Below are positions 1 through 64,000 of a stretch of 64,000 nt of DNA, piece after piece. The translations under genes were made by a program, and so were the position numbers. Location: positions 186,001 through 250,000 of IMG/VR virus record IMGVR_UViG_3300027708_000012; one strand, given 5' to 3'. Numbering within the stretch: the first letter of the stretch is position 1; each line of letters starts with the position of its first letter. Under the pieces are notes generated by a model. It had not been told where the DNA came from. It saw only the letters and a program-made list of their open reading frames with translations, and searched no databases.

Positions 1-404
1 GCAACTTTACACTCTGAATCAATAACTTGTGTTTCTTTAACAATACGTTCTTTAACGGTAGTAATATACTCTGTACGAACTTTAGCTTTTTTCTTACGTT
101 CTTGATCTAGCTTGTTGTTAAATTCTTTACTTTCTTCTTCGGCCTTTGCTACTTTTGCTTGTGCTTCTTCTACCTTGGCTCTCCAACGCATTTCAGTATC
201 GTATCCGCCTCGCAACCAAACACCTAATACAAGTAAAACTACACCGATTGGTTTTAAAAATTTAACATAATTTCCGTAGAAAGGAATCCAACGACCGAGC
301 CAACTTGCCGCAATACCGCTAATACCTGCCGCAATAATTAACCAGTAGACCCAGTTGAGTATTGCGTCTGGTATCAGACTAAGCATCCAGGTAATTTGCC
401 CCAT
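1..404 (-). CDS. Rz/i-spanin-like membrane protein (partial, runs off the left edge)
   Basis: Read by hand: MGQITWMLSLIPDAILNWVYWLII...; N-terminal TM segments then a charged coiled coil (KVEEAQAKVAKAEEESKEFNNKL); immediately downstream of the endolysin. Confidence 0.55.
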   Translation of the reverse strand, partial: MGQITWMLSLIPDAILNWVYWLIIAAGISGIAASWLGRWIPFYGNYVKFLKPIGVVLLVLGVWLRGGYDTEMRWRAKVEEAQAKVAKAEEESKEFNNKLDQERKKKAKVRTEYITTVKERIVKETQVIDSECKV

Positions 405-407
405 GGC

Positions 408-1034
408 TTATCCTTGTAGAACGTGAATAGCGTGATTGTAATGCTTGATGCGGTCTTCTAATCCAAGTGTTCCGCCATTGATACGTTTAGTCAATGTTAG
501 CATGTCGCCTGCATCTGCCCACTGGTTTAAGTTGTTAGCTTCCCAGAACCAAGCGGCACTTTGTACACAACCTTCAAATGTTGTTAAATGTTCGCTAGCT
601 TCGTCTAGACTAATTTCTAAACTTTGTGCATAACGTGAATAGTTGTCTTTACCAGTTAACTGAATAAGTCCACGTCCACAAAACTTCCAACCATCACCCG
701 ACTCTTCTGGTCCGTTACCCATACGGTTTGCGTATGCTCTGTTGGCAATCTTTTCTGGTTGTTGTGCGTAAGCGTTAGCAACATCTATATTGGGGAAATA
801 ACGTGGCCATACTTTGCATAAACTTGCGGCTTTATAGTTTAAGTTTTCTTTAATTGCTTTATAACCACCACTTTCGTGTGCTGTTTGCGCTAAGAAAGCC
901 GCAACACGTGGCACTGTATTAATATCGTAGTCTGGTAATATTTCGCATAGTGCTTCAAACCAATGATCCGCATAGGGATTTTTTCCAATAATTTCTTCAA
1001 ACTTTGCTTGTGTAAAATTAAATTCAAAACTCAT
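408..1034 (-). CDS. Glycoside hydrolase family 19 endolysin
   Basis: AAFLAQTAHESGG, GRGLIQLTGKDNY, SAAWFW, TKRINGG motifs. Confidence 0.9.
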   Translation of the reverse strand: MSFEFNFTQAKFEEIIGKNPYADHWFEALCEILPDYDINTVPRVAAFLAQTAHESGGYKAIKENLNYKAASLCKVWPRYFPNIDVANAYAQQPEKIANRAYANRMGNGPEESGDGWKFCGRGLIQLTGKDNYSRYAQSLEISLDEASEHLTTFEGCVQSAAWFWEANNLNQWADAGDMLTLTKRINGGTLGLEDRIKHYNHAIHVLQG

Positions 1035-1768
1035 TATAGTTTCCTTTCAAGGGCAACTGCCCAGTTTCCGTTCTCAAATATAAATGTACTACCTATTTTT
1101 GTAATATTATAGTTACCAATAACTTTGGTTAAAAACATAACCTCTGCCATGTCCTTACCTTCTAATACTATTGGACCTTTAATGCTATTGTATATTTCGG
1201 TTTTATTTCCGCTATTAATAATATCAAAAGTAACAGTGCCACTATAAGGTCTTGTAAATGAAATACTTTCGTTGATTACATTTAATTTGTCAGCATAGCT
1301 ATTACTGAAAAAATTGCTAAAATTATTTAAATTATTTTGTTGAGTGGCAATGTTATAATCGTCTGCACTTTTTGGTATTGTTAATTCTAAATTTTCTAAC
1401 GAAGCTACTTTACTTTTAAAACTTTTAAAATATCGAAATCTCAATTCTTCTAAACCAGTAACTTTCTTAATACCTTCAACAAGCTCAAATACTTGTTCAG
1501 CAACTTTACGTCCTCGTTCTAATTCTACATAAACTCGATATTGTCCGTCGTCCAGTTCCCCAGGAGTACAATCTGCATCAAGTACAAAATTATAACCCAT
1601 CTCAAAGAAGTTTTCTAAATCTTTAGCTGGATCTTCTTGGTCAACGGTAAAACTTAATACAACAACATCTTCATCATTGCCAACTTTACTTTTAAAACTA
1701 TCAATTTCAAAAACTTTTTTAACTAAATTTTGCAGATCATTAGCTCTTAAACTTTCTGTTATGTTCAT
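1034..1768 (-). CDS. Hypothetical phage protein
   Basis: 244-aa ORF coupled to both neighbours by stop/start overlaps. Confidence 0.75.
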   Translation of the reverse strand: MNITESLRANDLQNLVKKVFEIDSFKSKVGNDEDVVVLSFTVDQEDPAKDLENFFEMGYNFVLDADCTPGELDDGQYRVYVELERGRKVAEQVFELVEGIKKVTGLEELRFRYFKSFKSKVASLENLELTIPKSADDYNIATQQNNLNNFSNFFSNSYADKLNVINESISFTRPYSGTVTFDIINSGNKTEIYNSIKGPIVLEGKDMAEVMFLTKVIGNYNITKIGSTFIFENGNWAVALERKL

Positions 1769-2343
1769 ACAGGTGCTCCTCCGCCCGATGGCGCAGCTGG
1801 TGCCCCACCTGCCGGTGCTGCTGGAGCTGCTGGTGCAGCTGGTGCCCCACCTGCCGGTGCTGCTGGAGCACCTGGAGGCGCCGCTTCGGTAGGTTTGCTA
1901 TCTTTATAATCGTTTTTCATTTTGTCCATGTAGCCTTTGTAGATATCAAAGGCTACTTTCTTAGGCATTTGTATTTCTACAATCCAAATAGGTTTGCGAT
2001 CTAGTTTGCCTTTCTTACTATTAGGACGAATGTCTTCGGGAGTACGTATTTTACGTGGTTCTATTAACTGACTTTTTTGATACTTAACTTTACAACCTAA
2101 TTCTGTTAATCGTTTAGCAGCTGTAGGATTAGGCATCTTACTATGCTCCCACATAAATCCAGCTGTAATCCAGTGACGATCTACTTTAGGGCCGTAAGCT
2201 AATTCACCCTCGTCCCAGTTTTCATAAACATACATATCTGTTTCTTCTAACACACGTTCAAAATCTTTCAATACAGCAAGGCTGCTGTTGTTTTCATACA
2301 GATCTTGTATGTTTCGTATAACGTCTAAAATATCGTGGTACAT
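1765..2343 (-). CDS. Hypothetical phage protein with Pro/Ala/Gly-rich tail
   Basis: 192-aa ORF; TAAATA motif upstream at 2369-2374. Confidence 0.75.
   Translation of the reverse strand: MYHDILDVIRNIQDLYENNSSLAVLKDFERVLEETDMYVYENWDEGELAYGPKVDRHWITAGFMWEHSKMPNPTAAKRLTELGCKVKYQKSQLIEPRKIRTPEDIRPNSKKGKLDRKPIWIVEIQMPKKVAFDIYKGYMDKMKNDYKDSKPTEAAPPGAPAAPAGGAPAAPAAPAAPAGGAPAAPSGGGAPV
1793..1869. repeat. 35-bp exact direct repeat, 42-bp period, encoding part of the APAAPAGGAPAA tail
   Basis: gcagctggtgccccacctgccggtgctgctggagc at 1793-1827 and 1835-1869. Confidence 0.9.
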
Positions 2344-2504
2344 TTGGTGTCCTAGGTGATCTTATACTTATTTAGCTGGTTCGAAATCATAACATATCAG
2401 TTTATTATTCTGTGTATTGTGTAAATAATAGTGTAGGACCTCTGTAGTTATCAGGGCGGTCACTACAAGTCTTACTTTAACCAGTAAAGTAGGAGCACAA
2501 CTAG

Positions 2505-3224
2505 ATGAGTAAACAACGAGTGAAAAAGCGTTTTACATCAGAAGTTAACATAATTGATTTTGAGCCATATCTTCCGGCAAAAAAGCAACGTGTGAGTATT
2601 CAAGCACGTAATGCTAATCAGAAATCTTATCTCAGCAAATTGTATTCAGAATCCACTAGCATAGTACTTGCTATTGGTCCAGCAGGCACGGGTAAAACCA
2701 TGTTGGCTGTACAGTATGGGATTAAGTTATTTCAGGAAGGTATTGTTGACAAGATCGTTGTGACAAGACCCGCCGTTAGTGTAGACGAAGATTTAGGATT
2801 TTTACCAGGTACGCTTAATGAAAAGATGGCGCCTTGGACAAGACCTATTTTTGATGTCTTTTCAGAGTATTATCAAACAAAAGATATAGCAAAAATGTTA
2901 GAGGATGGAACTATCGAAATAAGCCCACTTGCCTACATGCGAGGTAGAACCTTTAAAAATGCATATATTATTGCAGATGAGTGCCAAAACACTACTGTTA
3001 ATCAGATGAAGATGCTGTTAACCCGCTTGGGAGAAGGCTCTAAGATGGTGGTTACAGGAGATTTAGCACAAGCAGACCGATTGAGCGATAATGGTCTGAT
3101 TGATTTTTGCAACCTACTTGAACAAAAGGAATATTTGGAACATATTGATATTATACGATTTGACCACAAGGACATCGAACGCCATAATGCCGTGAAGGAG
3201 GTGTTAGCGGTTTATGGAGAATAA
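2505..3224 (+). CDS. phoH: PhoH-like ATPase
   Basis: GPAGTGKT, RPAV, LGFLPG, YMRGRTF, DECQN, GDLAQAD motifs. Confidence 0.95.
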   Translation: MSKQRVKKRFTSEVNIIDFEPYLPAKKQRVSIQARNANQKSYLSKLYSESTSIVLAIGPAGTGKTMLAVQYGIKLFQEGIVDKIVVTRPAVSVDEDLGFLPGTLNEKMAPWTRPIFDVFSEYYQTKDIAKMLEDGTIEISPLAYMRGRTFKNAYIIADECQNTTVNQMKMLLTRLGEGSKMVVTGDLAQADRLSDNGLIDFCNLLEQKEYLEHIDIIRFDHKDIERHNAVKEVLAVYGE

Positions 3225-3252
3225 AATGGCCTAGCTATTTTAGATAGTCAAC

Positions 3253-3279
3253 AAAAAAGGGCCCTAGTGGCCCTTTTTT
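3253..3279. terminator. Bidirectional intrinsic terminator between convergent genes
   Basis: AAAAAAGGGCC-CTAGT-GGCCCTTTTTT. Confidence 0.85.
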
Positions 3280-4072
3280 ATTTAAGTCCTAATTCTTTAC
3301 GTATGCCGGTAGCACTGATATTAGTTACACTTTCGTCAAATGTTTCTTCGCCTGCGGTATAACCTACACCTCGTCCCCACCCAATGTGTACAATATTAGG
3401 AACAACTTGTATTTCGTATTGTCCTTGATATAATGGATCTAAGTCACGTCGAATAAAACCTTTAACTTTTTCCACTTCAAACGGATTACTTCCTTGCCAA
3501 CCTTGTACATCACGTACCTGGATAATAACTTGTCCAGTCTTGGATAGTAGTCGCTCAAATAGAGCACGATGGCCATCATGCCATGGTTGCCAACGTCCTA
3601 GCATCTGTACAGTTTCTTTCTTCCAATCAAATACAGGACGTCTACGATTATCTAAAATATGCCCTGCAATAAACTCGCCCCATGTTTCTGCTTTTTGTAC
3701 AGTGACGCGGAAATCATAAACTTCTGGTTCAATAAACATAGCGTTAGTATCGGCATAACGACCTTCACGGATAGTGTCTACCCAAATGGTCCAATCTGCT
3801 TTAAAATTATTACGCATTTCAACCAAGGGAGCAACAAAGTCACAGATAACATAATCCATATTGGTCATGCTATCGGCTAGTTCTCGCATACGCAAACTTT
3901 GACGAATACGTCCTTCGTGACTAAAATCCCAATCGTTATATTTCTTACGTACATCGTCGGCGTTGAGCCAGCCCACTTTTTTCTTATCTGCTTGTAAATG
4001 ATCTACAATGTGTTGTGCTAGATAAGTTTTACCAGCACCAGGCAACCCCATTACTAAAATTCTTTTTGTCAT
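3278..4072 (-). CDS. APS-kinase-like P-loop domain fused to an HxGH nucleotidyltransferase domain
   Basis: N-terminal GLPGAGKT and LNADDVR; C-terminal MLGRWQPWHDGH. Confidence 0.75.
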   Translation of the reverse strand: MTKRILVMGLPGAGKTYLAQHIVDHLQADKKKVGWLNADDVRKKYNDWDFSHEGRIRQSLRMRELADSMTNMDYVICDFVAPLVEMRNNFKADWTIWVDTIREGRYADTNAMFIEPEVYDFRVTVQKAETWGEFIAGHILDNRRRPVFDWKKETVQMLGRWQPWHDGHRALFERLLSKTGQVIIQVRDVQGWQGSNPFEVEKVKGFIRRDLDPLYQGQYEIQVVPNIVHIGWGRGVGYTAGEETFDESVTNISATGIRKELGLK

Positions 4073-4518
4073 TTTAATTCTCCTAGTTGTTCTACTTTAA
4101 CACCTGATTTTGTGAGAAATTGTATTCCATCTTCGCTACGATAAGCATCACGGAAAAACACACTGCTAATACCAGACTGAAAAATAAGTTTGGCACAATC
4201 CAAACAAGGAGCATGAGTGATAAACATACTAGCATTAAAGCCAGACTCAGTACTCTTAGCCAACTTGGCAATTGCGTTTGTTTCTGCATGTAACACCTCC
4301 GGTTTTGATTTTAAAACAGTTTCGTAGTCATCTTCAACTTCTATAGTTACTTCGTTTTCACAGTTATTGTCCCAACCAGCCGGCATACCATTGTAGCCAA
4401 TACTAATAATTCTATCATCCTTAACTACAATAGCGCCAACATGTAATCTTCGTGCATGACTTAACTCTGCAAACGTCTCTGCGGTTTTCATGTAGGCGTC
4501 TTTTAACTTCTGTTTCAT
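4069..4518 (-). CDS. dCMP deaminase
   Basis: VGAIVV, GYNG, HAETNAI, PCLDC zinc motifs. Confidence 0.9.
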   Translation of the reverse strand: MKQKLKDAYMKTAETFAELSHARRLHVGAIVVKDDRIISIGYNGMPAGWDNNCENEVTIEVEDDYETVLKSKPEVLHAETNAIAKLAKSTESGFNASMFITHAPCLDCAKLIFQSGISSVFFRDAYRSEDGIQFLTKSGVKVEQLGELK

Positions 4519-5429
4519 AGATGGCTCAAGCGAATTAATGTAGCCGCAAGATTAATCTCTGGATCTATAACTAATGTGTGATCAACTAATCCTTGTTTGA
4601 TAATAAGAATTGCTTTATCCTGCAGAGCTTCTTCTCCAAAGATTTCAATATTATCATATAGCCAGCGGTAGATATCACCCATTTCTTCTGGTCGAGCTTG
4701 TCCGCATACTAGCTTACGTGCTTCTCCAATCTTACCAGCTTTAAACAATTCTACCATGCGGATTTTATAATCTGCAGCTCCAGTATCTCCTTGCTCAGGA
4801 GTATGTAATGTACCGTCAAGACTATTCATCTGTACGGTATTGATGCATTTACGCAAGTCTGGATATGTAGCTTTAACAAACGTATCTAGTGTATCAAGAT
4901 CAAATTCTACATTCTCCTCCATGAGAATGGTAGCCACACGAGCAGTAAACTCAGCAACATCAACTCGCTCAATGTGGAATCCTTGACATCTACTGTGCAA
5001 AGCAGGGATAATTTTATTAGGATAATTGCAAGTAAGTATAAAACGAGCGGTCGTATGATATTCTTCCATGACCCCACGTAAGGCGGCTTGTGCGTTAGGT
5101 GATAAGTAATCTGCTTCATCTAGTAGTACTACCTTAAAATCTCCAAACGGAATCATCTGTACAAAGTTAATAATTTTGTCACGTACATCGTCAACACTGT
5201 TTGTTCGACTAGCGTTAATCTCTAATATATCTAAATCGTTGAGATCTAGTTCTTTAAAAAGAATTTTTGCTAGGGTAGTTTTGCCAATGCCGGCATTACC
5301 GCTAAACAATAAATGTGGTATGGATTTTTGTTTAATCCAAGTTTCAACTTGTTCTTTTTGGTGATTGTCTCTAAACACGTACCCGTCAACGGTACTTGGA
5401 CGGTATTTTTCAACCCATAGTTCTTTCAT
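4515..5429 (-). CDS. Clamp loader (RFC small subunit / T4 gp44-like AAA+ ATPase)
   Basis: WVEKYRP, GNAGIGKT, LDEADYL, SRC; start moved to MKELWVEKYRP at 5429. Confidence 0.92.
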   Translation of the reverse strand: MKELWVEKYRPSTVDGYVFRDNHQKEQVETWIKQKSIPHLLFSGNAGIGKTTLAKILFKELDLNDLDILEINASRTNSVDDVRDKIINFVQMIPFGDFKVVLLDEADYLSPNAQAALRGVMEEYHTTARFILTCNYPNKIIPALHSRCQGFHIERVDVAEFTARVATILMEENVEFDLDTLDTFVKATYPDLRKCINTVQMNSLDGTLHTPEQGDTGAADYKIRMVELFKAGKIGEARKLVCGQARPEEMGDIYRWLYDNIEIFGEEALQDKAILIIKQGLVDHTLVIDPEINLAATLIRLSHL

Positions 5430-5593
5430 ACTAATTCCTCTACAATTCCTAATACTTCTGCCATTATAAAACAAACACCCGCCATTAGCAAATTACCGGT
5501 AATCAAACATCCGCCTGCTACAATACGGATAGCACTTTTTGCAAGGCTAACATAAAAATGTCCCTTGCTTGTATCTTTAGGTTGAATTTCCAT
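5426..5593 (-). CDS. Small membrane protein, 55 aa (not in ORF track)
   Basis: MEIQPKDTSKGHFYVSLAKSAIRIVAGG...LGIVEELV; ATGA overlap with the clamp loader start. Confidence 0.7.
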   Translation of the reverse strand: MEIQPKDTSKGHFYVSLAKSAIRIVAGGCLITGNLLMAGVCFIMAEVLGIVEELV

Positions 5594-5594
5594 T

Positions 5595-5741
5595 TTATTT
5601 TAATCCGTAGTAGGCTAACACATGTAAGTCCCATCCAATTAACGCCGCCCAGAACATTGCCATACCAATACGACCATCGTCGTATTCTTTTTTAGCAAAA
5701 TAAACAGCAACCAACGTAACAATAATGCTAAGTCCGTCCAT
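5595..5741 (-). CDS. Small membrane protein, 48 aa (not in ORF track)
   Basis: MDGLSIIVTLVAVYFAKKEY...; AAGGAG RBS and a sigma70 promoter upstream. Confidence 0.7.
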   Translation of the reverse strand: MDGLSIIVTLVAVYFAKKEYDDGRIGMAMFWAALIGWDLHVLAYYGLK

Positions 5742-5759
5742 AGATTTCTCCTTTAATGT

Positions 5760-5788
5760 ATTGTACAGGTGAAAACAGGGCTAGTCAA
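5760..5788 (-). promoter_or_regulatory. Sigma70-type promoter
   Basis: TTGACT (5788-5783), 17 nt, TACAAT (5765-5760). Confidence 0.75.
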
Positions 5789-5798
5789 TAGCCCTGTT
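5774..5798 (-). terminator. Intrinsic terminator after groES, with the -35 box in its loop
   Basis: AACAGGGCTA-TTGAC-TAGCCCTGTT followed by TT. Confidence 0.65.
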
Positions 5799-5813
5799 AC
5801 TCGAACAAATTAA

Positions 5814-6212
5814 TTATTGTTCAAAACTTGGTCTTGAGAATGTTGCCGGATCAAATGTTGCATGCTCTACTTTACTGTGCTTTCCTAATTCAAGACCGTC
5901 AGGTTTCTCATCAGACACCATTAAAATTCCGTTTACATCTGCTCGACGAATTGTAATTTCAGTACCGTCTTGTTCTACTACAGTGACACCCCGAGTCCAT
6001 CGTCCGTGCTCAAGAAGTATCCATTCACCGATGCTAACGTCTTTTTGTTCGGGCCCAATTGCCCATACACGACCCCAACGGTGTTTAACGCCTTCACTTT
6101 TCCCATCGTCGCTTGGAATAAAAATACCACCTTTTGATATTTGTTCACCAAAATTCATGTCCGTAATAAGAATATTATCACGGACTGGAATAAGTTTTCC
6201 TGTTACTTTCAT
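5814..6212 (-). CDS. groES: GroES-like co-chaperonin
   Basis: LIPVRDNILI, SKGGIFIP, GRVWAIGP, VSIGEWILL pattern; extended C-terminus. Confidence 0.8.
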   Translation of the reverse strand: MKVTGKLIPVRDNILITDMNFGEQISKGGIFIPSDDGKSEGVKHRWGRVWAIGPEQKDVSIGEWILLEHGRWTRGVTVVEQDGTEITIRRADVNGILMVSDEKPDGLELGKHSKVEHATFDPATFSRPSFEQ

Positions 6213-6505
6213 TCGTTGCCTTCCGGATCCATATCAGATACATCTTTTTTACTTGTGACAGCAACTGGTGCAGGTACGGGTGTTGCCACAGGTACAGGTG
6301 CTGGAGCAGGTGCTGGCCTACTTAAATTTATTTGACTTGGAATTCCTGAAGATATAATTTTGCCGCCGGGACCTAACTTATCTCCCCTAGCATTTACCTT
6401 CATATTTCCCACAGCTGGCTGTAACTCGTTTTGGTTAATTAGTTTGCCCATGTCTACTTCTCGACCTTTAGCCGTTCTGTAAATACCTGTTTTTTGATTA
6501 GCCAT
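6209..6505 (-). CDS. Hypothetical protein with Pro/Ala/Val-rich linker
   Basis: 98-aa ORF with GGAG RBS; overlaps the groES start. Confidence 0.7.
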   Translation of the reverse strand: MANQKTGIYRTAKGREVDMGKLINQNELQPAVGNMKVNARGDKLGPGGKIISSGIPSQINLSRPAPAPAPVPVATPVPAPVAVTSKKDVSDMDPEGNE

Positions 6506-6531
6506 TGTAATCTCCTTAATTATACTACTAC

Positions 6532-7041
6532 TTATCTCAAGAATTCTTGCCAGTCTAAATTATATTTGACAGAATCTATTTGGTGTACACCTAGTAAATA
6601 TAGCACAAAACTAGCCACCGAACTGCCTCTACCTACTCCCCAAACAATACCATTTTCGTTACAAGTGTCCACAAAATGTTTAGTCCATTGTAGCAATGGA
6701 ATCATTTTACGACTACGATATTCTTCCATTTCGTCGTAAACACGTTCTTTTTGTTGGTTAGTTGTGCAACGTTTAATACACCATTCTTCTACATCAAAGT
6801 CTTTATACTCAGGCGGCATAAACCAATCACTTTGAAGTGCTTGATCAAAATCCTCAATGCTGATAGAGTCTAACTGATCGTTAAATCTTTGAAATGTAAA
6901 CCCAGCAGTTTTTTCCAACTGCTCCATGTCTTCCGTATAGTCTACAGTTAGATCTTTGAGGTTGGTTAGTTTTCCTTGATAAAGGAACTTAAATATATCT
7001 TGTGTATTAAAAATAGGATTACCAAATTTGTCTAGGCGCAT
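6532..7041 (-). CDS. Stand-alone fragment of DNA polymerase III alpha (DnaE-like, GRGS region)
   Basis: GIVWGVGRGSSVASFVLYLLGVHQIDSVKYNLDWQEFLR then stop; only 169 aa. Confidence 0.8.
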   Translation of the reverse strand: MRLDKFGNPIFNTQDIFKFLYQGKLTNLKDLTVDYTEDMEQLEKTAGFTFQRFNDQLDSISIEDFDQALQSDWFMPPEYKDFDVEEWCIKRCTTNQQKERVYDEMEEYRSRKMIPLLQWTKHFVDTCNENGIVWGVGRGSSVASFVLYLLGVHQIDSVKYNLDWQEFLR

Positions 7042-7048
7042 AGCCTAC

Positions 7049-7077
7049 ATTTTAACTGACTTTAATTAAGCTGTCAA
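7049..7077 (-). promoter_or_regulatory. Sigma70-type promoter for the DnaE-like fragment
   Basis: TTGACA, 17 nt, TAAAAT; ATG only 8 nt after the -10 box. Confidence 0.65.
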
Positions 7078-7282
7078 GTTTTTTATCCCGGTTTTCCATC
7101 ATTTTTTCTAGAGTCGCTTGTCGGCGTTTGCCCAATTCTTCATTATATGTATCCAACATCAAACTTATTTGTTGTTTGACTCCGGGATTGCTGGTCATAA
7201 AATATTTTTTGGTAAGATCAAAGATCTTAGTTTCAAGATCTCCGTCTTTAATTTCTGACAAATTTCCAGAAAGTGGGTGCAT
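7052..7282 (-). CDS. Hypothetical protein
   Basis: 76-aa ORF coupled to the upstream gene. Confidence 0.65.
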   Translation of the reverse strand: MHPLSGNLSEIKDGDLETKIFDLTKKYFMTSNPGVKQQISLMLDTYNEELGKRRQATLEKMMENRDKKLDSLIKVS

Positions 7283-7857
7283 TAGTATTCGCCTAGATTT
7301 TTTATGTATACAGTGGACCCACCGTCAACAGTCCACACTTCAAATACTTCTACTTTTCCGGTAGTAGGAAGGGATACAGTAACAGGATTATTACCGTATG
7401 GCCACCCGGTAGCTGTTTTTAAAACTCCGTTATTTGTTGTAGACAGTGTTGCAGTTCTTGGACTTCCGTTATTGGTTAATATAAGTCTAACAGTACTCCA
7501 CATTCCAGCATCGGGCCAATTTTCAAAAGTTAAAGTTGCATTAGCTGAAAGTGTTACTTGTTGGATAGGACCGTTATCTACGTTAATTAATGCGCCGCCC
7601 GCACCAACAGTGCCTGCATTATAGAATACACCATTGAATTGTGAATACAATCCGTTATTAAATATTGTACCCTGCAATTGATTAACAGGCTGTGTAACAT
7701 CTAATCCATTAGTCTGTAACAGTGTAATTTCTGCAGATGCTTCTGCAAGTCCAGCTTGGATTGCTGTGAAATTATCCCTAAAACCTTGGCTATCGTTATC
7801 TTGTCCTGCTACCGGGTATGCTACATTGATTGCTGAGTAATTTATTTGGCTTGTCAT
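7282..7857 (-). CDS. Putative virion structural protein
   Basis: INVAYPVAGQDNDSQGFRDNF N-terminus; beta-rich, T/N/G-rich; TAAATA upstream at 7888-7893. Confidence 0.65.
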   Translation of the reverse strand: MTSQINYSAINVAYPVAGQDNDSQGFRDNFTAIQAGLAEASAEITLLQTNGLDVTQPVNQLQGTIFNNGLYSQFNGVFYNAGTVGAGGALINVDNGPIQQVTLSANATLTFENWPDAGMWSTVRLILTNNGSPRTATLSTTNNGVLKTATGWPYGNNPVTVSLPTTGKVEVFEVWTVDGGSTVYIKNLGEY

Positions 7858-10733
7858 ACTGTTATCCTGTTATTCTTAAATATTAGATATTTATCGTCGG
7901 TATATCCTGCCGCCGAAGTTATTGTATATCTATCAATTGTGTAATCTATTTTGGTAAAATCAAAACCGCTATGTTTGATATTTAATAAAATAGTATCTGC
8001 TGTTCCAACCTTACAGAAACATAGTGGTATAGCTAGTATGTATCCTAGTTGTTGTTTTTGTCCTGCTGGAATGGACCGCATCCATAGCGGCAAATAGTTT
8101 CTTTCAGTTTTTGCCAATATAGGAGTTCCATCTACAGTATAGCTATTAATAGCTGTGCTAATTCTTTCTTGCCAATTTGTAATACTACTAGGGAAATATG
8201 TATTAGGCTCGGGCGTATTGGTTTGATATCCTGTGCTGTCTACTGTGATATTATAATCAGGCCGATTAACAAACGGAGCATTAACTTTTAAAGAGTCTAA
8301 TTCAAATTGTTCAAAAGTTGTAGGATTTCTTACTTGCTCGAACGTGTGCGGATCTAATACAATTTTTCCATGTTCGTCTAGTACTTTATGAACTTCAAAT
8401 CCTTTTTGCCAAATTGAGTTGCTTATATCTGCAGTAATGTTTTCTGAAGAATTATTGGACCTAATTGATAATGGTAAATGTTTTCCATTAGGTTCTAGAG
8501 GATCAACCATTTGTATATAAACTACTTCATATACTGATTCATTAGATACTGGATCTACAGCTATTGATTTTTGTATACTTTTAAATTGAAATCGTTTACG
8601 CTTAGTGTTTAAGCCCATAGCCCCAACAATAGATGCAGCTGATTGCGCTTCTATTCCAGCATATACCAACATTGTTAGTGATGTCTGCATACCAAAATTT
8701 GTATCTGTTGGTCTGTATATACTTGATGGTGTAAATACGGTTGGATTATTAATAAAACTTTTAAATAAATCTCTTTGTTCAGGAATCAAATATGGTCTTA
8801 CTGTGATGTTGTTATAAACAATATCGTTAGGGCTACTAATTGTAATTGTAAATTCTTTAGTAATTGCACTGTACCCATATTGATCTGCAGACTCGACACT
8901 GAATGTATAGGTTCTATCTACTGTGGTAGTATTTCTATCAAATGTAGTAGTTCTAGAATCAAATGTTATTAGTCCTAGTGTATCTGTATTTGCATTATAA
9001 AATTGATTCGGTATGCCAACTAGCTCGCCATCTAATTTTAAATGTATTCCTGGCGGCAAACTTCCTTTAACTACTGTATACGTAACTTTTGCACCTGCCA
9101 CAGATGTTTCAGCCAATAGACGAAGTGTGCAAATATAATCTGCAGGAATAGTTCCTAAATTACGTGGACTAATCCAAGTAATTTGACTATGGATACTTCC
9201 TAATATAGTTAAATTAAACTCTTTGCTACTACTAACTAATTCTTCACTACTATCGCCGATTCGGGTTGCTGTAATTGTAAATGTAAACTTTTCTGTAACA
9301 CTGGGTTGATATGGAACCATTCCATATAAATCTCCTGTTAGCGGGTCAAAATCAACTCCGGTAGGAAATTTACATAGTGTTCCTATATAAAATGCTGTAT
9401 TATTTGGAATACTAATTAATAGATTAGATGTTAGTGTTAATCTATATCGCGTGTTACTTAATTTATCAACTTGTATTATTTGATATAAATGGTCATACGC
9501 ACCCTCAACATAATTATTAAGAGTAAACCACTGACCAATTTTTGGAGCAACTGACACATTATCTACTGTAACATGATTGCTTGTAATAATATTATCAAGG
9601 CCATTTATTTGATAAGCTACAGCATATGTTTCGTGGTTAGTTGGTTCTTTTCTAAAAGTTACACCGGTATTATCATATAATGCTACAGGTACTGTAAGGT
9701 AATTATTAGATCTAAATGTTCCTAAATTACTATTTGTTAACCACTGGGGGTTTCTTACATAGGTACTATCTGCGGTAAACGCATCGGCTTGACCATCTAA
9801 AATAGTTGCATCGGCTCTGAATTCGTCTGTTCCTGCAACAAATATTTTAAAAATTCGTTGTGCGTTACTAACACCATCTGTTACAGTTACTTTAAACTGA
9901 TAATTTAAACTTAATGAATGATTTATTGATGCCGGGATATTGTAATCAAACATTACGGTATCGTACTGATAGCTATTAAAACTATTAGTATCACCGCTAA
10001 CGTCAGCAACATTCATTAAACTATTAGTTCCAGTTATCTTTGGTATGGGCAAGATATATCCACTGATAAGTCCAGAATTACTTAAAGTTAGCCCTGGCGG
10101 TAAACTTCCATCTCCGCTGGCTATAAAAAAACGTAATTCTCTATTTGTGGCAATACTTAAATCTATAACTTCTAATTGATATTCTATGTAGGTTTGATCT
10201 GTAGTATAAAATTGTTTGTTTGGACCAACAGGCAAATTTCCAGCAGATGTAATAAATGTTGGACGATGATTACTATTGATTGACATAAAGAATGTTCTGT
10301 CCGCAAAACCGGATGCAGTAACATTAACAGAATTGATGTTTTCTGTAGTGCTAACTCCAAATGTTCCGTTGTGATGGTCGGATGTAATATATGTCCCAGC
10401 AGGAATACCAGTTCCTGACAATTTCATACCAACTAAAAATGTTCCAGAAACAACTGTTCTTGGAATAAATGCACCTCCAGAAAAGGTACTATTTTTACTA
10501 CTAGCACTTGCTGACGCTCTTATACAAAATTCAAATTTAGTAAAATACGCAACAATGTACGGGCTACCAAGAATATGATTTCCTTTGATATATAACCCTC
10601 CTGGCAATTTACCAGAGATTACATTATAATTTACTCCCGAATCATTTGTTACCGGCAATGGAATATTTACGGTGCGTTCTTCTGTGAGAACTCCAAAATT
10701 ATAACCCGATTCTTTATTCCAAATTTTTAGCAT
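7854..10733 (-). CDS. Baseplate wedge-like structural protein with Ig-like repeats
   Basis: 959 aa; repeated SGxLPxGLxL / YxFxVxxxD Ig-like segments; lies in the structural module. Confidence 0.65.
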   Translation of the reverse strand: MLKIWNKESGYNFGVLTEERTVNIPLPVTNDSGVNYNVISGKLPGGLYIKGNHILGSPYIVAYFTKFEFCIRASASASSKNSTFSGGAFIPRTVVSGTFLVGMKLSGTGIPAGTYITSDHHNGTFGVSTTENINSVNVTASGFADRTFFMSINSNHRPTFITSAGNLPVGPNKQFYTTDQTYIEYQLEVIDLSIATNRELRFFIASGDGSLPPGLTLSNSGLISGYILPIPKITGTNSLMNVADVSGDTNSFNSYQYDTVMFDYNIPASINHSLSLNYQFKVTVTDGVSNAQRIFKIFVAGTDEFRADATILDGQADAFTADSTYVRNPQWLTNSNLGTFRSNNYLTVPVALYDNTGVTFRKEPTNHETYAVAYQINGLDNIITSNHVTVDNVSVAPKIGQWFTLNNYVEGAYDHLYQIIQVDKLSNTRYRLTLTSNLLISIPNNTAFYIGTLCKFPTGVDFDPLTGDLYGMVPYQPSVTEKFTFTITATRIGDSSEELVSSSKEFNLTILGSIHSQITWISPRNLGTIPADYICTLRLLAETSVAGAKVTYTVVKGSLPPGIHLKLDGELVGIPNQFYNANTDTLGLITFDSRTTTFDRNTTTVDRTYTFSVESADQYGYSAITKEFTITISSPNDIVYNNITVRPYLIPEQRDLFKSFINNPTVFTPSSIYRPTDTNFGMQTSLTMLVYAGIEAQSAASIVGAMGLNTKRKRFQFKSIQKSIAVDPVSNESVYEVVYIQMVDPLEPNGKHLPLSIRSNNSSENITADISNSIWQKGFEVHKVLDEHGKIVLDPHTFEQVRNPTTFEQFELDSLKVNAPFVNRPDYNITVDSTGYQTNTPEPNTYFPSSITNWQERISTAINSYTVDGTPILAKTERNYLPLWMRSIPAGQKQQLGYILAIPLCFCKVGTADTILLNIKHSGFDFTKIDYTIDRYTITSAAGYTDDKYLIFKNNRITV

Positions 10734-10742
10734 GAATGAACC

Positions 10743-11741
10743 TTACTTGATTAAAACAGCAGAAAAAACAGTTCCGGCATTTGCTTGTAAAACTTGTCCT
10801 GAACTAGAACTTGTAAAAGCTGCCAAAGATACATAATCGTTGATACCATTTAGATAAACTGGAAAAGACATTGGTACTGTTCTATTAACATTTGTATTAA
10901 CTTGATTTTCATTTAAATGAACAGAACTAGTATTTTTTAAAATTTTTACATACATTGAACCTGTTCCTAACCCAGATGCAAATGTTACAGAATAAGATAT
11001 ATTATACCAACCTGGCATGTTTGGGCGAAACTTATTATTTGAAAACCAAACGTTTACATCTGACTGTGCAGATAATGTTATAACTGTTTCACTGTTAGTT
11101 GGTATAGTTTGTACTGAAGTTAAACTAGCAGTTGTTACTGTGGTACTAACTGGCACAACTTCGGTACGAGCTAGCTCTCCAAAATCGTAATCGTTTTCTA
11201 GCGGATTATTGAATCCACTAAGAACTCCAGTGCCATTTAAATCGATAGTATAGCCTTTAGGATAATTTTGAAATCCTGTAGGATATGTAATTGTTCCTAG
11301 ATCTAAATCTAAACGATTGCTAGATAGTAGTGTTGATAAAATATTATTTGAGACAGGAAAATCTAAACCATATATCGTACTATGTGTGTCACCGCCGTAG
11401 GTATAATTTCCGTTAAGATTTAAATTACCTGAAAGTTTAGGAGTACTGTCATTTTCTAATTTTGTAACTGATGATAAATGTATATGATTACTATTACTTG
11501 TATCTACAATTATAGTGGTATCAGTTGTTATTGTTTTAAATTCTAAATTTAAATTAGATGTATTTTTTCCAGTAAGTATGGCCGCGCCATTTCCAAGATT
11601 AGTTCCATTAAGTACGGCACCTTCATCAAATAAGGTTTTGAAATTATCATTAACTTTAAGAAATGCCGTACGTAAATCATCTCCAGTACCGTCGTTTGGA
11701 TAAGTTCCTAACTTTATTTCTTTTAATGTTGGTATTGTCAT
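10743..11741 (-). CDS. Tail fibre/baseplate protein with T4 gp10-like N-terminal motif
   Basis: LGTYPNDGTGDDLRTAFLKVNDNF; PKLSGNLNLNG; C1q/TNF-like-looking C-terminus. Confidence 0.7.
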   Translation of the reverse strand: MTIPTLKEIKLGTYPNDGTGDDLRTAFLKVNDNFKTLFDEGAVLNGTNLGNGAAILTGKNTSNLNLEFKTITTDTTIIVDTSNSNHIHLSSVTKLENDSTPKLSGNLNLNGNYTYGGDTHSTIYGLDFPVSNNILSTLLSSNRLDLDLGTITYPTGFQNYPKGYTIDLNGTGVLSGFNNPLENDYDFGELARTEVVPVSTTVTTASLTSVQTIPTNSETVITLSAQSDVNVWFSNNKFRPNMPGWYNISYSVTFASGLGTGSMYVKILKNTSSVHLNENQVNTNVNRTVPMSFPVYLNGINDYVSLAAFTSSSSGQVLQANAGTVFSAVLIK

Positions 11742-11816
11742 AATCCGCTCTCTTTAGTATATTTACCCGTTTTTAAACATTGAATCTGTTGCGTAACGCT
11801 GTGTAGTTTTGTCTCA

Positions 11817-14800
11817 TTATACCAATCTCTCAATTGAAATCATATTGTTGTTGTAAGCGCCACCAATCATCACAGTAATGCGATAGGCTTTGGTGTAGGC
11901 GTAATTCAGTACATAGGTTGCAACGTCACCTTCGCCGGGAAAGTTCCATGAAAAAATTGATGCGCTTGGGGCTGTTGTCATTGAAAAACCAGCAGATGCT
12001 CCGCCAGAACCGACACCCGAGCCATAAGTACCACCTATATAACAAGTTGCTGTTCCGGATACTGTGGCCAAACTCAATCCACGCTGACCGCCGGTTGTCA
12101 CTGTGGCTTTGATATTGTCCATTGTGACAAATGTACCAGCATTGACAAAAGCACTTACACGATTGTTTAGCAGTGTTCCTACACCGGCCGCTGCTTGTGA
12201 AAGATCAATATAAGCGCCGCGAGTTGTGCCACCAGCTTCAAAGAATCTAATTCTATCGATATACTGGTCAATAACAACTTGACTGCCGCTTAGACTAGAA
12301 TTTGGTGATTTTGCTAGATCGACTTCTCCACCTTCGTCACCACTGGCATTTGTTGATACCAAAATACTGCCAGTGGCATTACCAGCAGGTCCTTGTGGGC
12401 CTGTAGCGCCTGTGTCGCCTTTATCGCCTTTTGGTCCTGTAGTTAAAGTTGGTTTGTTAGTCAAGTCATCGTAATTGCCACTGAATGGAGCGGCTACACT
12501 GATAGTACCATCCAATGTCACACTGATATTAGAGCCAACCTTAACACCGCCTAATACACTTGATGTAGCTGCTGGTAGTGTGTATGTGGTGCCACCATAT
12601 GTGCTACCATCACTATTTTTAATAACACCGCTTGCGGGCAATGTCAAATTACCACCCACGCCAAAGATCCAACCTCGTGAATTGTCCACATCTGTCATTA
12701 TCACTATGTCAGCATTGTCTGATTTGAGTGAGAATGCACCCCAGGTTTGTGTTCTAATAATACTTTGATCCGGCAACTTTGTTGTACCATCTGTGCCAAA
12801 GGTCCAAGTTTCTTGACCAGCTTTTAATACCAAATCTTCACTGTTAGAAATATCTCCAGCAACAGTTAGTCCAAATGGCAAGTATGTTTGTCCGCTACCA
12901 GCATCAAAACTCCAGTGTTTCCCATTAAGGTCCACATTAAAATCAGTGTCGCCAGTTGCAAAAAATCCACCACTACTACCGGATATGTTTATGGCGGAAG
13001 TTTCTGGTAATGTTAGCGAGCCATCTGTGCCAAAGGTCCATGTTTTCTTGCCACCGCCAATATTATCAGTAAATGAATTTAATTCAAATCCGCCAACTGC
13101 GTCGGCCTGGAATATTCCATCTCCGTATATATTAGTGCCATTGGGCAGGCTCAGTGTGCCATCTGTGCCAAACTCCCAGTAGTTTCCAACTTCAGTGTCT
13201 ATGTTGCCTGTAAAAATGTTCAAACCGTTGCCGGCTATAACACCACCTGGTGGCATGATAAATCTGCCAACTGTATCGGTATCAAACACAAAGGTATGAC
13301 CTTTAGATTCAATATTGACATTGTTAGTGGCAAACAGGTTAAGATTACCAGAGGCTGATTTAATAGTTGAGTCGGCTGGTACGGTCAAAGTGCCATCAGT
13401 TCCAAAAGTCCAATCGTTACTATTAGATGTAAGTTTAATAGCGTTGAGTGAATTGATAGTTGAAGGACTTACAGGAGGCGCACTACACTCGACATTTGCG
13501 GTCCATCCAGCAAAGCCAGGATATTCTACATTGTTTAATACAATAGTAAGAGTATATCCAGCTATGCCGTGAGCGGTTTCAGTAAAGGTATAAGTATCAC
13601 CAGTTTTATAACCTGGATTGTTTTGTATAGGGAATATCTGTGCCACTGTGGTGGATACCACATCATGGGCATCTGCGGTAAAGGTCACATCCAAGGTCCA
13701 AGCATCGCCGCCATATGGTCCAATGTCTGGTGCAAACCCGTACACTGGCAACAGTACCGCAGAAAATGTTTTGCTCCATGTTTTGGTCGGAACTGTTAAT
13801 GAGCCGTTATTATCAAATGTCCAAGTGTAAGCAGTATCAAGCGCATTAGTTGTTAGTTCAACATTATATCCAATCCTAACATTTGTCTTTGGTCCATTGC
13901 CTACAACATCTAAACTGTATAAATTCAAAGTGCTTTCCGAAGAGGAAATGCTGGCCCAGTTATATCCTTCCCAGTTGAAATTGATAGCACCGTTACCACC
14001 AAGACTGCCGTCTGGCATTGTCAATACACCATCTGTGCCAAAGGTCCACGCCTGATAAGAACCTGTGTTATCAAAGCGAGTATTGATTAAAAAATCTGTT
14101 CCGTTTGGACCAAAGATACCAGCAGAGCCTTCTAGAGATCCAATCAATGTACCATTAGGGAATGTTAGATAACCATCTGTGCCAAAGGTCCAAATGCTTG
14201 GATCCATAACATCATTGGAATTTAGTGTTGCTATTTCTACAGTAGCATCTGTTTGAGTTGGTTGTAGTCTAGTGTTATTGCTATAAGCACCTATTTCAAA
14301 ATTGCCGTTGAGAGTTAGTCTATCGTTAGAATTACCAATAACAAGCCCTCCCGGCAATGTTGTAGTACCATCTGTGCCAAAAGTCCAAAAATTTTGATTA
14401 CTGTTAATTCTTATAGGGCTAGCACTTTGTAGTAATGCTCCAAGACCATCCGATCCGTTAGGAAGGTTTAGGTATCCATCTACGCCGAGACTTACTGTAT
14501 AATCACCATTTACTAAGGTTGATCCATTTCCAACACTAGGTGTATTCCAACTCAATGTGCCTGTACCATTGTTGTACAAGTAACCAGCTGTGCTGGTAGG
14601 TAACACAGCAAAGTTAGGTGCATTTGTGATGTTGTTCCATGTTAAGGAAGTACTGGTAATATAATTGGCATCGTTGGTAAAAGTACTCACATTGGTGGGC
14701 TTGTTTTTAATATAGTCAATGTGTGTTGAATCAGTTTCATTCCAATCAGCTTGTGTTTGATTGGGAATACTGATAACACCATTTAAGTCCACATTGATAT

Positions 14801-14981
14801 TTGTACCAACAGTAACACCGCCCAATCTGCTATTGCTAGCCGGAGGAAGTATGTAACCAATGCTACCAGCTTGCGCACCCTCTACAGTCCACTTCTCTCC
14901 ATCCCAGGTGTAGGTAATTCCGTTTTGTGCAAAAAAAGTTTGCCCTTGGTATGTAGGTGTTGGAAAACTTAGTATAGTCAT
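11817..14981 (-). CDS. Tail fibre protein with WTFGTDG repeats and a collagen-like stretch
   Basis: About 10-12 WxFxxDGxLxxP units; GPKGDKGDTGATGPQGPAGN. Confidence 0.8.
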   Translation of the reverse strand: MTILSFPTPTYQGQTFFAQNGITYTWDGEKWTVEGAQAGSIGYILPPASNSRLGGVTVGTNINVDLNGVISIPNQTQADWNETDSTHIDYIKNKPTNVSTFTNDANYITSTSLTWNNITNAPNFAVLPTSTAGYLYNNGTGTLSWNTPSVGNGSTLVNGDYTVSLGVDGYLNLPNGSDGLGALLQSASPIRINSNQNFWTFGTDGTTTLPGGLVIGNSNDRLTLNGNFEIGAYSNNTRLQPTQTDATVEIATLNSNDVMDPSIWTFGTDGYLTFPNGTLIGSLEGSAGIFGPNGTDFLINTRFDNTGSYQAWTFGTDGVLTMPDGSLGGNGAINFNWEGYNWASISSSESTLNLYSLDVVGNGPKTNVRIGYNVELTTNALDTAYTWTFDNNGSLTVPTKTWSKTFSAVLLPVYGFAPDIGPYGGDAWTLDVTFTADAHDVVSTTVAQIFPIQNNPGYKTGDTYTFTETAHGIAGYTLTIVLNNVEYPGFAGWTANVECSAPPVSPSTINSLNAIKLTSNSNDWTFGTDGTLTVPADSTIKSASGNLNLFATNNVNIESKGHTFVFDTDTVGRFIMPPGGVIAGNGLNIFTGNIDTEVGNYWEFGTDGTLSLPNGTNIYGDGIFQADAVGGFELNSFTDNIGGGKKTWTFGTDGSLTLPETSAINISGSSGGFFATGDTDFNVDLNGKHWSFDAGSGQTYLPFGLTVAGDISNSEDLVLKAGQETWTFGTDGTTKLPDQSIIRTQTWGAFSLKSDNADIVIMTDVDNSRGWIFGVGGNLTLPASGVIKNSDGSTYGGTTYTLPAATSSVLGGVKVGSNISVTLDGTISVAAPFSGNYDDLTNKPTLTTGPKGDKGDTGATGPQGPAGNATGSILVSTNASGDEGGEVDLAKSPNSSLSGSQVVIDQYIDRIRFFEAGGTTRGAYIDLSQAAAGVGTLLNNRVSAFVNAGTFVTMDNIKATVTTGGQRGLSLATVSGTATCYIGGTYGSGVGSGGASAGFSMTTAPSASIFSWNFPGEGDVATYVLNYAYTKAYRITVMIGGAYNNNMISIERLV
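12787..14387. repeat. Dispersed 20-bp repeat CCATCTGTGCCAAAGGTCCA
   Basis: Exact at 12787, 13021, 14029, 14173; 1-3 mismatches at 14368, 13159, 13393. Confidence 0.85.
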
Positions 14982-14993
14982 TATAGGTCCTTA

Positions 14994-15505
14994 TTACCAA
15001 TTATTGTTATTATCAAATGCTATTCTGCGCCAAATTGGTGTGCCCAGGCCTTGCCAAGTTGCTGTACAGAAATAATAATAGTTGTCATCTGCACTCCATT
15101 CGCCTTGTGTATCGCCACTAGCACCTTCTGCATGCTCGGGAGGAATTGCCTTCCATTGGCTTAGAGGAGGACTAGCTTCGACCCAGTGATTTTGATAGTA
15201 CACAAATAACCTACCACTTTGATCATCATACCATATATTATTTTGACTAGGATTACCAGGAGGACTAGCATCTAATGTAATTACAGCATTACCAAACGCA
15301 TCAGGAATCAGTAAGTAACCAGTTCCCGATCCGTTAACAGCTAATAATTTATTAGCGTCCCCTATTCCAGGAGCTGGCACTACACCAGTTCCTAAACTGG
15401 CGTATAACTCATCAAAGTTATTATTGCATTTTATAAAAGCGGTTCGTATAGCATCCCCGGCTTTGTCATTTGCACTTGCACCAACTAGTATATTTTGTTT
15501 AGACA

Positions 15506-15506
<1 letters not shown>
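14994..15506 (-). CDS. Short fibre/adaptor protein with T4 gp10-like N-terminal motif
   Basis: VGASANDKAGDAIRTAFIKCNNNFDELY; NIWYDDQSGRLFVYY module. Confidence 0.7.
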
Positions 15507-27535
<12,029 letters not shown>

Positions 27536-27539
27536 TTAT

Positions 27540-27866
27540 TTAAACTCCAAAGCTAGAACCACATCCGCAAGTTGTAGTTGCGTTAGGATTCTTTATGCTG
27601 AATGTGCTACCCATTAATTCTTCTTTATAGTCTATTTCTGCACCTGTGAGGTATTGCATGCTCATTGCATCTACAAGTACTTTAAAACTGCCTGTTAGCG
27701 GAATTTCAAAATCGTCTTCATTTACTATTTCGTCAAAAGTGAATCCGTAACTAAATCCACTACACCCGCCGCCTTGGACAAATGTACGTAAAAATAAATT
27801 GGGATTGTTTTCTTCTGCTAAAAGATCTAGTATTTTTAGCTTGGCTGAATTGGAAATAGTGATCAT
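27540..27866 (-). CDS. erpA: A-type Fe-S carrier (ErpA/IscA family)
   Basis: [11 protein letters not shown] and CGCGSSF; start moved to MITISNSAK (GAGG RBS). Confidence 0.92.
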
Positions 27867-27921
27867 GATTGCCCTCGATAGAGTATTTATCAAAAGATTT
27901 TTATAATCTTAATGTAAATAC

Positions 27922-28212
27922 ATGATGTTCATAGGCACTGAATTTCGTCAAACACAACACGTGAGAACTAGTAAACGTGGTAAACATCACACTTATAGTC
28001 GTAATAAGACTGTATTGGTACTTCAGTGTGATTGTTGCGGAGAAGTGTTTAACCGAGATAAAGGATCTATGGATCCTAATCGATTAACAAATAATGTTTA
28101 CCATGTATGCAGCAAATGCGATATTAAAAAATTTGCACAAAGTAAAGGCGTTGAAAGTAGGAATGTATGGAGTATTCCTGCCAGTAGCCTTAAGACCGTA
28201 GACCAACTCTAG
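27922..28212 (+). CDS. Small zinc-binding hypothetical protein
   Basis: CDCC and CSKC pairs; TAAATA upstream at 27915-27920. Confidence 0.7.
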   Translation: MMFIGTEFRQTQHVRTSKRGKHHTYSRNKTVLVLQCDCCGEVFNRDKGSMDPNRLTNNVYHVCSKCDIKKFAQSKGVESRNVWSIPASSLKTVDQL

Positions 28213-28750
28213 AGCTGACAATATTCCAGTTGATAATTTTCCATTGGTTATTTAGGTAGCTTTTTTTATCAGCCTGGTAATCTAATGCCCAGGCATGTTC
28301 CCACCAATCAATTAACAATACAATATCTAGTTTTATTTGATGATTTTTAATTGTTTTGATAGTACCATCACTTGCCAAATATATCCAACCGCTACCTTGT
28401 ATTTTCATTGCTTCTTTTTGGAAATCATCCTTGAATTTATCAAAACTTTTAAAATATTTGTTGATAAAATTTTCAGCAATATTTGTGGGTTGATTGGATG
28501 CCTGTGGTGCTTGGTATTGTGTGAACAAAATATGGTGTAAAAACGCACCCGCTTCATTGAAGTCTGCATCGCCTTCGCCGTTGTTAAAACGGTCAACATA
28601 GCCCTTGTACAGTTTTCCATAATGATATTTCATAGTATCTTCGGATATAGCAGGCTCCAATTCGTCCTTTTTGTAGGGAAGAATTGCTTGCTCTAGTGTC
28701 TTAGGAGCATGGCCTTCATTTAAACTAACATAACGAATAAAGTTGTACAT
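28190..28750 (-). CDS. sod: Fe/Mn superoxide dismutase
   Basis: YHYGK, FLHHILF, GSGWIYL, DWWEHAWALDY; four metal ligands plausible. Confidence 0.9.
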   Translation of the reverse strand: MYNFIRYVSLNEGHAPKTLEQAILPYKKDELEPAISEDTMKYHYGKLYKGYVDRFNNGEGDADFNEAGAFLHHILFTQYQAPQASNQPTNIAENFINKYFKSFDKFKDDFQKEAMKIQGSGWIYLASDGTIKTIKNHQIKLDIVLLIDWWEHAWALDYQADKKSYLNNQWKIINWNIVSSRVGLRS

Positions 28751-28755
28751 AATGA

Positions 28756-28773
28756 TATTTATCAGTATAAATA
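28756..28773. promoter_or_regulatory. Back-to-back divergent late-type promoters
   Basis: TAAATA on minus strand (28761-28756) and TATAAATA on plus strand (28766-28773). Confidence 0.6.
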
Positions 28774-28794
28774 ATCCACAAGGAGGAACATATT

Positions 28795-29085
28795 ATGTTC
28801 AAAAAAATCAAAGAGTTTTTCGTAGGAAAACCAAAAGAAGTTGCTGTTGAAGCACCTTATAAAACTGAATCTGCCAATGAATCAGTTTTAACAGTTGTGC
28901 CAGCAGGTACTGAGGCTTCTGTTGCTGCTCCAACGCAAGTTGCTCCAGTTACTCTAGCTGTAGAAGGTGCCGGTGCAGTCGAAGCTCCAGCTGAAAAGCC
29001 AGTTAAAGCCAAAAAGACACCAGCAGCTAAAAAAGCACCTGCGGCTAAGAAGCCACGTGCGCCTAAAAAGCCTAAAGCAGAGTAA
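28795..29085 (+). CDS. Small protein with Lys/Ala/Pro-rich (histone H1-like) tail
   Basis: AKKTPAAKKAPAAKKPRAPKKPKAE; AGGAGG RBS. Confidence 0.75.
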   Translation: MFKKIKEFFVGKPKEVAVEAPYKTESANESVLTVVPAGTEASVAAPTQVAPVTLAVEGAGAVEAPAEKPVKAKKTPAAKKAPAAKKPRAPKKPKAE

Positions 29086-29316
29086 TTAAAACTTAGATAA
29101 TTGGCTAGAATAGTTAGCCATATCTTCTTGAATCCTAACCCTTCGTTTTTCGTCGAGGTTAGGATTTTCTTCTAGCTCTTCCCTAAGAGTTTCCAACCTG
29201 TGTATTAGTTGTTCTCGAGATAGCTTTTGGCTTGATTGTACAGTTCCATGCTGGCGAGATTTTTTCCCTTGCTCTCGCACATTATGTCGAACTGGTTTAG
29301 AAAAGTTATTGCCCAT
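29086..29316 (-). CDS. Possible small coiled-coil protein overlapping the uvsE 3' end
   Basis: Fills an otherwise empty 120-bp gap but overlaps uvsE by 112 nt; start uncertain. Confidence 0.35.
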   Translation of the reverse strand: MGNNFSKPVRHNVREQGKKSRQHGTVQSSQKLSREQLIHRLETLREELEENPNLDEKRRVRIQEDMANYSSQLSKF

Positions 29317-30233
29317 TCGTTAGTTTTGTGATTCCAATAAAAGTCACTGTGTGCCCTTAGTTTTTGTTTCTTGTAGCCATCTACAAGTAACTGTGCGTGA
29401 TCAGGTGCTAGATTAGTGTCATGATTGACGAGATAATCTTCACGAGATACAGAATAATGAAGTGTAGGGCGGAGACCACGCCAACTATCCACGACACGCT
29501 TAACACGATCGTCTGTCGAAGAGATATACTCCCCTTCGCGAATCCAATGATGGTGAATATCGAGCACAATAGGAACGATATCGCTAATATCAAGACAGTC
29601 ATTTAGTCCCCATGCGTTTTCTTCGTTTTCAATTGTAATGCAATTTCTTGCTTCTGGACTGAGCCGGGCATATGCTCTGCGTATGCCTTCAGGGCCTTGC
29701 TTGCCTGAAATGTGGACATTAATTTTAAAGTCTTGGAACGATTTTCCAAAACCCATATAGCGGGCCATATCTGTGTGATATTCAAATTCATCTATGCTTC
29801 GTCCGACAATGCCTTCGTTAATGCTAGCCAGAACAACAAACTGACCAGGATGCATACTAAGACGGGTATTGCTTGCACGAGCACTATCACCAATAAGGAT
29901 AAAATTGCGTTCAAGATATTGAACCACATCGGGTCGTTGCCAAAAATAACTCCATGTTGGCTCGGTATAAGCAGGAAGAATGTCGCTACTAAGACGAACC
30001 ATCCTAAGATTTTCATTAAGTTCTCCTACACGGTCTACAAGTTTTTTTGTAGCCGCCAGATTCTGGACCATTAGATCCCAGAGCTTTTGCTCTGCAACGT
30101 CCTTCGACTGTCTATTTAACCAACTTATGGTAGTTGTACCGGTGTTGTATTGTTTAGCATCGTCGGTTGCTTTAATACCGTTGACTTGTTCAGGAGTGTC
30201 GATCCATTTACATGCAAAGCCTATACGTTTCAT
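29205..30233 (-). CDS. uvsE: UV damage endonuclease (UvsE/UVDE)
   Basis: RIGFACK, RLSSDILP, RLSMHPGQF, INVHISG, TIENEE, LDIHHHW; start moved to MKRIGF. Confidence 0.92.
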   Translation of the reverse strand: MKRIGFACKWIDTPEQVNGIKATDDAKQYNTGTTTISWLNRQSKDVAEQKLWDLMVQNLAATKKLVDRVGELNENLRMVRLSSDILPAYTEPTWSYFWQRPDVVQYLERNFILIGDSARASNTRLSMHPGQFVVLASINEGIVGRSIDEFEYHTDMARYMGFGKSFQDFKINVHISGKQGPEGIRRAYARLSPEARNCITIENEENAWGLNDCLDISDIVPIVLDIHHHWIREGEYISSTDDRVKRVVDSWRGLRPTLHYSVSREDYLVNHDTNLAPDHAQLLVDGYKKQKLRAHSDFYWNHKTNEWAITFLNQFDIMCESKGKNLASMELYNQAKSYLENN

Positions 30234-30403
30234 TACCAATGCCTTATGACGCCTGAGATTATAAAAATGTTTGTAAGTATGTATGATAACACAATTACAG
30301 TACGAATGCAAGCAATTCGATCCGCTTCTGCGTCCGAACTGCCTGCTTTTTCACCTAATGCTTTGGCCCAACTACGCCAAAAATTATGAAAGAAGATCCT
30401 CAT
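30233..30403 (-). CDS. Small membrane protein, 56 aa (not in ORF track)
   Basis: MRIFFHNFWRSWAKALGEKAGSSDAEADRIACIRTVIV...; TAATG coupling to uvsE. Confidence 0.7.
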   Translation of the reverse strand: MRIFFHNFWRSWAKALGEKAGSSDAEADRIACIRTVIVLSYILTNIFIISGVIRHW

Positions 30404-30890
30404 TCCACTCACGATGCCCTTCTCTAAAAGCCATATTAGCCTGTGTCTCGCGAACTTCTACACGATAGCACCACAAACGTGCTGCCTCGCCCGGGCCCCA
30501 CATCTCTGGAATATAAACTCCATTGACATACTTGTAGAGCATATCACTAAGGCCTTCACAGCCTAAACGTGGTAGTACTACTACTTTTGCCATTTTCTTT
30601 TCTTGTAGCAACTTGTATGTTTCCATTTCTGGATCATCTTCTGCTACAATAAGAGTGTGATCAAATTGATCTTCTAAAATCTTTTTGAGTTCTTTCAGCC
30701 CACCATAATCAGCCGCCCAATTACGAACGTCTAAATCATTGGTACCAAAATAGAACTTCATTGAAAAACTGTAGCCATGAATTAGGTTACAGTGACTATC
30801 GCTTCGCCATTGTCTGTAAGCACACGGAAATGCGTCCACATATTCTTTTGTGCTTTGATACTTGTATACTACCGGTTGTAGTGTTGCCAT
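30384..30890 (-). CDS. queD: 6-carboxy-tetrahydropterin synthase / PTPS (QueD family)
   Basis: CAYRQW, HCNLIHGYS, DYGGLK, FDHTLI, EVRET motifs. Confidence 0.88.
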   Translation of the reverse strand: MATLQPVVYKYQSTKEYVDAFPCAYRQWRSDSHCNLIHGYSFSMKFYFGTNDLDVRNWAADYGGLKELKKILEDQFDHTLIVAEDDPEMETYKLLQEKKMAKVVVLPRLGCEGLSDMLYKYVNGVYIPEMWGPGEAARLWCYRVEVRETQANMAFREGHREWNEDLLS

Positions 30891-30960
30891 TGTTATGTCT
30901 CCTTGTTAACAATGACATGCAGAATTTATATTGCGGGATGAATGCCTAAGGCCGCATATA
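30891..30960 (-). promoter_or_regulatory. Structured 5' leader of queD (candidate cis-regulatory RNA)
   Basis: UGCGG/CCGCA stem, A-rich linker, GGCAU/AUGUC potential pseudoknot upstream of the AAGGAG RBS. Confidence 0.45.
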
Positions 30961-30963
30961 CTA

Positions 30964-30992
30964 ATTATATAGGTTTATGATTACAAGGTCAA
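30964..30992 (-). promoter_or_regulatory. Sigma70-type promoter of queD
   Basis: TTGACC, 17 nt, TATAAT. Confidence 0.8.
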
Positions 30993-30994
30993 GT

Positions 30995-32467
30995 TTATTG
31001 ATTAGAAATCATTCCAAAGCCTAGCCATTGACCAGGAGTTCCAGGAGTTATGCAAACCCAACCAATGTAGCTACTTGCTTTTGGCTCAGAATTCCAACAC
31101 ATATCTCCAGCATTGAATATGCCAGATGTTGGAGCAGTTTTTCCTGATGTAAATCTACGCCCTCCTAAACTAACATCTCCGTTAACACTAAATTGTAATG
31201 TAGGATCTGGATTATTAATGTTAATGCTCAAAGGTCCGAAAACTTTAACTGGTTTAGCTTGTATAAGTTTATCACCAATATTGATTTCGTTGATATCGCC
31301 GTAAAGCACTTCACTATTTTGACTAGTTAATTTAATTTGATTTTCAGAATTGATACCATTTTGAACTAATTTGATTCCTTCACCGATGGTTATTTGATTT
31401 GCTGTTAAATCATTTAATGTAGTTGTGCCGTCTACTGACAATGTTTTCAATGTTCCCAGTGTAGTTAAACTACTAGTTGTAACTCCGGCGCCCAAGGCTG
31501 TTGAACTTAAGACAGGTCTTGAATCGATATAATAAAATTTACCTGCGGCTATATCAAAACTTTCTGTAGAATGTAATCTATCTGGAGAATTAGACATTAT
31601 TAGCTGTCTTGGCGCACCCGCTCCTGCCCAAACTAAACCAAGACCATATATGCTATTATCCTTTGTTGCTAAGAATTGCAATGCATGTGTACGATCAATT
31701 CTGCTATCAGTAACTACACTAGTGGCGTTTAACGTTCCATAGACGTTTAATACCGCGCCTCCGTTCGCTGGGTTGCCTATATTAACTTCGCCACCTTTTG
31801 TAACAGTAATACGCTCTAGTCCGTCAGAAATGATAGCAATATCGTCGCTACTGTTTGTTCCAAAGTGTGCTATTCCGTTATTAGGACTACCAATAACAAT
31901 GTTAACATTATTGTCTAATATATCAATTGTAAAGTTTGGTTCTTCTGTGCCTATACCTAGTCGATTAAATGTACTATTAACAAACATAAAATCGCCTAGA
32001 GTAGTATCTCCAGCGACTGACAGTTTATTCAGTGTTCCAAGACTAGTTAAATTACTCTTTGTAATAGTTCCGCCTAGTGCTGTTGCACTAATCACTGGAA
32101 TATTATCAATATTGTAGGTGTTAGAAGAGCCAATATCTAAATTGGCATTGGCCCATAATCTTCCACCAGATCTATATATTAGCTGAGTTTGCCCTGTTGC
32201 ATGAGACCAACTAAAACCTTTGCCATTTAATTCAGAATCTACGGTAGAAACCCAACTACCTAAGTCTGTGGAATTATTATCTGCAATTAAATTCTTAACT
32301 TTAAGTGTTCCTACATTAAGGGTACCACCAATAGTTGCATCATTTGCTATGCTAACATTGCCGGTAATACTGTAATTGCCGGTATGTGTTACTAACCCTT
32401 GAGTCGCACTCAGTGTTAGACTACTAATAAAAACGGTATTGTCTTCAATATGAAATATTTGGGCCAT
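30995..32467 (-). CDS. Putative virion fibre/spike protein
   Basis: Two SxLTxLGTLxxLSV repeats; RLGIGTEEP; C-terminal GDMCWNSEP...GWVC...W module; late motif upstream. Confidence 0.7.
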   Translation of the reverse strand: MAQIFHIEDNTVFISSLTLSATQGLVTHTGNYSITGNVSIANDATIGGTLNVGTLKVKNLIADNNSTDLGSWVSTVDSELNGKGFSWSHATGQTQLIYRSGGRLWANANLDIGSSNTYNIDNIPVISATALGGTITKSNLTSLGTLNKLSVAGDTTLGDFMFVNSTFNRLGIGTEEPNFTIDILDNNVNIVIGSPNNGIAHFGTNSSDDIAIISDGLERITVTKGGEVNIGNPANGGAVLNVYGTLNATSVVTDSRIDRTHALQFLATKDNSIYGLGLVWAGAGAPRQLIMSNSPDRLHSTESFDIAAGKFYYIDSRPVLSSTALGAGVTTSSLTTLGTLKTLSVDGTTTLNDLTANQITIGEGIKLVQNGINSENQIKLTSQNSEVLYGDINEINIGDKLIQAKPVKVFGPLSININNPDPTLQFSVNGDVSLGGRRFTSGKTAPTSGIFNAGDMCWNSEPKASSYIGWVCITPGTPGQWLGFGMISNQ

Positions 32468-32500
32468 GGATAAACACTCTCTTTCGAGTATTTATCCATG
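32465..32500 (-). promoter_or_regulatory. Late promoter within an RBS/ATG-sequestering hairpin
   Basis: CATGGATAAA-TACTC-GAAAGA-GAGTG-TTTATCCATG. Confidence 0.75.
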
Positions 32501-32512
32501 TTTTGCCTTAGA

Positions 32513-33700
32513 TTACTGAACTTTAAGAAGAATAGTATCTTCGTTAATGCGTCCGTTCATTTTAGTGTCTGTAGCATTGATCTCTTCTAGGAATTTGCGC
32601 AGAGCAATCTTACCTGCAGACTTAAACTCTTTGAGTTTTTCTTCAGGTTTACGCACAGTCTTTTGTACACTCTTAAACTCATCAAAGCCCGTAATTGTAG
32701 TACCTTTAACACTTAATGTATTAAACTCTGCAGCCACATACTTGCCCAACTTACGAGATTTAGTGTTAAACACCCAAAGTTCGCCAGACCCAATAATATC
32801 CTTTGGATTAATACTTACAAGTTTTAGAGGTTCGTTAGACTTCATAAACTTGAGTTTAGCAACCAGCTTTTCAACGGGCACTGATTTCTTAGCACGAGGA
32901 GCACGATTAACTTTGGCTTCTTGTGCCAACATATCACACGCACTCGCAATTTCTTGATAAAATGCAATCAGATTGCGGATTTGCTTTTTAGTACGATGAC
33001 TATATGCTTCCTTCAATTGTTCATCGCCTTTACCGCTAGCAAGTTCCTCAAGTTCTGCCAAATCTCGTGCATACAACTCTTTAATAATTCGAGCATGCGC
33101 AGCCTTAACTTCTTTGCCTTTTAGCAAGTTGAGCATTTTAAATGCTTTAGGATCAAAATTCTCAGGATCTGTTTGGAAATTTTCAATGGCATCTTCAATT
33201 TCTTCGGTCATGCGATACGATGCTTCACGCACACGTTCTTGAATGGTAGGCTGTGCTACTACAGGTTTAGTATCGACAACTTCATCTTCCTTGTCGTTTT
33301 TGCCTGCTTCAATTACTTCGACAATTGCTTTACGCAACCAAGCACTTGTATCTCGACCATCATTAAAATCTTCACGAACGGCAGGCATGCCGCGATTCAA
33401 ACAACTAGCAATAGCACCCATTGTGACATTGCATCGATTATCTTTAGTTTTCTTAAAGGCAGCAATGTCTTCTTTTGTACAACCAACATTAGTCATCCAT
33501 TTGATAATAGCTGGCTTCAAATCTTTGCCGCTAAATTCCAAACGGTAATATTCCATAGCACCATGCCAATGGCGCAAAAATTGGTTAGCATCCATGGACT
33601 CTACATTATCCCATACGGGACTATAATCTTTAGCCGCTTTGGTGCGATGTGCTGTAACTTGTTTTTTAGTTACACGGGTTTTGGTTGCTACTTTAGCCAT
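32513..33700 (-). CDS. Hypothetical phage protein
   Basis: 395-aa ORF from MAKVATK (GGAG RBS); own sigma70 promoter. Confidence 0.8.
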   Translation of the reverse strand: MAKVATKTRVTKKQVTAHRTKAAKDYSPVWDNVESMDANQFLRHWHGAMEYYRLEFSGKDLKPAIIKWMTNVGCTKEDIAAFKKTKDNRCNVTMGAIASCLNRGMPAVREDFNDGRDTSAWLRKAIVEVIEAGKNDKEDEVVDTKPVVAQPTIQERVREASYRMTEEIEDAIENFQTDPENFDPKAFKMLNLLKGKEVKAAHARIIKELYARDLAELEELASGKGDEQLKEAYSHRTKKQIRNLIAFYQEIASACDMLAQEAKVNRAPRAKKSVPVEKLVAKLKFMKSNEPLKLVSINPKDIIGSGELWVFNTKSRKLGKYVAAEFNTLSVKGTTITGFDEFKSVQKTVRKPEEKLKEFKSAGKIALRKFLEEINATDTKMNGRINEDTILLKVQ

Positions 33701-33732
33701 TTTTTGCTCCTGCTTTGTTAAACAATACACAT

Positions 33733-33761
33733 ATTATATACTCAAACAAAACAAATGTCAA
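33733..33761 (-). promoter_or_regulatory. Consensus sigma70 promoter
   Basis: TTGACA, 17 nt, TATAAT. Confidence 0.85.
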
Positions 33762-33766
33762 CCTTT

Positions 33767-34633
33767 TCAAAATAATATTTCCCTTGCCTCACTGGACGAT
33801 GCTACGTTACCACCCAATAGCTTTATAATATCTGCAGCCATTTTAACTAATTCGGCGTTAGTCTTTGCCAAAACACCTTTACTAGTATAGATATTATCTT
33901 CCATACCAACACGTACATGCCCGCCTAATATCATAGTTTGGGCTACCATTGGCATTTCTTGTTTACCTATACCAAATGCGCTCCATACACTTCCTTTTGG
34001 TAGTTCATTGTAAGCATACATCAGTGCATTAGGAGTTGCATTCCATCCATATTTGATACCCATAGCAAATTGCCAAAATGGAGTTCCTTTGATTGTTCCG
34101 TCTGCCACAAATTCCTGTGCTATACGAAAATCTCCGCTATCAAAAATTTCTAATTCACACTTTGTTCCTGCCTGCTGTACAAGATCTACCATCCTCCTAG
34201 TTATTAACTTATGATTAATACGTATACCATTTTCGGCTTGATGCATAGTATTAAAATCTATGCTGCACAAGTCAGGTTTAATTAATTCAATATGCTTAAC
34301 TCTGTCAATAGCATGAAGCAATACCGTCCCCGGTGCTCCGTGTGATAAGTTATCTTTGCTTGGAATATACAATGCTCCAGGACCTGTTGTTAAATTAATC
34401 AACACATTGGTATTATGTTTTTTAATTCTATCAACAGTATCTCGGTATAAATCTACATCCATACTAGGCCGAGTTGTTTCTGGATTACGTACATGGATAT
34501 GTACAATGGCTGCTCCCGCTTCTGCAGCCTCTAATGCACTTATAGCAATCTCTTCAGGTGTTACTGGCAGATAGGGAGTTTGTTCTCTATTAGTAACAGC
34601 ACCGGTGATGGCACAAGTGATAATAGTTTTCAT
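33767..34633 (-). CDS. Beta-keto acid cleavage enzyme (BKACE/Kce, DUF849 family)
   Basis: IITCAITGA, LPVTPEEIA, AGAAIVHIHVR, ELEIFD, GGHVRVGMEDN; start moved to 34633. Confidence 0.92.
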   Translation of the reverse strand: MKTIITCAITGAVTNREQTPYLPVTPEEIAISALEAAEAGAAIVHIHVRNPETTRPSMDVDLYRDTVDRIKKHNTNVLINLTTGPGALYIPSKDNLSHGAPGTVLLHAIDRVKHIELIKPDLCSIDFNTMHQAENGIRINHKLITRRMVDLVQQAGTKCELEIFDSGDFRIAQEFVADGTIKGTPFWQFAMGIKYGWNATPNALMYAYNELPKGSVWSAFGIGKQEMPMVAQTMILGGHVRVGMEDNIYTSKGVLAKTNAELVKMAADIIKLLGGNVASSSEAREILF

Positions 34634-35379
34634 ACAGTTCTTCCACCGTCCACTAAAAATATACTGCCTGTGGCAAATCGTATGTGTGTACAACACGCTT
34701 CAATAGTACTAGCAATATCATCTGCATACCCAATACGCTTTAACGGACTGGATTCTGCCATCTTTTCGTTAACACCTGGACCTTTAACAGCACCACTAGT
34801 TGGCTCTACCATAAAACCGGGAGACACCGCTACAATACGAATTTCAGGAGCAAGTGCTTTTGCCAAAGTTTTAGTCAGTTGATTGATTCCAGCTTTGCTA
34901 CAACCGTATGCTATATTGCTATTACTTGCACCTTCAGCACTGGTACTGGAAATATTAACTATTAATCCATCTTTGGTTTCTTTAAGCATAGGAGCAAATG
35001 CACGTATTGTAGCAAATACTCCACGCAGGTTAGTTGTTACAATACTATCAAATATTTCATCTGTGAGCGCATCCAAATTTGAAGGCAACACATTTTTTGT
35101 AATGCTTGCACTGTTAACTAAAATATCACAACGACCAAACTGTTTTTTGATCATTGCAGCCGCCAATGTCAAATCAGCTGAATTGGTAATATCTGCTAAA
35201 ATTGCTGTGCCAGATAGTGCTTGCATTTTTTGCATGGCACTATCTATATCTTTTCGAACCAGTGCTACTACTGTGGCTCCTTGCTGTGACAATCGTTGGG
35301 CGGTAGCATAACCCACTTGTCCGCATCCGCCTGTTATGACAGCAACTTGACCTTGGAGATTATTCAATCGTTGGAACAT
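34630..35379 (-). CDS. Short-chain dehydrogenase/reductase
   Basis: ITGGCGQVG, LVNSA, NISS, YGCSK. Confidence 0.92.
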   Translation of the reverse strand: MFQRLNNLQGQVAVITGGCGQVGYATAQRLSQQGATVVALVRKDIDSAMQKMQALSGTAILADITNSADLTLAAAMIKKQFGRCDILVNSASITKNVLPSNLDALTDEIFDSIVTTNLRGVFATIRAFAPMLKETKDGLIVNISSTSAEGASNSNIAYGCSKAGINQLTKTLAKALAPEIRIVAVSPGFMVEPTSGAVKGPGVNEKMAESSPLKRIGYADDIASTIEACCTHIRFATGSIFLVDGGRTV

Positions 35380-35409
35380 ATTACAAGTCCGTTAAATTAA
35401 TATTTTTAT

Positions 35410-36741
35410 TCACAATGTATATATCCGCGCTTGTTCGATCAGTTTATTTTTATCAATCTTATTAACGCCAGTAAGAGGCATAGAATCTAAAATCCAAATT
35501 TTACGCGGACATTCATTGTAAGACAATGTTTTCAAAATATGTGTTTTGATTTCATCTTCTGTTGTATTATTTTTAATAGTTACAAATGCATAAGGTTTAA
35601 CACCTTTTATATCGTCCTCTAAAGGAATAACCGCCGACTCTACTATACAAGGGTGTGTTTCTAATATAGTTTCAATCTTCCTAGGATATATGTTATTGCC
35701 ACCGCTGACAAACATATCATCGGCACGTCCCACAAAATAATAAAAACCTGCGGCATCTGTTTCAAATATATCATTAGTGATAAAATATCCATCTTTTGTA
35801 AATCTAGTGTCCCCATTACTATAACTAGTCATCATAGACGGACTTTTGATTTCTAATATTCCATTGTCTAGTCTATAATCTATTCCTGTAGCCGGATACC
35901 CTACACTCATTTCAGGAGTGGGTAACCACGGATGTTTACTAAACAACCCAGGACCTGCTTCTGTACTACCATATGCTATTGATATGGATATACTAGGAAA
36001 TTTTTGTTTAATAAAACTATATAAAGTTTTGCTAACTGGAGCACTAGCCATGGCAATATGTCTAATGGTCGTAAGTTTAGAAACGTCTTCTTGTAATAAC
36101 AAAGCAATCATAGTAGGAACTGAAGTTATAAAATTGACCTTGTGTTGTTTAATAACTTCTACAGCAGATTTAGCTTCAAATTGACTCATTAGTATTATTG
36201 TAGCATTGCCAGCTAGTCCTACTTCTAGATTAGATAACCCATTCATGTGATAGCAAGGAGCTGCTATTAGCATACGTTTTTTAGGCATTAATGGATCCTT
36301 AGCTTTTTGACTTATAGTCCATAGACGTTTATGAGGTATTACTACGCCCTTTGGCATTTTTGTAGAGCCAGATGTGTAAAGTATAATAGCAGGAGAATTT
36401 TCATCCATGCTAATTTTATCTGGGGTACCTATTTTAAAAAAATTAAAAAAGTTGTCTTCTGTTAGTACGAGTTCACATTGACTATCTTTTATAATGTACT
36501 CACGAACTGTTTGAGGTAGTTTAGTGCTGATTAAAACTGCAGTTGCACCTGCCCGTAGTATACCTAAATAGGCCGCCACAAAATTAATAGAATTATTTGC
36601 TAGTATTCCAACACGTTTATACCCAGAAAGTCCTACAGTAAAGCCGTTGGCTAAGTTGTCGAGCTCAGTATAGCTATACTCTCTATCGGTTATTATTGCT
36701 GTTTTTTCTGACGGTTTAAAAAGATAACCTAAATTATACAT
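35410..36741 (-). CDS. Acyl-CoA synthetase / AMP-binding ligase
   Basis: LYTSGSTKMPKG, AYGSTE, FITND, GRADDMFVSGGNNIYP, GVNKIDK. Confidence 0.92.
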   Translation of the reverse strand: MYNLGYLFKPSEKTAIITDREYSYTELDNLANGFTVGLSGYKRVGILANNSINFVAAYLGILRAGATAVLISTKLPQTVREYIIKDSQCELVLTEDNFFNFFKIGTPDKISMDENSPAIILYTSGSTKMPKGVVIPHKRLWTISQKAKDPLMPKKRMLIAAPCYHMNGLSNLEVGLAGNATIILMSQFEAKSAVEVIKQHKVNFITSVPTMIALLLQEDVSKLTTIRHIAMASAPVSKTLYSFIKQKFPSISISIAYGSTEAGPGLFSKHPWLPTPEMSVGYPATGIDYRLDNGILEIKSPSMMTSYSNGDTRFTKDGYFITNDIFETDAAGFYYFVGRADDMFVSGGNNIYPRKIETILETHPCIVESAVIPLEDDIKGVKPYAFVTIKNNTTEDEIKTHILKTLSYNECPRKIWILDSMPLTGVNKIDKNKLIEQARIYTL

Positions 36742-36760
36742 TCAATGATCCTGTTTAAGT

Positions 36761-36789
36761 ATGTTATATATTCAAATAAGAAAAGTCAA
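36761..36789 (-). promoter_or_regulatory. Sigma70-type promoter of the ligase-SDR-BKACE operon
   Basis: TTGACT, 17 nt, TAACAT. Confidence 0.55.
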
Positions 36790-36839
36790 TAATTTTTTTA
36801 AGAAATATGCAACCCTATAAATATGTCACAAGGAAAATT

Positions 36840-37883
36840 ATGGACTTTACACCTGGAAAACCAATTAGAACTTATGCAGAAAATGGTGCATGGCGTGATT
36901 GGAGTACTGATGAATTGGTTGGGGACAAGCTAAACTTCTTACCAAATTGGAAATGTGGCGCAGGCGTTGACAGTCTATATGTTGATATGGATGGATACGT
37001 TTGGACAGCCAGTTGTCGTGTAGGCGGCAAATTAGGAAATGTATTTGAAGACTTTCGTGTGCCCGATGATTGGATTGATTGCAAACGTAATGTTTGTAGT
37101 TGCGGCGCCGACCTCTTTATTCCAAAAGTTAATAAAATTGAATTTAAACCATTACTTCGTAGAGGTGCTGGGTTAGAAACTGAAATTGAGCTACGTGATG
37201 ATACCCTAACTGATTTTGTTGCTATGGAAAGAACTCATGCAAGTAATCAAAAACAAGTTTATTGGGAAATAGGTCGTCGTTGCAATTATGATTGTAGTTA
37301 TTGCTGGCCGTGGATACACAATAATACCGATCCGCACAAATCGCTAGAAGAACTAATGAAAGCTACAGCACTGATAGAAGAGAAATTCACCAAAGGTGAA
37401 GCAGCTAACTTTATCATTAGCGGCGGCGAGCCAACGGTTAATAAAGATTTCTTAGACTGGTTGCGTTATCTAAACGCCATGGGACATCATGTTAGTTTGC
37501 ATAGTAACGGAAGTCGTTTACCGGACTACTACAGAGAAATCATACACTATGGTGATTTAAATTTAAGTGTACATTTTGAATTTTATGATCGTGCAAAGTT
37601 CGTTCGTGTAGTAGAAGCTATTGCAGACGAAAAAGCCAATAACGGTGGGTTAGGTCATCTGGAAATAAAATTCATGATGGCACCACATAATAGAGAAGAA
37701 ACATTAAGTTTAGAAGAAGAACTCAAAACTCTTCCGAATTTTATAGACTTTTGTACTTGGGCAGTAGTACCTATCCGTGGCGGCTTAGATAATAAAAATA
37801 GTAAGCCAAATTCAACTAGCGGAAGCGAAGTTATGGAGGGTTACACAAAGGAAGACTATATTTTGTTTGGAGACAGAAAGTGA
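36840..37883 (+). CDS. Radical SAM protein with N-terminal SPASM/twitch-like Cys domain
   Basis: CNYDCSYC, ISGGEPT, HSNGSR; N-terminal WKCGAG...C...C...CSC; start moved to MDFTP after TATAAATA (36816-36823) and the RBS. Confidence 0.85.
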   Translation: MDFTPGKPIRTYAENGAWRDWSTDELVGDKLNFLPNWKCGAGVDSLYVDMDGYVWTASCRVGGKLGNVFEDFRVPDDWIDCKRNVCSCGADLFIPKVNKIEFKPLLRRGAGLETEIELRDDTLTDFVAMERTHASNQKQVYWEIGRRCNYDCSYCWPWIHNNTDPHKSLEELMKATALIEEKFTKGEAANFIISGGEPTVNKDFLDWLRYLNAMGHHVSLHSNGSRLPDYYREIIHYGDLNLSVHFEFYDRAKFVRVVEAIADEKANNGGLGHLEIKFMMAPHNREETLSLEEELKTLPNFIDFCTWAVVPIRGGLDNKNSKPNSTSGSEVMEGYTKEDYILFGDRK

Positions 37884-38788
37884 ATCACATTGTAACAGTT
37901 ACTTGTGACAGAGACTTTGACATGATGTTGATGCAAGCACAGAGTATTGATAAATTTTTATTAGATAGATCCACACACTGGGTTGTAATACAAACTTCTA
38001 GTAAACCAATACAAGAATGGGTCGATGCATTAAGTCCGTATTATACCGGGCCTTGCCAGTTGCGGTTTTTTGATACACGCTCTTATAAGAAGACACTGAG
38101 TGAAAATCTACTAACACCCGGGCATAAAAATTGGATTGATCAGCAGATGTTAAAATTATTAATTGTTGATCGCATTGATAGTGATTCCTACTTGGTATTG
38201 GATACTAAAAATTTCTTCATCAAGCCAACTAGGTTATCTGAATCTCCTCAACATGAGGGGAATGCTTTTATAGATGAGAGACAGAAACAATATCGATACT
38301 GGCCCGATTGGATAGAATTATTAGAAAATATAACTGGTAAAAAACCAACACATTTTTGGGAACCAACAACTCCCTTTCGAATGAAAACATCAATCGTAAA
38401 AGAAATACTAAACAATCATCCTAAGCTAGAATTACTTTTTGATTATGTTCACAATGGACTTACAATTCCAGCAGGAATAAGTGAATTTATATTGTATAGA
38501 TTTTATAGTAATTTTGATTTTAATACATCTGTTAAATCTTTTTCATTTACTTTTTGGGGAAATTATACAATAGAAATGTTTAGATCGTGCCTTACTGACA
38601 ATAACATTAAAATCATAGGATTTCATAGATTTTTTATACGAGATCAATCTGATGACTGTATTTCTGAAATTCAAAAATCTTTAATAGAAATAGGATTTGA
38701 CAATAATATTGTTAACAGAGTATTTGATAAAAAGTATTGGGCAATAAATGTAAACAATCACAGTAAATTAAACCAGCCTCAGCATTAA
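37880..38788 (+). CDS. Glycosyltransferase-like protein (DUF6492-like)
   Basis: QQMLKL, YLVLDTKNFF, SEFILY pattern. Confidence 0.5.
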   Translation: MNHIVTVTCDRDFDMMLMQAQSIDKFLLDRSTHWVVIQTSSKPIQEWVDALSPYYTGPCQLRFFDTRSYKKTLSENLLTPGHKNWIDQQMLKLLIVDRIDSDSYLVLDTKNFFIKPTRLSESPQHEGNAFIDERQKQYRYWPDWIELLENITGKKPTHFWEPTTPFRMKTSIVKEILNNHPKLELLFDYVHNGLTIPAGISEFILYRFYSNFDFNTSVKSFSFTFWGNYTIEMFRSCLTDNNIKIIGFHRFFIRDQSDDCISEIQKSLIEIGFDNNIVNRVFDKKYWAINVNNHSKLNQPQH

Positions 38789-39399
38789 ATTTTTTCTAAC
38801 ATTACATCACAATACATTTCGTTTTGTAATGCCATACCAGTTATCTTCCAACCCTCTTTTACACACAACCAATTTACTACTTCTACGGTCCCGTAATCTT
38901 CTTTATTTCTATGATCGTACATCATATAATCGTTATAAATTAGTTTTCCTCCGGGCGATAGCTTTGCTTGGGCAGCTTTGGTATCTTTCCAAATACCTTT
39001 TAATGAATGATCCCCGTCTATATAGATCAAATCATAAGTGCCTTTGTATTTGTGTAAATTAGTAGAACTATCTCCTTCAAATATCTGCAAATCTACGGTG
39101 TCACCAAATTTATTTTTTAGTCGATTGTAATAAAAATCACTGTGTGTTGACCCATTAAATTTTTCAATGGCAGGTATTCCATTAAATGAAACATTTGCAT
39201 TATGTAGTTTAAATATATCATATGCTCCGAATATTTTAGGTGTCAATGTTTCTATCATATATTCGGAAAAATCACCATAAGCAACACCTAACTCGGCAAT
39301 AGATTTTATGCCAGATCCTACTAGGTTATCAATAAGGTTACGCCTGTGAGCAAAAAGTTTAGCATCTTTCAAATGTTCTGGTTGTAATGGTAAGGGCAT
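38785..39399 (-). CDS. Class I SAM-dependent methyltransferase (Methyltransf_24-like)
   Basis: ELGVAYGDFS, DLIYIDGDHS, LSPGGKLIYNDY. Confidence 0.85.
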   Translation of the reverse strand: MPLPLQPEHLKDAKLFAHRRNLIDNLVGSGIKSIAELGVAYGDFSEYMIETLTPKIFGAYDIFKLHNANVSFNGIPAIEKFNGSTHSDFYYNRLKNKFGDTVDLQIFEGDSSTNLHKYKGTYDLIYIDGDHSLKGIWKDTKAAQAKLSPGGKLIYNDYMMYDHRNKEDYGTVEVVNWLCVKEGWKITGMALQNEMYCDVMLEKI

Positions 39400-39401
39400 G
39401 A

Positions 39402-40112
39402 TTATCTAATATAAGTGTCATCTTTTAATGATTGTATAAAACTTTTAAGCTCTACAGCGTTAGCTACTTTATCCCATAGCTGTTCAGTTTTTCTCTTTTT
39501 TAGTTGATCATTTATTTTCCCGCGATATATTGGACGTTGTATGTATTCAAATAGTTCTGCTACTATATTTTCATAGTGTATAGTAGTGTAAGTTATATCT
39601 AGCGATTTCAACCAATTATCAAAATTCTTATTTTGTTCGTATAACCAAGCCATTTCTTCAAAGTGATGTATTTCTAAATCATCGGGTAAGTCAGATGCTG
39701 TAAATTCGTGCCACACACCTGTGGATAATGCTAGTCCGTAACTTAGTATTTGAGCTTCTATATCTTGTCTTTTTAACACTACAAATTCTATATTACATTT
39801 TTCTATTCTTTTAATAATTTCTTTATGATTAGGGATATTACTGTAAGGAAAAAATCTTACCACAAGTGATTGATTTTTGTCACCATTCTCTAATGCTAAT
39901 AGCACATTTTCAACACGTTCTTCTATAGAAATTGAGCTAGTATCATCGTAATAGTTAAGAGTGTTATCATCGTTTATTTTTACTCTAGTTTCTAAATTAT
40001 GAGTAAATGGCTCGTATAGGTTTGCCATGTTACGAGTTGAACTTTCAAGCAGTGTGGCCAGTAATTGACTACCACTACGCGGTAACCCTAAAATGCAAAA
40101 TCTCTTTTTCAT
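39402..40112 (-). CDS. Sulfotransferase-like protein (Stf0/P-loop type)
   Basis: ILGLPRSGSQLL 5'-PSB loop, LYEPF, LKRQDIEAQILS, IHYE. Confidence 0.7.
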   Translation of the reverse strand: MKKRFCILGLPRSGSQLLATLLESSTRNMANLYEPFTHNLETRVKINDDNTLNYYDDTSSISIEERVENVLLALENGDKNQSLVVRFFPYSNIPNHKEIIKRIEKCNIEFVVLKRQDIEAQILSYGLALSTGVWHEFTASDLPDDLEIHHFEEMAWLYEQNKNFDNWLKSLDITYTTIHYENIVAELFEYIQRPIYRGKINDQLKKRKTEQLWDKVANAVELKSFIQSLKDDTYIR

Positions 40113-41059
40113 TACTTTTCCTTAGTACTCATAATATCAAAATTACAATGACACATATTTTTGCTACACACTATTGGCTCAGTTGGGAGAGTTAAATCTA
40201 CGTCGTTTATTTTACCAACAGCACCACCCTCTTTACACCATCCTCGATAAATTGAACCATCCATATCAACAATCAATTGCTCAATACCAGCATAGCATTT
40301 CCAGCCAGACCAGTCATTGATTTTTTCGCTAATGAACCTATGCGCACTTGATACTTGGCTAGTACCGTCAGGATATACTACACGCATAGCACCTCTGTAA
40401 TAATCAAATGTCTTGGTAAATTTAATATGTTTACTGATTAATTCGTGTTGCTTATCAAATATTCTCTTTTGAAAATCATTATAATCATAGAGTGTATCAC
40501 CAAAGTCGTGGATCAATGGCTGCAAGGCCATACTAATATTGCCTAAATTTTTAATTTTATTTGCTACAGCATAACAATGATCAAACTTTTCAGGACTCAT
40601 CATTATGTTAACGTGAGTGCGTACATCGTTGTTTAATAATTTAACTACGTCAATAAAGTGTTTATCGTCAGCATGCTCTGGATGAAAGCTAAGACATACA
40701 TGATCAAAGTATTGTTTATTTTCTTCCCAGTATCTTAGTGTGCGTGATCCATTACTGATTAAACCAACTTTGACACCCATCTCAGAACAAAATTGACAAA
40801 TTTCAATAAAATGTTTATACATTGTGACTTCACCACCAGTGAATTCAAAATATATTTTTTTATGAAAATATTGATCTTTTACACGAGCAATGAAATTTTT
40901 AATTACGCTAGGATCAGGCCAATACTTTGATCCATCGTGCAGTGCTGAAGGACAATACGAGCAACTATAGTTACAGGTATTGCCCAAGCACCAATTGACT
41001 ACAAACCAATCTTCGTGCGAATTGTTTGAATGTTCTAACCGTATATATTTGTGTTCCAT
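40112..41059 (-). CDS. Radical SAM protein with C-terminal SPASM/twitch-like domain
   Basis: CNYSCSYC, FTGGEVT, ISNGSR; C-terminal WKCYAG...C...C...CHC. Confidence 0.88.
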   Translation of the reverse strand: MEHKYIRLEHSNNSHEDWFVVNWCLGNTCNYSCSYCPSALHDGSKYWPDPSVIKNFIARVKDQYFHKKIYFEFTGGEVTMYKHFIEICQFCSEMGVKVGLISNGSRTLRYWEENKQYFDHVCLSFHPEHADDKHFIDVVKLLNNDVRTHVNIMMSPEKFDHCYAVANKIKNLGNISMALQPLIHDFGDTLYDYNDFQKRIFDKQHELISKHIKFTKTFDYYRGAMRVVYPDGTSQVSSAHRFISEKINDWSGWKCYAGIEQLIVDMDGSIYRGWCKEGGAVGKINDVDLTLPTEPIVCSKNMCHCNFDIMSTKEK

Positions 41060-41086
41060 GGAAAACCTTATAATATACTAGTTATC

Positions 41087-41926
41087 TCAAGTCCATAGTG
41101 CGTCTCTAATTTTAATAAGTCGAATCATCATATCGGTATCTTCTTTTTCATATGCCGCTTCAATCTTTTGAAGCAACTTATGCGCCTTGTCGCTAGCCTT
41201 TTTAACAGCAGGATCTTTTTCCTGCCCCCAATTTAGCTTGCCACCATTGGCAATACGACTTGCTTCACAGGCCGCAGTCCAACCACTGGCTTCGTATGGA
41301 TCGGGTCGGTTACGATAGGTCACAGTCCACCAATTGTAAAGTTCTTTGATTTCCTTGGCACGTAGTGCTTGACCAGTTGGTTTGCCATAGTCAGGATGTT
41401 CGGGCCCACACCAGTCGTTATTAGTTAGTGTCATGGCCCAGTCTAAGTGATCAAGGCCTGCTTGCGGACAACGCCATGTACGCCAGCGGAACCAACCTGT
41501 GGCCCAGAATGGTGCATTATATTTGGCTTTATCTTTTTCATCACCCCAGGCAATGTGACTCCATGCTTGTTCTACTTCAACAAAGTCAACAAGTTCATTA
41601 AACAAACATGGCAAGAATCGATTCCCAACATCGCACCAGTTGCCAGGACGAATATCGCGAACATGAGCAGTAAGACTATGAGTCCGAGTAACCCACCGAT
41701 TATTAATATAATACTTGATATCATAGAGTTTCCTTACAGGCCAAGTTACAAAATCTTGTAGATGGCCGAGCCCTTCTTCTGCTAGCCAGTAACGGAAATT
41801 GTGTTTCATTTGAGCTGTGGTTGTCCAGTCGTCCCATTCTTCGGCTGTTCCTGCACTCAATTTCTTAGTACCTCGGATCCAGTCTGCGAAAGGAGTACAA
41901 CTCCAGTAGTTAGTGTGATGTGCCAT
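41087..41926 (-). CDS. Trp-rich hypothetical phage protein
   Basis: Long ORF; likely start MAHHTNYW. Confidence 0.75.
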   Translation of the reverse strand: MAHHTNYWSCTPFADWIRGTKKLSAGTAEEWDDWTTTAQMKHNFRYWLAEEGLGHLQDFVTWPVRKLYDIKYYINNRWVTRTHSLTAHVRDIRPGNWCDVGNRFLPCLFNELVDFVEVEQAWSHIAWGDEKDKAKYNAPFWATGWFRWRTWRCPQAGLDHLDWAMTLTNNDWCGPEHPDYGKPTGQALRAKEIKELYNWWTVTYRNRPDPYEASGWTAACEASRIANGGKLNWGQEKDPAVKKASDKAHKLLQKIEAAYEKEDTDMMIRLIKIRDALWT

Positions 41927-41927
41927 T

Positions 41928-42674
41928 TTATTTTTTAAACCCAAACGGGCATTTACTTTCGTATTTGTTTATGAGATTCTTTGTCGTTCCGTACTTATTA
42001 AGAAACGACGTAGGAATTAAACGCTCTCTTTTGTTCATAAACTCTTCTTCGCTGAGTTTATGCACATGTACTTTTACACTCCTATCATCCATTGGTACAA
42101 TATTAACCATAGGAGTTCCTTCTTTAATCAAAAGATTTTCTCGAAGATTTTGAAAACTAAAAAACATGTTAATATCAGTTGTGGAATTATATTTGTAATT
42201 AACTACACCTGGGGGTATGATAAAATTTCCCGGATTTCTAAATCCCCATGTATTCTGAACCCACATCCAGTTGATATTTTCCTTGCATTCAATTAACCAC
42301 GGAGTTTGAATTTTTAAATGTGAATATTCATTCGGGTTTAAATAGCCTTCCATCTGTCTAAAGGCATGATGGCCAGCGGCTGATATACCATCAGCAAACT
42401 GTAAACCAAACTGGCGATTAACCGTCAATCCAATCGCCATCTCACTCCATAAAGGAATGGTAATTCCGTTGTTAAAAAACTGATTAAATCCTGTACAACC
42501 TTTAATAGTTGACTGTGGGAATATACCCGACTCATCTGGATAGCTTTTATCCAACACCTTCCACCAATCGGGGAAAAATTTGTTAGTATTATCAATCGGA
42601 TAAAAGTCGTGAACATACTGTCTGCCGGTAAAGCAGTCTACATTAATAGTATTAGACTTAAACCAAAACATCAT
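41928..42674 (-). CDS. Hypothetical protein (beta-rich)
   Basis: 248-aa ORF coupled to neighbours. Confidence 0.7.
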   Translation of the reverse strand: MMFWFKSNTINVDCFTGRQYVHDFYPIDNTNKFFPDWWKVLDKSYPDESGIFPQSTIKGCTGFNQFFNNGITIPLWSEMAIGLTVNRQFGLQFADGISAAGHHAFRQMEGYLNPNEYSHLKIQTPWLIECKENINWMWVQNTWGFRNPGNFIIPPGVVNYKYNSTTDINMFFSFQNLRENLLIKEGTPMVNIVPMDDRSVKVHVHKLSEEEFMNKRERLIPTSFLNKYGTTKNLINKYESKCPFGFKK

Positions 42675-43036
42675 TTAACAAACGATTTTAAATCAGGCGG
42701 AGTCCAGCCTACAGGTTTTAATACCTTACCGTCCTCACGTTTACGAACTTTACCAGTATCTTTATCAATCTTGGCAAAATTTGTTTTCATAACTTCTTTC
42801 CAAGCACCTTCGGCATCAAAACCCGCACTATGTATAGCACCAATAGTAACGACTAAAATATCAATAAGTGCATCTAATTCTTCTACAGCATCGCGAGTTG
42901 CAAATGCAACACTATGCTCTTCCATTTCTTCTTTAATTAAATTAAGATACAATTTGTATTGATCTTCGTTGTGTGTGCCTACTGTCTGATCGCAGGCCCG
43001 CATAAATTTTTCTTGATCTCTAAAAGGGTTTGTCAT
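42671..43036 (-). CDS. MazG-like NTP pyrophosphohydrolase
   Basis: LIKEEMEE, EELDALIDILVV, VMKTNFAK, REDGKVLKP. Confidence 0.85.
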   Translation of the reverse strand: MTNPFRDQEKFMRACDQTVGTHNEDQYKLYLNLIKEEMEEHSVAFATRDAVEELDALIDILVVTIGAIHSAGFDAEGAWKEVMKTNFAKIDKDTGKVRKREDGKVLKPVGWTPPDLKSFVK

Positions 43037-43257
43037 CTCATTGCATCCATTGTTAGTTCTTTTCCATATACATGGGCCACTGGTTTAATCCAACCATGAT
43101 TAATACATTCTAAAATAAGATCTTTATAATTTTCTGGACAGCGATTACTTATTTCAAATCCTGCTCTTGGACAAGTTACAAATCCATCAGTTAGTGTAAA
43201 CTTAGGATCACTTTGTCGTATAGTTCTAATATTGGTTGTTTTGCTAGTTATTTGCAT
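43033..43257 (-). CDS. Hypothetical protein
   Basis: 74-aa ORF in operon. Confidence 0.65.
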   Translation of the reverse strand: MQITSKTTNIRTIRQSDPKFTLTDGFVTCPRAGFEISNRCPENYKDLILECINHGWIKPVAHVYGKELTMDAMR

Positions 43258-43461
43258 TCAGGCCATCCTGTCTATATTTTGTCCTACGGCACAGTTCATT
43301 CGTCGTGCCATCTCAATGCGCTTTTGTTCGTTAACTTCTTTGTCGTACTTGATTCGTCGTTCTTCTAAAACTAATTCTTCGTGACGCTTGTCTATTTTTC
43401 TAATTTCAGATTGCTGATACAATTTGAGATTTTGTGCTGTAACACTAGTAATTGCTGTCAT
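43258..43461 (-). CDS. Hypothetical coiled-coil protein
   Basis: 67-aa ORF overlapping the ligase stop. Confidence 0.6.
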   Translation of the reverse strand: MTAITSVTAQNLKLYQQSEIRKIDKRHEELVLEERRIKYDKEVNEQKRIEMARRMNCAVGQNIDRMA

Positions 43462-44783
43462 AACTTTTCTCCAATTTCAAAACCTCTAAAACCCTTAAAT
43501 CTTGGAAAACGTAAACTATATGTACCGTCTTGGTTTTGTGTAATAGCATCCGCTCTTACTTCGACAATGTTTCCAAGCACGTTTGCACGGTTATTCCAAT
43601 AATCATCACGATTACTATCAGTAAAACCGGATCCAACGTTGACACGTATTGCTTTACCGTCATCAACACCTTCGCACACAAATGCACCAAGTTTACCAAT
43701 ATTTTTTCCTGTACCTTCTTCAACATTTACAACCTCCAATGATACTTCAATGAAAGGCTTCAACTTCAGCCATGCAACACTACGTTTACATTCATAAGGA
43801 GCTTCTGGATCTTTAATCATAATGCCTTCGTACCCACCAAGTACAGCTTGTTGATTAATTTCTTTAAATCTTGCATATCCTTCTGGTGTTTCCAAATCAA
43901 CAAGTTCGTTGGCAACATAAGTTACATTAGGCAACATGTCTTGATTCTGCTCAACCCAAAACTTAACCATGCTACTGCGAGTAGTTTGATCTTTGTTGTA
44001 GATACCTTTCTCAAAATCTTCTAATGGCAACACATCAAACAAGTTAAGCACGGCATCTCCTGCTTCTATATTGTCCTTACGGTGTACTTGCTTCATCAAA
44101 TCTTGAAAACTACTAGACATAATTTCTCCATCTAGCACTAAGTCCATACTTTTACTGGAGCCTTTTAGTTGGACCACGTTTGAAATTTGTTGTGCTATGT
44201 GAGGGAAATTAGCAAGTTCTTTACCATTGCGACTGAACATGTCCACCCGACCATCAGCACGAACGATAGTGATAACACGGACACCGTCAAGTTTAACTTC
44301 GATAAGTTTCTTGCCGGCGACTTTAGTTTCATGATTAGCACTATCATGAGCAAGCTGACAACCAAATACGGGAATAGCATAGTCAGCATATTTCTTCTCC
44401 ACTACTTTGTTAATTGTTTTTTCGCTTACACCACAGCGCAAGTCTTTGATTAAAATTCTACGATACCAACCATTCCATTCTTTTTTGGTAGCTGACTTCA
44501 TCATGGCCTGAATCATATCACGTGCTGTATTGCCGGTGACATTGCGAGTAACAAGGCCAGTAAGAGCGAGAGTAAAACTATCCCAAGGTAAGCCAGGGCC
44601 ATCTTCATCTGTTTTCTCCGGAATTTGTTTAAGTCCAAACGTAATCATTGGATCAAGTGCAAGACGACAACCGTGAAAGAATTCGTCATTTCCTTCTTGG
44701 GCAATAGCTTCAATAATTGCTTCTTTGTTCAAACGACTTGGATGACTTTCTAAAGCCCAGATATGACTTGCGCAAACACTCAT
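43458..44783 (-). CDS. lig: ATP-dependent DNA ligase
   Basis: EVKLDGVR, LDGEI, YEGIMIK, WLKLK, VGSGF, SLRFPRF. Confidence 0.95.
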   Translation of the reverse strand: MSVCASHIWALESHPSRLNKEAIIEAIAQEGNDEFFHGCRLALDPMITFGLKQIPEKTDEDGPGLPWDSFTLALTGLVTRNVTGNTARDMIQAMMKSATKKEWNGWYRRILIKDLRCGVSEKTINKVVEKKYADYAIPVFGCQLAHDSANHETKVAGKKLIEVKLDGVRVITIVRADGRVDMFSRNGKELANFPHIAQQISNVVQLKGSSKSMDLVLDGEIMSSSFQDLMKQVHRKDNIEAGDAVLNLFDVLPLEDFEKGIYNKDQTTRSSMVKFWVEQNQDMLPNVTYVANELVDLETPEGYARFKEINQQAVLGGYEGIMIKDPEAPYECKRSVAWLKLKPFIEVSLEVVNVEEGTGKNIGKLGAFVCEGVDDGKAIRVNVGSGFTDSNRDDYWNNRANVLGNIVEVRADAITQNQDGTYSLRFPRFKGFRGFEIGEKL

Positions 44784-44815
44784 TTTAACTCCAATGATTA
44801 ACTGTACAAGTGTAT

Positions 44816-44844
44816 ATTGTACAGTGTAATTATCAGTATGTCAA
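44816..44844 (-). promoter_or_regulatory. Sigma70-type promoter of the ligase operon
   Basis: TTGACA, 17 nt, TACAAT. Confidence 0.8.
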
Positions 44845-45558
44845 GTGGTTTGTGGTCTTAAATGGCTTGCCGTAGTAGGCATTTTCCAAATTACGCATGA
44901 TCAAATTTCTCATTCTGCGTATGATTGGATGATTGTGATTCCAATCAAATGCTTTCAAATAATCGTTCCAAGTGGAATTTTTATGTCGTCGACATTGATT
45001 TGAATCTAGATAGTAACCTATTGCTGTGGGGTCGTAACCAAATCGATCAATCAACTCGCAGGCACAATTGAAAGCATGGGCACCCATTTCGTCTCGATCC
45101 CCATAGTACTCTTGTTTTTTGCGTTCTTTGGCATATTCAGCTGTGCTTTGGTATCCAGGAATATTTTTGAAATTTCGGCTACGGAACTGACGTTGATGCA
45201 CAATCTCATGTAGTACCACATCGGCAAATCTCACAGCCATGCGCTTAAATCGATGTTGGGTAAGTTTAAGTTTCTTGTCAGCAGGATTGTAATTAAAATT
45301 GACTTCTATAGCAGGCAATTTTTTTCGATCCAAATCGCTGTAATATACTCCTCCCATAAAAACAAAACCTGGAGTGGTAGGTGCATAAATGCACTTTTTC
45401 AGTTTGAGAGGTATATGCGCTTTGACATGTCTAATAATGCGTTTTTGTATTTGGCTGGGGCTCAACTCTTTGCCCACTATTTCACTATTGAGTGAATAGA
45501 ACATAGAGTACAGATTACTGCGGGTTAATTCCGACCAATCAAATGGTAGCTGAGTCAT
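44833..45558 (-). CDS. HExxH (zincin-like) hypothetical protein, paralog A
   Basis: VLHEIVHQRQ ... DRDEMGAHAF. Confidence 0.7.
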   Translation of the reverse strand: MTQLPFDWSELTRSNLYSMFYSLNSEIVGKELSPSQIQKRIIRHVKAHIPLKLKKCIYAPTTPGFVFMGGVYYSDLDRKKLPAIEVNFNYNPADKKLKLTQHRFKRMAVRFADVVLHEIVHQRQFRSRNFKNIPGYQSTAEYAKERKKQEYYGDRDEMGAHAFNCACELIDRFGYDPTAIGYYLDSNQCRRHKNSTWNDYLKAFDWNHNHPIIRRMRNLIMRNLENAYYGKPFKTTNHLTY

Positions 45559-45566
45559 GGCACACT

Positions 45567-45595
45567 CCTAGTAAGTATATTTATAGTATACTAGG
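45567..45595 (-). promoter_or_regulatory. Late promoter in the loop of an RBS-sequestering hairpin
   Basis: CCTAGTA-TAC-TATAAATA-TACT-TACTAGG followed by AG (RBS AGGAG). Confidence 0.7.
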
Positions 45596-45616
45596 GCGTA
45601 CCGTTATATACGCATA

Positions 45617-46207
45617 TTATGGACGTTTTGTTATGATTTCGTCAATCAACCCGTATTCCAAGGCTTCCTGCGCACTCATGTATTTGTCTCGTTCCATGTC
45701 GTATTTGAATTGCTCGTAGGTTTTGCCCTTGCTGTTATGGTTAACATAGATCTGTGTCAAATTCTTCTTCATTTTAAGAATCTCTTCGACTTGGATTTCC
45801 ATGTCTGTAGCCTGCCCACCTGCACCGCCCGAGGGCTGATGAATCATGTGTCGAGCGTTTGGTAGCATTTTACGCTTGCCAGGAGCACCAGCAGTAGCAA
45901 GCAGACTTCCCATACTACAGGCTTGGCCCATGACGACTGTGCAAACATCAGGCTTAATGAATTGCATAGTATCGTAAATAGCCATGCCAGCTGTAACCAC
46001 TCCGCCCGGACTATTGATAAAAAAGGTAATGTCTTCATTTCCTTGACTTTCTAAAAAAAGTAATTGTGCCACTAACAAACTGGAACTATGTTCGTTAACA
46101 TCGGTGTCTAGCATGACAATTCGATCTTTTAGTAAGCGACTGTAAATGTCGTAACTACGTTCTCCGCGAGCTTCTTGCTCAATAACCATTGGTACTAAAT
46201 TTGGCAT
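45617..46207 (-). CDS. clpP: ATP-dependent Clp protease proteolytic subunit
   Basis: [24 protein letters not shown] (Ser), MIHQP (His), MERD (Asp). Confidence 0.96.
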
Positions 46208-46209
46208 CT

Positions 46210-46662
46210 TTATCCTTTAAAATTTGATGTATCGTATGTTTGAGCAAAGATGTCTTTTTTAACTACACCGTAGTCATTTGTACCGTGACGAACAATAACA
46301 TCTTCGCCTGTATTATAGTGTAGCTTCTCTCCCCAGCTGGTGTCAACACTTCCGGAATGATCTGCAAGTTTAGCAATCTTCATAATCTTTTTAGGAGTAC
46401 AAACACCGTGGCCGTGATCATCTTTAAGTTCTTGGAACTTGTGCGGAGGGATTGGGTACTGTTCACCTTTTGGTCCTGTTAAGATATAATAGCCTGCCTT
46501 ATAGTTTACAGGACCTTCGAGTGTTTCAATTTGCCCATCTGAATCAGCAATTTCGTACTTTTCTTTGGCAGGCTTTTTGTAAGTTTCAAAGCCATCATGT
46601 TTGAACCAATTGTCGGTAATACCTTCAATTGATTCTACAATTTTAATAAATTCTCTAATCAT
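46210..46662 (-). CDS. Hypothetical protein (PGDYG-like)
   Basis: [35 protein letters not shown]. Confidence 0.7.
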
Positions 46663-46663
46663 A

Positions 46664-47461
46664 TTAATTACTAATAGTCACCTGGCCAACTACAGCACCA
46701 GGTTTTTGTAGTGCAGCTTCCCGCTTGGCTCGATACTCAGCATTATCTACTGGAAGTAGATTTAGTGTGCCGTTTCCAGTTGGAGTAACTACGCTAACCT
46801 TATCTGACTTAGCGGGAGCAATTTGCTCACTAGGGGATAGTGTTTGCGGTGCAGGAATTGGTGTTACTGTAACTTGGTCTCGATCGAGTTCTTTAAATGC
46901 TTGTTCTTCTCGAGTCAATGCAACTTCTTTTTGTCGTTGTACTTCTTTACCAATTTTCAATACATTGGCATCACCTGTTGGCAACACAATCAATACATAC
47001 GACCGAAAACGATTTCCTTCCGCAATATGTTTGACTTCTCGAACTTCTACGCCAAGTAAGCTGACTTCACGACAGGCTGTGCGAACAGCAAGTTCTGTAT
47101 TGTCGGTACTGGCTTTTTCAGTATCAGTTTTAAAAATCTTAGTACTTTGGCTAGCTGTTCCGCCAGCTGTCATACAAATTTTACCATAAGCATCGGATTT
47201 AGCTTTATGATCGGCCATGGCCATATCGTAGCTTACACCGGTACCGGATGCGTAAACAGCATTGTTGCTTGAAGGCAATTTATACATCCATTCAGGAGCC
47301 TTGCTAATAGCATTATCTACATATTTTTCTTGACGCTGGCGTTCAGCATCTGCTCGGCGTTCGTATGCGTCCGAAGTAGATCCAAAAATCTGTGCGCTAG
47401 CATTGGTGCCAAGAAGTGCAAGGGTTGAAGTCAATACTAGTGTCTTAAAATTATTTTTCAT
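46664..47461 (-). CDS. Exported protein, LPP20-like domain
   Basis: Signal peptide ending NASA; APEWM, VYASGTG. Confidence 0.6.
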   Translation of the reverse strand: MKNNFKTLVLTSTLALLGTNASAQIFGSTSDAYERRADAERQRQEKYVDNAISKAPEWMYKLPSSNNAVYASGTGVSYDMAMADHKAKSDAYGKICMTAGGTASQSTKIFKTDTEKASTDNTELAVRTACREVSLLGVEVREVKHIAEGNRFRSYVLIVLPTGDANVLKIGKEVQRQKEVALTREEQAFKELDRDQVTVTPIPAPQTLSPSEQIAPAKSDKVSVVTPTGNGTLNLLPVDNAEYRAKREAALQKPGAVVGQVTISN

Positions 47462-47462
47462 T

Positions 47463-47609
47463 TTAATTTCCTTTGTTAAGATCCACGGATGGCTTTGAAA
47501 TCTTTTCTTTAGTCCATTCTGCAGACGATTGGAGATCCTTACCTACACCTGCTACTGTTGAGCAAGCGGCAAGACTTGTTACTAAAATCAATGCTACTAC
47601 TGTTTTCAT
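47463..47609 (-). CDS. Entericidin A/B-like lipoprotein, 48 aa (not in ORF track)
   Basis: MKTVVALILVTSLAAC-STVAGVGKDLQS: lipobox LAAC plus the C-x-T-x-x-G-x-G-x-D signature. Confidence 0.75.
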   Translation of the reverse strand: MKTVVALILVTSLAACSTVAGVGKDLQSSAEWTKEKISKPSVDLNKGN

Positions 47610-47734
47610 TTTGCCAACTCCGTACTTTGTGTCTTAACTGTGTCTACACCCTTGTCCAACATTTTAGCAATGCCGGAAAATCCAACTGTTGCTAGAACTA
47701 GTCCAAAGACTGTGCCTAAAATAAATGCCTTCAT
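47606..47734 (-). CDS. Small membrane protein, 42 aa (not in ORF track)
   Basis: MKAFILGTVFGLVLATVGFSGIAK...; ATGA overlap with the next gene. Confidence 0.7.
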   Translation of the reverse strand: MKAFILGTVFGLVLATVGFSGIAKMLDKGVDTVKTQSTELAK

Positions 47735-47761
47735 ATAACCCTCTCTGTGTGTTAAAATTTA

Positions 47762-47790
47762 ATTATAACGTAATGGTACGTTAAAGTCAA
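47762..47790 (-). promoter_or_regulatory. Sigma70-type promoter
   Basis: TTGACT, 17 nt, TATAAT. Confidence 0.82.
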
Positions 47791-47791
47791 C

Positions 47792-48328
47792 CTACCATTT
47801 ATCCACAATTAGCCAATTTGTATCTGAATTATCAACTTGGCAAATTACACCGTTGAAGACTTTTAATTGCCTATCTACAACTAAGTGTTCTTGGAACATA
47901 CGGCAACGACTATTGCGATATGTAAAGTATTTTTTATTTGATCCAAACGGTGCTTCTGTTTCTAAAATTGTATTACCTTTTTTAAGGGTTGCAGGTACCG
48001 TTTCACCTTCTCTACAACTAGTAACACTTTCGGTTTTGAACCGTCCGGGCATATCCATAAGAAGATTCTTACGTGCTCGTTCTCGGGCATAGTAACAAAG
48101 GCTTTCGGGATTTTCCCAACCTTTTTCAGTTTCTCTCAAATGGTATGTTTTACCGTCTACATCCATATCAAATTCTACAGTACATTGGCCCATAATTTTA
48201 GTATCTTTTACTAAATTAGTAATTGGTCCTACTTGGCGTTCGTTTGTCAGTTGACTGGCTACTTTTACATTACATTCTGCCATGGCAAAACTACTAACCA
48301 AACAAGACAATAGTATTAGTGTTTTCAT
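47792..48328 (-). CDS. Exported Cys-containing hypothetical protein
   Basis: Signal peptide MKTLILLSCLVSSFAMA; start moved to 48328. Confidence 0.7.
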   Translation of the reverse strand: MKTLILLSCLVSSFAMAECNVKVASQLTNERQVGPITNLVKDTKIMGQCTVEFDMDVDGKTYHLRETEKGWENPESLCYYARERARKNLLMDMPGRFKTESVTSCREGETVPATLKKGNTILETEAPFGSNKKYFTYRNSRCRMFQEHLVVDRQLKVFNGVICQVDNSDTNWLIVDKW

Positions 48329-48678
48329 GATTGCACACAACTATAGGTATACCACCAAATAGTAGCCTTGAGCCTGCTATTAAAAATACGATCCGATTCT
48401 TCTAATTTTTCAGGATCGGGATTAAAATTCTTTGAACGCTGTAATTTTGTTAGCTCAGCTAATTGTTGATCTTTTTTATCACAACTTACTGGATATTTTT
48501 TTAGATCTTCGTAAGAAATTTCACGAAAATATTCAGTAGTCGGAACTACAGTTGCCGCAGAGTTACTATGATCGAACAATGAGAAAAATGTCCAAATAAT
48601 TAGTAAACCTATCAGGAACCTTAGTACCGGCAAAAATATTGCTAGTATGACACCTGCTGTAATAATAAGTAAAAACAT
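48325..48678 (-). CDS. Membrane-anchored hypothetical protein
   Basis: N-terminal hydrophobic segments. Confidence 0.7.
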   Translation of the reverse strand: MFLLIITAGVILAIFLPVLRFLIGLLIIWTFFSLFDHSNSAATVVPTTEYFREISYEDLKKYPVSCDKKDQQLAELTKLQRSKNFNPDPEKLEESDRIFNSRLKATIWWYTYSCVQS

Positions 48679-48709
48679 ATTTGCCTATCAATGAAGTTTC
48701 ATTAATAGT

Positions 48710-48738
48710 ATTATATGCTCATTACTGATACTTGTCAT
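48710..48738 (-). promoter_or_regulatory. Sigma70-type promoter
   Basis: ATGACA, 17 nt, TATAAT. Confidence 0.65.
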
Positions 48739-49147
48739 CCAATTCGACGCTCGAAAGTGATGCAATAGTTTGGAACTTTTCCCAAGCCATTTTAGCGGCT
48801 GGATTGGTCTCTAGCTCACTGTTTGGTAAAACTGCTTCTAACCAAATTTCTGGTCGGCGGCGTGGATGCGCACCAAATTGTCGAGGCTGATGCATCTTGC
48901 CATCTTCGTAGATCATAATGCTTACGCTACGAAATTTATCTTCGTCGTCTTTACTATGGTAATCATAGTTTCCCCATTCAGGGTTGCTTAATCCGCCGAG
49001 GCAGTAACCTGACCAAATTCCGGCCCATTGGTCGTCATCTCGAGGATCAAAGTCTGTACGAGTAATTAATACCAATACATCGTCTATGTTTACCCGTCCT
49101 TCCACAATGTCTAAAATACAACGGCTGTAACTTAACCCAATTTTCAT
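48722..49147 (-). CDS. Hypothetical protein
   Basis: 141-aa ORF in operon. Confidence 0.7.
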   Translation of the reverse strand: MKIGLSYSRCILDIVEGRVNIDDVLVLITRTDFDPRDDDQWAGIWSGYCLGGLSNPEWGNYDYHSKDDEDKFRSVSIMIYEDGKMHQPRQFGAHPRRRPEIWLEAVLPNSELETNPAAKMAWEKFQTIASLSSVELDDKYQ

Positions 49148-49551
49148 TTTGCCTTCTCTCCTAATTCTTTATAGCCTGCCCAACTTGGATGAATGCCGTC
49201 CGGTTGTAGGCGTGTAATTGGTAATACTGTATCTCCAAATCCTCCTGCAACTTCACGCACAATTGCTTGGACTTCTGGTTTGATTGCCGGTAGAATCCAA
49301 TAGACACGCTTGGCCAATACCTTTGAACGGATAGCGGAAATTTCTTCTCGTGTGTTAACACCTTTGTGATCGTTTGATCCGAGACTAATGATTAATGTCT
49401 CAGCAAGTGGCAATGCACCTTTATCACCTTCAAGGTATTGTTTGCGCCATTGCCAACTATTAATTCCGCCCTTGGCAACAGCAACACAATCGGGTCTAAA
49501 TTGTTTAGTACCAACAGCAATACTATCCCCAATAATTAAACAGTCAATCAC
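49144..49551 (-). CDS. Minimal SGNH/GDSL hydrolase
   Basis: IIGDSIA, ISLGSND, DGIHP blocks. Confidence 0.85.
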   Translation of the reverse strand: MIDCLIIGDSIAVGTKQFRPDCVAVAKGGINSWQWRKQYLEGDKGALPLAETLIISLGSNDHKGVNTREEISAIRSKVLAKRVYWILPAIKPEVQAIVREVAGGFGDTVLPITRLQPDGIHPSWAGYKELGEKAK

Positions 49552-49552
49552 A

Positions 49553-49792
49553 TTAACCTCTTGATGCGGTTTTAGTGCGTATTACAGCCGGTCCGTCGCT
49601 TTCAAAATCCATTCCAGCATTTCGTCCTTCATAACATTTACCATTCCATTTCATACTAATTTTAACTGCTTTGTTGACAATTACATTGAGTAAGACTTTG
49701 TCCTCAAAATCTTGCACAACCGCTTCGGTCATCTTAGCACTCTTTGCCATTTTGATTTGACAAGTATCACTGTGCCTCAGTACTGTAGCCAT
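49553..49792 (-). CDS. Hypothetical protein
   Basis: Likely start MATVLRH with GGAG RBS. Confidence 0.65.
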   Translation of the reverse strand: MATVLRHSDTCQIKMAKSAKMTEAVVQDFEDKVLLNVIVNKAVKISMKWNGKCYEGRNAGMDFESDGPAVIRTKTASRG

Positions 49793-50087
49793 TTTTATCT
49801 CCACGATTAAATGTAAAAGTTACATTTTTAATACTGTCCCAACGAAAGCTTCTCCAAGCGTTGGCATCTAAATCAAACACAGGCATTACATCGTCATTTA
49901 CTTTACGTTCTGATTTAGATTCTACACTAGCAGGATCTTTAAACATAATAAATGTTGGATTAGTAGTACACCGCATGACACGTTCACTACCATCTTTTTT
50001 AGTAAATGTAACCGATACATTTTCCTGTTTTAATACGTTTTTAAGCCAAAGTTTAAAACGTTTCATATTGGATTCACTTAGCGGCAT
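49767..50087 (-). CDS. Phage WYL-like/SH3-like small protein
   Basis: VTFTKKDGSERVMRCT ... VFDLDANAWRSF. Confidence 0.7.
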   Translation of the reverse strand: MPLSESNMKRFKLWLKNVLKQENVSVTFTKKDGSERVMRCTTNPTFIMFKDPASVESKSERKVNDDVMPVFDLDANAWRSFRWDSIKNVTFTFNRGDKNGYSTEAQ

Positions 50088-50238
50088 TTTCTAATTCAAC
50101 AATACGTTCTTGTAACATAGAAATTCTATTTTCTAATTCATCAACATGTTCGGCAACTCGTTTCATAAAGTCAGCGGTATTTTCACCAGTTGTACGAAGC
50201 ATTTGCGGTACGCTTAGTTCTTTAGTTTCTTCACTCAT
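50074..50238 (-). CDS. Small coiled-coil protein, 54 aa (not in ORF track)
   Basis: MSEETKELSVPQMLRTTGENTADFMKRVAEHVDELENRI... Confidence 0.65.
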   Translation of the reverse strand: MSEETKELSVPQMLRTTGENTADFMKRVAEHVDELENRISMLQERIVELENAAK

Positions 50239-51123
50239 TTAAATCTCCAATAAAATATCGGGGTTCCAGCCACTGTTTTCACTGTAGCCGTCGTTTTCAT
50301 AACCACGGGGGTTGCATACAATTCGTGTTTCACCAATCACATAATCAGACGGCTGATGCATGTGACCATGTGTCCACAGCACAATCTGTGGGTGATCCAA
50401 AATGAACTCACTTAGGTCACTGGCATAACCACCGTTCATAAGTGTCTGACTTGCGTATTGCTCATGCACACTTTTAAAACTGGGAGCATGATGGCCTACC
50501 ACCACACACTTCTTGTCCTTGTGTTCTTGAACAATGTGTTTGATATAGCCCAGCGTCTTGTCGTGTCTAATAGCAACATCCAGCGGACTCATAGCCGCAT
50601 ACTCACGCTTTTCATTACGAATAATTTTAAAGTCGTTCATCATATCTTTGATAGCATGCATGGTCAAAGAATCTCGACGATTCATGTCAGTCCATAATGT
50701 TCCACCCACAAACACAACATCAGTTACTTCACCTGTTTCTTTATTCCTATCTTGAATAATGTAAGTATCTTGTTCCAACATATGAATGTTGGGATACTTG
50801 GCACACTCGTCACGCATGTAATCAATGGCACTGTAAAACTTACCGTGATAGAATTCGTGATTGCCCATGATGTAGATCACATGAGGAAACTGAAAACTAC
50901 AACGCTTAAAGAAGTCGCGAAAACGAGCGACCCGTTGCATCTTACGGCTAAGATCTGCCAATGCTCCACTGCTATATGGATTAAAGTCAGCGGCATGATG
51001 ATCGTGCAGATCCTGGGCGATGCAAATATCACCACCTAGGATCAGTACATCATAGTCCTGATCATTAACAATATTAATGTCGCTGAACTCCAAGTGGAGA
51101 TCAGATACAAGTTTAATCCTCAT
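50239..51123 (-). CDS. Calcineurin-like metallophosphoesterase
   Basis: SDLHLE, GGDI, GNHEFY, VGHHAP, HGHMH; start MRIKLVSD. Confidence 0.92.
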   Translation of the reverse strand: MRIKLVSDLHLEFSDINIVNDQDYDVLILGGDICIAQDLHDHHAADFNPYSSGALADLSRKMQRVARFRDFFKRCSFQFPHVIYIMGNHEFYHGKFYSAIDYMRDECAKYPNIHMLEQDTYIIQDRNKETGEVTDVVFVGGTLWTDMNRRDSLTMHAIKDMMNDFKIIRNEKREYAAMSPLDVAIRHDKTLGYIKHIVQEHKDKKCVVVGHHAPSFKSVHEQYASQTLMNGGYASDLSEFILDHPQIVLWTHGHMHQPSDYVIGETRIVCNPRGYENDGYSENSGWNPDILLEI

Positions 51124-51718
51124 GGTCTTCTTTCTCTGTTTCAAACGGCCAAGCCGTTTTGCTTTCTAATACAAATTTTTGAGCATCTTCTTTGGTAAGA
51201 CGCCCTGCTTTATGTTCTTCAATAGCAAACCGTAACGCTTCTTCAACAAACGCATTAAAGGTCATATCACGCTCGTGTGCTAGTTTCATGTATTGTAACA
51301 GTTCTTCATCTGAAAAGTCAACTGGAACTGATATTCGTGTATCATAATCTTCGCCTGCTCGAATAGCAAGTGCTTTTCGGATAAAATCATCCGCCACTTC
51401 CAAATCAATATAGTCCACATCGTCCCAAGCTTCGTTTAAATTCACATCGCGAGCCTTGGCTTCTTTGCTGTGCTTTTCAACATTTTTTGGATTGATCATG
51501 CGATAGGCACGATCATTGGTATAATCGCACATACTGACTTCATATACCTTTTGGCTCTTGGTGCTGAACACAATACTGAAACTGTATCCACCTTTACCGT
51601 GAACGCCATTCCAGCTATCTAGCGTATAGCTATTCGGACCATAACATCCCCAACCATAATCACCGCCTTCGGTAATTTTATAGTCAACTAGTTCCATCCA
51701 TTCTTTCATCGAGATCAT
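51113..51718 (-). CDS. Hypothetical protein
   Basis: 201-aa ORF; possible C-terminal ribbon-helix-helix-like segment. Confidence 0.7.
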   Translation of the reverse strand: MISMKEWMELVDYKITEGGDYGWGCYGPNSYTLDSWNGVHGKGGYSFSIVFSTKSQKVYEVSMCDYTNDRAYRMINPKNVEKHSKEAKARDVNLNEAWDDVDYIDLEVADDFIRKALAIRAGEDYDTRISVPVDFSDEELLQYMKLAHERDMTFNAFVEEALRFAIEEHKAGRLTKEDAQKFVLESKTAWPFETEKEDHED

Positions 51719-52200
51719 TATTCGTTTCCTTCTTCGTTATAAACAATATTTCTTTCTGTGGCATGTTCTTCACATAGTGTAGTAACCCATCCGCCTCCAA
51801 CACGCTTGCCATGTTTGCCACAAGTTTCGCAAGTTACTCCTGACATTGATTCTGCCATCGTTACCATACCGCTGATATAGTCATCGCCACCGGTGTAATA
51901 AAAACGCAGTGTGCCAAACTTTTCTTTGACTTGGTCTAGCGTTACTTGTGGAATAGCATCCGGAACTGGCCGCATGTCTTCCGGCGAAGCTGTACTATTA
52001 AAAGTAATTGCCCAGTTACGTTGTTTCTCTTTCCAGTCAATGTGATGTTGAATATTGCCCATGAGTTGATCCAAGATATCAAACCAACCATCGCCACAGC
52101 TGAACCCCCAACACATGCAAGTTTCAGTCATAGGCTTGTCACGGTTCACCATCATCTTTGGATACCGTTCACATAGCAATGTATCTAGTTCTTGTTTCAT
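51718..52200 (-). CDS. Hypothetical phage protein
   Basis: CGDGWFDIL, QVKEKFGTLRFY, CETCG...TLC. Confidence 0.75.
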   Translation of the reverse strand: MKQELDTLLCERYPKMMVNRDKPMTETCMCWGFSCGDGWFDILDQLMGNIQHHIDWKEKQRNWAITFNSTASPEDMRPVPDAIPQVTLDQVKEKFGTLRFYYTGGDDYISGMVTMAESMSGVTCETCGKHGKRVGGGWVTTLCEEHATERNIVYNEEGNE

Positions 52201-52448
52201 TTTTCATCCTCTGTTACTACAAAGTGATCAATAATCAAATCCAGTGCGGCAATGGTTTGCATATTGAGTCCAACATCTTCAGGATGTAGCCAATAGCCGT
52301 CTGGGTTAGTATCTGACTTTGGATTCTTCTTCCATTGCTTTAGTTCTTTCTTGAGATACGCACGATAATCTTTTAGGTTAAGACTGGTGATACGATCAGC
52401 GGTCTCACCGTCAATCCATTGGTGAGGTTTATGTTTTGCTTTGCTCAT
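52197..52448 (-). CDS. Hypothetical protein
   Basis: 83-aa ORF in operon. Confidence 0.65.
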   Translation of the reverse strand: MSKAKHKPHQWIDGETADRITSLNLKDYRAYLKKELKQWKKNPKSDTNPDGYWLHPEDVGLNMQTIAALDLIIDHFVVTEDEK

Positions 52449-52899
52449 TATGATCTCTCGTTAATTCTGCTACAAATAAAAACTTTTCGTATGCCTTACG
52501 TACAGTTGGGTTAGACAATAACTTGTCAGCTTCCAACATCATGGCTTTAACTCCTGCCTCAGCACAGTCATGCACACTGAGCCCGGTTAGTGTACAAAGT
52601 TCGTCACCAAATTCTTTGGCTAACTTTTCCCAAGCCTTCTTCTGTCCTAGTGTAATAGGGGTCTTCTGTGGTCTAAGCTCGCTGGCCTTTGATATAGCCC
52701 GGCAGATAGCATCTTCTGCTACACGCCCAGCGGCAATCATTGCGGCATAGTTAGGGTCGATGTTGTACCTGCGACTAGTACCACCAGGGTAGCTCATAAC
52801 CAAATGAGTACCCTTAGTAAAGCCGTCCATGAAGTCGTTATCATACTCAGCAACAGGCACATACTTGCGTCCAATCTTTTCGTAATATATCTTTTTCAT
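52429..52899 (-). CDS. Hypothetical protein
   Basis: 156-aa ORF in operon. Confidence 0.7.
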   Translation of the reverse strand: MKKIYYEKIGRKYVPVAEYDNDFMDGFTKGTHLVMSYPGGTSRRYNIDPNYAAMIAAGRVAEDAICRAISKASELRPQKTPITLGQKKAWEKLAKEFGDELCTLTGLSVHDCAEAGVKAMMLEADKLLSNPTVRKAYEKFLFVAELTRDHNEQSKT

Positions 52900-53252
52900 T
52901 CTACTACACCTTCCACACGCTTGCCTTCTTTAAGTGTACGCATCAATTGTCGATTACGTTCCTTTTGTTCAGCCGCCGAGCGTTTCTTGTCATCGCTCAA
53001 CTTGAGCATCATGTCGTATTCACGTGCCCATCGAACACCAGCTAGCCAATCTTCAAGACGTTCAACACTACCAATAAACAATTCAGCATCACGACTGTAA
53101 ATTGGCAATGCGTCAGGATCTTTTGGCTTGAGGCTTAGGGCACCGTGATCATCAGACCAATCACTGTGTTTGCTCTTGGCAAACTTAAATCCTAGCTTGT
53201 CGATTTGTTCTTCAAGACGACGAATTCGTTCAATTGTATTCCAACCAGCCAT
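52896..53252 (-). CDS. Hypothetical protein
   Basis: 118-aa ORF in operon. Confidence 0.7.
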   Translation of the reverse strand: MAGWNTIERIRRLEEQIDKLGFKFAKSKHSDWSDDHGALSLKPKDPDALPIYSRDAELFIGSVERLEDWLAGVRWAREYDMMLKLSDDKKRSAAEQKERNRQLMRTLKEGKRVEGVVE

Positions 53253-53253
53253 A

Positions 53254-53445
53254 TCAATCCTTATCTATAGGCACACAAAATTTAGGGAACATTCCAACTT
53301 GTATCCACATGTCATCATGCTGTTCCATAATGACTCCACCTAAACACATAATAGGTCTAGGCTTAGTAATTACTAACATAACTAGCTGTGCAATGATAAC
53401 TATGCCTAAGATAGTCATCAATGTTCTAAATGTCCATGTACTCAT
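53254..53445 (-). CDS. Small membrane protein
   Basis: Likely start MSTWTF (ATGA overlap); one TM segment. Confidence 0.6.
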   Translation of the reverse strand: MSTWTFRTLMTILGIVIIAQLVMLVITKPRPIMCLGGVIMEQHDDMWIQVGMFPKFCVPIDKD

Positions 53446-53663
53446 ATAATTTTTCCTAGCCCTAGCCAAATTAATTGATCTAGTTCTTGTTGATAGTCTT
53501 GTCCAATTCTACGTTTTTCGTAGATGGCTTGCAACACTTCCTTACCATCGCCATAGTCCATAACACCAGAACCGCGAGACTCTAATTCTTCAATAAGATC
53601 ATCTGTTTCAAATTCTGACAAGTCGACATCTACTTCAACTTCTGTGTAAATTGTTTTATACAT
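53442..53663 (-). CDS. Small acidic hypothetical protein
   Basis: EVDVDLSEFETDDLIEELESRG. Confidence 0.7.
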   Translation of the reverse strand: MYKTIYTEVEVDVDLSEFETDDLIEELESRGSGVMDYGDGKEVLQAIYEKRRIGQDYQQELDQLIWLGLGKII

Positions 53664-54358
53664 TATTGTACTGCCTTAACGTAATTTAATCTAGTCACAT
53701 CATTTTGATGCTTCCAGTGTTTGCTGTGATCTTTAACTTTGGCTTTGACAATTACACACGGGCCAAGAGTCAGTGCTGTTTTGTTTAACCACGAAACCAT
53801 CCTGTTGTTTATTATAGCAGAAATATTGTAGCCTTCAAAGTTTTTTGACTTAACTGATTCAAGTATTTCACAATCTAAATCTTTTAGCTGGCTACCAATT
53901 TCTCCAAGATAACCTTCTTCAACTTGTCGTGCAACTTTTTTGATTTTGTTCTGAACTTTGTCCCTAGCATAGACACTTGGCAAGCAGGCAATGTATCCGA
54001 AGTTTTTAAGTTCAATTGCATCGTCACTTAAAAAACTATTGATATTAGTTTGAAATTCGTTTTCACCTTCGATGGCTGCAAACAATAGTCGTTTAAAATA
54101 TGTTTTAATTTCTTCTGCTAATACAGCATCTTCGGGTAGTACACGAAGTGGCATAGGAGCGTCTTTTGGATCAGCTGTCCAGTTATTAGGATTTACTGTA
54201 CACAACATCATCATTTTATTAGTTTGTTTTGAGTACAAATACTTGCCATCAGAAGCATATACTCCTTCGGCTTCTTTAAGATATGCACCGTTAACTCGCT
54301 GTGCGGCACAAGACAGTTCTAAAACTTGTTGCGTAGGAAACGTTTTCATATCGCTCAC
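53663..54358 (-). CDS. Hypothetical protein with possible C-terminal OB fold
   Basis: YLGEIGSQL...IVKAKVKDH...TRLNYVK. Confidence 0.65.
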   Translation of the reverse strand: MSDMKTFPTQQVLELSCAAQRVNGAYLKEAEGVYASDGKYLYSKQTNKMMMLCTVNPNNWTADPKDAPMPLRVLPEDAVLAEEIKTYFKRLLFAAIEGENEFQTNINSFLSDDAIELKNFGYIACLPSVYARDKVQNKIKKVARQVEEGYLGEIGSQLKDLDCEILESVKSKNFEGYNISAIINNRMVSWLNKTALTLGPCVIVKAKVKDHSKHWKHQNDVTRLNYVKAVQ

Positions 54359-54382
54359 TTTGTTAGTTTCTATACGTGTATT

Positions 54383-55045
54383 TTACATGAAAACGTATCT
54401 CTTGTCAACTGTTTCTAAATGATGATATATCTTTTTGGATAACCTTTTGGTAAGAGTGTTTAAACCAAAATGTCCAATGTAAGCCCTGAGCTGTGGGCTT
54501 GAAAATTGGCTACCTGTGCGCATCTTGCTCAAAACACTAATCCTGCCCATGCGCTTTTTGGCACGAGTTGCATCCATTGTTCGTAACAGTTCAATTGCTA
54601 TGCTGAACGCATACGCATCTAATTCGTCATCGTCTGCCAAGTAACGCTCATATGGAGTATCAAAATGCTCGCCATATTGATTATGGTCGCGTCGCATACT
54701 TTGATATTGATGTCTAAACTCATGCACAGTGGCATCAAAGATTTCTGTAAGAAAACTAGTTATTTGATGTGGCCCGAATGGTTCGTCGCCTTTTAAATTA
54801 TGATAGACGATGACTTCTATAGCGGTATCCATATTGAAATCATTTTCGCTGTCATAGTAAGCCATGACATACCACTTGTCAGGATCTAGTGTTTTATCTT
54901 TTTTAGTCTTAATAGCAATATCAAAATCGTGTAATTTGAAAGTATTGCGGGTACGACCTATTAATTTTTTGAAAGTTGTTTGCTCAGAACTTTGCTCTCG
55001 AACTTGTTTACAAACTTTATATACACGTTCAAGAATTATGTTCAT
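54383..55045 (-). CDS. HExxH (zincin-like) hypothetical protein, paralog B
   Basis: TVHEFRHQYQ ... DDDELDAYAF. Confidence 0.7.
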   Translation of the reverse strand: MNIILERVYKVCKQVREQSSEQTTFKKLIGRTRNTFKLHDFDIAIKTKKDKTLDPDKWYVMAYYDSENDFNMDTAIEVIVYHNLKGDEPFGPHQITSFLTEIFDATVHEFRHQYQSMRRDHNQYGEHFDTPYERYLADDDELDAYAFSIAIELLRTMDATRAKKRMGRISVLSKMRTGSQFSSPQLRAYIGHFGLNTLTKRLSKKIYHHLETVDKRYVFM

Positions 55046-55047
55046 GA

Positions 55048-55266
55048 TTACAACCTATAAGTTACTCTACCTTTTGAGAGATCGTATGTACTAACTTCTA
55101 ATCTTACATTATCGCCTAGAATAATTCTAATTTTATTTTGTTTAAGTTTTCCGCCTAAATAGCAAAGAAGCAAATTAGGCATATTATCAACTTTTACTCT
55201 AAACATATTTCCGGGCAACACTTCTTCAACTTGACCGGTTAATTCAATTACATCATCTTTGCTCAT
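55048..55266 (-). CDS. infA: Translation initiation factor IF-1
   Basis: MSKDDVIELTGQVEEVLP...FRV...IRIILGD.V..EVS.YDLSKGRVTYR. Confidence 0.95.
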   Translation of the reverse strand: MSKDDVIELTGQVEEVLPGNMFRVKVDNMPNLLLCYLGGKLKQNKIRIILGDNVRLEVSTYDLSKGRVTYRL

Positions 55267-55433
55267 ACTTTACTAATCACAATAGAACCATCCTCAATTT
55301 CAATGTTCAACGTGTCTCCGTCTTTCCAGCCGGTATTCTCTAAAAGCTCGGGCGGAAGTTTCATAATAACATTATCCGGATCTCCAGGAATGTCTTCAAA
55401 TATATCTTCTGCGTTAAATGTTAGTTTGTCCAT
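55263..55433 (-). CDS. AbrB/MazE-like small protein, 56 aa (not in ORF track)
   Basis: VIMKLPPELLENTGWKDGDTLNIEIEDGSIVISK; ATGA overlap with infA. Confidence 0.7.
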   Translation of the reverse strand: MDKLTFNAEDIFEDIPGDPDNVIMKLPPELLENTGWKDGDTLNIEIEDGSIVISKV

Positions 55434-55448
55434 TGTATATTTACTCTG

Positions 55449-56003
55449 TTATTCATCGTCACTCCAAGGAACTGGTCTCCAACCCAATCGATTTAAATCC
55501 AATTCAATTTCTTCAGTAACATGCCCTTCTGGTACATAGGTTCTGCCATCTGGATCTGTTTCAGGCATAACTGCGGTTAGTCCGTATCCTTTATCCCGGG
55601 TACCAATGCCGCTACAGTACCAATCAATATAGTCACCCTTTTCTTGCATATCGGCAATTATACCTCCGGCATGGCGCCAACTGCAACTCCAAACTTCGCC
55701 TTTCATTTCTTGCCAAAACTCTCTGCTTTGCCAAGTCATGTTGCACATTGCGGCATACAAGTTTTGAGCATAGATGTCCGACTGTTTAACTTTATCGCAA
55801 AGTTCTTTTGAACTGCGTAAGTCGTATTCCATATTGTTCTTTTGCCAAGCAGGATCTACGATTGCTTTGTCATCTTGTTCTTGCCAACTTTCGTACATGG
55901 CAATTAATTTAGAATCGGGCTCTTTGCCTTCATCTTGACACCGTTCAATATACCCGTCTCGTTGAAAAGTATGACGATCAGGGCTCTTATTTACTTTTAC
56001 CAT
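55449..56003 (-). CDS. Hypothetical phage protein
   Basis: Likely start MVKVNKS at 56003; YAQNLYAAMCN, SWRHAGGIIAD. Confidence 0.75.
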   Translation of the reverse strand: MVKVNKSPDRHTFQRDGYIERCQDEGKEPDSKLIAMYESWQEQDDKAIVDPAWQKNNMEYDLRSSKELCDKVKQSDIYAQNLYAAMCNMTWQSREFWQEMKGEVWSCSWRHAGGIIADMQEKGDYIDWYCSGIGTRDKGYGLTAVMPETDPDGRTYVPEGHVTEEIELDLNRLGWRPVPWSDDE

Positions 56004-56322
56004 TATGGAAATTACCTTGGATGCAATGGCGGACTTCGTGTCCAATTGTATGAAAATTTGCTGTAGGTCCTGTGATGATTGTACACTGAGTGCCTTCGTT
56101 ATTCCAAAAGCTGCAAGCATCGACACCAAATCCAAAGCCTTGTCCAGTTAATCGTTTGCTTTCTGCATCGCAAGCAGCCTGAACATTATTTACAGGTCTG
56201 AATGTAATAGTCGTTCGATTAGTCATGTTACGAGTCATAAGAAACTCTTCGTGCGGATCTTCTTGATAAGCAAACGAGTTAGCGGTTACTAACAAACTTA
56301 CAATTACTAATGCCTTTTTCAT
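55987..56322 (-). CDS. Exported small HExxH protein
   Basis: Signal peptide MKKALVIVSLLVTANSFA; GHEVRHC. Confidence 0.7.
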   Translation of the reverse strand: MKKALVIVSLLVTANSFAYQEDPHEEFLMTRNMTNRTTITFRPVNNVQAACDAESKRLTGQGFGFGVDACSFWNNEGTQCTIITGPTANFHTIGHEVRHCIQGNFHNGKSK

Positions 56323-56346
56323 ATGTGCCTCTGTGTGTTAATAAAA

Positions 56347-56457
56347 TGGTGTAGACGGTAGGATTCGAACCTACAAAGTCACCCTAAGGGCTAGACCCTT
56401 GCCCTCCGTTCGCCGAAGCTACTAGGAGGAGGTATACCAAGTTCCACTCACGTCCAC
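56347..56457 (-). ncRNA. Atypical tRNA-like RNA, 111 nt, CCA-encoded
   Basis: Acceptor GTGGACG/CGTCTAC-A-CCA; T arm GTAGG-TTCGAAT-CCTAC; D-loop GG; no canonical 7-nt anticodon loop. Confidence 0.8.
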
Positions 56458-56463
56458 ATTTAT

Positions 56464-56492
56464 ATTATACAATCGATCTGCATTTAAGTCAA
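56464..56492 (-). promoter_or_regulatory. Sigma70-type promoter of the tRNA-like RNA
   Basis: TTGACT, 17 nt, TATAAT; G1 of the RNA is the 7th nt after the -10 box. Confidence 0.8.
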
Positions 56493-56508
56493 CGCAGATT
56501 GGTTAAAA

Positions 56509-56871
56509 CTAGTCTGCTGATCTAGTTAGATAGTAATCACGTATTTTGGTACATCCAAAAGAAGATTTGATACTTTCTTTAACAATGTTGGTATCGAATT
56601 TCTTACAAGAAAATACATCTAAATAAATTTGTCCTAGATCATCAACAAAATGAGCAACAATACTAGAAGTAACAATAATTTGTACAACGGTGAAGCCAGC
56701 TTTATCTGGAAATTCGGATGCGGTGTATTCAATTACAGGGTTGCCAACTGGCGACATATCTATATCTTTTACTAACTTTTTAATCCATCTTTCAACATTA
56801 TCTCGATTTGACATCAACAACTGATTACCGCCTCCACAATCGAGTATTGATTGATAACCCCAGTAATCCAT
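56509..56871 (-). CDS. speD: Pyruvoyl-dependent S-adenosylmethionine decarboxylase-like proenzyme
   Basis: AGFTVVQIIVTSSIVAHF, YLDVFSCK. Confidence 0.75.
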   Translation of the reverse strand: MDYWGYQSILDCGGGNQLLMSNRDNVERWIKKLVKDIDMSPVGNPVIEYTASEFPDKAGFTVVQIIVTSSIVAHFVDDLGQIYLDVFSCKKFDTNIVKESIKSSFGCTKIRDYYLTRSAD

Positions 56872-56895
56872 TTAATTTCCTTATTATATAGTAAC

Positions 56896-56924
56896 ATTGT
56901 ACAATTAATTTAAATTTAAGTCAA
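56896..56924 (-). promoter_or_regulatory. Sigma70-type promoter
   Basis: TTGACT, 17 nt, TACAAT. Confidence 0.75.
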
Positions 56925-56926
56925 CA

Positions 56927-56950
56927 AAAAAGGCTCCGGAGAGCCTTTTT
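56927..56950 (-). terminator. Intrinsic terminator after dctP
   Basis: AAAAAGGCTC-CGGA-GAGCCTTTTT. Confidence 0.85.
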
Positions 56951-56962
56951 AAATTTAATCAA

Positions 56963-57907
56963 TTATTTTGATTGAATCTTAGCTACTAAGCCAGCAGTAA
57001 AATAGTTCTCAAATTTCTCGTAAACTACTTTAGTTGCTTCTGCAAAGCGAACTTGCTCTTCTGTGCTCATACGAACAACTTCAATACCGTCAGCTTCTGC
57101 ACGAGCTTGTACAAGTGCGATGTCGTCGATACTTAGGCTACGCTCATAACGTGCGGCTTCTTTAGCGGCTTCGCTAACAACTGCCTGTAGTTCTGAACTT
57201 AGTGTGTTCCAGAAGTCAGTACCAATCAAAATGCTTGTTAAGAACAAGCTGTGTTCTGTGTGGTTGATAACTTTAGATACTTTGTCGTGTCCTAGTGCAT
57301 AAACACGAGGATATGTGCTTTCGCCAACTGTTACATTAGCTGAAGCCAAGTTCTCTGATAGTTCTTCCAATTCCATTGGAACTACATCAGCACCAAGGGT
57401 TTTGAATGTTTCGATAGCAACTGGGCTGAAACTTGTGCGCAACTTCATACCACGTAGGTCTTCAATCTTAGCTACTGCTTCATTACCAGGAATGATACGG
57501 AAACCGCCTGAGTATGTGAAAGCTAAACCTTTAACTTTCTTAGACTCTTGCAAGCTATCTAACAAACTAGCGCCGACTTCACCTTCGAATACGCGACTTG
57601 CGTGATCGTGGTCTTTAAACAAGAACGGTAGATCCAAAGCATAAAAGTCTTTGTTGATCTTACCTAGTGTAATTGTGTAAGTTTGACTCATTTCGATTGC
57701 GCCAGAATCTAGCAAATCTACTAAGCTGTGCTTGTCAACTACAACACCGTTATTGTACTTTTCAGCGTATTCGCTCATAGTCATAACTTCGATTTCAAGT
57801 TGTTCAGGTGCTCGTGCATTTACTTCTTGAGCAAATACTTTGGCGGCGCGAATAAACAACTCAATTGGCTCGTGTGCGAGTACCCATTTTATGTGTTTTT
57901 TGTTCAT
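56963..57907 (-). CDS. dctP: TRAP-type solute-binding protein (DctP family) without signal peptide
   Basis: ALDLPFLF, KIEDLRGMKLRT, FKTLGADVVPM, HTEHSL; N-terminus MNKKHIKWVLAHEP has no hydrophobic core. Confidence 0.85.
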   Translation of the reverse strand: MNKKHIKWVLAHEPIELFIRAAKVFAQEVNARAPEQLEIEVMTMSEYAEKYNNGVVVDKHSLVDLLDSGAIEMSQTYTITLGKINKDFYALDLPFLFKDHDHASRVFEGEVGASLLDSLQESKKVKGLAFTYSGGFRIIPGNEAVAKIEDLRGMKLRTSFSPVAIETFKTLGADVVPMELEELSENLASANVTVGESTYPRVYALGHDKVSKVINHTEHSLFLTSILIGTDFWNTLSSELQAVVSEAAKEAARYERSLSIDDIALVQARAEADGIEVVRMSTEEQVRFAEATKVVYEKFENYFTAGLVAKIQSK

Positions 57908-57933
57908 TTCAAATCTCCAATGGACTAATATAC

Positions 57934-58194
57934 TTATTTAGTTGTTTTGGATTTTTCTGAGTTATCTGCTACTTTTTTACCCCAATCCGCTACGTTCCAA
58001 GCACGTTCGTGAAAGAAATAAAGTATGCTGTTAACTACTAAGGCAAAGCTAACAACTCCTAGCCCTACCATCCAGCTACCGCTTGCTAACCATCCACCAA
58101 CAAAGTTTGTAATAGTTACTAGAATACGCCAAGTAATAACCTTAGCCAGTGAGCGCGGAATACGCTCTTGAAATTTAGTTTTTAAGTTTAACAT
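57934..58194 (-). CDS. DUF2061-like small membrane protein
   Basis: RSLAKVITWR ... LYFFHERAWN. Confidence 0.8.
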   Translation of the reverse strand: MLNLKTKFQERIPRSLAKVITWRILVTITNFVGGWLASGSWMVGLGVVSFALVVNSILYFFHERAWNVADWGKKVADNSEKSKTTK

Positions 58195-58202
58195 ATTTTT
58201 TT

Positions 58203-59450
58203 TTAATGTGGCCAGTCTATTTTATAGTTAACTATGTGATGTTTAAAGTATTCGTATACACCTGGATCGTCAACGCTTATCTTTTTATAGTCATTGATCA
58301 TACCTAAATTTGTAAGACCTTCTGGGGTTTTCTTACCGTTAATTGTTAAATTCCCTAAAGATTCAAGTTTAGTTTTGAAATAAAAATACCAATTGTTCTT
58401 ATCATAGTTACATATGTAATTCCTAGCTGTGTACTTATATGTTGCAATGGTATTGTGTATTTTTTCTCCGTTGTTATTATTGACCATACTCCATAACTGA
58501 TAATCGATTCCGTTAAACCAATTAATAGTAGAATCTATGCATTGTCGTACAGACACCACTGTATTAAAATATAATGCACCCCTCACCGAACAATTTAAAT
58601 ATTTTACATTAAAAATCAACCACCAAAAGAAATCGTGCAAGCTATGCACAGGAACCGATGATGTGTTTATATTATGCACATATTTTTGATATAATAATCT
58701 ACCGTGCTCCAGACCTTCGGGCGTTGTATTGTATGCAAAATGCCTAATAAGAAGATCTTTATAAGCACTGTAATGCACATCACCGGACGATATTTTATAT
58801 TTTAAAGGCCGTAAGTTTGCTTGTACTTCAGGACTAAGATGTCTAGTATATTCGTCATAGTTATTGTACATCTCTAATCCGATACTAGTTCCCATAATAC
58901 AATCGCCTTCGTCTGAAGTAATTGGCATGTAGCCCATGTTGATTATATCGTCGTACCAATAGTTCAATGAATCGAGTATTTTAAATTTACCGTGGATATA
59001 ATTTTCCCATATGTACGGGTTTTCAATTACGGCGTGCATACTCGAAGAAATAATCACCGATTTTAATTCTTCTTGATTTAAATTTTTAAGAAGAGAAACA
59101 AGAACAAGTGTGCTATCTATGCCGCCTGAATATAATAATGCAAATTTTTTCCCTTGTTGAATTAAGGCTTTAATTTCCAAAGCGCGACTATCTGTTACTT
59201 CCTCAAACGATTTATTAAAATTTGGATCGTAAGCAGGCATTGCAAAATCTGGAATGATTTCTTGCTTCCACGGAAGGCTCCACTCCCCTTCGTTGCGTGT
59301 AACAAATCGACTTAATGAAAATCTTTTTGCAATATCTAAATAAAATTTACCGCCGGGCCCAGATTCTTCTCTGATGCTGTTCCAAAAATCCCAAGGTGCA
59401 TATCTGTCACCTCGAATATTATGGAAATAAAGTGTGTCGTCTAAGTTCAT
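58203..59450 (-). CDS. PP-loop (asparagine-synthetase-like) ATP pyrophosphatase 1
   Basis: ALLYSGGIDSTLVL; ITSDEGDCIMG; no N-terminal Cys glutaminase domain. Confidence 0.7.
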   Translation of the reverse strand: MNLDDTLYFHNIRGDRYAPWDFWNSIREESGPGGKFYLDIAKRFSLSRFVTRNEGEWSLPWKQEIIPDFAMPAYDPNFNKSFEEVTDSRALEIKALIQQGKKFALLYSGGIDSTLVLVSLLKNLNQEELKSVIISSSMHAVIENPYIWENYIHGKFKILDSLNYWYDDIINMGYMPITSDEGDCIMGTSIGLEMYNNYDEYTRHLSPEVQANLRPLKYKISSGDVHYSAYKDLLIRHFAYNTTPEGLEHGRLLYQKYVHNINTSSVPVHSLHDFFWWLIFNVKYLNCSVRGALYFNTVVSVRQCIDSTINWFNGIDYQLWSMVNNNNGEKIHNTIATYKYTARNYICNYDKNNWYFYFKTKLESLGNLTINGKKTPEGLTNLGMINDYKKISVDDPGVYEYFKHHIVNYKIDWPH

Positions 59451-60202
59451 CGTTTTTTAATTAAAGGTATTAATATTTTTGCGGAGCTGTCAAACTCCCA
59501 CCATTTTTCTCCAAAGTCTGCATTTCCAGCATTGTGATGATGATTGTTATGCCAACCTTGCCCCCATACAAATAGACCAGTAAACCAATTATTAACTGAA
59601 TTGTCATCTGTGTTATGATTTCGGTATCCCGCTGATGGAATATGGCCTACTACATTGACTAAATTATCTTGATGATGACTTAACAAAATTGCTGGAATTA
59701 AAACCCCTAGAGTAAATTGCCAAGAAACAATTGCAGAAATTAAAATGGTACTCCAAAATATTTTATTATGATTTTCATGTAGGTAAACAAGATAGGGGTC
59801 TTTCATAATATCTCTTGCTGACATTAAATTTACCTTTGCCGGATTAATTTTACGTTGCCATGTTATAAATGCACTTAGTTTTCCGTGTATGGGACTGTGC
59901 ATATCTTGCTCTTTGTCTGCATACCTATGATGTATTCCTCGATGTAAAGCTACCCAGAACGGTAAACTTCCATCGGCACTCATCATACCTAAGTAAGCTA
60001 ACACTTTAGCAATAATAGGATATGTCTCAAAACTTTTATGAGCAAAGTATCTATGGTATCCAACAGCAACACCAAACCCGCCAATTAATGTCCACATGAA
60101 TAAAATGCCAATCAGATTCCACCAAGTATAGTTTATAAAAAACAACGAGGCTAGAAAAATAACGTGTAAGGGATAACTTACTTTATATAAATGTTTATTC
60201 AT
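59447..60202 (-). CDS. Membrane fatty-acid desaturase (delta-9-like)
   Basis: His boxes HRYFAH, HRGIHH, HNNHH; DNSVN, GQGWHNNHH. Confidence 0.92.
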   Translation of the reverse strand: MNKHLYKVSYPLHVIFLASLFFINYTWWNLIGILFMWTLIGGFGVAVGYHRYFAHKSFETYPIIAKVLAYLGMMSADGSLPFWVALHRGIHHRYADKEQDMHSPIHGKLSAFITWQRKINPAKVNLMSARDIMKDPYLVYLHENHNKIFWSTILISAIVSWQFTLGVLIPAILLSHHQDNLVNVVGHIPSAGYRNHNTDDNSVNNWFTGLFVWGQGWHNNHHHNAGNADFGEKWWEFDSSAKILIPLIKKR

Positions 60203-60728
60203 TTCGATAACACCATCTAACTACTTGATCAACCGGACTAATAGTATTTCCGACAAAACTGTTTATGAATGGATACGTTGTTTTTTTATTTTTTGGAATT
60301 TCATACATTGTAAAAACACTGTATCGTTGTAATTCAATAGAGTGTTGCCTAGTGTTAGCCGATTTAGTAAAACTAGAAGGTTGGACATATACAAAGTTGA
60401 AGAGTTCTTCTGATTCCCAATATTTAATAGCAGCATTATATAATTCTGCAATACCATTAGTAGCTGCATTGAACATTGGATTACCATGCTTGCAAACTAC
60501 CAGTATCATGTACCATGCTGGTACAGTGTGTAATTTTTTAGTTGCCATGAATGAAATTAGTTTTTTATTTTCAAAACAACCAAAAATTACAACATTAGGT
60601 CCTATGATACGGGTAACTTCTTCAATTGATAAACGAGTCCGTAATACTCTCCTGGCAAATTTTTTATGTTCTGCACATAGATGATATATTTCGGAATAAT
60701 CATCCGGTTCGCAAATTCTTATGTGCAT
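60195..60728 (-). CDS. Hypothetical protein, possible GNAT fold
   Basis: MHIRICEPDDY start and FGCFENKKLISF strand-turn pattern. Confidence 0.5.
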   Translation of the reverse strand: MHIRICEPDDYSEIYHLCAEHKKFARRVLRTRLSIEEVTRIIGPNVVIFGCFENKKLISFMATKKLHTVPAWYMILVVCKHGNPMFNAATNGIAELYNAAIKYWESEELFNFVYVQPSSFTKSANTRQHSIELQRYSVFTMYEIPKNKKTTYPFINSFVGNTISPVDQVVRWCYRNE

Positions 60729-61291
60729 TGGTCTATCCTTTTATTTAATTCGTCCCAGCTTATGCTAGGAATGAATGTTGCAGAAATAGTTAATCGAGGT
60801 TGTGTATTTTTTGAAACATCAAGTACGTGCGGGAATTCTGTACGAATAAAAGCAGACGACATTGATAATATTTCTTGATGTAAAGGCTCGGTTGTTACAG
60901 GATATACAAATGCTCCAGAATGATCGGAAAAATCTTGATTGTCAATATCTGGTCTTTCGTACCAGGAAATAATTCCAGGTTCTCCTCCAACATAAAATGC
61001 TAGTCTCCAAATTAACGGGCCGTCAATTGTATTACCGTCAATATGATTACTAGTTACAGTTCCGGGCCTTGCAGTAAATGCATTTACTTTAGCAACTTTC
61101 AACCCCAATTTGTCTGCCAATGTAGTTAAGTCTTTTCCAAATTTACTTCTAAGTATTTTTCTTAAATTTAAATAACCGTGGTACTCTAGTTGTTTTGTAA
61201 TATCGTGTTCATGCAACATCGAAATTACCATTTCGATATCTTCTTTCGAAGGTTTAAAATTATCAAATGTCCTTACAAATTTATCTCTCAT
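60719..61291 (-). CDS. Hypothetical cupin / 2OG-Fe(II)-like protein
   Basis: SNHIDG (HxD) ... FPHVL ... RLTISA. Confidence 0.55.
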   Translation of the reverse strand: MRDKFVRTFDNFKPSKEDIEMVISMLHEHDITKQLEYHGYLNLRKILRSKFGKDLTTLADKLGLKVAKVNAFTARPGTVTSNHIDGNTIDGPLIWRLAFYVGGEPGIISWYERPDIDNQDFSDHSGAFVYPVTTEPLHQEILSMSSAFIRTEFPHVLDVSKNTQPRLTISATFIPSISWDELNKRIDQCT

Positions 61292-61298
61292 ATTAATT

Positions 61299-62009
61299 TT
61301 ATAAAATAGTCCCGCGTTTAAAACTATGAGTTTCGCCCATTAATTCGTAGTAATAATCTGCGACCCACCATGTTGTTTCATATTGCTGTTCCCACATTTT
61401 ATTAATTTTAAATTTAGCTTCTTTTAAAGTTTGACTAAAATATAGAATTTTTTTAATTTCTTGTATAATTCCGTTAGGATAAAATGAACGATCTGTATAA
61501 GAGCTAAGACCGTCCACCCATTCTTTAGGAAAAAATTCCTGAGAAATTGTGTAAGTATCGTAAAAATTTACGGTAATACTACATAATTTCCCGGCATACA
61601 TTGCTTTATGCACATAGTCGGCATACTCTTTAAGTGATGACAGCATACTGTTACTACTTTGTGCTTTAAAATCTTCCGGAGTTCCTTGGTAACTAATTTG
61701 AAGAGGATTGTCTATAATTTTTAATATAGGAGTTTGCCCATGTATTAAATCAGAAATTGTTCCTCTCTTTTGACGAGTCTTGTCAAATATCATAAACTCT
61801 AGGCAATTCGTATTATCCATTTTTCCGATATTATTAGGTAATACATATACCACCGATGCTATTTTTGATGATAACACTTTAGCAGTTTCGAGTGTTACCC
61901 AAAAGTCTTCATTATCGACAATTAACCAACGATCGAAGGAATGACAATAAATTCCGTTCTTTCTTCGATTGGAATCTTTGTCGTAGTAGTATTGCAAAGA
62001 CTGACTCAT
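61299..62009 (-). CDS. Hypothetical protein
   Basis: Likely start MSQSLQYYY. Confidence 0.7.
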   Translation of the reverse strand: MSQSLQYYYDKDSNRRKNGIYCHSFDRWLIVDNEDFWVTLETAKVLSSKIASVVYVLPNNIGKMDNTNCLEFMIFDKTRQKRGTISDLIHGQTPILKIIDNPLQISYQGTPEDFKAQSSNSMLSSLKEYADYVHKAMYAGKLCSITVNFYDTYTISQEFFPKEWVDGLSSYTDRSFYPNGIIQEIKKILYFSQTLKEAKFKINKMWEQQYETTWWVADYYYELMGETHSFKRGTIL

Positions 62010-62096
62010 TTTTAGTATCCTGTGTTGGTGGCAAATATTTAGCACCATACGGTTGCGGCTGATAAATATTGTATATTATTAATAAGGATATTAAAT

Positions 62097-62420
62097 ATGA
62101 CCTATACTACTACGAGTACTTGTCTTAGACCCAGTTCTCAAGAGAAATTCTGGACTTTTGAATTACAAGACTCTATAGATAATATTCCGTACGAGTCCGG
62201 AGCCGATGCTTATATAAAAGCAAAATATATCGATACTAACAAACTTCTTTCTCTGGGTTTTAGTGGAGCAGCTTACCCTCATGGATTAGAAAAAATAGTT
62301 ACTAGAGAATGGGCGTCTGAAAATGATGCGATGGAGTTTTTTTCTGACGAGTTTTTAACGCCTTATTTTGTCAAAAGAGATTTTTATAATGAAACGCACG
62401 GACACGTTGTACGTGTATAA
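62097..62420 (+). CDS. Small hypothetical protein
   Basis: 107 aa; TAAATA at 62063-62068 and AAGGA RBS. Confidence 0.7.
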   Translation: MTYTTTSTCLRPSSQEKFWTFELQDSIDNIPYESGADAYIKAKYIDTNKLLSLGFSGAAYPHGLEKIVTREWASENDAMEFFSDEFLTPYFVKRDFYNETHGHVVRV

Positions 62421-62431
62421 TATTTAAAATT

Positions 62432-63295
62432 ATGTTTAAAAATATACCTAAAGTATTTGCACATGTATCGTCTGTAAAAGATAGCAATTTTGTATTACCT
62501 GAATATATTTTAAACTATAGTAATGATACGGCAAATTTGTTTCACAAATATTGTCCGCACAGGATGTATCCGTTAGGTTTGACAGGGGAGCATGTTAACA
62601 ACATAACTTGCAAATTTCATAATTTTAAATGGAATAAAGACGGAACGCCTATTAATAATCCAAAAAAATTGCATTGTGGCAGTGCAGAAATAGGTCGCTC
62701 CGGATTAGTATTTAAAAATTTTAAAGAACCAAATCATCAATGGGTGGATGATTTAGCCGACGAAAAAAACTTAGTATACAGTCATTCTTGTCGCGGCGAA
62801 AGCAAAGGTAGTTGGTTATGGTTAATGGATGCCGAAGCAGATTACCTGCATATATATGGTGGGCAAGTACACCCTCGACTATCTTCTATCATTGATCTAG
62901 AAGAATCAATAATGGATCAAGGAGAAGGATGGATTTATCAAGAGCACACTCCGGGCTGGTGGTCAGTATATATCTATCCGTATACTTTTATAGAACATAC
63001 AGATGGGTGTTTATCTGTAAACTATGTGGTACCGTCTAATTCAATTGATGAGTATGGGTTTGAGTGGATCACACAATTTTATTACGACCCGACAGTATCG
63101 ACTGATCTTAGAGAAGAATTTGAAACTCTAGAAACTGTATTCAGAGAAGATGTAGCTGTTGCTGAATTGCAGAAAGGAAATTATTTTCCTTTAATGAAAG
63201 CTATGAATCGCTACGAAGATCACTGTGTTCATTTTGGTCAGTGGTTTCGGAACCACCGATTGCCGCCATCAATCGAGATTCAGAAAGTAGAATAG
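62432..63295 (+). CDS. Rieske 2Fe-2S oxygenase-like protein
   Basis: CPHR ... CKFH Rieske motif; EADYLHIYGGQVH; FREDVAVAE. Confidence 0.85.
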   Translation: MFKNIPKVFAHVSSVKDSNFVLPEYILNYSNDTANLFHKYCPHRMYPLGLTGEHVNNITCKFHNFKWNKDGTPINNPKKLHCGSAEIGRSGLVFKNFKEPNHQWVDDLADEKNLVYSHSCRGESKGSWLWLMDAEADYLHIYGGQVHPRLSSIIDLEESIMDQGEGWIYQEHTPGWWSVYIYPYTFIEHTDGCLSVNYVVPSNSIDEYGFEWITQFYYDPTVSTDLREEFETLETVFREDVAVAELQKGNYFPLMKAMNRYEDHCVHFGQWFRNHRLPPSIEIQKVE

Positions 63296-64000
63296 TTTCT
63301 GTTCTAACTCTAGTAAGAATATTTTTCATACCAAATTCAAGCATGAATCGTGGTTTTGATAATGCACCCGGTTCAAGGTCTCCTTCAAATCCTACCATTT
63401 TTTGTCTTGTTTGAATAGAAGGCCACCATTCTTGATGTATCCGTGCCTTACTGCTGCTTATTGATAATTTTCCAGGAATCAAATCGTTTATTAAATTTTG
63501 AACTATTGGCAAACGTGTATGCGCTACAGTTAGCTCAGGTGAATATTCAAACCAATCTGGAATGGCCGGCCTTCCTATAGTTTTGTGGTAAACAGACCAG
63601 TGCCGTGGACCTTCTGCAAATTCAAAAACCCAAGGACGTTTATTTGTCATATCTCTACTAGTTCTACGCCAATACGGCTCCCCGCTACCCATAATTGGTA
63701 ACCCATCACAATATTCTGTCATTTTCATATGCGGTAACCAGCCAGTGCTATTACTATAGCATTTGGTCCAAATATCATATGCTTCTTGTTCAAAAAATTT
63801 CTGTAAATTAAAGTCAATAACTTTTGGAGTTATATTTAACTCCTCGCATATTTTAAATGCATATGCAAGCTCTTTCCAATTGTAGTCATTTTCATATTTA
63901 AAAATATAAACATTGATTGGTATTTTTAAATCATGGTGTATACGCAATATAATTTCACTATCGACTCCGCCGGAAAATAAAAGATCTAATTCACCGGTGA
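63201..64000 (-). CDS. PP-loop ATP pyrophosphatase 2 (partial, runs off the right edge)
   Basis: Frame stays open upstream of the track start: TGELDLLFSGGVDSEIILR; IMGSGEPY. Confidence 0.7.
   Translation of the reverse strand, partial: TGELDLLFSGGVDSEIILRIHHDLKIPINVYIFKYENDYNWKELAYAFKICEELNITPKVIDFNLQKFFEQEAYDIWTKCYSNSTGWLPHMKMTEYCDGLPIMGSGEPYWRRTSRDMTNKRPWVFEFAEGPRHWSVYHKTIGRPAIPDWFEYSPELTVAHTRLPIVQNLINDLIPGKLSISSSKARIHQEWWPSIQTRQKMVGFEGDLEPGALSKPRFMLEFGMKNILTRVRTETILLSESRLMAAIGGSETTDQNEHSDLRSDS

What the first reader, a model, noticed from the sequence alone, without database searches (positions are those of the whole stretch)
6532..7077. DNA polymerase III alpha split just before its catalytic aspartates, on a nearly leaderless mRNA
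Seen: a 169-aa gene carrying the DnaE GRGS motif that stops at KYNLDWQEFLR. In DnaE the PDIDxD catalytic motif follows within about 10 residues; no such continuation lies downstream here. It has its own TTGACA-17-TAAAAT promoter with ATG 8 nt after the -10 box. Inference: a family C polymerase module expressed as separate polypeptides, with the partner elsewhere in the genome. It could act as a primase or repair polymerase, or the fragment may be a host-DnaE interactor.
Basis: partly seen in the sequence, partly recalled or inferred. Interest (0 to 1): 0.6.

Follow-up and report, generated by a model that had tools for sequence, protein, structure and literature searches.

The report
Split mini DNA polymerase III, N-half
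This 169-residue gene is the front half of a stripped-down, two-piece relative of the bacterial replicative DNA polymerase; the back half, starting exactly at the catalytic aspartates, lies 175 kb away in the same 345-kb freshwater phage genome, an arrangement predicted from sequence in 2021 but never tested at the bench.

Summary
Window 6532-7041 (minus strand) encodes a 169-aa protein. Its residues 96-168 align without gaps to E. coli Pol III alpha 320-392, including R362-G363-S364, and it stops five residues before the catalytic Asp motif.

The predicted partner exists. It is a 191-aa ORF at genome 16527-17102 that begins MPDIDIDF and keeps D401/D403, K553/D555, the RPG motif and the S759-H760 steric gate.

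Both halves are under purifying selection (dN/dS about 0.1). Both occur in jumbo phage isolates, always at least 29 kb apart where both positions were listed. A complex model supports binding: score 0.90, best control 0.19.

The genome also has a family B polymerase, a DnaG-type primase, a DnaB-like helicase and a clamp loader. It has no PHP or HhH domain.

This is the "split minimal DNA polymerase III alpha" that Iyer et al. (2021) described by computation. The kind is known and its biochemistry is untested.

Two points go beyond that paper:
- Natural unsplit 375-376-aa versions occur in four metagenomic contigs.
- In this freshwater clade, TTGACA-17-TAAAnT sits 6-7 nt before the ATG and is conserved even at synonymous sites of the upstream gene. 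This fits a near-leaderless transcript, but no transcription start was mapped.

The parts
6532..7041 (-). N-terminal unit of the split minimal DNA polymerase III alpha (169 aa). It holds a clade-specific aa 1-91 region and the palm half with the G137-R138-G139-S140 triphosphate-binding motif. Its partner, the C unit (191 aa, starts MPDIDIDF), lies outside the window at G000:C1:16527-17102 (-), which is L002:967-1542(-).
   Evidence: Family and structure matches: PF07733 E 7.6e-12. phrog_11127 end to end, E 1.7e-39. Ungapped alignment to E. coli Pol III alpha 320-392. Conservation: dN/dS 0.10. 1380 homologous clusters, of which the 120 best listed are 168-169 aa. Partner: found. Complex score 0.90 against a best control of 0.19.
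7072..7077 (-). -35-like hexamer TTGACA, lying inside codons Leu-Asp-Lys of the upstream gene.
   Evidence: Found. It is invariant in 52 unique upstream sequences, including the synonymous third positions (always CTT/ATT and GAC). In the neighbouring N genes GAC is only 28% of Asp codons and CTT only 10% of Leu codons.
7049..7054 (-). -10-like hexamer TAAAAT. Its first three bases are the TAA stop codon of the upstream gene. 7 nt separate it from the ATG at 7041.
   Evidence: Found. TAA-A-n-T is conserved with a fixed 17-nt spacer. The distance to the ATG is 7 nt in 44 and 6 nt in 8 unique sequences.
7033..7047 (-). 5-bp inverted repeat TAGGC-TATGC-GCCTA that would place the AUG in a hairpin loop on any transcript that starts further upstream.
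   Evidence: Found. It folds at about -6 kcal/mol in most related loci. Divergent loci instead have a hairpin around the -10 box. No clean covariation was seen.
7052..7282 (-). 76-aa ORF of unknown function whose 3' end carries the promoter-like element. It is the last gene of a run of tail-fibre and baseplate-like (late) genes.
   Evidence: There is no Pfam or PHROG match for this ORF. Genes further upstream match tail-fibre and baseplate PHROGs.
6209..6505 (-). 98-aa conserved small ORF (phrog_14844) directly downstream, with an AAGGAG ribosome-binding site.
   Evidence: A small ORF holds the same position after the N unit in Pseudomonas phage MIJ3 and Vibrio phage 2.275.O.
5814..6212 (-). 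GroES/Cpn10-like co-chaperonin, part of the conserved gene order after the N unit.
   Evidence: PF00166 E 4.4e-06. Chaperonin genes follow the N unit in MIJ3 and the Vibrio phage.
4515..5474 (-). RFC/gp44-like AAA+ clamp-loader subunit. It places the N unit in a replication module.
   Evidence: AAA, DNA_pol3_delta2, Rad17 and Gp44_lid matches. The same neighbourhood occurs in MIJ3 and Yersinia phage fHe-Yen9-03.

Best explanation
The gene encodes the N-terminal subunit of a two-subunit, minimal family C (Pol III alpha-type) nucleotidyltransferase of a T4-like, PolB-encoding jumbo phage from freshwater.

The N unit supplies the palm half with the GRGS motif that holds the incoming triphosphate. 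It also has a clade-specific 90-residue region that wraps onto the partner.

The C unit is encoded about 175 kb away, next to the primase-helicase genes. It supplies the three catalytic aspartates (D3, D5, D65), the lysine beside the third Asp, a reduced finger region with the RPG motif, and the Ser-His steric gate.

The two polypeptides associate without covalent joining. There is no room for intein halves. Together they rebuild one active site, with the GRGS strand lying against the DIDID strand. The thumb is reduced to a short linker. The PHP, HhH, clamp-binding and OB parts of cellular DnaE are absent.

The most likely activity is dNTP-dependent DNA synthesis in an accessory role, such as gap filling or repair, beside the phage's family B replicase.

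In this freshwater clade the N gene is the first gene of an early or middle replication operon. It appears to be transcribed from its own sigma-70-type promoter, embedded in the end of the preceding late gene, with the start codon at or within a base or two of the predicted transcription start.

Shown: homology, partner, conservation, co-occurrence, fused relatives, promoter conservation.

Inferred: physical binding, catalytic activity, biological role, transcription start.
For: Homology and residue map.
- N 96-168 = E. coli 320-392.
- C M1-P2-D3-I4-D5 = M399-P400-D401-F402-D403.
- C K63/D65 = K553/D555, and C RPG = 639-641.
- C S166-H167 = S759-H760, the steric gate of PMC8485763.
- Only E. 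coli residues 394-398 are unaccounted for between the halves.

Structure:
- C model aa 66-188 against 2hnh 557-781: Z 9.1, rmsd 3.0 A, 118 aligned. Twelve Pol III/PolC entries rank first, then Z drops to 3.4.
- The top Foldseek hits for both halves are C-family polymerases.

Complex:
- ipSAE 0.90 in three runs, best of three controls 0.19. That mark was reached by 58 of 80 solved complexes and 2 of 110 mismatched pairs. These counts hold only roughly here, because my own alignments were used.
- The runs agree in at least 96% of contacts, and the partner's pLDDT is at least 89.
- N 130-143 contacts C 2-9.

Selection and spread:
- dN/dS is 0.10 for N and about 0.12 for C.
- 1380 N clusters and at least 7958 C clusters exist; the listed hits are of near-constant length.
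- Both halves are present, at least 29 kb apart, in PA5oct-like, Atu_ph07, Phosso, SCTP-2, XaC1, Vibrio 2.275.O and several Rak2-group phages (fHe-Yen9-03/04, XbC2, Kaldavass), with catalytic motifs kept at 35-47% identity.

Fusion evidence: 375-376-aa single ORFs combine phrog_11127 and phrog_11778 in four contigs from four samples.

Genome context:
- PolB is present.
- A DnaG-type primase and a DnaB-like helicase lie beside C.
- A clamp loader lies beside N.
- There is no PHP or HHH_6 domain anywhere in the genome.

Literature: Iyer et al. 2021 predicted the same arrangement.

Promoter.
Against: No biochemical or structural data exist for any member.

The enzyme lacks a thumb, most of the fingers, a proofreading domain and any recognisable clamp-binding motif, so processive templated synthesis is not assured.

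The high complex score may partly reflect the model's memory of the single-chain DnaE fold. It shows likeness, not binding. Single-chain models are only moderate, with pLDDT 66.8 and 72.9, and no Foldseek E-value reaches 0.001.

On the near-leaderless claim:
- No transcription start data exist.
- One 151-nt contig from an RNA library (6941-7091) crosses the predicted start. It may be read-through RNA or carried-over DNA.
- The promoter is absent from the N gene of Yersinia phage fHe-Yen9-03.
- Lack of a Shine-Dalgarno core is not distinctive, because about half of the window's genes lack one.
Confidence: 0.78

Rival explanations
1. The two units do assemble, but the enzyme is not a templated DNA polymerase. 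It would be another kind of Pol-beta-fold nucleotidyltransferase, for example a template-independent end-adding enzyme, a primer or oligonucleotide synthase, or a DNA- or protein-nucleotidylating enzyme.
For: The thumb is reduced to a short linker. E. coli 642-752 and everything after about residue 781 are missing. No PHP or HhH domain exists in the genome. The phage already has a full PolB replicase.
Against: The motifs retained are those that DnaE uses for dNTP binding and sugar selection, including the invariant steric-gate His167 and the RPG finger motif (PMC8485763). Both genes sit in replication modules.
Confidence: 0.15
2. The N fragment works alone, for example as a decoy or binder of the host DnaE or replisome, and its link with the C unit is incidental.
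For: The two genes are far apart and belong to different operons. The first 91 residues have no counterpart in DnaE.
Against: GRGS and most predicted interface residues are invariant. The two halves co-occur in isolate genomes. The break leaves only about 5 residues unaccounted for. The complex model passes its controls. Natural fusions cover the whole N unit, including aa 1-91.
Confidence: 0.04
3. The gene is a decaying remnant of a captured dnaE, or an artefact of a frameshift or assembly error.
For: It covers only a small part of DnaE and stops just before the catalytic motif.
Against: dN/dS is 0.10 over both halves of the gene. The length and stop codon are identical in 79 of 80 independent loci. 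The break point is the same in cultured phages at 28-38% identity. The gene has a dedicated PHROG family of the same length.
Confidence: 0.01
4. The TTGACA-17-TAAAAT element is conserved for a reason other than transcription initiation next to the ATG. It could be a protein, RNA-structure or regulator-binding constraint, with the N gene translated from read-through late transcripts.
For: The element lies inside a coding region and includes its stop codon. A hairpin can enclose the AUG on longer transcripts. An RNA-library contig spans 6941-7091. Relatives outside this clade lack the element.
Against: Synonymous positions within TTGACA are invariant against the local codon preference. The spacer is always 17 nt. 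The same consensus, with ordinary leaders of 16-56 nt, precedes many other genes of this genome. The gene marks the change from late structural genes to replication genes.
Confidence: 0.3

Closest known systems
Split minimal DNA polymerase III alpha of group 2.2 jumbo phages (Iyer, Anantharaman, Krishnan, Burroughs, Aravind 2021, Viruses 13:63; PHROG families 11127 and 11778)
   Same: The N unit carries the NTP-binding palm half, and the C unit carries the Mg-binding and template-binding part. The two are encoded by distant genes. The genome is a jumbo phage genome with PolB, an RFC-like clamp loader, DnaB and DnaG. No other Pol III domains are present.
   Different: Nothing essential differs. 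This copy comes from an uncultured freshwater phage. In its clade the N gene carries a conserved sigma-70-type promoter 6-7 nt before the ATG, and that paper has no mention of leaderless transcripts. The unsplit relatives found here are not described in the passages of that paper that I read.
Bacterial DnaE / PolC (family C replicative polymerases; PDB 2hnh, 2hpi, 3e0d, 3f2b)
   Same: A Pol-beta-like palm with the GS motif, three catalytic Asp, the K beside the third Asp, the RPG finger motif and the Ser-His steric gate, all in the same order.
   Different: The phage enzyme has 360 residues in two chains, against 1160 or more in one chain. It has no PHP domain, a vestigial thumb and truncated fingers. 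It has no HhH, clamp-binding, OB or tau-binding parts. It has a new 90-residue N-terminal region.
Intein-split DnaE of cyanobacteria (DnaE-n / DnaE-c)
   Same: A family C polymerase encoded by two distant genes.
   Different: The cyanobacterial halves carry split-intein parts and are joined by protein trans-splicing. I recall from my own knowledge that their split lies in another part of the protein (after about residue 774). Here the halves end and begin on DnaE sequence with only about 5 residues missing, and no Hint domain is present. Association must therefore be non-covalent.
Split family B polymerases of some T4-related phages and archaea (from my own knowledge, not tested here)
   Same: A replicative-type polymerase made from two separately encoded polypeptides that reassemble.
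   Different: They have a different fold and family, their genes are usually adjacent, and the split does not pass through the nucleotidyltransferase core.

Membership tests
Split minimal Pol III alpha of group 2.2 jumbo phages | N unit of about 170 aa with the GRGS palm half, ending before the catalytic Asp motif | tested here: met
   phrog_11127 matched over positions 9-171 of 171, E 1.7e-39. The unit ends at the equivalent of E. coli residue 393.
Split minimal Pol III alpha of group 2.2 jumbo phages | Separate C unit of about 190 aa that starts at the DxD motif and carries the third Asp and a reduced finger region | tested here: met
   L002:967-1542(-) begins MPDIDIDF. phrog_11778 E 9.8e-59. 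Motif map.
Split minimal Pol III alpha of group 2.2 jumbo phages | The two units are encoded by distantly located genes | tested here: met
   C1:192532-193041 against C1:16527-17102, about 175 kb apart. They are at least 29 kb apart in every isolate genome listed for both halves.
Split minimal Pol III alpha of group 2.2 jumbo phages | Host genome is a jumbo phage with a family B polymerase and T4-like replication genes, and no other Pol III domains | tested here: met
   The record is 345,369 bp. PolB E 2.3e-37. Clamp loader. Toprim primase and DnaB-like helicase. No PHP or HHH_6.
Split minimal Pol III alpha of group 2.2 jumbo phages | The two units form one active enzyme | not testable with these tools
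   Only a prediction is available: ipSAE 0.90 against a best control of 0.19, plus natural fusions. No biochemistry exists.
Cellular DnaE / PolC | Catalytic palm residues (GS motif, three Asp) | tested here: met
   R138-G139-S140 lie in the N unit, and D3, D5 and D65 in the C unit. All are invariant.
Cellular DnaE / PolC | Single polypeptide with an N-terminal PHP domain, thumb, full fingers, HhH and clamp-binding region | tested here: not met
   There are two chains of 169 and 191 aa. PF02811 and PF14579 are absent from the genome. PF17657 gives only 19.3 bits inside the C ORF. The structural alignment covers E. coli 557-781 with large deletions.
Intein-split DnaE | Split-intein halves at the junction | tested here: not met
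   The N unit ends ...EFLR and the C unit starts MPDIDID. Only E. coli 394-398 are missing. Neither unit has an intein or Hint match in Pfam or PHROGs.
Leaderless mRNA genes | Transcript 5' end at, or within a few bases of, the A of the start codon | not testable with these tools
   The geometry fits: the -10 box ends 6-7 nt before the ATG in all 52 unique relatives. Only sparse contigs from RNA libraries were available, and they cannot show transcript ends.

The most novel reading that the evidence does not exclude
The split may be functional rather than a neutral accident. Under this reading the active site forms only when two separately controlled replication modules are both expressed. One module is the N unit, on a near-leaderless early sigma-70 transcript beside the clamp loader. 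The other is the C unit, inside the primase-helicase operon. The resulting 360-residue enzyme would be the smallest known family C polymerase and would have a specialised, non-replicase role. The natural single-chain relatives found here give a ready comparison for testing what the split adds.
Probability: 0.15. Interest if true: 0.65.

Novelty: new member of a known kind. Interest (0 to 1): 0.38.

Why it matters
A polymerase active site built from two polypeptides encoded 175 kb apart, with the cut between the triphosphate-binding motif and the metal-binding aspartates, is unusual. It defines a very small working core for family C polymerases.

The family is abundant. More than a thousand N clusters and several thousand C clusters were found in metagenomes. 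It is also present in well-studied therapeutic-candidate phages such as PA5oct and the RaK2 group. No member has been assayed.

The concept is not new, since Iyer et al. published it in 2021. The value here has three parts:
- An independent confirmation with a residue-level map.
- Natural fused forms that support the one-enzyme reading and offer an easier construct for biochemistry.
- A conserved promoter arrangement that makes a simple, testable prediction about how the N unit is expressed.

Tried and rejected
- Nucleotide search of the 2-kb region against the phage collection found nothing. Only protein-level relatives exist there.
- I searched five long but incomplete IMG/VR contigs that carry the N gene for the C unit and found none. 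This is uninformative, because the contigs are 25-44% complete and the halves lie about 175 kb apart.
- RNA evidence: three lake metatranscriptome runs hold only a few 151-218-nt contigs at depth 2-4 over this stretch. Contigs cannot show transcript ends, and DNA carry-over cannot be excluded. No transcription start could be called.
- The single-chain AlphaFold models were only moderate (pLDDT 66.8 and 72.9). No Foldseek E-value reached 0.001, although C-family polymerases ranked first.
- Intein trans-splicing is rejected, because there are no spare residues and no Hint domain.
- Pseudogene and assembly error are rejected.
- Primase role is judged unlikely, because a DnaG-type primase is present and the steric-gate His is kept.
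- I treated lack of a Shine-Dalgarno sequence as possible support for a leaderless mRNA and dropped it. Only 32 of 63 genes in the window have a 4-nt SD core.
- The hairpin around the AUG showed no clean compensatory changes, so it remains a note only.
- I tested whether the nearest stand-alone C genes have an adjacent N gene. The upstream gene is phrog_11058, not an N unit.
- The direction of evolution, fission or secondary fusion, could not be settled. The fused clade is nested among stand-alone C proteins in a quick, midpoint-rooted tree with supports of 83-92.
- I looked for later experimental work on this enzyme in three of the four literature searches and found none (and for one 2026 survey).

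Full report
**What is in the sequence**

The ORF lies on the minus strand at 6532..7041 and encodes 169 aa ending KYNLDWQEFLR.
- Pfam places aa 92-168 in DNA_pol3_alpha (PF07733, E 7.6e-12).
- A phage family of exactly this size, phrog_11127 with 171 positions, matches it end to end (E 1.7e-39).
- Against solved structures, aa 96-168 align without a gap to E. coli Pol III alpha 320-392.
- G137-R138-G139-S140 is therefore the G361-R362-G363-S364 motif, and the protein stops at the equivalent of residue 393, just before D401/D403.
- None of the three frames downstream holds a DxDxD motif. The next gene is an unrelated 98-aa ORF with its own AAGGAG site.

**The partner**

The window is positions 186001-250000 of a 345,369-bp virus record estimated 94% complete. 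A scan of that genome with PF07733 gave only two places: this gene and a short match at C1:17061-17111.

The second place is the start of a 191-aa ORF, C1:16527-17102 on the minus strand (L002:967-1542). It begins M-P-D-I-D-I-D-F and matches phrog_11778 (E 9.8e-59).

Profile alignments to solved Pol III alpha chains give a colinear map:
- M1-P2-D3-I4-D5 = E. coli M399-P400-D401-F402-D403.
- K63/D65 (KIDFL) = K553/D555.
- R132-P133-G134 = the RPG of 639-641.
- S166-H167 = S759-H760. H760 is the proposed steric gate against ribonucleotides (PMC8485763).

Only E. coli residues 394-398 are missing between the end of one protein and the start of the other. This leaves no room for split-intein halves.

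Structurally, model residues 66-188 of the C unit superpose on 2hnh 557-781 (Z 9.1, rmsd 3.0 A, 118 residues). Twelve C-family polymerase entries rank first, then Z falls to 3.4.

The thumb (E. coli 433-510) is reduced to a short linker. The stretch 642-752 is cut to about 26 residues. Everything after about residue 781 is absent.

The genome has no PHP and no HHH_6 domain anywhere. The finger family matches only below threshold, inside the C ORF. The enzyme is therefore a two-piece minimal version, not a full DnaE in many pieces.

**Is it functional?**

Selection:
- Across 55 distinct sequences from IMG/VR loci, the N gene has a median dN/dS of 0.10. The value is the same for the DnaE-like half and for the clade-specific first 91 residues.
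- The C gene gives about 0.12, with dS near saturation.
- The catalytic motifs are invariant in both alignments.

Spread:
- The word-based protein search found 1380 N clusters. The 120 best listed are 168-169 aa.
- It found at least 7958 C clusters. The best listed are mostly 190-196 aa.

Isolates:
- Both halves occur in PA5oct-like Pseudomonas phages, Atu_ph07, Phosso, SCTP-2, XaC1, Vibrio phage 2.275.O and several Rak2-group phages (fHe-Yen9-03/04, XbC2, Kaldavass).
- They are always at least 29 kb apart. In RaK2 itself only the C unit was among the listed rows.
- The break point is the same in these phages. The MIJ3 N unit ends ...KEFLK, and the PA5oct, RaK2 and Atu_ph07 C units start a few residues before D-x-D-I-D.

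Pseudogene, frameshift and assembly error are therefore excluded.

**Do the halves work together?**

A complex model of the two chains scored ipSAE 0.90 in each of three runs, against 0.19 for the best of three controls.
- That mark was reached by 58 of 80 solved complexes and 2 of 110 mismatched pairs. These counts hold only roughly here, because my own alignments were used.
- The runs share at least 96% of their contacts, and the partner's pLDDT is at least 89.
- The interface puts N 130-143 (the GVGRGSS strand) against C 2-9 (PDIDIDF), and the invariant W73/F74 against C 19 and 37-39.

The score may partly reflect the model's knowledge of the single-chain DnaE fold. It supports binding but does not show it.

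Independent support comes from natural fusions.
- A full HMMER search with the C profile found a 375-aa protein that matches the C profile at residues 190-372.
- Its first 189 residues align with the whole N unit (E 8e-26).
- It matches phrog_11127 over aa 8-180 and phrog_11778 over aa 190-374.
- Two further 376-aa relatives exist.
- In all, the fused gene is seen in four contigs from four samples. The junction reads ...KEFIK-DNKEGIYNIA-D[FL]D[IV]DT.
- It sits in the same gene order as the C unit of split phages, followed by an opposite-strand phrog_11637 ORF and a phrog_14467 structural gene (compare).

In a quick tree of C halves, the fused clade is nested among stand-alone C proteins with supports of 83-92 under midpoint rooting. 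Whether it is ancestral or a secondary fusion is open.

**Context and likely role**

The phage has a family B polymerase. A Toprim/DnaG-type primase and a DnaB-like helicase lie just downstream of the C unit. That gene order is shared with PA5oct, RaK2 and Atu_ph07. The N unit is followed by a small conserved ORF, a GroES-like gene, an RFC/gp44-like clamp loader and a dCMP deaminase. This order is also shared with relatives.

A dedicated primase and the retained steric-gate histidine argue against a primase role. The complementary partner argues against a stand-alone host-DnaE binder. The best reading is an accessory dNTP-using polymerase. Without a thumb, proofreading domain or clamp-binding motif, another nucleotidyl-transfer activity cannot be excluded.

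**Promoter**

TTGACA (7077-7072), 17 nt, TAAAAT (7054-7049) and 7 nt precede the ATG.

One such match is not above chance in this region: 9 sites were found against 8.4 expected. The conservation is what matters:
- TTGACA is invariant in 52 distinct upstream sequences from related loci.
- The spacer is always 17 nt.
- The -10 box is TAA-A-n-T.
- The ATG follows after 7 nt in 44 sequences and 6 nt in 8.

The hexamer lies in codons Leu-Asp-Lys of the preceding gene, and the -10 box begins with that gene's stop codon. The synonymous third positions inside the hexamer never vary (always CTT or ATT, and GAC). Neighbouring third positions are only 40-70% conserved. In the N genes, GAC is only 28% of Asp codons and CTT only 10% of Leu codons. 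This points to selection on the DNA sequence itself.

The same consensus, with ordinary leaders of 16-56 nt, precedes many genes of this genome. Two or three other cases have leaders of 8 nt or less.

The genes upstream are tail-fibre and baseplate-like. The element therefore sits where late structural genes give way to replication genes.

A start at or next to the A of the ATG is thus a reasonable prediction, but it is not shown:
- The only RNA data are sparse contigs, one of which crosses the site.
- The arrangement is specific to this clade and absent from Yersinia phage fHe-Yen9-03.
- Lack of a Shine-Dalgarno core is common in this window.

**Comparison with what is known**

Iyer et al. 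[quoted passage not shown] They suggested that it cooperates in synthesis of one strand or in repair.

The present gene meets every defining feature of that family that can be tested. It is a new member of a published kind. I found no later experimental study.

**Limits**

All functional statements are inferences from sequence and models. The habitat (freshwater and lake metagenomes) comes from run labels. The host is unknown.

Noticed in passing
L171:1066-2193, L172:519-1649, L173:1827-2957, L174:1292-2422 (proteins P0297, P0392, P0391): Natural unsplit versions of the minimal Pol III alpha (375-376 aa, N unit plus a 10-residue linker plus C unit) occur in four low-GC (25-27%) metagenomic contigs from four samples. 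They sit in the gene order typical of the C unit. In a quick tree they nest among stand-alone C proteins, so it is unresolved whether they are ancestral or secondary fusions.
   Followed up: partly
window 7033-7047 (minus strand): The inverted repeat TAGGC-TATGC-GCCTA would hold the N gene's AUG in the loop of a 5-bp hairpin (about -6 kcal/mol) on any transcript that starts upstream. It is conserved in most close relatives. Divergent relatives instead have an inverted repeat flanking the -10 box. No clean covariation was seen.
   Followed up: partly
G000:C1:185-7160 (+), and C1:167214 (-) and C1:259145 (-); outside the window: Eight perfect TTGACA-17-TATAAT promoters cluster at the start of the record. 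This is probably the early region, and most have leaders of 19-56 nt. Two other genes, a 247-aa ORF just downstream of the PolB gene and a 71-aa ORF, have the -10 box only 8 and 6 nt before the ATG, like the N gene.
   Followed up: no
L089:3942-4889 (-) and L089:8964-9491 (-), i.e. G000:C1:12941-13888 and 17963-18490: A carbamoyltransferase-like gene (PF02543, E 1.4e-28) sits between the DnaG-type primase and the DnaB-like helicase. A 2OG-Fe(II) oxygenase gene lies a few genes upstream of the C unit. Together with the dCMP deaminase at window 4069-4518, these may point to modified DNA bases.
   Followed up: no
window 15506-27535 (minus strand): A single 4009-aa ORF lies among genes with tail-fibre, baseplate and Ig-like matches (window 7854-15506). 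It was not analysed.
   Followed up: no
window 6209-6505, 5814-6212 and 4515-5474 (minus strand): In this window the N unit is followed by a small phrog_14844 ORF, a GroES-like gene and the clamp loader. A small ORF and a chaperonin gene also follow the N unit in Pseudomonas phage MIJ3 and Vibrio phage 2.275.O. The clamp loader follows in MIJ3 and Yersinia phage fHe-Yen9-03. The small ORF might be a further partner of the polymerase.
   Followed up: no
whole window: Only 32 of 63 putative genes have a 4-nt Shine-Dalgarno core within 20 nt of the listed start, and no tRNA gene lies in the 64 kb. Some starts may be mis-set. For example, the listed GTG start of 32513-33730 lies 2 nt after a consensus promoter.
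   Followed up: no
window 3278-4072 (minus strand): A 264-aa protein has an APS-kinase/KTI12-like P-loop N-terminal part (E 5e-11) and an unassigned C-terminal half. It lies next to the dCMP deaminase.
   Followed up: no

What the first reader, a model, noticed from the sequence alone, without database searches (positions are those of the whole stretch)
33733..36789. Phage-encoded acyl-CoA ligase + SDR + beta-keto acid cleavage enzyme operon
Seen: three co-oriented genes behind one sigma70-type promoter, with an ATGA overlap between SDR and BKACE and intact catalytic motifs. Established: BKACE/Kce enzymes condense a beta-keto acid with acetyl-CoA to give an acyl-CoA plus acetoacetate; SDRs interconvert beta-hydroxy and beta-keto acids; AMP ligases make acyl-CoAs. 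Inference: a self-contained CoA-thioester module that makes or consumes a specific acyl unit. It may feed the neighbouring radical SAM/transferase genes or tap host 3-hydroxyacid pools. BKACE is not a commonly cited phage auxiliary gene.
Basis: partly seen in the sequence, partly recalled or inferred. Interest (0 to 1): 0.72.

Follow-up and report, generated by a model that had tools for sequence, protein, structure and literature searches.

The report
Phage ligase–SDR–BKACE accessory gene cassette
A freshwater T4-like jumbo phage carries a removable three-gene metabolic cassette (acid–CoA ligase, reductase, beta-keto-acid cleavage-type enzyme) whose last two genes came from bacterial aromatic-degradation operons and were then altered; it is the first such enzyme noted in phages, and its chemistry is still unproven.

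Summary
Three intact, co-oriented minus-strand genes are present: an ANL ligase (35410-36741), a classical SDR (34630-35379) and a BKACE/DUF849 enzyme (33767-34633), with an ATGA overlap between the last two. They lie in a 345-kb T4-like virus record, so this is not a host chimera.

New findings:
- The trio is a discrete 3,041-bp cassette (33763-36803) bounded by two copies of a promoter-bearing repeat. It sits in a hypervariable island between conserved phage genes.
- A near-identical strain in the same lake sample, and an independent viral contig, lack exactly this cassette.
- SDR–BKACE is a conserved pair from Burkholderiales intradiol-dioxygenase operons. Phage copies form one clade. The ligase has no counterpart there.
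- All phage BKACEs lost an Arg that every cellular homologue keeps, and the next active-site loop is remodelled.
- The closest characterised relative is BsfD (flavophos synthesis), which does not do the canonical cleavage. Like BsfD, the phage enzyme has Phe where canonical BKACEs have Tyr.
- The radical-SAM neighbours are not conserved partners. A signal-peptide-less DctP-like protein and a PP-loop ATPase are.

Function is inferred only. I favour acyl-CoA formation, acyl transfer onto a beta-keto acid, then reduction. Catabolic cleavage is a close rival.

The parts
33763..36803 (-). The accessory cassette as a unit: its own promoter copy, ligase, SDR and BKACE. It is present or absent as a block.
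   Evidence: DNA run X1 holds a contig joining 33762 to 36804 (3,041 nt skipped, 25-nt filler, depth 8.4 against 20.9 for the cassette form). IMG/VR contig L109 (neighbouring genes 94-100% identical) has the same junction and the same 25 nt. 78 further relatives of the backbone lack the cassette at this site.
36761..36789 (-). Promoter-like site upstream of the ligase (TTGACT-17-TAACAT). It forms the upstream copy of the repeat that bounds the cassette.
   Evidence: 9/12 match. It aligns with the g405 promoter of the window and of the cassette-less L109 (A4).
35410..36741 (-). ANL-superfamily adenylate-forming ligase (acyl/aryl-CoA ligase type), 443 aa, with a short N-terminal domain.
   Evidence: Pfam AMP-binding plus AMP-binding_C. 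Best solved relatives are MenE, 4-coumarate and 4-chlorobenzoate CoA ligases, E 5e-41 to 1e-33. All NCBIfam hits are far below their cut-offs. It is the only AMP-binding gene in the genome.
34630..35379 (-). Classical short-chain dehydrogenase/reductase (FabG-like ketoreductase type), 249 aa.
   Evidence: Pfam adh_short and adh_short_C2. Gly motif and Ser-Tyr-Lys are present. It is 44-54% identical to the SDR that sits directly upstream of BKACE in 66 of 80 bacterial loci.
33767..34633 (-). BKACE/DUF849 Zn TIM-barrel enzyme of the RaKce/BsfD-like branch, 288 aa. Its start overlaps the SDR stop (ATGA).
   Evidence: PF05853 E 2e-92. Best sequence hits are PDB 9ZSC (BsfD, E 1e-75) and 3C6C. The AF2 model has pLDDT 92 and TM 0.95 to 3C6C. 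H45/H47/E245, E160/E162 and F164 are invariant; position 88 is never Arg in phage copies.
33733..33761 (-). Perfect sigma70 consensus promoter (TTGACA-17-TATAAT) for the conserved gene g405. It forms the downstream copy of the bounding repeat.
   Evidence: 12/12 match. It is one of 29 such sites genome-wide. Alignment A4.
56963..57907 (-). DctP-family (TRAP solute-binding fold) protein without a signal peptide. It travels with BKACE in relatives.
   Evidence: PF03480 E 7e-51. It lies next to BKACE in L003, L004, L005, L009-13, L021, L023 and L104. All phage copies start at the mature domain, whereas bacterial ones have signal peptides. The carboxylate-binding Arg context GMKLRT is kept.
58203..59450 (-). 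PP-loop ATP pyrophosphatase-like protein (AsnB-synthetase-like, no glutaminase domain). It travels with the cassette in relatives.
   Evidence: Invariant SGGxDS in 60 homologues. AF2 pLDDT 94; only weak fold hits, all to the PP-loop superfamily. It lies directly after BKACE and a 251-aa gene in L003, L004, L019, L103 and L105, and in three tandem copies in L009-13.
61299..62048 (-). 249-aa protein of unknown function. In relatives it is the gene immediately downstream of BKACE.
   Evidence: Homologues follow BKACE in L003, L004, L019 and L103 (blastp; L103 sequence in alignment A3). By gene size and position a 251-aa gene also follows BKACE in L105. No Pfam or Atlas assignment.
59447..60202 (-). 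FA_desaturase-family membrane di-iron protein. It is found near BKACE in several relatives.
   Evidence: PF00487 E 2e-11. Homologues occur in L003, L005, L020, L023 and L104.

Best explanation
What it is (shown). It is an accessory, promoter-bounded three-gene cassette in a hypervariable island of a freshwater T4-like jumbo phage. It was assembled from two sources. The SDR-BKACE pair was captured once from a Burkholderiales ring-cleavage operon (intradiol dioxygenase-SDR-BKACE-MDR-cupin). The ANL ligase has a different, unknown origin. After capture the BKACE pocket was remodelled. An Arg kept by every bacterial homologue is lost. That residue corresponds to the anion-binding Arg91 of BsfD. 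New basic residues appear in the next active-site loop. So the phage enzyme no longer handles the ancestral substrate.

How it most likely works (inferred).
1. The ligase uses ATP to turn a free carboxylic acid into an acyl-CoA.
2. The BKACE homologue, through the Zn-bound enolate of a beta-keto acid (acetoacetate is the family's universal partner), takes over that acyl group. This is the Claisen step shared by the reverse canonical BKACE reaction and by BsfD.
3. The 2-acyl intermediate is then resolved in one of two ways. CoA may resolve it to a C2-extended beta-keto acid plus acetyl-CoA. Alternatively it decarboxylates to a beta-diketone, as in BsfD.
4. The SDR reduces the new keto group.

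The net result is ACP-independent extension of an acid to a beta-hydroxy (or hydroxy-keto) product. The co-travelling cytoplasmic DctP-like binder and PP-loop adenylating enzyme may then take this product further.
For: Cassette nature:
- The joint in run X1 and the identical junction in L109.
- Absence from 78 backbone relatives.
- Flanking promoter repeat.
- A strain diverged by 1-3%, from another study, keeps the cassette at the same place (X5 records 20 and 21).

Origin:
- 80 bacterial loci are 51-62% identical, nearly all Burkholderiales.
- The SDR lies directly upstream in 66 of 80.
- Of the 79 cellular loci, an intradiol dioxygenase is present in 59, an MDR gene in 58 and a cupin gene in 57.
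- Phage BKACEs form one clade, SH-aLRT 97.
- No ligase lies within +/-7 kb in any bacterial locus, and the best match in three donor-type genomes is only about 31% identical.

Pocket change:
- Position 88 is Arg in 79/79 bacterial copies and in 0/42 phage copies.
- Phage-specific H131, R138, H141 and K/R142 appear in the beta4-alpha4 loop.

Direction and chemistry:
- The nearest characterised enzyme is the biosynthetic BsfD. It shares Phe164, the beta3-loop insertion, the Zn ligands and the CoA contacts K224/Y249/K252.
- BKACE reactions run in reverse in vitro (PMC11961710).
- The ligase is of the MenE/4CL/FadD type, not the acetyl- or acetoacetyl-CoA synthetase type.
- The ligase diverges faster than BKACE (30-54% against 61-84% identity).
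- Phage SDRs carry V-R-[RK] after beta2, which by the general SDR rule points to NADP(H).
- The partners that stay with the module through rearrangements are biosynthetic-looking and intracellular: a PP-loop ATPase, and a DctP-like protein without a signal peptide. In some relatives there are also GNAT, ATP-grasp and carbamoyltransferase genes.
- The phage encodes no thiolase or CoA-transferase to finish a catabolic route.

Expression hint: lake metatranscriptome contigs are 100% identical to parts of the ligase and BKACE, and one spans the SDR/BKACE junction (34563-34809).
Against: - No enzyme was assayed, and the substrate and direction are unknown.
- Every physiologically characterised SDR-BKACE or dehydrogenase-BKACE pair works in the cleavage direction (deoxyribonate pathway, PMC6365646), and so did the ancestors of this pair.
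- The Tyr-to-Phe change is not proven to cause BsfD's chemistry. The F166Y protein was insoluble, and all 79 catabolic-context bacterial homologues also have Phe.
- The SDR cofactor call is weak, because the bacterial partners carry mixed motifs.
- The cassette-less strain keeps the DctP-like gene at 100% identity. The second cluster therefore does not depend on the cassette being nearby, and part of the co-travelling may simply reflect shared ancestry of related phages.
- The RNA contigs could be DNA carry-over (warning).
Confidence: 0.45

Rival explanations
1. Catabolic salvage module. The SDR oxidises a host or imported beta-hydroxy acid to the beta-keto acid. BKACE then transfers it with acetyl-CoA to give a shortened acyl-CoA plus acetoacetate. 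The ligase re-activates acetoacetate, which inhibits BKACE, to acetoacetyl-CoA. Host thiolase would return two acetyl-CoA. The phage would thereby tap a carbon and energy pool during infection.
For: - This is the canonical BKACE reaction, and the known logic of SDR+BKACE in deoxyribonate catabolism.
- The pair descends from catabolic ring-cleavage operons.
- Two papers stress that acetoacetate must be activated by a CoA ligase or transferase and that it inhibits BKACE (IC50 1.45 mM). This gives a reason for adding a ligase.
- Cellular acetyl-CoA levels favour the cleavage direction (general knowledge).
Against: - The ligase resembles aryl and long-chain acid ligases, not acetoacetyl-CoA synthetases. 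It is also the least conserved of the three genes.
- The phage has no thiolase or CoA-transferase.
- The DctP-like partner has no signal peptide, so it cannot serve uptake.
- The partners that co-travel are adenylating or amide-forming enzymes, which are not catabolic.
- The SDR motif is NADP-like.
Confidence: 0.33
2. BsfD-type chemistry only. The phage enzyme C-acylates a beta-keto acid and the product decarboxylates to a free beta-diketone, which the SDR reduces to a hydroxy-ketone. That product would be a diffusible small molecule, such as a signal, an inhibitor or a metal chelator, made by the phage.
For: - The best sequence hit is BsfD, about 45% identical, with the same Phe, the same beta3-loop insertion, and the same Zn and CoA residues.
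- The insertion and Phe are invariant across the phage clade.
Against: - Arg91 of BsfD is absent (Leu88).
- There are no phosphonate genes (no PEP mutase).
- Phe is also universal in homologues from catabolic contexts.
- The cause of BsfD's divergent chemistry is unresolved.
Confidence: 0.12
3. The three genes are not one pathway. The SDR-BKACE pair is a drifting remnant of a captured operon, and the ligase is an unrelated passenger in the same moron.
For: - The cassette is dispensable in a near-identical strain.
- Some lineages keep BKACE without the ligase or SDR (L009-13, L005).
Against: - All three genes are intact, with catalytic residues invariant across more than 40 phage sequences that differ by up to about 48%.
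- Ligase, SDR and BKACE are adjacent in eight of the ten distinct lineages sampled first, despite changed flanks. Two contigs fetched later (L103, L105) show the same adjacency.
- The genes are gained and lost together.
Confidence: 0.1

Closest known systems
BsfD, the DUF849 enzyme of flavophos (2,4-dioxopentylphosphonate) biosynthesis in Burkholderia (PDB 9ZSC/9ZSH/9ZSV/9ZSN; bioRxiv 10.64898/2026.01.15.699783)
   Same: - Best PDB sequence hit (E 1e-75, about 45% identity by my count of the alignment).
- Same Zn ligands: H48/H50/E247 in BsfD, H45/H47/E245 here.
- Same CoA contacts: R226/Y251/K254 in BsfD, K224/Y249/K252 here.
- Same Phe at the position where canonical BKACEs have Tyr.
- Same roughly 20-residue insertion after beta3.
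   Different: - The phosphonate-stabilising Arg91 is Leu here, and never Arg in any phage copy.
- There is no PEP mutase or phosphonate context.
- The partners here are a ligase and an SDR rather than PsfABC-type enzymes.
- The reaction of the phage enzyme is untested.
SDR-BKACE pairs in Burkholderiales intradiol-dioxygenase operons (Polaromonas, Limnohabitans, Polynucleobacter, Paraburkholderia, Cupriavidus; uncharacterised, presumed maleylacetate/3-oxoadipate route)
   Same: - Closest natural relatives: BKACE 51-62% and SDR 44-54% identical.
- Same SDR-then-BKACE order and tight spacing.
- Same Phe164.
- The phage clade branches among them.
   Different: - The bacterial operons carry dioxygenase, MDR reductase, cupin and TctC genes, and no ligase.
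- All 79 keep Arg at position 88, and they differ at about 20 further clade-specific positions.
- Their GC is 0.42-0.72, against 0.37 for the cassette.
Canonical BKACEs: Kce of lysine fermentation (2Y7F), P. denitrificans BKACE15 (8RIP), and the dehydrocarnitine, 3-oxoadipate and ketodeoxyribonate cleavage enzymes
   Same: - Same Pfam family, TIM-barrel fold (TM 0.86-0.88) and Zn site.
- Same acetyl-CoA/acetoacetate chemistry class.
- An SDR upstream of BKACE also occurs in the deoxyribonate pathway.
   Different: - Only about 30% identical.
- The Tyr (Tyr145/Tyr173) is Phe here.
- The phage enzyme scores well below the cut-offs of all four NCBIfam BKACE models it matches: 240/382, 200/430, 170/725 and 163/350 bits.
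RaKce (Reut_C6226, PDB 3C6C), a structural-genomics DUF849 protein of unknown reaction
   Same: - Best structural match to the model (TM 0.95, rmsd 1.7 A).
- Phe at the Tyr position.
- A hydrophobic residue, not Arg, at the BsfD-Arg91 position (alignment).
   Different: - 40% identity only.
- Its function is unknown, so it transfers no annotation.
Morons and promoter-flanked mobile cassettes in the hyperplastic regions of T4-type phages (my recollection of the PeSL literature; not checked here)
   Same: - It lies in a variable island between conserved genes and brings its own early-type promoter.
- It is bounded by repeated promoter sequence.
- It is present or absent between near-identical strains.
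   Different: - It carries a three-enzyme metabolic unit rather than one small ORF.
- No stem-loop element was identified.

Membership tests
BKACE / DUF849 (PF05853) | Profile match above the curated cut-off over the whole domain | tested here: met
   309.9 bits against a cut-off of 24.8, profile positions 1-272 of 274. It is the single copy in the genome.
BKACE / DUF849 (PF05853) | (beta/alpha)8 barrel like solved family members | tested here: met
   AF2 model pLDDT 92. TM 0.95 to 3C6C, 0.86 to 2Y7D and 0.88 to 8RIP.
BKACE / DUF849 (PF05853) | His-His-Glu zinc site | tested here: met
   H45, H47 and E245 align with BsfD H48, H50 and E247. They are invariant in 121 sequences.
Canonical (cleaving) BKACE | Active-site Tyr (Tyr145 in CcaKce, Tyr173 in PdKce) | tested here: not met
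   Phe164, invariant in 42 phage and 79 bacterial relatives. BsfD and RaKce have the same substitution.
Canonical (cleaving) BKACE | Membership of a curated isofunctional model (Kce, 3-oxoadipate, 3,5-dioxohexanoate) | tested here: not met
   239.5/382, 163/350 and 200/430 bits.
Canonical (cleaving) BKACE | Beta-keto acid + acetyl-CoA gives acyl-CoA + acetoacetate | not testable with these tools
   This needs an enzyme assay.
BsfD-type acyl-transfer/decarboxylation enzyme | Phe at the Tyr position, plus the insertion after beta3 | tested here: met
   Ungapped alignment through the loop, and F164 = F166.
BsfD-type acyl-transfer/decarboxylation enzyme | Arg91 for the phosphonate, and a phosphonate gene context | tested here: not met
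   Leu88 here; none of 42 phage copies has Arg. There is no PEP mutase in the genome.
Classical SDR | Rossmann Gly motif and Ser-Tyr-Lys catalytic residues | tested here: met
   adh_short E 2e-39. TGGCGQVG, and SST...YGCSK.
Classical SDR | Cofactor and substrate | tested here: inconclusive
   V-R-[RK] after beta2 suggests NADP(H), but the bacterial partners carry mixed motifs. No NCBIfam model reaches its cut-off.
ANL adenylate-forming ligase (acyl-CoA synthetase type) | Both domains, plus the core motifs including the catalytic C-terminal Lys | tested here: met
   AMP-binding plus AMP-binding_C. The motifs are seen in the alignment to MenE.
ANL adenylate-forming ligase (acyl-CoA synthetase type) | A specific equivalog (MenE, FadD and others), and CoA as the acceptor | tested here: not met
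   The best model scores 241 bits against a cut-off of 476; MenE scores 212 against 330. The acceptor (CoA, carrier protein or amine) cannot be told from sequence.
Phage auxiliary gene cassette (moron) | Inside a bona fide phage genome, between conserved phage genes, and not host DNA | tested here: met
   gp23-type capsid gene and terminase, 94% complete. The backbone DNA ligase-g285-[island]-g405-g490-PTPS-UvdE-SOD is conserved in 80 viral contigs. GC is phage-like.
Phage auxiliary gene cassette (moron) | Presence/absence polymorphism with defined ends and its own promoter | tested here: met
Single operon | One transcript covering the three genes | tested here: inconclusive
   The genes are co-oriented, with a 30-nt gap and a 4-nt overlap and no terminator. 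An RNA-library contig spans the SDR/BKACE junction, but only as short contigs, and DNA carry-over is not excluded.

The most novel reading that the evidence does not exclude
Uncultured freshwater jumbo phages carry a phage-specific small-molecule biosynthetic pathway. It would be built around a repurposed BKACE that forms C-C bonds (acyl-CoA plus a beta-keto acid) rather than cleaving them. The product would be a beta-diketone or beta-hydroxy acid. The co-travelling PP-loop adenylating enzyme, cytoplasmic DctP-like binder and membrane di-iron oxygenase would then tailor it. That would make it a phage-made metabolite (a signal, an inhibitor or a modification precursor), not an energy-salvage gene set.
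Probability: 0.15. Interest if true: 0.85.

Novelty: new variant of a known kind. Interest (0 to 1): 0.6.

Why it matters
- BKACE/DUF849 enzymes have not been reported in phages. Here they define a large, coherent, phage-specific clade: more than 100 sequence clusters at 69% identity or above, many on 100-370-kb contigs from lakes.
- The case shows step by step how a phage builds a new metabolic unit. It captured a two-gene core from a host-type catabolic operon. It added a ligase from elsewhere and rewired the active site. It now moves the result as a promoter-bounded cassette.
- Natural strains with and without the cassette coexist in one lake sample. This is a ready-made comparison for its fitness effect.
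- The nearest characterised enzyme does non-canonical C-C bond chemistry. The phage clade is therefore a promising place to look for further new DUF849 reactions.

Tried and rejected
- Deposited phage genomes (INPHARED): no DNA or protein match to the trio or to BKACE. All comparison therefore rests on metagenomic contigs.
- 7-deazaguanine DNA modification, suggested by the nearby PTPS/QueD-like gene, the radical-SAM genes and a QueC-like hint for the PP-loop protein: no TGT/DpdA in the genome. Dropped.
- Phosphonate pathway as in flavophos: no PEP mutase. Dropped.
- A complete catabolic route encoded by the phage: no thiolase and no CoA-transferase.
- Link to the phage ACP: the only PP-binding gene is about 100 kb away, next to a PF10118 protein and a subtilase. 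No link was seen.
- Uptake role for the DctP-like protein: rejected, because all phage copies lack a signal peptide.
- The 249-aa partner gene: Pfam, the Atlas and 9 homologues gave no assignment.
- Equating C. pinatubonensis locus L086 with RaKce, as an early notebook entry does: withdrawn. The phage enzyme is 55% identical to L086 but only 40% to 3C6C.
- 'Neutral or hydrophobic substrate' inferred from the loss of Arg88: softened, because the phage clade gains R138, H131, H141 and K142 in the adjacent loop.
- The Bellinzoni 2011 Kce paper was not available. Model coordinates are not exposed, so residue-to-zinc distances could not be measured.
- One repeat finder failed on strand syntax; DNA alignment was used instead.
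- Complex prediction was not used, because no protein-protein binding claim is made.

Full report

Yes. The minus strand carries three consecutive ORFs.

| ORF | Length | Pfam result |
|---|---|---|
| 35410-36741 | 443 aa | AMP-binding E 3e-52, AMP-binding_C E 8e-13 |
| 34630-35379 | 249 aa | adh_short_C2 E 3e-46 |
| 33767-34633 | 288 aa | BKACE PF05853, E 2e-92 |

- The SDR stop and the BKACE start share ATGA at 34633-34630.
- Catalytic motifs of all three proteins are intact.
On its own it is not above chance.
- It is, however, a diverged copy of the perfect promoter at 33761-33733.
- The genome has 29 near-consensus sigma70 promoters against 1.4 expected, mostly intergenic.

**2. Is it phage DNA?**

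- The window is bases 186001-250000 of a single 345,369-bp IMG/VR virus record.
- That record has a T4 gp23-type capsid gene and a terminase, and is 94% complete by CheckV.
- The flanks hold baseplate and tail-fibre-like genes and a DNA ligase.
- The same 17-kb stretch occurs at 100% identity in two other IMG/VR contigs. It also occurs in at least ten freshwater metagenome samples from several studies.
- A strain 1-3% diverged, from an independent study, has contigs running from g405 into BKACE and SDR, and from SDR through the ligase into the radical-SAM gene.
- Cassette GC is 0.366 and window GC is 0.375. Bacterial homologues are at 0.42-0.72.
- Chimerism with host DNA is therefore excluded.

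**3. The trio is a discrete, dispensable cassette.**

- In a DNA run from the source lake, one contig (depth 8.4, against 20.9 for the cassette form) joins 33762 to 36804. It skips 3,041 nt and has 25 other letters in between.
- An independent 45-kb IMG/VR contig (L109) has the radical-SAM gene directly next to g405, with exactly those 25 letters. Its surrounding genes are 94-100% identical to the window's.
- g405 is a core gene with 228 IMG/VR relatives.
- The backbone is DNA ligase-g121-g285-[variable island]-g405-g490-PTPS-UvdE-SOD. It is conserved in 80 contigs. Only the window's own copies carry ligase-SDR-BKACE in the island.
- The cassette is bounded by two copies of about 50 nt that contain the promoter. 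This suits gain or loss by recombination between promoter copies.
- The cassette-less contig keeps the DctP-like gene at 100% identity and has no BKACE in its 45 kb.

**4. Where the genes came from.**

- A scan of one genome per prokaryotic species found 304 relatives of BKACE. The best 80 are 51-62% identical and nearly all are Burkholderiales: Polaromonas, Limnohabitans, Polynucleobacter, Hydrogenophaga, Paraburkholderia and Cupriavidus.
- In 66 of the 80 loci, a homologue of the phage SDR (44-54% identical) sits directly upstream of BKACE.
- One of the 80 (L023) looks like a mis-binned phage contig (section 7). Among the other 79, most show the operon intradiol dioxygenase-SDR-BKACE-MDR reductase-cupin(-TctC), which is an aromatic ring-cleavage context.
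- On a maximum-likelihood tree rooted on alphaproteobacterial sequences, the 42 phage-type BKACEs form one clade (SH-aLRT 97) among the Burkholderiales sequences.
- The ligase is different. None of the 80 loci has a homologue within 7 kb.
- The best match in three whole genomes of the donor type is only about 31% identical over part of its length.
- So the cassette is a chimera: a captured SDR-BKACE pair plus a ligase of unknown origin.

**5. What changed in the phage enzymes.**

*The nearest characterised enzyme.*
- The best solved-structure sequence hit is 9ZSC (E 1e-75). The literature search identified it as BsfD of flavophos biosynthesis.
- BsfD C-acetylates 3-oxo-4-phosphonobutanoate, and the product then decarboxylates to a beta-diketone. 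The retro-Claisen cleavage of canonical BKACEs does not occur.
- BsfD and RaKce have Phe where canonical enzymes have Tyr. BsfD also has an extra loop after beta3, carrying Arg91 near the phosphonate.

*What the phage enzyme keeps.*
- It keeps the Zn ligands, the CoA contacts, the loop and the Phe (F164, invariant).

*What it has lost or gained.*
- The Arg91-equivalent is Leu88.
- Across 121 sequences this position is Arg in 79/79 bacterial homologues. It is never Arg in the 42 phage-type sequences, which have L, Y, F, Q, T, V, S or H.
- About twenty further positions separate the two groups. These include a one-residue insertion and new H131, R138, H141 and K/R142 in the beta4-alpha4 loop on the catalytic face.
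- The AF2 model (pLDDT 92) superposes best on RaKce (TM 0.95).
- The phage SDRs carry V-R-[RK] after beta2, where many bacterial partners have D-R-S. By the general SDR rule this suggests NADP(H), but the evidence is soft.

**6. Conserved partners are not the neighbours.**

- In relatives the cassette lies in different places. The radical-SAM, DUF6492, methyltransferase and sulfotransferase-like genes next to it in the window are not conserved partners.
- The genes that recur near BKACE across at least five gene orders are homologues of window genes about 20-28 kb away:
  - a DctP-family protein (56963-57907);
  - DUF2061 (57934-58194);
  - a 415-aa protein (58203-59450);
  - an FA_desaturase-family protein (59447-60202);
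  - a 249-aa protein (61299-62048).
- The DctP-like proteins of all phage contigs lack a signal peptide, while bacterial ones have one. They keep the Arg context that binds carboxylates in TRAP binding proteins. They are therefore cytoplasmic carboxylate binders rather than uptake components.
- The 415-aa protein has an invariant SGGxDS PP-loop and a confident model (pLDDT 94). Its only fold and profile matches are weak, and all are to PP-loop enzymes such as AsnB, carbapenam synthetase, NAD synthetase and LarE.
- Some relatives add GNAT, ATP-grasp and carbamoyltransferase genes.
- Caveat: these phages are related to each other, so part of this linkage is inherited rather than selected.

**7. 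How it most likely works.**

*Shown.* The gene content, ancestry, cassette behaviour and active-site differences are shown.

*Inferred.* The chemistry is inferred. I favour a biosynthetic reading, at about 0.45:
1. ligase: acid to acyl-CoA;
2. BKACE homologue: transfer of the acyl group onto the Zn-enolate of a beta-keto acid, which is the first half-reaction common to BsfD and to the reverse canonical reaction, shown in vitro to be reversible;
3. resolution to a C2-extended beta-keto acid plus acetyl-CoA, or decarboxylation to a diketone;
4. SDR: reduction.

*Arguments for this reading.* These are the ligase type and its faster divergence, the nearest characterised relative, the NADP-like SDR motif and the intracellular, adenylating partners. 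The phage also lacks thiolase and CoA-transferase genes.

*The close rival (about 0.33).* This is the canonical catabolic order: the SDR oxidises a beta-hydroxy acid, BKACE cleaves it with acetyl-CoA, and the ligase re-activates the inhibitory acetoacetate. Precedent and the ancestry of the pair support it.

*Weaker alternatives.* A purely BsfD-like diketone route is about 0.12. A non-pathway reading is about 0.10.

*Expression.* Two lake metatranscriptome runs hold 100%-identical short contigs inside the ligase and BKACE, and one crosses the SDR/BKACE junction. DNA carry-over cannot be excluded.

**8. Novelty.**

- No BKACE is present in 50,697 deposited phage genomes or in PHROGs.
- No paper found links BKACE/DUF849 with phages.
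- Yet the large protein collection holds more than 100 clusters at 69% identity or above, many on contigs of 100-370 kb, along with a parallel family of the ligase.
- This is a new, phage-specific variant of a known enzyme family. It is packaged in a known kind of element, a promoter-bounded accessory cassette of T4-type phages.
- MAG records labelled Bdellovibrio (L023) and Candidatus Parcubacteria (P0096, P0162) carry the phage gene set and are probably mis-binned phage contigs.

Noticed in passing
window 56963-57907 (and L003, L004, L005, L021, L023, L104): The phage DctP-family (TRAP solute-binding) proteins have no signal peptide and start at the mature domain, whereas bacterial homologues have classic signal peptides. 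This is a cytoplasmic 'binding protein' in a phage. It stays 100% identical in the strain that lacks the cassette.
   Followed up: partly
window 58203-59450; L009-L013 about 10100-14400: This is a large, mostly viral family of about 400-aa PP-loop (SGGxDS) proteins, with 928 representatives at E<=1e-3. They lack a glutaminase domain and have no Pfam model. Three tandem paralogues lie beside BKACE in one phage lineage.
   Followed up: partly
window 36807-42674: The hypervariable island between conserved genes g285 and g405 holds two radical-SAM genes, DUF6492, a Methyltransf_24 methyltransferase and a sulfotransferase-like gene (39402-40112). Its content differs in almost every related contig.
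   Followed up: partly
window 15506-27535: A single 4,009-aa ORF sits next to baseplate and tail-fibre-like genes. Only its last ~130 residues match a PHROG, and that PHROG has no known function.
   Followed up: no
window 28190-30890: The conserved backbone encodes an Fe/Mn superoxide dismutase, a UvdE UV-damage endonuclease and a PTPS/QueD-like protein. The genome has no TGT/DpdA, so the PTPS is not part of a recognisable 7-deazaguanine DNA pathway.
   Followed up: partly
window 56509-56871, 62432-63295, 59447-60202: Other auxiliary genes lie close to the second cluster: an AdoMet decarboxylase, a 287-aa Rieske protein and an FA_desaturase-family protein. The last has two further paralogues in the genome (near genome positions 253.4 kb and 284.4 kb).
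   Followed up: no
whole genome (G000), e.g. window 33733-33761, 47790, 56492: There are 29 near-perfect TTGAC[AT]-N16-18-TATAAT promoters against 1.4 in shuffles. 24 are intergenic. They are clustered at the left end of the genome and in the second half, so this phage clearly relies on host sigma70 for many genes.
   Followed up: partly
L023 (record titled Bdellovibrio MAG); P0096/P0162 (record titled Candidatus Parcubacteria MAG): The L023 contig, binned as a bacterium, carries the phage-type BKACE, ligase, SDR, DctP-like and PP-loop genes and falls inside the phage clade. The Parcubacteria-labelled proteins are a phage-type BKACE and ligase on a 17-kb contig. Both are probably mis-binned phage DNA.
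   Followed up: partly
genome 322.5-325.1 kb (L018): A phage-encoded acyl carrier protein (79 aa) lies beside a PF10118 'metal-dependent hydrolase' family protein and a subtilase fragment, about 100 kb from the cassette.
   Followed up: partly
L019 6085-7264, L020 6699-7268, L105 7078-8255: In some relatives, one or two paralogous ~190-200-aa ORFs of unknown function sit between the ligase and the SDR. The window genome has no homologue of them.
   Followed up: partly
L109 6930-6945 against window 36804-36812: In the cassette-less strain, the position of the radical-SAM gene's ATG reads ATA (CAT to TAT on the shown strand). That gene may use another start there, or may be impaired.
   Followed up: no

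What the first reader, a model, noticed from the sequence alone, without database searches (positions are those of the whole stretch)
36840..41059. Circularly permuted pair of radical SAM/SPASM enzymes facing each other
Seen: 40112-41059 has the radical SAM core first (CNYSCSYC), then WKCYAGIEQLIVDMDGSIYRGWCKEGGAVGKI...CSKNMCHC. 36840-37883 has the homologous Cys domain first (WKCGAGVDSLYVDMDGYVWTASCRVGGKLGNV...CKRNVCSC), then the core (CNYDCSYC). Established: SPASM/twitch domains normally lie C-terminal to the TIM barrel. Inference: domain permutation after duplication, or heterodimer partners acting on one substrate.
Basis: seen in the sequence. Interest (0 to 1): 0.66.

Follow-up and report, generated by a model that had tools for sequence, protein, structure and literature searches.

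The report
Circularly permuted radical SAM enzyme pair
A jumbo phage carries two related iron-sulfur "radical SAM" enzymes, one of which has its cysteine-rich auxiliary domain moved from the tail end to the front; this rearranged form is a large, uncatalogued family that travels with its normal partner in phages and in Bdellovibrionota bacteria.

Summary
ORF A (36840-37883, +) reads Cys domain, then radical SAM core. ORF B (40112-41059, -) reads core, then Cys domain. Both halves are homologous in swapped order: cores E 4e-18, Cys domains E 2e-15.

- **Domain type.** The Cys domain has five invariant Cys (C-x19-C-x21/22-C-x4-C-x-C). It is twitch-like, not a full SPASM. The B model aligns end to end with the twitch enzymes BlsE and SkfB; the A model aligns to them only by its core.
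- **Family.** A is not a one-off. The word search gave 848 relatives, and the best 120 all have the same length and architecture.
- **Origin.** On a core tree the permuted proteins form one split, consistent with a single origin. Tandem fusions exist (R-T-R-T, and R-T-degenerate r-T), as the duplication-and-truncation route predicts.
- **Pairing.** A and B co-occur in all six larger phage records tested. In Bdellovibrionota genomes they lie adjacent on one strand, in the order B then A.
- **Precedent.** An N-terminal twitch is already catalogued (NCBIfam NF033640, whose paralogs sit in the same islands). A is not a member of it.
- **Heterodimer.** The complex prediction gives only weak support (0.37 against 0.00 for controls).
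- **Function.** Context suggests sugar or glycan tailoring: a sulfotransferase neighbour and a GT2 fusion. This is inferred, not shown.

Verdict: a new variant of a known kind.

The parts
36840..37883 (+). ORF A, 347 aa: the permuted radical SAM enzyme (twitch-like Cys domain, then linker, then radical SAM core). The open frame starts at 36807, but relatives start at 36840.
36840..37139 (+). A residues 1-100: N-terminal twitch-like domain with invariant C39, C59, C81, C86 and C88. It is homologous to B residues 216-315.
   Evidence: The predicted secondary-structure order matches B's domain.
37140..37214 (+). A residues 101-125: poorly conserved linker with lower model confidence, joining the twitch-like domain to the core. 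It has no counterpart in B.
   Evidence: consensus with many variable positions; pLDDT roughly 61-83 per 10-residue block
37215..37883 (+). A residues 126-347: radical SAM core. It carries CX3CX2C at 37281-37304, a GGE motif (SGGEP) and SNG. It is homologous to B residues 5 to about 205.
40112..41059 (-). ORF B, 315 aa: canonical order, radical SAM core then C-terminal twitch-like domain.
40415..41059 (-). B residues 1-215: radical SAM core (CX3CX2C at 40952-40975, minus strand) plus the linker region.
40115..40414 (-). B residues 216-315: C-terminal twitch-like domain with invariant C255, C275, C298, C303 and C305.
37880..38788 (+). DUF6492 protein. Its frame overlaps the end of A by 4 bases, so it is probably co-translated with A.
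38785..39399 (-). Class I SAM methyltransferase (Methyltransf_24), last gene of the minus-strand run that includes B.
39402..40112 (-). Stf0-like sulfotransferase. Its start overlaps the stop of B by one base. It is B's neighbour in 9 of the 10 related phage loci in which B lies within the fetched flank.
33767..36741 (-). BKACE, SDR and AMP-dependent ligase cassette, transcribed divergently from A. It is present only in the two loci identical to the window and absent from a locus whose A is 96% identical. It is an accessory cassette, not a core part of the pair.

Best explanation
ORF A is a circular permutant of a B-type radical SAM enzyme.

The parental type (B) has a partial TIM-barrel core that binds the SAM-cleaving [4Fe-4S] cluster. 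This is followed by a C-terminal twitch-like domain whose five conserved Cys probably hold one auxiliary [4Fe-4S] cluster.

In A the same domain, together with the two strands and helix that precede it (B 216-315), has become the N-terminus. A new linker of about 25-30 residues follows, then the core (B 5 to about 205).

The most likely route is tandem duplication of a B-type gene, in-frame fusion to R-T-R-T, and loss of the outer R and T. This happened once, and it gave rise to a large family.

Both proteins keep every motif needed for SAM cleavage, so both are probably active two-cluster enzymes. They are kept together as a pair in hypervariable multi-radical-SAM islands of freshwater jumbo phages and of Bdellovibrionota. 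They most likely carry out two radical steps on one carbohydrate-type substrate in a glycan or sugar tailoring pathway, possibly as a heterodimer.

- **Shown:** homology of both halves in swapped order; conservation of the architecture; one split in the tree; existence of tandem fusions; co-occurrence and adjacency.
- **Inferred:** the auxiliary cluster; the direction and route of the permutation; the sugar substrate; any physical complex.
For: **Permutation**
- Two significant BLASTP segments in swapped order.
- Near-gapless alignment of the Cys domains with 15 invariant columns, five of them Cys.
- Core profiles match at 99.1% probability.
- The same order of secondary-structure elements is predicted in both Cys domains.
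- The B model aligns over its whole length to twitch enzymes: BlsE Z 16.2, rmsd 3.7, 270 aligned, model 16-315; SkfB Z 14.8; PqqE; MoaA.
- The A model aligns to BlsE only by its core, 135-347 with chain 18-227, Z 11.5.

**A real, conserved family**
- 848 relatives in the word search; the best 120 are 346-380 aa, with 96-99% coverage.
- All Cys are invariant.

**Single origin**
- All 31 T-R rows form one side of a branch in the core tree (SH-aLRT 94).
- The domain tree also needs only one change.
- Every T-R representative scores higher with the A-core profile than with the B-core profile.

**Route**
- Among the best 150 representatives of 1307 clusters there are 67 R-T, 14 T-R, 10 R-T-T and 1 R-T-R-T.
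- The R-T-T proteins are about 650 aa. The second half of P0252 aligns to B profile positions 89-304 at probability 97.
- The 813-aa R-T-R-T is a single ORF.

**Pairing**
- A and B are both present within about 10 kb in 5 of 5 larger related phage records, and in the window's own record.
- In at least 11 of 19 Bdellovibrionota loci, B and A are adjacent on one strand in the order B then A, with the two frames abutting or overlapping.

**Sugar link**
- B is translationally coupled to an Stf0-like sulfotransferase, which is its neighbour in 9 of 10 loci.
- One A-type protein is fused to GT2 glycosyltransferase domains inside a GT2 cluster.
- B's best structural match is the nucleoside-sugar decarboxylase BlsE.

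**Complex**
- Score 0.37, best of three controls 0.00. This is a weak pass: the mark was reached by 58 of 80 solved complexes and 2 of 110 mismatched pairs, but a score of 0.60 or under was seen in only 7 of those 80. The runs agree in at least 81% of contacts, and the partner's pLDDT is at least 87.
Against: - No biochemical evidence exists for cluster content or activity.
- The trees are unrooted. That R-T is ancestral rests on R-T being the rule in the wider SPASM/twitch superfamily.
- The observed tandem fusions show that the intermediate state occurs. They do not show that A descends from such a gene.
- In Bdellovibrionota the gene order B then A reads R-T | T-R, which is not itself the R-T-R-T intermediate.
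- The match between A's C-terminal tail and B 193-201 is not significant, so the exact breakpoint is approximate.
- The sugar assignment is contextual only. The Bdellovibrionota loci show no recognisable sugar genes next to the pair, and in many phage loci the neighbours are simply more radical SAM genes.
- The complex prediction is weak and was run with my own shallow alignments.
Confidence: 0.8

Rival explanations
1. A is simply a member of the already catalogued N-terminal twitch family (NCBIfam NF033640, N_Twi_rSAM). If so, there was no separate permutation event and nothing is new.
For: NF033640 members do have a SPASM/twitch domain before the core: Pfam SPASM at res 7-76, Radical_SAM at 116-281. 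They sit in the same islands as A and B in related phages and in Bdellovibrionota. The first hairpin of the A/B domain aligns weakly to that of NF033640 (E 0.0068).
Against: A scores 31 bits against a cut-off of 170, and only through the core (model positions 107-225). BLASTP of A or B against a bona fide member finds nothing. The domain profiles match at only 5.7% probability. The Cys patterns differ: C...CC...CxxC against C-x19-C-x21-C-x4-C-x-C. A's two halves are each far closer to B.
Confidence: 0.05
2. A and B form an obligate heterodimer. The mirrored domain order lets the two auxiliary-cluster domains and two active sites face one substrate, or lets each twitch domain serve the other's core.
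For: Co-occurrence in 6 of 6 phage records and direct adjacency on one strand in Bdellovibrionota. The complex prediction passes weakly: 0.37 against a best control of 0.00. That mark was reached by 58 of 80 solved complexes and 2 of 110 mismatches; the runs share at least 81% of contacts and the partner's pLDDT is at least 87.
Against: A pass at 0.60 or under is, by the tool's own calibration, more often wrong than right unless the guess was likely beforehand. One of the three runs scored 0.14. In the window the two genes lie in different transcription units on opposite strands. Each monomer model is confident on its own (pTM 0.81 and 0.78). I know of no solved twitch radical SAM enzyme that needs a paralogous partner.
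Confidence: 0.25
3. A and B are peptide (RiPP) maturases, like many SPASM/twitch radical SAM enzymes, rather than sugar-tailoring enzymes.
For: Structural neighbours include SkfB, EpeE, SuiB, CteB and PqqE. The multi-radical-SAM islands resemble some RiPP clusters. The Bdellovibrionota loci lack recognisable sugar genes.
Against: No RRE/PqqD-like domain is found in A or B. There is no room for a precursor ORF beside either gene in the window: the gaps are 65 and 27 bases. The neighbours are a sulfotransferase, a methyltransferase and DUF6492, and in relatives a carbamoyltransferase, a cytidylyltransferase-cupin and a GT2 fusion. The best structural match of B is BlsE, a nucleoside-sugar enzyme.
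Confidence: 0.15
4. The N-terminal Cys domain of A is an annotation or assembly artefact: a piece of a neighbouring gene fused by a frameshift or misassembly.
For: None found.
Against: It is one uninterrupted frame. Identical DNA occurs on two other IMG/VR contigs (L004, L005), and there are 49 related viral loci. The word search gave 848 relatives, the best 120 of constant length. The same architecture is found in cellular genomes on contigs up to 1.9 Mb. The upstream gene is on the other strand.
Confidence: 0.01

Closest known systems
Twitch-domain radical SAM enzymes (BlsE, SkfB, BtrN, MoaA)
   Same: B has the same layout: a radical SAM core, then a short C-terminal Cys domain with a hairpin between the first two Cys. 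The B model aligns end to end with BlsE (Z 16.2), SkfB (Z 14.8) and MoaA (Z 14.3). The A and B cores keep CX3CX2C, GGE and SNG.
   Different: Sequence identity is only 11-16%. The Cys spacing (C-x19-C-x21/22-C-x4-C-x-C, five Cys) is their own. In A the domain is N-terminal, so A aligns to these structures only by its core.
NCBIfam NF033640, N_Twi_rSAM (twitch domain-containing radical SAM protein)
   Same: It is the only catalogued family I found with a SPASM/twitch domain before the core. Its paralogs lie in the same islands as A and B.
   Different: A fails its cut-off (31 against 170 bits). It has no pairwise similarity to members, and its Cys domain is homologous to B's C-terminal domain rather than to the N_Twi domain. 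I found no paper describing the N-terminal architecture.
NCBIfam NF038073, STM4011 family radical SAM protein
   Same: It is the nearest named family for the Cys domain. A res 49-99 and B's C-terminus both match model positions of about 200-268 of 278, and B's core matches positions 11-157. The family has the canonical R-T order.
   Different: Both score far below the cut-off of 200 bits (B 55, A 29.6), so they are relatives, not members. As far as I know, no function is known for this family either.
Prokaryotic viperins (pVip; NF038283)
   Same: This is the best-scoring named model for both cores, and a top Foldseek hit for A.
   Different: The match covers only the first half of the core (about 90-110 residues) and is far below the cut-off (49-61 against 180 bits). 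By my recollection, viperins carry no twitch-type auxiliary-cluster domain.

Membership tests
Radical SAM superfamily (PF04055) | CX3CX2C motif for the SAM-binding [4Fe-4S] cluster, with a Pfam score over the gathering threshold | tested here: met
   A has CNYDCSYC and scores 61.3 bits; B has CNYSCSYC and scores 43.7 bits; the cut-off is 29.5. The motif is invariant in 120 + 120 relatives.
Radical SAM superfamily (PF04055) | SAM-binding motifs (GGE, and a ribose motif on the following strand) and a partial TIM-barrel fold | tested here: met
   Invariant SGGEP and HSNGS in A, and TGGE and SNG in B. The models align to solved radical SAM cores at Z 11-16.
SPASM domain (PF13186 / TIGR04085) | Seven-Cys motif CX9-15GX4C-gap-CX2CX5CX3C-gap-C binding two auxiliary clusters | tested here: not met
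   Only five conserved Cys, spaced C-x19-C-x21/22-C-x4-C-x-C. No Pfam SPASM hit at E <= 0.01.
Twitch domain (truncated SPASM, one auxiliary cluster) | A short Cys domain with a beta-hairpin between the first two Cys, followed by a helix, packed on the barrel | tested here: met
   For B, the whole model including res 216-315 aligns to BlsE, SkfB and MoaA. For A, the domain is homologous to B's (E 2e-15) with the same predicted order of elements. A's domain was not folded and searched on its own.
Twitch domain (truncated SPASM, one auxiliary cluster) | Position C-terminal to the radical SAM core | tested here: not met
   Met for B. Not met for A, where the domain occupies res 1-100 and the core res 126-347.
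Twitch domain (truncated SPASM, one auxiliary cluster) | Actually binds an auxiliary [4Fe-4S] cluster | not testable with these tools
   Needs reconstitution with iron/sulfide analysis, EPR or Mossbauer spectroscopy.
NCBIfam NF033640 N_Twi_rSAM | Full-length match at or above 170 bits, including the N-terminal twitch (model positions 1-106) | tested here: not met
   A scores 31.3 bits, over model positions 107-225 only. True members in related loci score 188-322 bits.
NCBIfam NF038073 rSAM_STM4011 | Full-length match at or above 200 bits | tested here: not met
   B scores 55 bits. A scores 29.6 bits, through its Cys domain only.
Viperin (NF038283 / PADLOC pVip) | Full-length match at or above 180 bits, including the C-terminal nucleotide-binding extension | tested here: not met
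   A scores 48.6 and B 60.8 bits, over the first 90-110 core residues only.
Circular permutation of a protein | Two segments each homologous to the partner, in swapped order, within one conserved ORF | tested here: met
   The structural alignments behave as expected for a permutant.
Circular permutation of a protein | Same three-dimensional arrangement of the two parts in both proteins | tested here: inconclusive
   Both models are confident overall (pTM 0.81 and 0.78), but no coordinates or non-sequential superposition were available to compare how the domains dock.

The most novel reading that the evidence does not exclude
A and B are the two halves of an obligate heterodimeric radical SAM machine. 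The mirrored order (R-T with T-R) creates a pseudo-symmetric pair of auxiliary clusters around one carbohydrate substrate. This machine is the conserved heart of a large, undescribed multi-radical-SAM glycan-tailoring pathway shared between Bdellovibrionota and jumbo phages that may infect them.
Probability: 0.12. Interest if true: 0.8.

Novelty: new variant of a known kind. Interest (0 to 1): 0.55.

Why it matters
- **Enzymology.** In the described members of the SPASM/twitch class, the auxiliary-cluster domain follows the core. Here a natural, abundant and apparently functional family has it in front, and its unpermuted sister is encoded nearby. That gives a matched pair for asking what chain topology contributes to cluster placement, electron transfer and substrate access.
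- **Independent rearrangement.** It is a second lineage with this layout, separate from the only catalogued N-terminal twitch family. The rearrangement therefore probably arose at least twice.
- **Protein evolution.** The data contain the parent, the tandem fusions and the permutant. That is a textbook-quality case of permutation by duplication.
- **An uncharacterised pathway.** The pair marks hypervariable islands that hold up to about eight radical SAM genes, in jumbo phages and in predatory Bdellovibrionota. The product of this chemistry is unknown.

Tried and rejected
- **Phage collection.** Megablast of 36000-42000 found no match. tblastn of A and B found only remote partial hits in a Streptomyces phage and a faecal contig. 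No named phage therefore carries the pair.
- **Literature.** Searches for N-terminal twitch, N-terminal SPASM, circular permutation with SPASM, and the NCBI product name found nothing on this architecture.
- **NF033640 membership of A.** Rejected.
- **Defence-system reading.** PADLOC gave only partial pVip matches to the first half of the core.
- **PDB sequence search.** The B profile found only generic core matches, E >= 3.8e-5.
- **Exact breakpoint.** hhalign of A's tail against B 165-225 was not significant.
- **Are the Bdellovibrionota contigs mis-binned phage?** The conserved phage protein next to A (phrog_11903) was not found in five of those genomes, which are 1.9-3.9 Mb. That result came without a positive control.
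- **ESM Atlas look-up of the DUF6492 neighbour.** It added nothing beyond the Pfam name.
- **Complex prediction.** It returned only weak support and is used only as such.

Full report
**Setting.** The window is bases 186001-250000 of a 345,369-base IMG/VR virus record that CheckV rates 94% complete, so it is a jumbo phage. No record in the phage collection matched either the DNA or the two proteins closely. The region of the finding lies between virion-type genes (phrog_6002 and tail-fibre-like genes at 30995-32467; phrog_11903 at 32513-33730) and an ATP-dependent DNA ligase at 43458-44783.

**The observation.** ORF A is open from 36807, but its relatives begin at the Met at 36840 and are 347 aa long. 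ORF B is 40112-41059 on the minus strand and is 315 aa.
- Pfam finds the radical SAM core at residues 154-263 of the 358-aa form of A and at residues 25-138 of B.
- BLASTP of A against B gives two independent significant segments in swapped order: core with core (29% identity, E 4e-18) and A10-107 with B216-313 (32% identity, E 2e-15).
- Family profiles of the cores match at 99.1% probability.
- Twenty Cys-domain segments, ten from each family, align over about 100 columns almost without gaps. There are 15 invariant columns, five of them Cys.

**What the Cys domain is.**
- Its Cys pattern is C-x19-C-x21/22-C-x4-C-x-C.
- It does not hit Pfam SPASM and lacks the seven-Cys SPASM motif.
- Its nearest named relative is the C-terminal part of the STM4011 family model, positions of about 200-268 of 278. 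Both proteins score far below that family's cut-off.
- AlphaFold models were built with family alignments: A has pLDDT 81.6 and pTM 0.81; B has pLDDT 76.2 and pTM 0.78. They predict the same order of elements in both domains: strand, strand, helix, strand, strand, strand, helix.
- The B model aligns over its whole length to twitch-type enzymes: BlsE Z 16.2 (rmsd 3.7, 270 residues, model 16-315 against chain 18-335), SkfB Z 14.8, PqqE Z 14.6 and MoaA Z 14.3.
- The A model aligns to the same structures only by residues 135-347, for example to BlsE residues 18-227 at Z 11.5. A sequential aligner should give exactly this for a permutant.

I therefore call the domain twitch-like, probably holding one auxiliary [4Fe-4S] cluster. 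The cluster itself is an inference.

**Anatomy of the permutation.**
- A residues 1-100 correspond to B 216-315.
- A residues 101-125 form a poorly conserved linker with lower model confidence and no counterpart in B.
- A residues 126-347 correspond to B 5 to about 205.
- The match of the last part of A's tail to B 193-201 is visible by eye but not significant, so the breakpoint is approximate.
- Both proteins keep CX3CX2C, the GGE motif and the SNG motif as invariant columns, so both look catalytically competent.

**A is a family, not an accident.**
- The word search found 848 relatives of A. The best 120 are 346-380 aa, 69-93% identical and cover 96-99% of the query.
- B has 612 relatives of 313-327 aa.
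- All eight Cys of A's two motifs and all eight of B's are invariant in these sets.
- A profile of the Cys domain, searched against 1.84 billion representatives, found 1307 clusters at E <= 0.001.
- Among the best 150, 67 have the order core-domain (R-T) and 14 have domain-core (T-R). Fifty-six show the domain alone; these are mostly short products and probably fragments. Ten are R-T-T proteins of about 650 aa, and one is R-T-R-T.
- Every T-R protein scores better with the A-core profile than with the B-core profile.
- On a maximum-likelihood tree of 129 cores, the 31 T-R rows form one side of a branch (one change, SH-aLRT 94). The short domain tree also needs one change, but without support.

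This is consistent with one permutation event. The direction, R-T to T-R, rests on R-T being the rule in the wider superfamily, because the trees are unrooted.

**The route.** Permutation by duplication predicts a tandem fusion as the intermediate, and such proteins exist.
- P0324 is one 813-aa ORF with two CX3CX2C cores and two Cys domains. It lies next to two more radical SAM genes.
- The second half of the roughly 650-aa protein P0252 aligns to B profile positions 89-304 at 97% probability. It is therefore a second B copy that has lost the start of its core.

This shows that the intermediate state is viable in nature. It does not show that A descends from such a gene.

**An N-terminal twitch is not unprecedented.** In related phage loci the space around A is filled with tandem paralogs of a 380-530 aa protein.
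- This protein hits NCBIfam NF033640 (N_Twi_rSAM) at 188-311 bits against a cut-off of 170. In the 398-aa member tested, Pfam finds SPASM at residues 7-76 and Radical_SAM at 116-281.
- A is not a member. It scores 31 bits, through the core only.
- BLASTP of A or B against a true member finds nothing.
- The two domain profiles match at 5.7% probability, aligning only the first hairpin.

A is therefore a second lineage with the domain in front, derived from a B-like parent. I found no paper on either architecture.

**The pair is conserved.**
- In the fetched flanks of 49 related viral loci, B lies within 8 kb of A in eleven.
- In five larger related records (112-525 kb), both are present within about 10 kb in all five, as in the window's own record.
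- A pattern scan of one genome per prokaryote species returned 19 loci, all from Bdellovibrionota MAGs on contigs up to 1.9 Mb.
- In at least eleven of these loci, B and A are adjacent on one strand in the order B then A, with the two frames abutting or overlapping. They are often flanked by one to five NF033640 paralogs.
- Five of these genomes are 1.9-3.9 Mb, and the phage's conserved phrog_11903 protein was not found in them, so they appear to be cellular.
- A full-length A-type gene was found in 9 of 201 sampled genomes of that phylum.

The scan's patterns came from the A and B families, so finding no other phyla is not evidence that they lack the pair.

**Do they bind each other?** The complex prediction gave a median score of 0.37 with a best control of 0.00. 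The tool calls this weak support.
- The mark was reached by 58 of 80 solved complexes and 2 of 110 mismatched pairs.
- Scores of 0.60 or under were seen in only 7 of those 80 solved complexes.
- The runs agree in at least 81% of contacts, the partner's pLDDT is at least 87, and one run scored 0.14.

Together with the conserved adjacency, I put a physical heterodimer at about one in four.

**Function.** This part is inferred.
- In the window, B's stop overlaps the start of an Stf0-like sulfotransferase, which is followed by a class I methyltransferase. A's end overlaps a DUF6492 gene.
- The sulfotransferase is B's neighbour in 9 of the 10 phage loci where B is in view.
- Other islands add B12-binding radical SAM proteins, a carbamoyltransferase and a cytidylyltransferase-cupin.
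- One A-type protein of 1516 aa is fused to GT2 glycosyltransferase domains and sits in a cluster of GT2 genes.
- B's best structural match is BlsE, which acts on a nucleoside-sugar.
- Neither protein has a peptide-recognition domain, and there is no room for a precursor ORF beside either gene.

I therefore favour two radical steps on a carbohydrate-type substrate in a glycan or sugar tailoring pathway (about 50%) over peptide maturation (about 15%). Against this, the Bdellovibrionota operons show no recognisable sugar genes.

**Verdict.**
- The label should be 'twitch-like' rather than SPASM.
- The statement that such domains lie C-terminal is the rule, but it has one catalogued exception, to which A does not belong.
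- This is a new variant of a known kind: an uncatalogued, abundant, circularly permuted twitch radical SAM family kept next to its unpermuted sister.
- No read-mapping tools, alternative genetic codes or restricted sequences were used.

Noticed in passing
L013, L014, L021, L028, L029, L032, L038, L040 (related phage loci); L064, L066, L068, L074 (Bdellovibrionota): The islands around A hold up to five or six tandem paralogs of bona fide NF033640 N-terminal-twitch radical SAM proteins. There are also 640-912 aa B12-binding radical SAM proteins, a DUF6071 protein, a carbamoyltransferase and a cytidylyltransferase-cupin. Some islands therefore carry about eight radical SAM genes. Their product is unknown.
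   Followed up: partly
L056-L074 (genome contigs): Every cellular hit of the Cys-domain scan is a Bdellovibrionota MAG (Bdellovibrionales, Pseudobdellovibrionaceae, Bacteriovoracaceae). This suggests gene exchange with that phylum, or that it is the host of these freshwater jumbo phages. The scan's patterns were family-specific, so other phyla are not excluded.
   Followed up: partly
window 33767-36741 (-): A cassette of BKACE, short-chain dehydrogenase and AMP-dependent ligase lies between phrog_11903 and A. It is present only in the identical loci L004 and L005. It is absent from L007, whose A is 96% identical, so it looks like a recent insertion.
   Followed up: partly
window 15506-27535 (-): A single open reading frame of 4009 aa sits among virion-type genes. 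It was not examined.
   Followed up: no
P0351 (556 aa): This protein has an A/B-type Cys domain at residues 3-101, then a Pfam SPASM domain at 142-209, then a radical SAM core at 257-445. It appears to carry two different auxiliary-type domains in front of one core.
   Followed up: no
G004:C1:84471-85394 (record of L029): A third, B-like paralog (31% identical to B over residues 13-314) lies about 25-35 kb from the A/B pair in one related phage record.
   Followed up: no
window 41087-41944 (-) and 41928-42674 (-): Two genes lie upstream of B in the same strand run: a Trp-rich 285-aa protein with no family hit, and a phrog_7084 protein of unknown function. Both are conserved only in the closest relatives.
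   Followed up: partly
L074:4945-6240 (+): A 431-aa Bdellovibrionales protein has a B-type core and a Cys domain separated by an unusually long linker. It sits on a long branch in the core tree.
   Followed up: no

What the first reader, a model, noticed from the sequence alone, without database searches (positions are those of the whole stretch)
56347..56492. Stand-alone 111-nt tRNA-like RNA with a remodelled anticodon arm and an extra arm
Seen: intact acceptor stem, discriminator A, encoded CCA, canonical T arm and GG D-loop. In place of a 7-nt anticodon loop, the CCTCC/GGAGG stem encloses 17 nt (TAGTAGCTTCGGCGAAC) containing a GC-UUCG-GC mini-hairpin. Next is an AAGGG-TCTAG-CCCTT hairpin plus 11 further nt before the T arm; this segment can refold as CCC-TTA-GGG. 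It has its own TTGACT-17-TATAAT promoter, with predicted +1 at G1, so it may need no RNase P processing. Inference: a tRNA mimic rather than a decoding tRNA. It could be a decoy for host anticodon nucleases or tRNA-sensing defences, a synthetase or ribosome modulator (infA lies about 1.1 kb downstream), or an aminoacyl donor. The second hairpin loop contains CUA, which would read UAG only in a non-canonical fold.
Basis: partly seen in the sequence, partly recalled or inferred. Interest (0 to 1): 0.85.

Follow-up and report, generated by a model that had tools for sequence, protein, structure and literature searches.

The report
Phage tRNA look-alike lacking an anticodon
This is a real, strongly conserved small RNA of uncultured phages that is shaped like a leucine-type transfer RNA but has no anticodon, so it cannot decode and probably works as a tRNA body-double against some host or phage protein.

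Summary
The feature is real and lies on the minus strand (RNA 56457..56347, promoter 56492..56464). It is one of more than 200 copies (116 distinct sequences) of an RNA family found only in viral contigs. It has no Rfam match and I found no description in the literature. Covariation supports every arm except the invariant D stem (19 of 30 pairs compensated; 97% paired against 35-49% in slid controls). The arm at the anticodon position is a closed hairpin of variable length (14-37 nt) capped by tetraloops, never a 7-nt loop. G3:U70 is not conserved, so it is not tmRNA-like. A consensus sigma-70 promoter places +1 at G1 in 115 of 117 distinct upstream regions. The RNA opens a conserved operon that includes IF1. 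Related phages carry real tRNAs (CAU, Leu-UAA, Arg-UCU) in the same slot. The D arm is Leu-like, and the whole E. coli leucine identity set (A73, G18G19, T loop, A15-U48) is kept, so LeuRS charging is predicted but untested. In 43% of distinct members, including this one, the central arm copies the stem of the 23S sarcin-ricin helix without its GAGA loop. The function is unproven. I favour a trans-acting, uncleavable decoy.

The parts
56487..56492 (-). -35 box, TTGACT
   Evidence: In the family the -35 box is TTGACA, TTGACT or TTGACC in 115 of 117 distinct upstream regions, and the spacer is 17 nt in 116 of 117.
56464..56469 (-). -10 box, TATAAT, ending 6 nt before G1 (predicted +1 = G1)
   Evidence: The distance is 6 nt in 115 of 117 distinct upstream regions. 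51 of them match all 12 consensus positions.
56347..56457 (-). The 111-nt anticodon-less tRNA-like RNA (whole molecule)
   Evidence: 124.5 bits against the family model; covariation.
56451..56457 (-). Acceptor stem 5' strand (nt 1-7, GUGGACG). It pairs with nt 101-107.
   Evidence: Pairs 1-72, 2-71, 3-70 and 5-68 covary. Pair 3-70 is A-U in 72, G-C in 22 and G.U in 5 members.
56431..56448 (-). D arm (nt 10-27) with G18G19-type GG. It resembles the tRNA-Leu(UAA) D arm of related phages.
   Evidence: The stem is invariant, so covariation cannot test it.
56402..56430 (-). Central arm in place of the anticodon arm (nt 28-56): a 6-bp stem, an AGUA/GAA internal loop and a GC-UUCG-GC cap.
   Evidence: 4 of 6 base pairs compensated; family length range 14-37 nt.
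56404..56428 (-). Segment resembling 23S rRNA helix 95 (the sarcin-ricin stem). CUCCUAGUA ... GAACGGAG matches E. coli 23S 2649-2657 and 2664-2671 at 16 of 17 positions. The GAGA loop is replaced by GC-UUCG-GC.
   Evidence: Present in 50 of 116 distinct members.
56376..56398 (-). Long extra (variable) arm (nt 60-82): 5 bp including two G.U pairs, a 2-nt bulge, 4 bp and a UUA loop.
Evidence: 8 of 9 pairs compensated.
56358..56374 (-). T arm (nt 84-100), GUAGG-UUCGAAU-CCUAC
   Evidence: Three of 5 stem pairs covary and the loop is almost invariant.
56347..56357 (-). Acceptor 3' strand (nt 101-107), discriminator A and encoded CCA
   Evidence: ACCA is present in 99 of 99 aligned members, retrieved with a 5'-anchored pattern that did not fix it.
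56323..56346 (-). Trailer: a UUUU run directly after the CCA, then the Shine-Dalgarno GAGG of the next gene. No terminator hairpin.
   Evidence: A run of 4-5 T follows the CCA in 68 of 124 distinct trailers.
55987..56322 (-). First gene of the operon: a 111-aa protein with an apparent N-terminal signal-like hydrophobic stretch (by eye, no predictor run) and an HExxH motif.
   Evidence: Syntenic in 147 of 170 loci. No Pfam family.
55449..56003 (-). Second gene: a conserved protein of about 184 aa with motifs YAQNLYAAMCN, WSCSWR and GDYIDWYCSG. Function unknown.
   Evidence: 585 or more viral contigs; 162 of 170 loci. The AlphaFold model has pLDDT 81 and no PDB fold match.
55263..55433 (-). AbrB/MazE-like small protein
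   Evidence: Syntenic in 150 of 170 loci.
55048..55266 (-). Phage-encoded translation initiation factor IF1
   Evidence: PF01176, E = 2.4e-17. Syntenic in 160 of 170 loci.
53663..55045 (-). Two further conserved operon genes: 220 aa with HEFRH, and 231 aa.
   Evidence: 157 and 131 of 170 loci.

Best explanation
**What it is (shown).** The RNA belongs to a large family of tRNA-shaped RNAs that so far occurs only in phages. It is transcribed without a leader from a near-consensus sigma-70 promoter, as the first element of a conserved, probably early, operon. It keeps a class II tRNA body:
- a 7-bp acceptor stem, A73 and an encoded CCA;
- a Leu-type D arm with GG;
- a canonical T arm;
- a long extra arm.

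Its anticodon arm has been replaced by a closed helix with no anticodon.

**What follows (inferred).**
- It folds into the tRNA L-shape.
- It is released from the operon transcript by the usual bacterial 3' pathway: an RNase E cut in the U-rich trailer, then exonuclease trimming back to the CCA.
- It is recognised by proteins that read the tRNA body rather than the anticodon.
- Because every element of the E. coli leucine identity set is kept and LeuRS ignores the anticodon arm, it is probably charged with leucine.
- It cannot decode.

**Favoured mechanism (inferred, not shown).** It acts in trans as an abundant, uncleavable substrate look-alike. It would soak up a protein that attacks or binds tRNA anticodon arms, variable arms or CCA ends. 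In about 43% of distinct members, including this one, it would also mimic the sarcin-ricin helix of 23S rRNA. The target would be a host defence nuclease or toxin of the tRNA- or SRL-cutting kind.
For: **Family and structure**
- 101 viral contigs share the exact 25-mer. In all there are 116 distinct sequences in 216 loci.
- 97.2% of cells are paired, and 19 of 30 pairs have compensatory changes. Slid controls give 35-49%.
- The RNA core is 86-93% identical between loci whose neighbouring gene is 80% identical at the nucleotide level.

**No anticodon**
- ARAGORN finds nothing in the window.
- The Rfam tRNA alignment fails only in the anticodon arm.
- The central arm is 14-37 nt with UUCG, CUUG, GNRA or other caps.

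**Leaderless promoter**
- The -10 box ends 6 nt before G1 in 115 of 117 distinct upstream regions.

**tRNA slot**
- Relatives L148, L150 and L165 carry tRNA-CAU, tRNA-Leu(UAA) and tRNA-Arg(UCU) at the same place.

**Leu type**
- The D arm GUG-GAAUUGGUAGA-C(C) matches phage tRNA-Leu(UAA), not Ser or Tyr.
- The family model's best hit outside the family is tRNA-Leu, both in L148 (32.1 bits) and in T4 (32.8 bits).
- A73, G18G19, A20a, U54, U55, C56 and A58, and an A/U pair at the 15-48 positions, are invariant.
- A review states that these are the E. coli Leu identity elements and that variants lacking the anticodon and variable arms are still leucylated (PMC9976931).

**Separate role from decoding**
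- L189 carries both the mimic and real tRNA-Leu(UAA) and tRNA-Leu(CAA) genes.
- The RNA, with its own promoter, heads at least three different downstream gene sets.

**Decoy plausibility**
- Defence nucleases are known to cut the tRNA-Tyr variable arm (Septu, retron-Eco7) and anticodon stems (OLD, Schlafen). Overexpressed phage tRNA-Tyr partly protects host tRNA (PMC13096335).
- VapC toxins cut tRNA anticodon stem-loops or the SRL, 'that structurally mimics the ASL' (PMC7180214).
- The central arm of this copy equals E. coli 23S 2649-2657 and 2664-2671 at 16 of 17 positions, but lacks the cleavable GAGA loop.
Against: - No transcript, charging or binding data exist. Everything beyond the structure is inference.
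- Known phage tRNAs that defeat tRNA nucleases do so by restoring decoding, and their anticodon matters (PMC12445682). A pure decoy against a catalytic enzyme has no precedent.
- The SRL-like module is absent from 57% of distinct members. Ten distinct members have only 5 bp plus CUUG. So it cannot be the core function, and 16 of 17 may partly reflect the constraints of a stem plus a common AGUA/GAA motif.
- The RNA always sits 24-45 nt before an ORF with no terminator, which also fits a cis role.
- Thirty-three related loci have the protein module without any RNA, so the RNA is dispensable for that module.
- The invariance of the D arm (second search) and of the T arm and acceptor (first search) is partly forced by the patterns used to find members.
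- The D-stem register is unresolved, with one extra A and one missing base relative to tRNA-Leu. This could impair LeuRS recognition.
Confidence: 0.4

Rival explanations
1. A cis-acting 5' module. The tRNA-like fold serves the operon transcript, in the way that tRNA-like elements mark processing sites in other systems. It would be a stable 5' structure and a defined RNase E or exonuclease processing site that sets the 5' end, stability or translation of the downstream mRNA. The released RNA would be a by-product.
For: - The RNA is always the first element after the promoter, and no terminator is found.
- The ORF starts 24-30 nt after the CCA in most loci.
- The RNA heads different operons in different phages.
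- The same slot holds real tRNAs in relatives, with the ORF 18 nt after the last CCA.
Against: - A processing or stability element does not need a class II extra arm, invariant A73-CCA, GG and T-loop tertiary partners, or a Leu-type D arm. Yet all are kept by purifying selection and compensation.
- There is no 5' leader, so there is no RNase P step to exploit.
- Thirty-three related operons do without it.
Confidence: 0.2
2. A dedicated aminoacyl donor. The RNA is charged, probably with leucine, and is kept off the ribosome by lacking an anticodon. It would feed a non-ribosomal aminoacyl transfer, for example by an L/F-transferase-type N-degron enzyme, a Fem-like enzyme, or an unknown phage transferase.
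For: - The full Leu identity set and an encoded CCA are present.
- It coexists with decoding tRNA-Leu genes.
- Several conserved neighbours have unknown function, two of them with HExxH motifs.
- The window also encodes ClpP.
Against: - No aminoacyl-transferase-like domain was found in any Pfam-scanned neighbour. About 50 of the window's ORFs were scanned; some went to PHROGs only and the 4009-aa ORF was not scanned.
- The conserved protein of about 184 aa has no known fold.
- Known donor tRNAs keep their anticodon loops.
Confidence: 0.12
3. A translation modulator that works with the co-encoded IF1. The anticodon-less tRNA body would occupy a ribosomal tRNA site, or bind a translational GTPase, to bias initiation towards phage messages.
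For: - IF1 lies in the same operon in 160 of 170 loci.
- The central arm carries rRNA-like sequence: the helix 95 stem, and ACCUCCU like the 16S 3' end.
- Some variants have a GUAACAA loop like 16S 1497-1503. The 16S comparison is from memory and was not checked.
Against: - The co-occurrence is confounded by shared descent of one phage clade.
- A second subfamily sits in an operon where tblastn found no IF1 within 3.5 kb downstream.
- The CCUCC is base-paired and covaries as a helix.
- The GAGA loop that contacts GTPases is missing.
Confidence: 0.08
4. A miniature tmRNA-like rescue RNA charged with alanine, as suggested by G3:U70 in the window copy and by the only Rfam hit.
For: - The window copy has G3.U70 and A73.
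- Rfam tmRNA scores 20.3 bits, E = 2.5e-6.
Against: - Pair 3-70 is A-U in 72, G-C in 22 and G.U in only 5 of 99 members.
- The score is far below the gathering threshold of 47, and only the acceptor and T arm align.
- There is no tag reading frame in 95-119 nt, and ARAGORN calls no tmRNA.
- The tmRNA-style long-range pairing GAGU/ACUU conflicts with the covarying extra arm.
Confidence: 0.03
5. A decoding tRNA in disguise (with an intron or unusual loop, for example an amber suppressor using CUA), or a decaying tRNA pseudogene.
For: - ARAGORN calls a few members as long tRNAs.
- CUA is present in the window copy.
Against: - Those calls give inconsistent anticodons read from cap tetraloops: Arg-UCG from CUUCGG, Pro-GGG, Gly, Gln.
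- The shortest members have nothing to splice (5 bp plus CUUG).
- CUA is not conserved and lies in a bulge.
- The window uses the standard code, with 93% coding density.
- Compensatory changes in 19 pairs, and conservation higher than in the neighbouring gene, exclude decay.
Confidence: 0.02

Closest known systems
Class II tRNA-Leu, especially the phage tRNA-Leu(UAA) genes found in the same slot in related phages (L148, L165, L189)
   Same: - 7-bp acceptor stem, A73 and CCA.
- D arm GUG-GAAU(U)GGUA(G/U)A-C.
- GG and T-loop tertiary partners.
- A long extra arm.
- The same genomic position, between the promoter and the operon.
- tRNA-Leu is the best hit of the family model outside the family.

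   Different: - No anticodon loop.
- One extra A after G9, and a shortened 3' strand in the D stem.
- A longer, bulged extra arm with two conserved G.U pairs.
- An unrelated acceptor sequence.
- Leaderless transcription.
Minimal tRNA-Leu substrates made in the laboratory (E. coli tRNA-Leu lacking anticodon and variable arms, still leucylated; summarised in PMC9976931)
   Same: It keeps exactly the elements reported to be sufficient: A73 and the D-loop/T-loop tertiary core.
   Different: This one is natural and conserved, and it keeps an extended central helix and an extra arm. Charging has not been tested.
Phage T4 RNAC and RNAD (species 1 and 2 stable RNAs)
   Same: They are phage-encoded stable RNAs next to tRNA genes, and their function is still unknown (PMC3014915, PMC9697503). 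The 3' 95 nt of rnaC has an acceptor-like stem and a UUCGAAU T arm, and it scores 21.1 bits with the family model.
   Different: There is no convincing homology. The T4 RNAs sit inside a tRNA cluster, are processed from precursors, lack an encoded CCA and are late RNAs. Their architecture is different.
tmRNA tRNA-like domain
   Same: Acceptor and T arm with no anticodon. It is the only Rfam hit.
   Different: No conserved G3:U70, no mRNA-like domain or pseudoknots, and it has a D stem and an extra arm.
mascRNA/menRNA and bacterial Y RNA (YrlA) tRNA-like modules
   Same: Non-decoding tRNA mimics that cellular tRNA enzymes recognise.
   Different: mascRNA is cut from the 3' end of a long RNA by RNase P and RNase Z, and its CCA is added afterwards. 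In YrlA the ends form the Ro-binding stem and the acceptor-like stem is closed by a loop (from my own knowledge). Here the ends form an open acceptor stem with an encoded CCA, at the 5' end of an mRNA. There is no Rfam hit to either.
23S rRNA helix 95 (sarcin-ricin loop)
   Same: CUCCUAGUA...GA(A/C)CGGAG: the stem plus the bulged-G AGUA/GAA motif is identical at 16 of 17 positions to E. coli 2649-2657 and 2664-2671.
   Different: The GAGA tetraloop, which is the site of toxin cleavage and GTPase contact, is replaced by GC-UUCG-GC or other hairpins. The module is present in only 50 of 116 distinct members.
Phage tRNAs used as counter-defence (T5 tRNA-Tyr against retron-Eco7/Septu, tRNA-Lys against PARIS, tRNA-Thr against P2 OLD)
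   Same: Phage-encoded tRNA-shaped RNAs with altered arms that escape nucleases.
   Different: Those replace the cut tRNA and need the right anticodon. This RNA has none, so it could only compete or inhibit.

Membership tests
Decoding tRNA (Rfam RF00005; ARAGORN) | 7-bp acceptor stem, discriminator base, CCA end and T arm with a UUCRANY loop | tested here: met
Decoding tRNA (Rfam RF00005; ARAGORN) | 5-bp anticodon stem closing a 7-nt loop with U33 and an anticodon | tested here: not met
   The loop is 17 nt in the window copy. In the family the arm is a closed hairpin of 14-37 nt. The anticodon arm is unaligned in the Rfam tRNA alignment.
Decoding tRNA (Rfam RF00005; ARAGORN) | Reaches detector thresholds | tested here: not met
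   ARAGORN finds 0 genes in the window. Rfam finds nothing at gathering thresholds. The shortest member scores 28.4 against a threshold of 29.
tmRNA (RF00023) | G3:U70 alanine identity pair | tested here: not met
   Present in the window copy, but the family has A-U in 72, G-C in 22 and G.U in 5 members.
tmRNA (RF00023) | mRNA-like domain with resume codon, tag ORF and pseudoknots | tested here: not met
   The RNA is only 95-119 nt. ARAGORN calls no tmRNA. Rfam scores 20.3 against a threshold of 47, with 296 model positions deleted.
Leucine-accepting class II tRNA (E. coli identity rules, PMC9976931) | Discriminator A73 | tested here: met
   A in 99 of 99 members, in an alignment whose members were not selected on this base.
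Leucine-accepting class II tRNA (E. coli identity rules, PMC9976931) | G18G19, A20a and the T-loop partners U54, U55, C56 and A58 | tested here: met
   GGUA and UUCGAAU are invariant or nearly so. GGUA was partly fixed by the search pattern, but it is also invariant in the set, which did not fix it.
Leucine-accepting class II tRNA (E. coli identity rules, PMC9976931) | A15-U48 Levitt pair and a normal D-stem geometry | tested here: inconclusive
   Invariant A16 and U83 can supply the A15-U48 pair. However, the D arm has one extra A and a shortened 3' strand, and its register cannot be tested.
Leucine-accepting class II tRNA (E. coli identity rules, PMC9976931) | Is actually leucylated by LeuRS | not testable with these tools
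   Needs an in vitro charging assay or an acid gel.
Bacterial Y RNA (YrlA) tRNA-like domain | 5' and 3' ends form a Ro-binding stem, and the acceptor-like helix is closed | tested here: not met
   The ends form an open acceptor stem with ACCA. There is no Rfam match. The definition is from my own knowledge.
Sarcin-ricin loop (23S helix 95) | Bulged-G motif AGUA/GAA on the helix 95 stem | tested here: met
   16 of 17 positions are identical to E. coli 23S. This is a sequence match only. The fold of the motif is inferred.
Sarcin-ricin loop (23S helix 95) | GAGA tetraloop | tested here: not met
   Replaced by GC-UUCG-GC. Other caps occur in other members.
T4 RNAC/RNAD | Sequence or structure homology to the T4 species 1 and 2 RNAs | tested here: inconclusive
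   The family model hits the 3' part of rnaC at 21.1 bits, below several true T4 tRNAs.

The most novel reading that the evidence does not exclude
These phages encode a new class of RNA counter-measure. It would be a highly expressed, leaderless, leucine-type tRNA body whose anticodon arm is replaced by uncleavable helices, and in nearly half of the members by a copy of the sarcin-ricin helix stem. It would act as a competitive trap for host or rival-phage nucleases and toxins that recognise tRNA anticodon arms, variable arms or CCA ends, or the SRL. The swappable central-arm modules would be alleles in an arms race.
Probability: 0.25. Interest if true: 0.9.

Novelty: new variant of a known kind. 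Interest (0 to 1): 0.8.

Why it matters
Phage tRNAs have recently been recast as weapons against tRNA-cutting immune systems, but every known case works by replacing the tRNA that was cut. A conserved tRNA that has deliberately lost its anticodon, yet keeps everything a synthetase and other body-reading proteins need, would be a different principle: mimicry without decoding.

It is an abundant, well-defined and easily synthesised RNA of about 100 nt, with hundreds of natural variants. That makes several questions directly testable:
- What reads a tRNA body in an infected cell?
- Is a non-decoding tRNA charged?
- Do RNA decoys exist for tRNA- or SRL-targeting toxins?

It may also bear on the fifty-year-old puzzle of phage T4's RNAC and RNAD. 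For genome annotation, it defines a family that current tRNA and Rfam tools miss or mislabel.

Tried and rejected
**Detector and database searches**
- ARAGORN and Rfam at gathering thresholds found nothing in the window.
- Megablast of 14 kb against cultured phages found no match.
- tblastn of two neighbouring proteins against cultured phages found none.
- blastn of the RNA against cultured phages matched only the T arm and acceptor of Aeromonas phage tRNA-Tyr. Against E. coli genomes it found nothing.

**Host tRNA or attachment-site copy**
- The 25-mer is absent from 185,579 species genomes.
- A looser D-arm pattern gave 16 chance hits. The only model match among them lies in a coding region.
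- Rejected.

**Recoding or a suppressor tRNA**
- The standard code fits, with 93% coding density.

**tmRNA-like P2 pairing and alanine identity**
- Rejected by covariation.

- Rejected.

**A partner protein found by co-occurrence**
- IF1, the 111-aa, 220-aa and 231-aa proteins and a radical SAM enzyme all track the RNA. This is one clade, so the association is uninformative.
- The divergent radical SAM genes in the two genomic contexts are not specifically related to each other.

**Fold of the conserved protein of about 184 aa**
- The model is confident, but there is no PDB match by sequence or by fold.
- The 220-aa and 231-aa proteins have no PDB sequence match.

**Pfam scan for tRNA enzymes**
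- No tRNA-related enzyme was found among the roughly 50 window ORFs scanned against Pfam. Ten larger ORFs went to PHROGs only, and the 4009-aa ORF and most ORFs under 150 aa were not scanned.

**Literature**
- Eight searches found no description of this family.
- A 2023 catalogue of viral structured RNAs lists tRNA-like candidates that ARAGORN sometimes calls tRNA-Arg or tRNA-Tyr. These could overlap with this family, but the catalogue's supplementary tables are not held here.

**Not used**
- The metagenome scan and the 1.84-billion-protein search.
Full report
**1. What is there**

The finding's coordinates are right, but the feature reads on the minus strand. The RNA runs from 56457 to 56347 and is 111 nt long:
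- GUGGACG (acceptor 5' strand)
- UGA
- a D arm with GG
- a central arm, UCCUCC-UAGUAGCUUCGGCGAAC-GGAGGG
- CAA
- an extra arm
- U
- GUAGG-UUCGAAU-CCUAC (T arm)
- CGUCUAC (acceptor 3' strand)
- A-CCA

A TTGACT-17-TATAAT promoter lies at 56492..56464 (11 of 12 matches). Its -10 box ends 6 nt before G1. The 186-nt region is intergenic on both strands.

Standard detectors see nothing. ARAGORN finds no tRNA or tmRNA anywhere in the 64 kb. Rfam finds nothing at gathering scores. A permissive Rfam scan gives only tmRNA at 20.3 bits (threshold 47), aligning the acceptor and T arm and deleting 296 model positions. The single-sequence folding energy is ordinary (z = -0.43), so one sequence alone proves nothing.

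**2. It is a family**

An exact 25-mer (T-loop to CCA) occurs in 101 IMG/VR contigs. Every one carries the same kind of RNA behind a -10 box.

Together they give 116 distinct sequences in 216 loci, 95-119 nt long. One locus, on the 345-kb contig IMGVR_UViG_3300027708_000012, is identical to the window, which identifies its source.

The 25-mer is absent from one genome of each of 185,579 prokaryotic species. A looser pattern gave only chance hits there. No cultured phage has a full-length match. So far the family is known only from uncultured phages.

The window itself is a phage with the standard genetic code and 37.5% G+C. It encodes DNA ligase, tail-fibre-like proteins, a clamp-loader-like ATPase, PhoH and a 4009-aa protein.

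**3. Structure**

*Covariation.* On a plain MAFFT alignment of 66 distinct members, my cloverleaf-like structure is 98.9% paired, against 41-55% when partners are slid. RNAalifold independently recovers the same helices apart from the D stem.

On 99 distinct members aligned to a covariance model, 97.2% of cells pair (slid controls 35-49%). Nineteen of 30 pairs show compensatory changes:

| Helix | Pairs with compensatory change |
|---|---|
| Acceptor stem | 4 of 7 |
| Central stem | 4 of 6 |
| Extra arm | 8 of 9 |
| T stem | 3 of 5 |
| D stem | none: G11-C26 and U12-A25 never vary, so it is untested |

The second alignment is fitted to the model, and the sequences are related. The slid controls and the MAFFT result are therefore the fairer measures.

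The supported fold is a long extra arm: GGGUC/GACUU (with two conserved G.U pairs), a 2-nt bulge, then GCCC-UUA-GGGU. The 'CUA' lies in that bulge and is not conserved.

*The central arm.* The arm at the anticodon position is never an anticodon arm. It ranges from 5 bp plus a CUUG tetraloop to helices of about 15 bp with internal loops. The caps are UUCG, UUUG, GCAA, GUAA, ACCCC or UGUAACAAAC. ARAGORN's occasional calls on family members read 'anticodons' out of these caps and disagree with one another: Arg-UCG, Pro-GGG, Gly and Gln. The shortest member reaches 28.4 bits on Rfam tRNA (threshold 29) with only the anticodon arm failing to align.

*Alanine identity.* Pair 3-70 is A-U in 72, G-C in 22 and G.U in 5 members. 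The G3:U70 of the window copy is therefore incidental, and the tmRNA/alanine idea fails.

*Invariant positions.* A73 and CCA are invariant in the set that was not selected for them. Two identical-sequence loci (probably one contig fetched twice) encode ACCG.

*Conservation.* The RNA core is more conserved (93% and 86% for the 5' and 3' parts) than the neighbouring protein gene (80% at the nucleotide level).

**4. Transcription and context**

In 117 distinct upstream regions the best sigma-70 promoter has a 17-nt spacer in 116. Its -10 box ends exactly 6 nt before G1 in 115. Fifty-one match all 12 consensus positions. G1 is thus the predicted start, with no leader for RNase P to remove.

After the CCA comes a U-run and then, 24-30 nt on in most loci, the start of an ORF. 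No terminator is found. In E. coli, tRNA 3' ends are normally made by an RNase E cut in such a trailer followed by exonuclease trimming to the CCA. That pathway comes from established knowledge and was not tested here.

Downstream synteny is strong. The order of genes after the RNA is:
1. a 111-aa HExxH protein with an apparent N-terminal signal-like stretch, judged by eye (147 of 170 loci);
2. a protein of about 184 aa of unknown function (162 of 170);
3. an AbrB/MazE-like protein (150 of 170);
4. IF1 (160 of 170);
5. a 220-aa HExxH protein (157 of 170);
6. a 231-aa protein (131 of 170).

The protein of about 184 aa occurs in at least 585 viral contigs. Of the best 80:
- 43 have the RNA in the same slot (L162 has only a truncated relative);
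- three (L148, L150, L165) have genuine tRNA genes there, tRNA-CAU, tRNA-Leu(UAA) and tRNA-Arg(UCU);
- 33 have nothing there.

So the RNA occupies a tRNA slot at the head of an operon.

The co-occurrence with IF1 and the other genes reflects one clade and cannot identify a partner.

Eight loci show the RNA, again with its own promoter at the same spacing, heading other gene sets. Six of them lead into a gene starting MSNTVEQLK; in L188, the one scanned, this is an Hc1 histone-like gene followed by a methyltransferase and ThyX. The divergent radical SAM genes upstream in the two contexts are not specifically related. L189 has the mimic and also real tRNA-Leu(UAA) and tRNA-Leu(CAA) genes. The mimic therefore does not simply replace a decoder.

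**5. Which tRNA does it imitate?**

The 5' half aligns with the tRNA-Leu(UAA) genes of related phages:
- Family: UG-A-GUG-GAAUUGGUAGA-CC
- tRNA-Leu(UAA): UG-GUG-(G/A)AAU(A)GGUA(G/U)A-CAC

T4 tRNA-Ser and Aeromonas phage tRNA-Tyr have unrelated D arms.

The family model's best hits outside the family are tRNA-Leu in L148 (32.1 bits) and in T4 (32.8 bits, against Ser 28.9 and Thr 28.5). The margin is small, and in L165 tRNA-Arg was the only hit below E = 0.01, so the D-arm alignment is the main evidence.

The 3' 48 nt resemble an Aeromonas T4-like phage tRNA-Tyr (86% identity). The molecule is class II with A73, which allows Leu or Tyr and argues against Ser.

A review of identity rules (PMC9976931) states the following:
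- In E. coli tRNA-Leu, A73 is crucial, but the anticodon and the long variable arm are not.
- A15-U48, G18G19, A20a and the D-loop/T-loop tertiary pairs are essential.
- Variants lacking the anticodon and variable arms remain active.
- Tyrosylation needs U35.
- G73 marks serine.

Every listed Leu element is present and invariant here. The caveat is that the D-stem register is altered and unresolved. I therefore infer, but cannot show, that the RNA is a LeuRS substrate.

**6. The central arm of this copy looks like the sarcin-ricin helix**

Nucleotides 30-38 and 47-54 read CUCCUAGUA...GAACGGAG. E. coli 23S rRNA 2649-2657 and 2664-2671 read CUCCUAGUA...GACCGGAG, taken from the MG1655 rrlH gene. 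That is 16 of 17 identical positions, including the AGUA/GAA bulged-G motif. The naming of that motif is from established knowledge.

The GAGA tetraloop, where SRL-directed toxins cut and GTPases dock, is replaced by GC-UUCG-GC.

This module, always with the same flanks, occurs in 50 of 116 distinct members (100 of 216 loci). Identical backbones can carry either this module or the minimal CUUG hairpin. The window's module sits on 18 different backbones. The central arm therefore behaves as a set of swappable, individually conserved alleles.

Given a stem plus a common motif, chance identity of the five free stem positions is roughly 1 in 1000, and I noticed the match after the fact. I treat it as a lead, not a result.

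A review notes that VapC toxins cut either tRNA anticodon stem-loops or the SRL, 'that structurally mimics the ASL' (PMC7180214).

**7. How it most likely works**

*Shown:* a conserved, non-decoding, tRNA-shaped RNA with its own strong promoter.

*Inferred:* the L-shape, release from the operon transcript, and leucylation.

*Beyond that, I favour a trans-acting body-double* (about 0.4 for the whole chain, and about 0.25 for the specific anti-defence decoy reading). The reasons are:
- The anticodon loop has been replaced by tight caps in every member rather than left to drift.
- The parts read by body-recognising proteins are the parts kept.
- The promoter is built for high expression.
- tRNA-directed immunity is now known to be common and to hit variable arms and anticodon stems. 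Overexpressed phage tRNA-Tyr partly shields host tRNA (PMC13096335, PMC13056530, PMC12445682).

Against this reading:
- Documented rescue tRNAs work by decoding.
- No decoy of this kind is known.
- The SRL-like module is optional.

The main rival is a cis role as a 5' processing or stability module (0.2). This fits the invariable position before an ORF, but not the retention of class II and identity features. The other rivals are an aminoacyl donor (0.12), an IF1-linked translation modulator (0.08), a tmRNA-like RNA (0.03), and a disguised decoder or pseudogene (0.02).

**8. Comparison with known systems, and novelty**

The RNA works like other non-decoding tRNA mimics: the tmRNA tRNA-like domain, mascRNA, the Y-RNA tRNA-like module and laboratory minimal tRNA-Leu. 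It is a member of none of them (see the membership table).

The nearest phage precedent is T4 RNAC/RNAD, whose roles are 'unknown' (PMC3014915, PMC9697503). The 3' part of rnaC scores 21 bits with the family model, below true tRNAs.

I found no description of this family in Rfam 15 or in eight literature searches. A 2023 catalogue of viral structured RNAs may contain it unrecognised, but I could not check this.

I rate it a new variant of a known kind (a tRNA mimic), with high interest because it is abundant, sharply defined and directly testable.

**9. Limits**

- Members were found by exact patterns, so invariance of the D arm (second search) or of the T arm and acceptor (first search) is partly imposed. 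Each region is, however, unconstrained in the other search.
- The sequences are related, so shuffle controls overstate significance.
- No expression, charging or binding data exist.
- The hosts are unknown.

Noticed in passing
window 56404-56428 (-); E. coli rrlH in L284:2708-2730: The central arm of the RNA matches the stem and bulged-G motif of 23S rRNA helix 95 (the sarcin-ricin loop) at 16 of 17 positions, but lacks the GAGA loop. The module is present in 50 of 116 distinct family members.
   Followed up: partly
L148:2492-2743, L150, L165:2550-2991: In related phages the same promoter-proximal slot holds real tRNA genes for A/U-ending codons: CAU (Met or Ile2), Leu-UAA and Arg-UCU. The next ORF starts 18 nt after the last CCA.
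   Followed up: partly
L188:10724-10832 (-), also L189, L194, L215, L253, L264; L246: A second subfamily of the RNA has a different central arm (GUGA-capped) and an internal-loop extra arm. It heads a different operon: Hc1 histone-like protein, methyltransferase, ThyX. L246 shows a third context.
   Followed up: partly
L162:1871-1999: A truncated relative keeps only the extra-arm end, the T arm and the acceptor 3' strand (CGTCTGC-ACCA). It sits behind its own TATAAT box and has a 5-nt complementary 5' end. It may be a minimal or decaying form.
   Followed up: no
family alignment A4, columns 14 and 24 (window nt 14 and 24): Two D-arm positions co-vary (G..U, U..A, G..G) but cannot stack on the invariant D stem. 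Relative to tRNA-Leu, the D arm has an extra A after G9 and lacks the middle base of the 3' strand.
   Followed up: partly
window 56475-56500 (-): A 6-bp inverted repeat, ATCTGC/GCAGAT, brackets the -35 box of the RNA promoter. It was not visible in the ~35-nt upstream stretches printed for other loci (not searched for systematically). It could be an operator or the end of the upstream gene's transcript.
   Followed up: no
window 55048-55266 (-): A phage-encoded translation initiation factor IF1 lies in the same operon as the RNA in 160 of 170 loci.
   Followed up: partly
window 15506-27535 (-): A single 4009-aa ORF lies next to tail and baseplate-like genes (a T4 gp9/10-like N-terminal domain at 14994-15506).
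   Followed up: no
window 28190-28750, 36807-37880, 39402-41059, 45617-46207, 56509-57907, 59447-60202, 62432-63295: The window is rich in auxiliary metabolic genes: Fe/Mn superoxide dismutase, at least two radical SAM enzymes, a sulfotransferase, ClpP, an AdoMet decarboxylase-like protein, a DctP solute-binding protein, a fatty-acid desaturase and a Rieske protein. An APS-kinase-like protein lies at 3278-4072 and PhoH at 2505-3224.
   Followed up: no
window 55449-56003 (-); alignment A5: The conserved protein of about 184 aa (at least 585 viral contigs) gives a confident AlphaFold model (pLDDT 81). It has no PDB match by sequence or by fold and may be a new fold.
   Followed up: partly
L283:1407-1501 (-) (phage T4 rnaC): The 3' 95 nt of T4 species 1 RNA form an acceptor-like stem and a UUCGAAU T arm. 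They score 21.1 bits with the family model. The function of this T4 RNA is still unknown.
   Followed up: partly
L168:4367-4839: ARAGORN calls a permuted tmRNA with a 27-residue tag, downstream of the conserved protein module in one related locus. The call is unverified.
   Followed up: no
L161/L212 (same RNA): This member encodes ACCG instead of ACCA at its 3' end. It would need trimming and CCA repair to gain a normal end.
   Followed up: no
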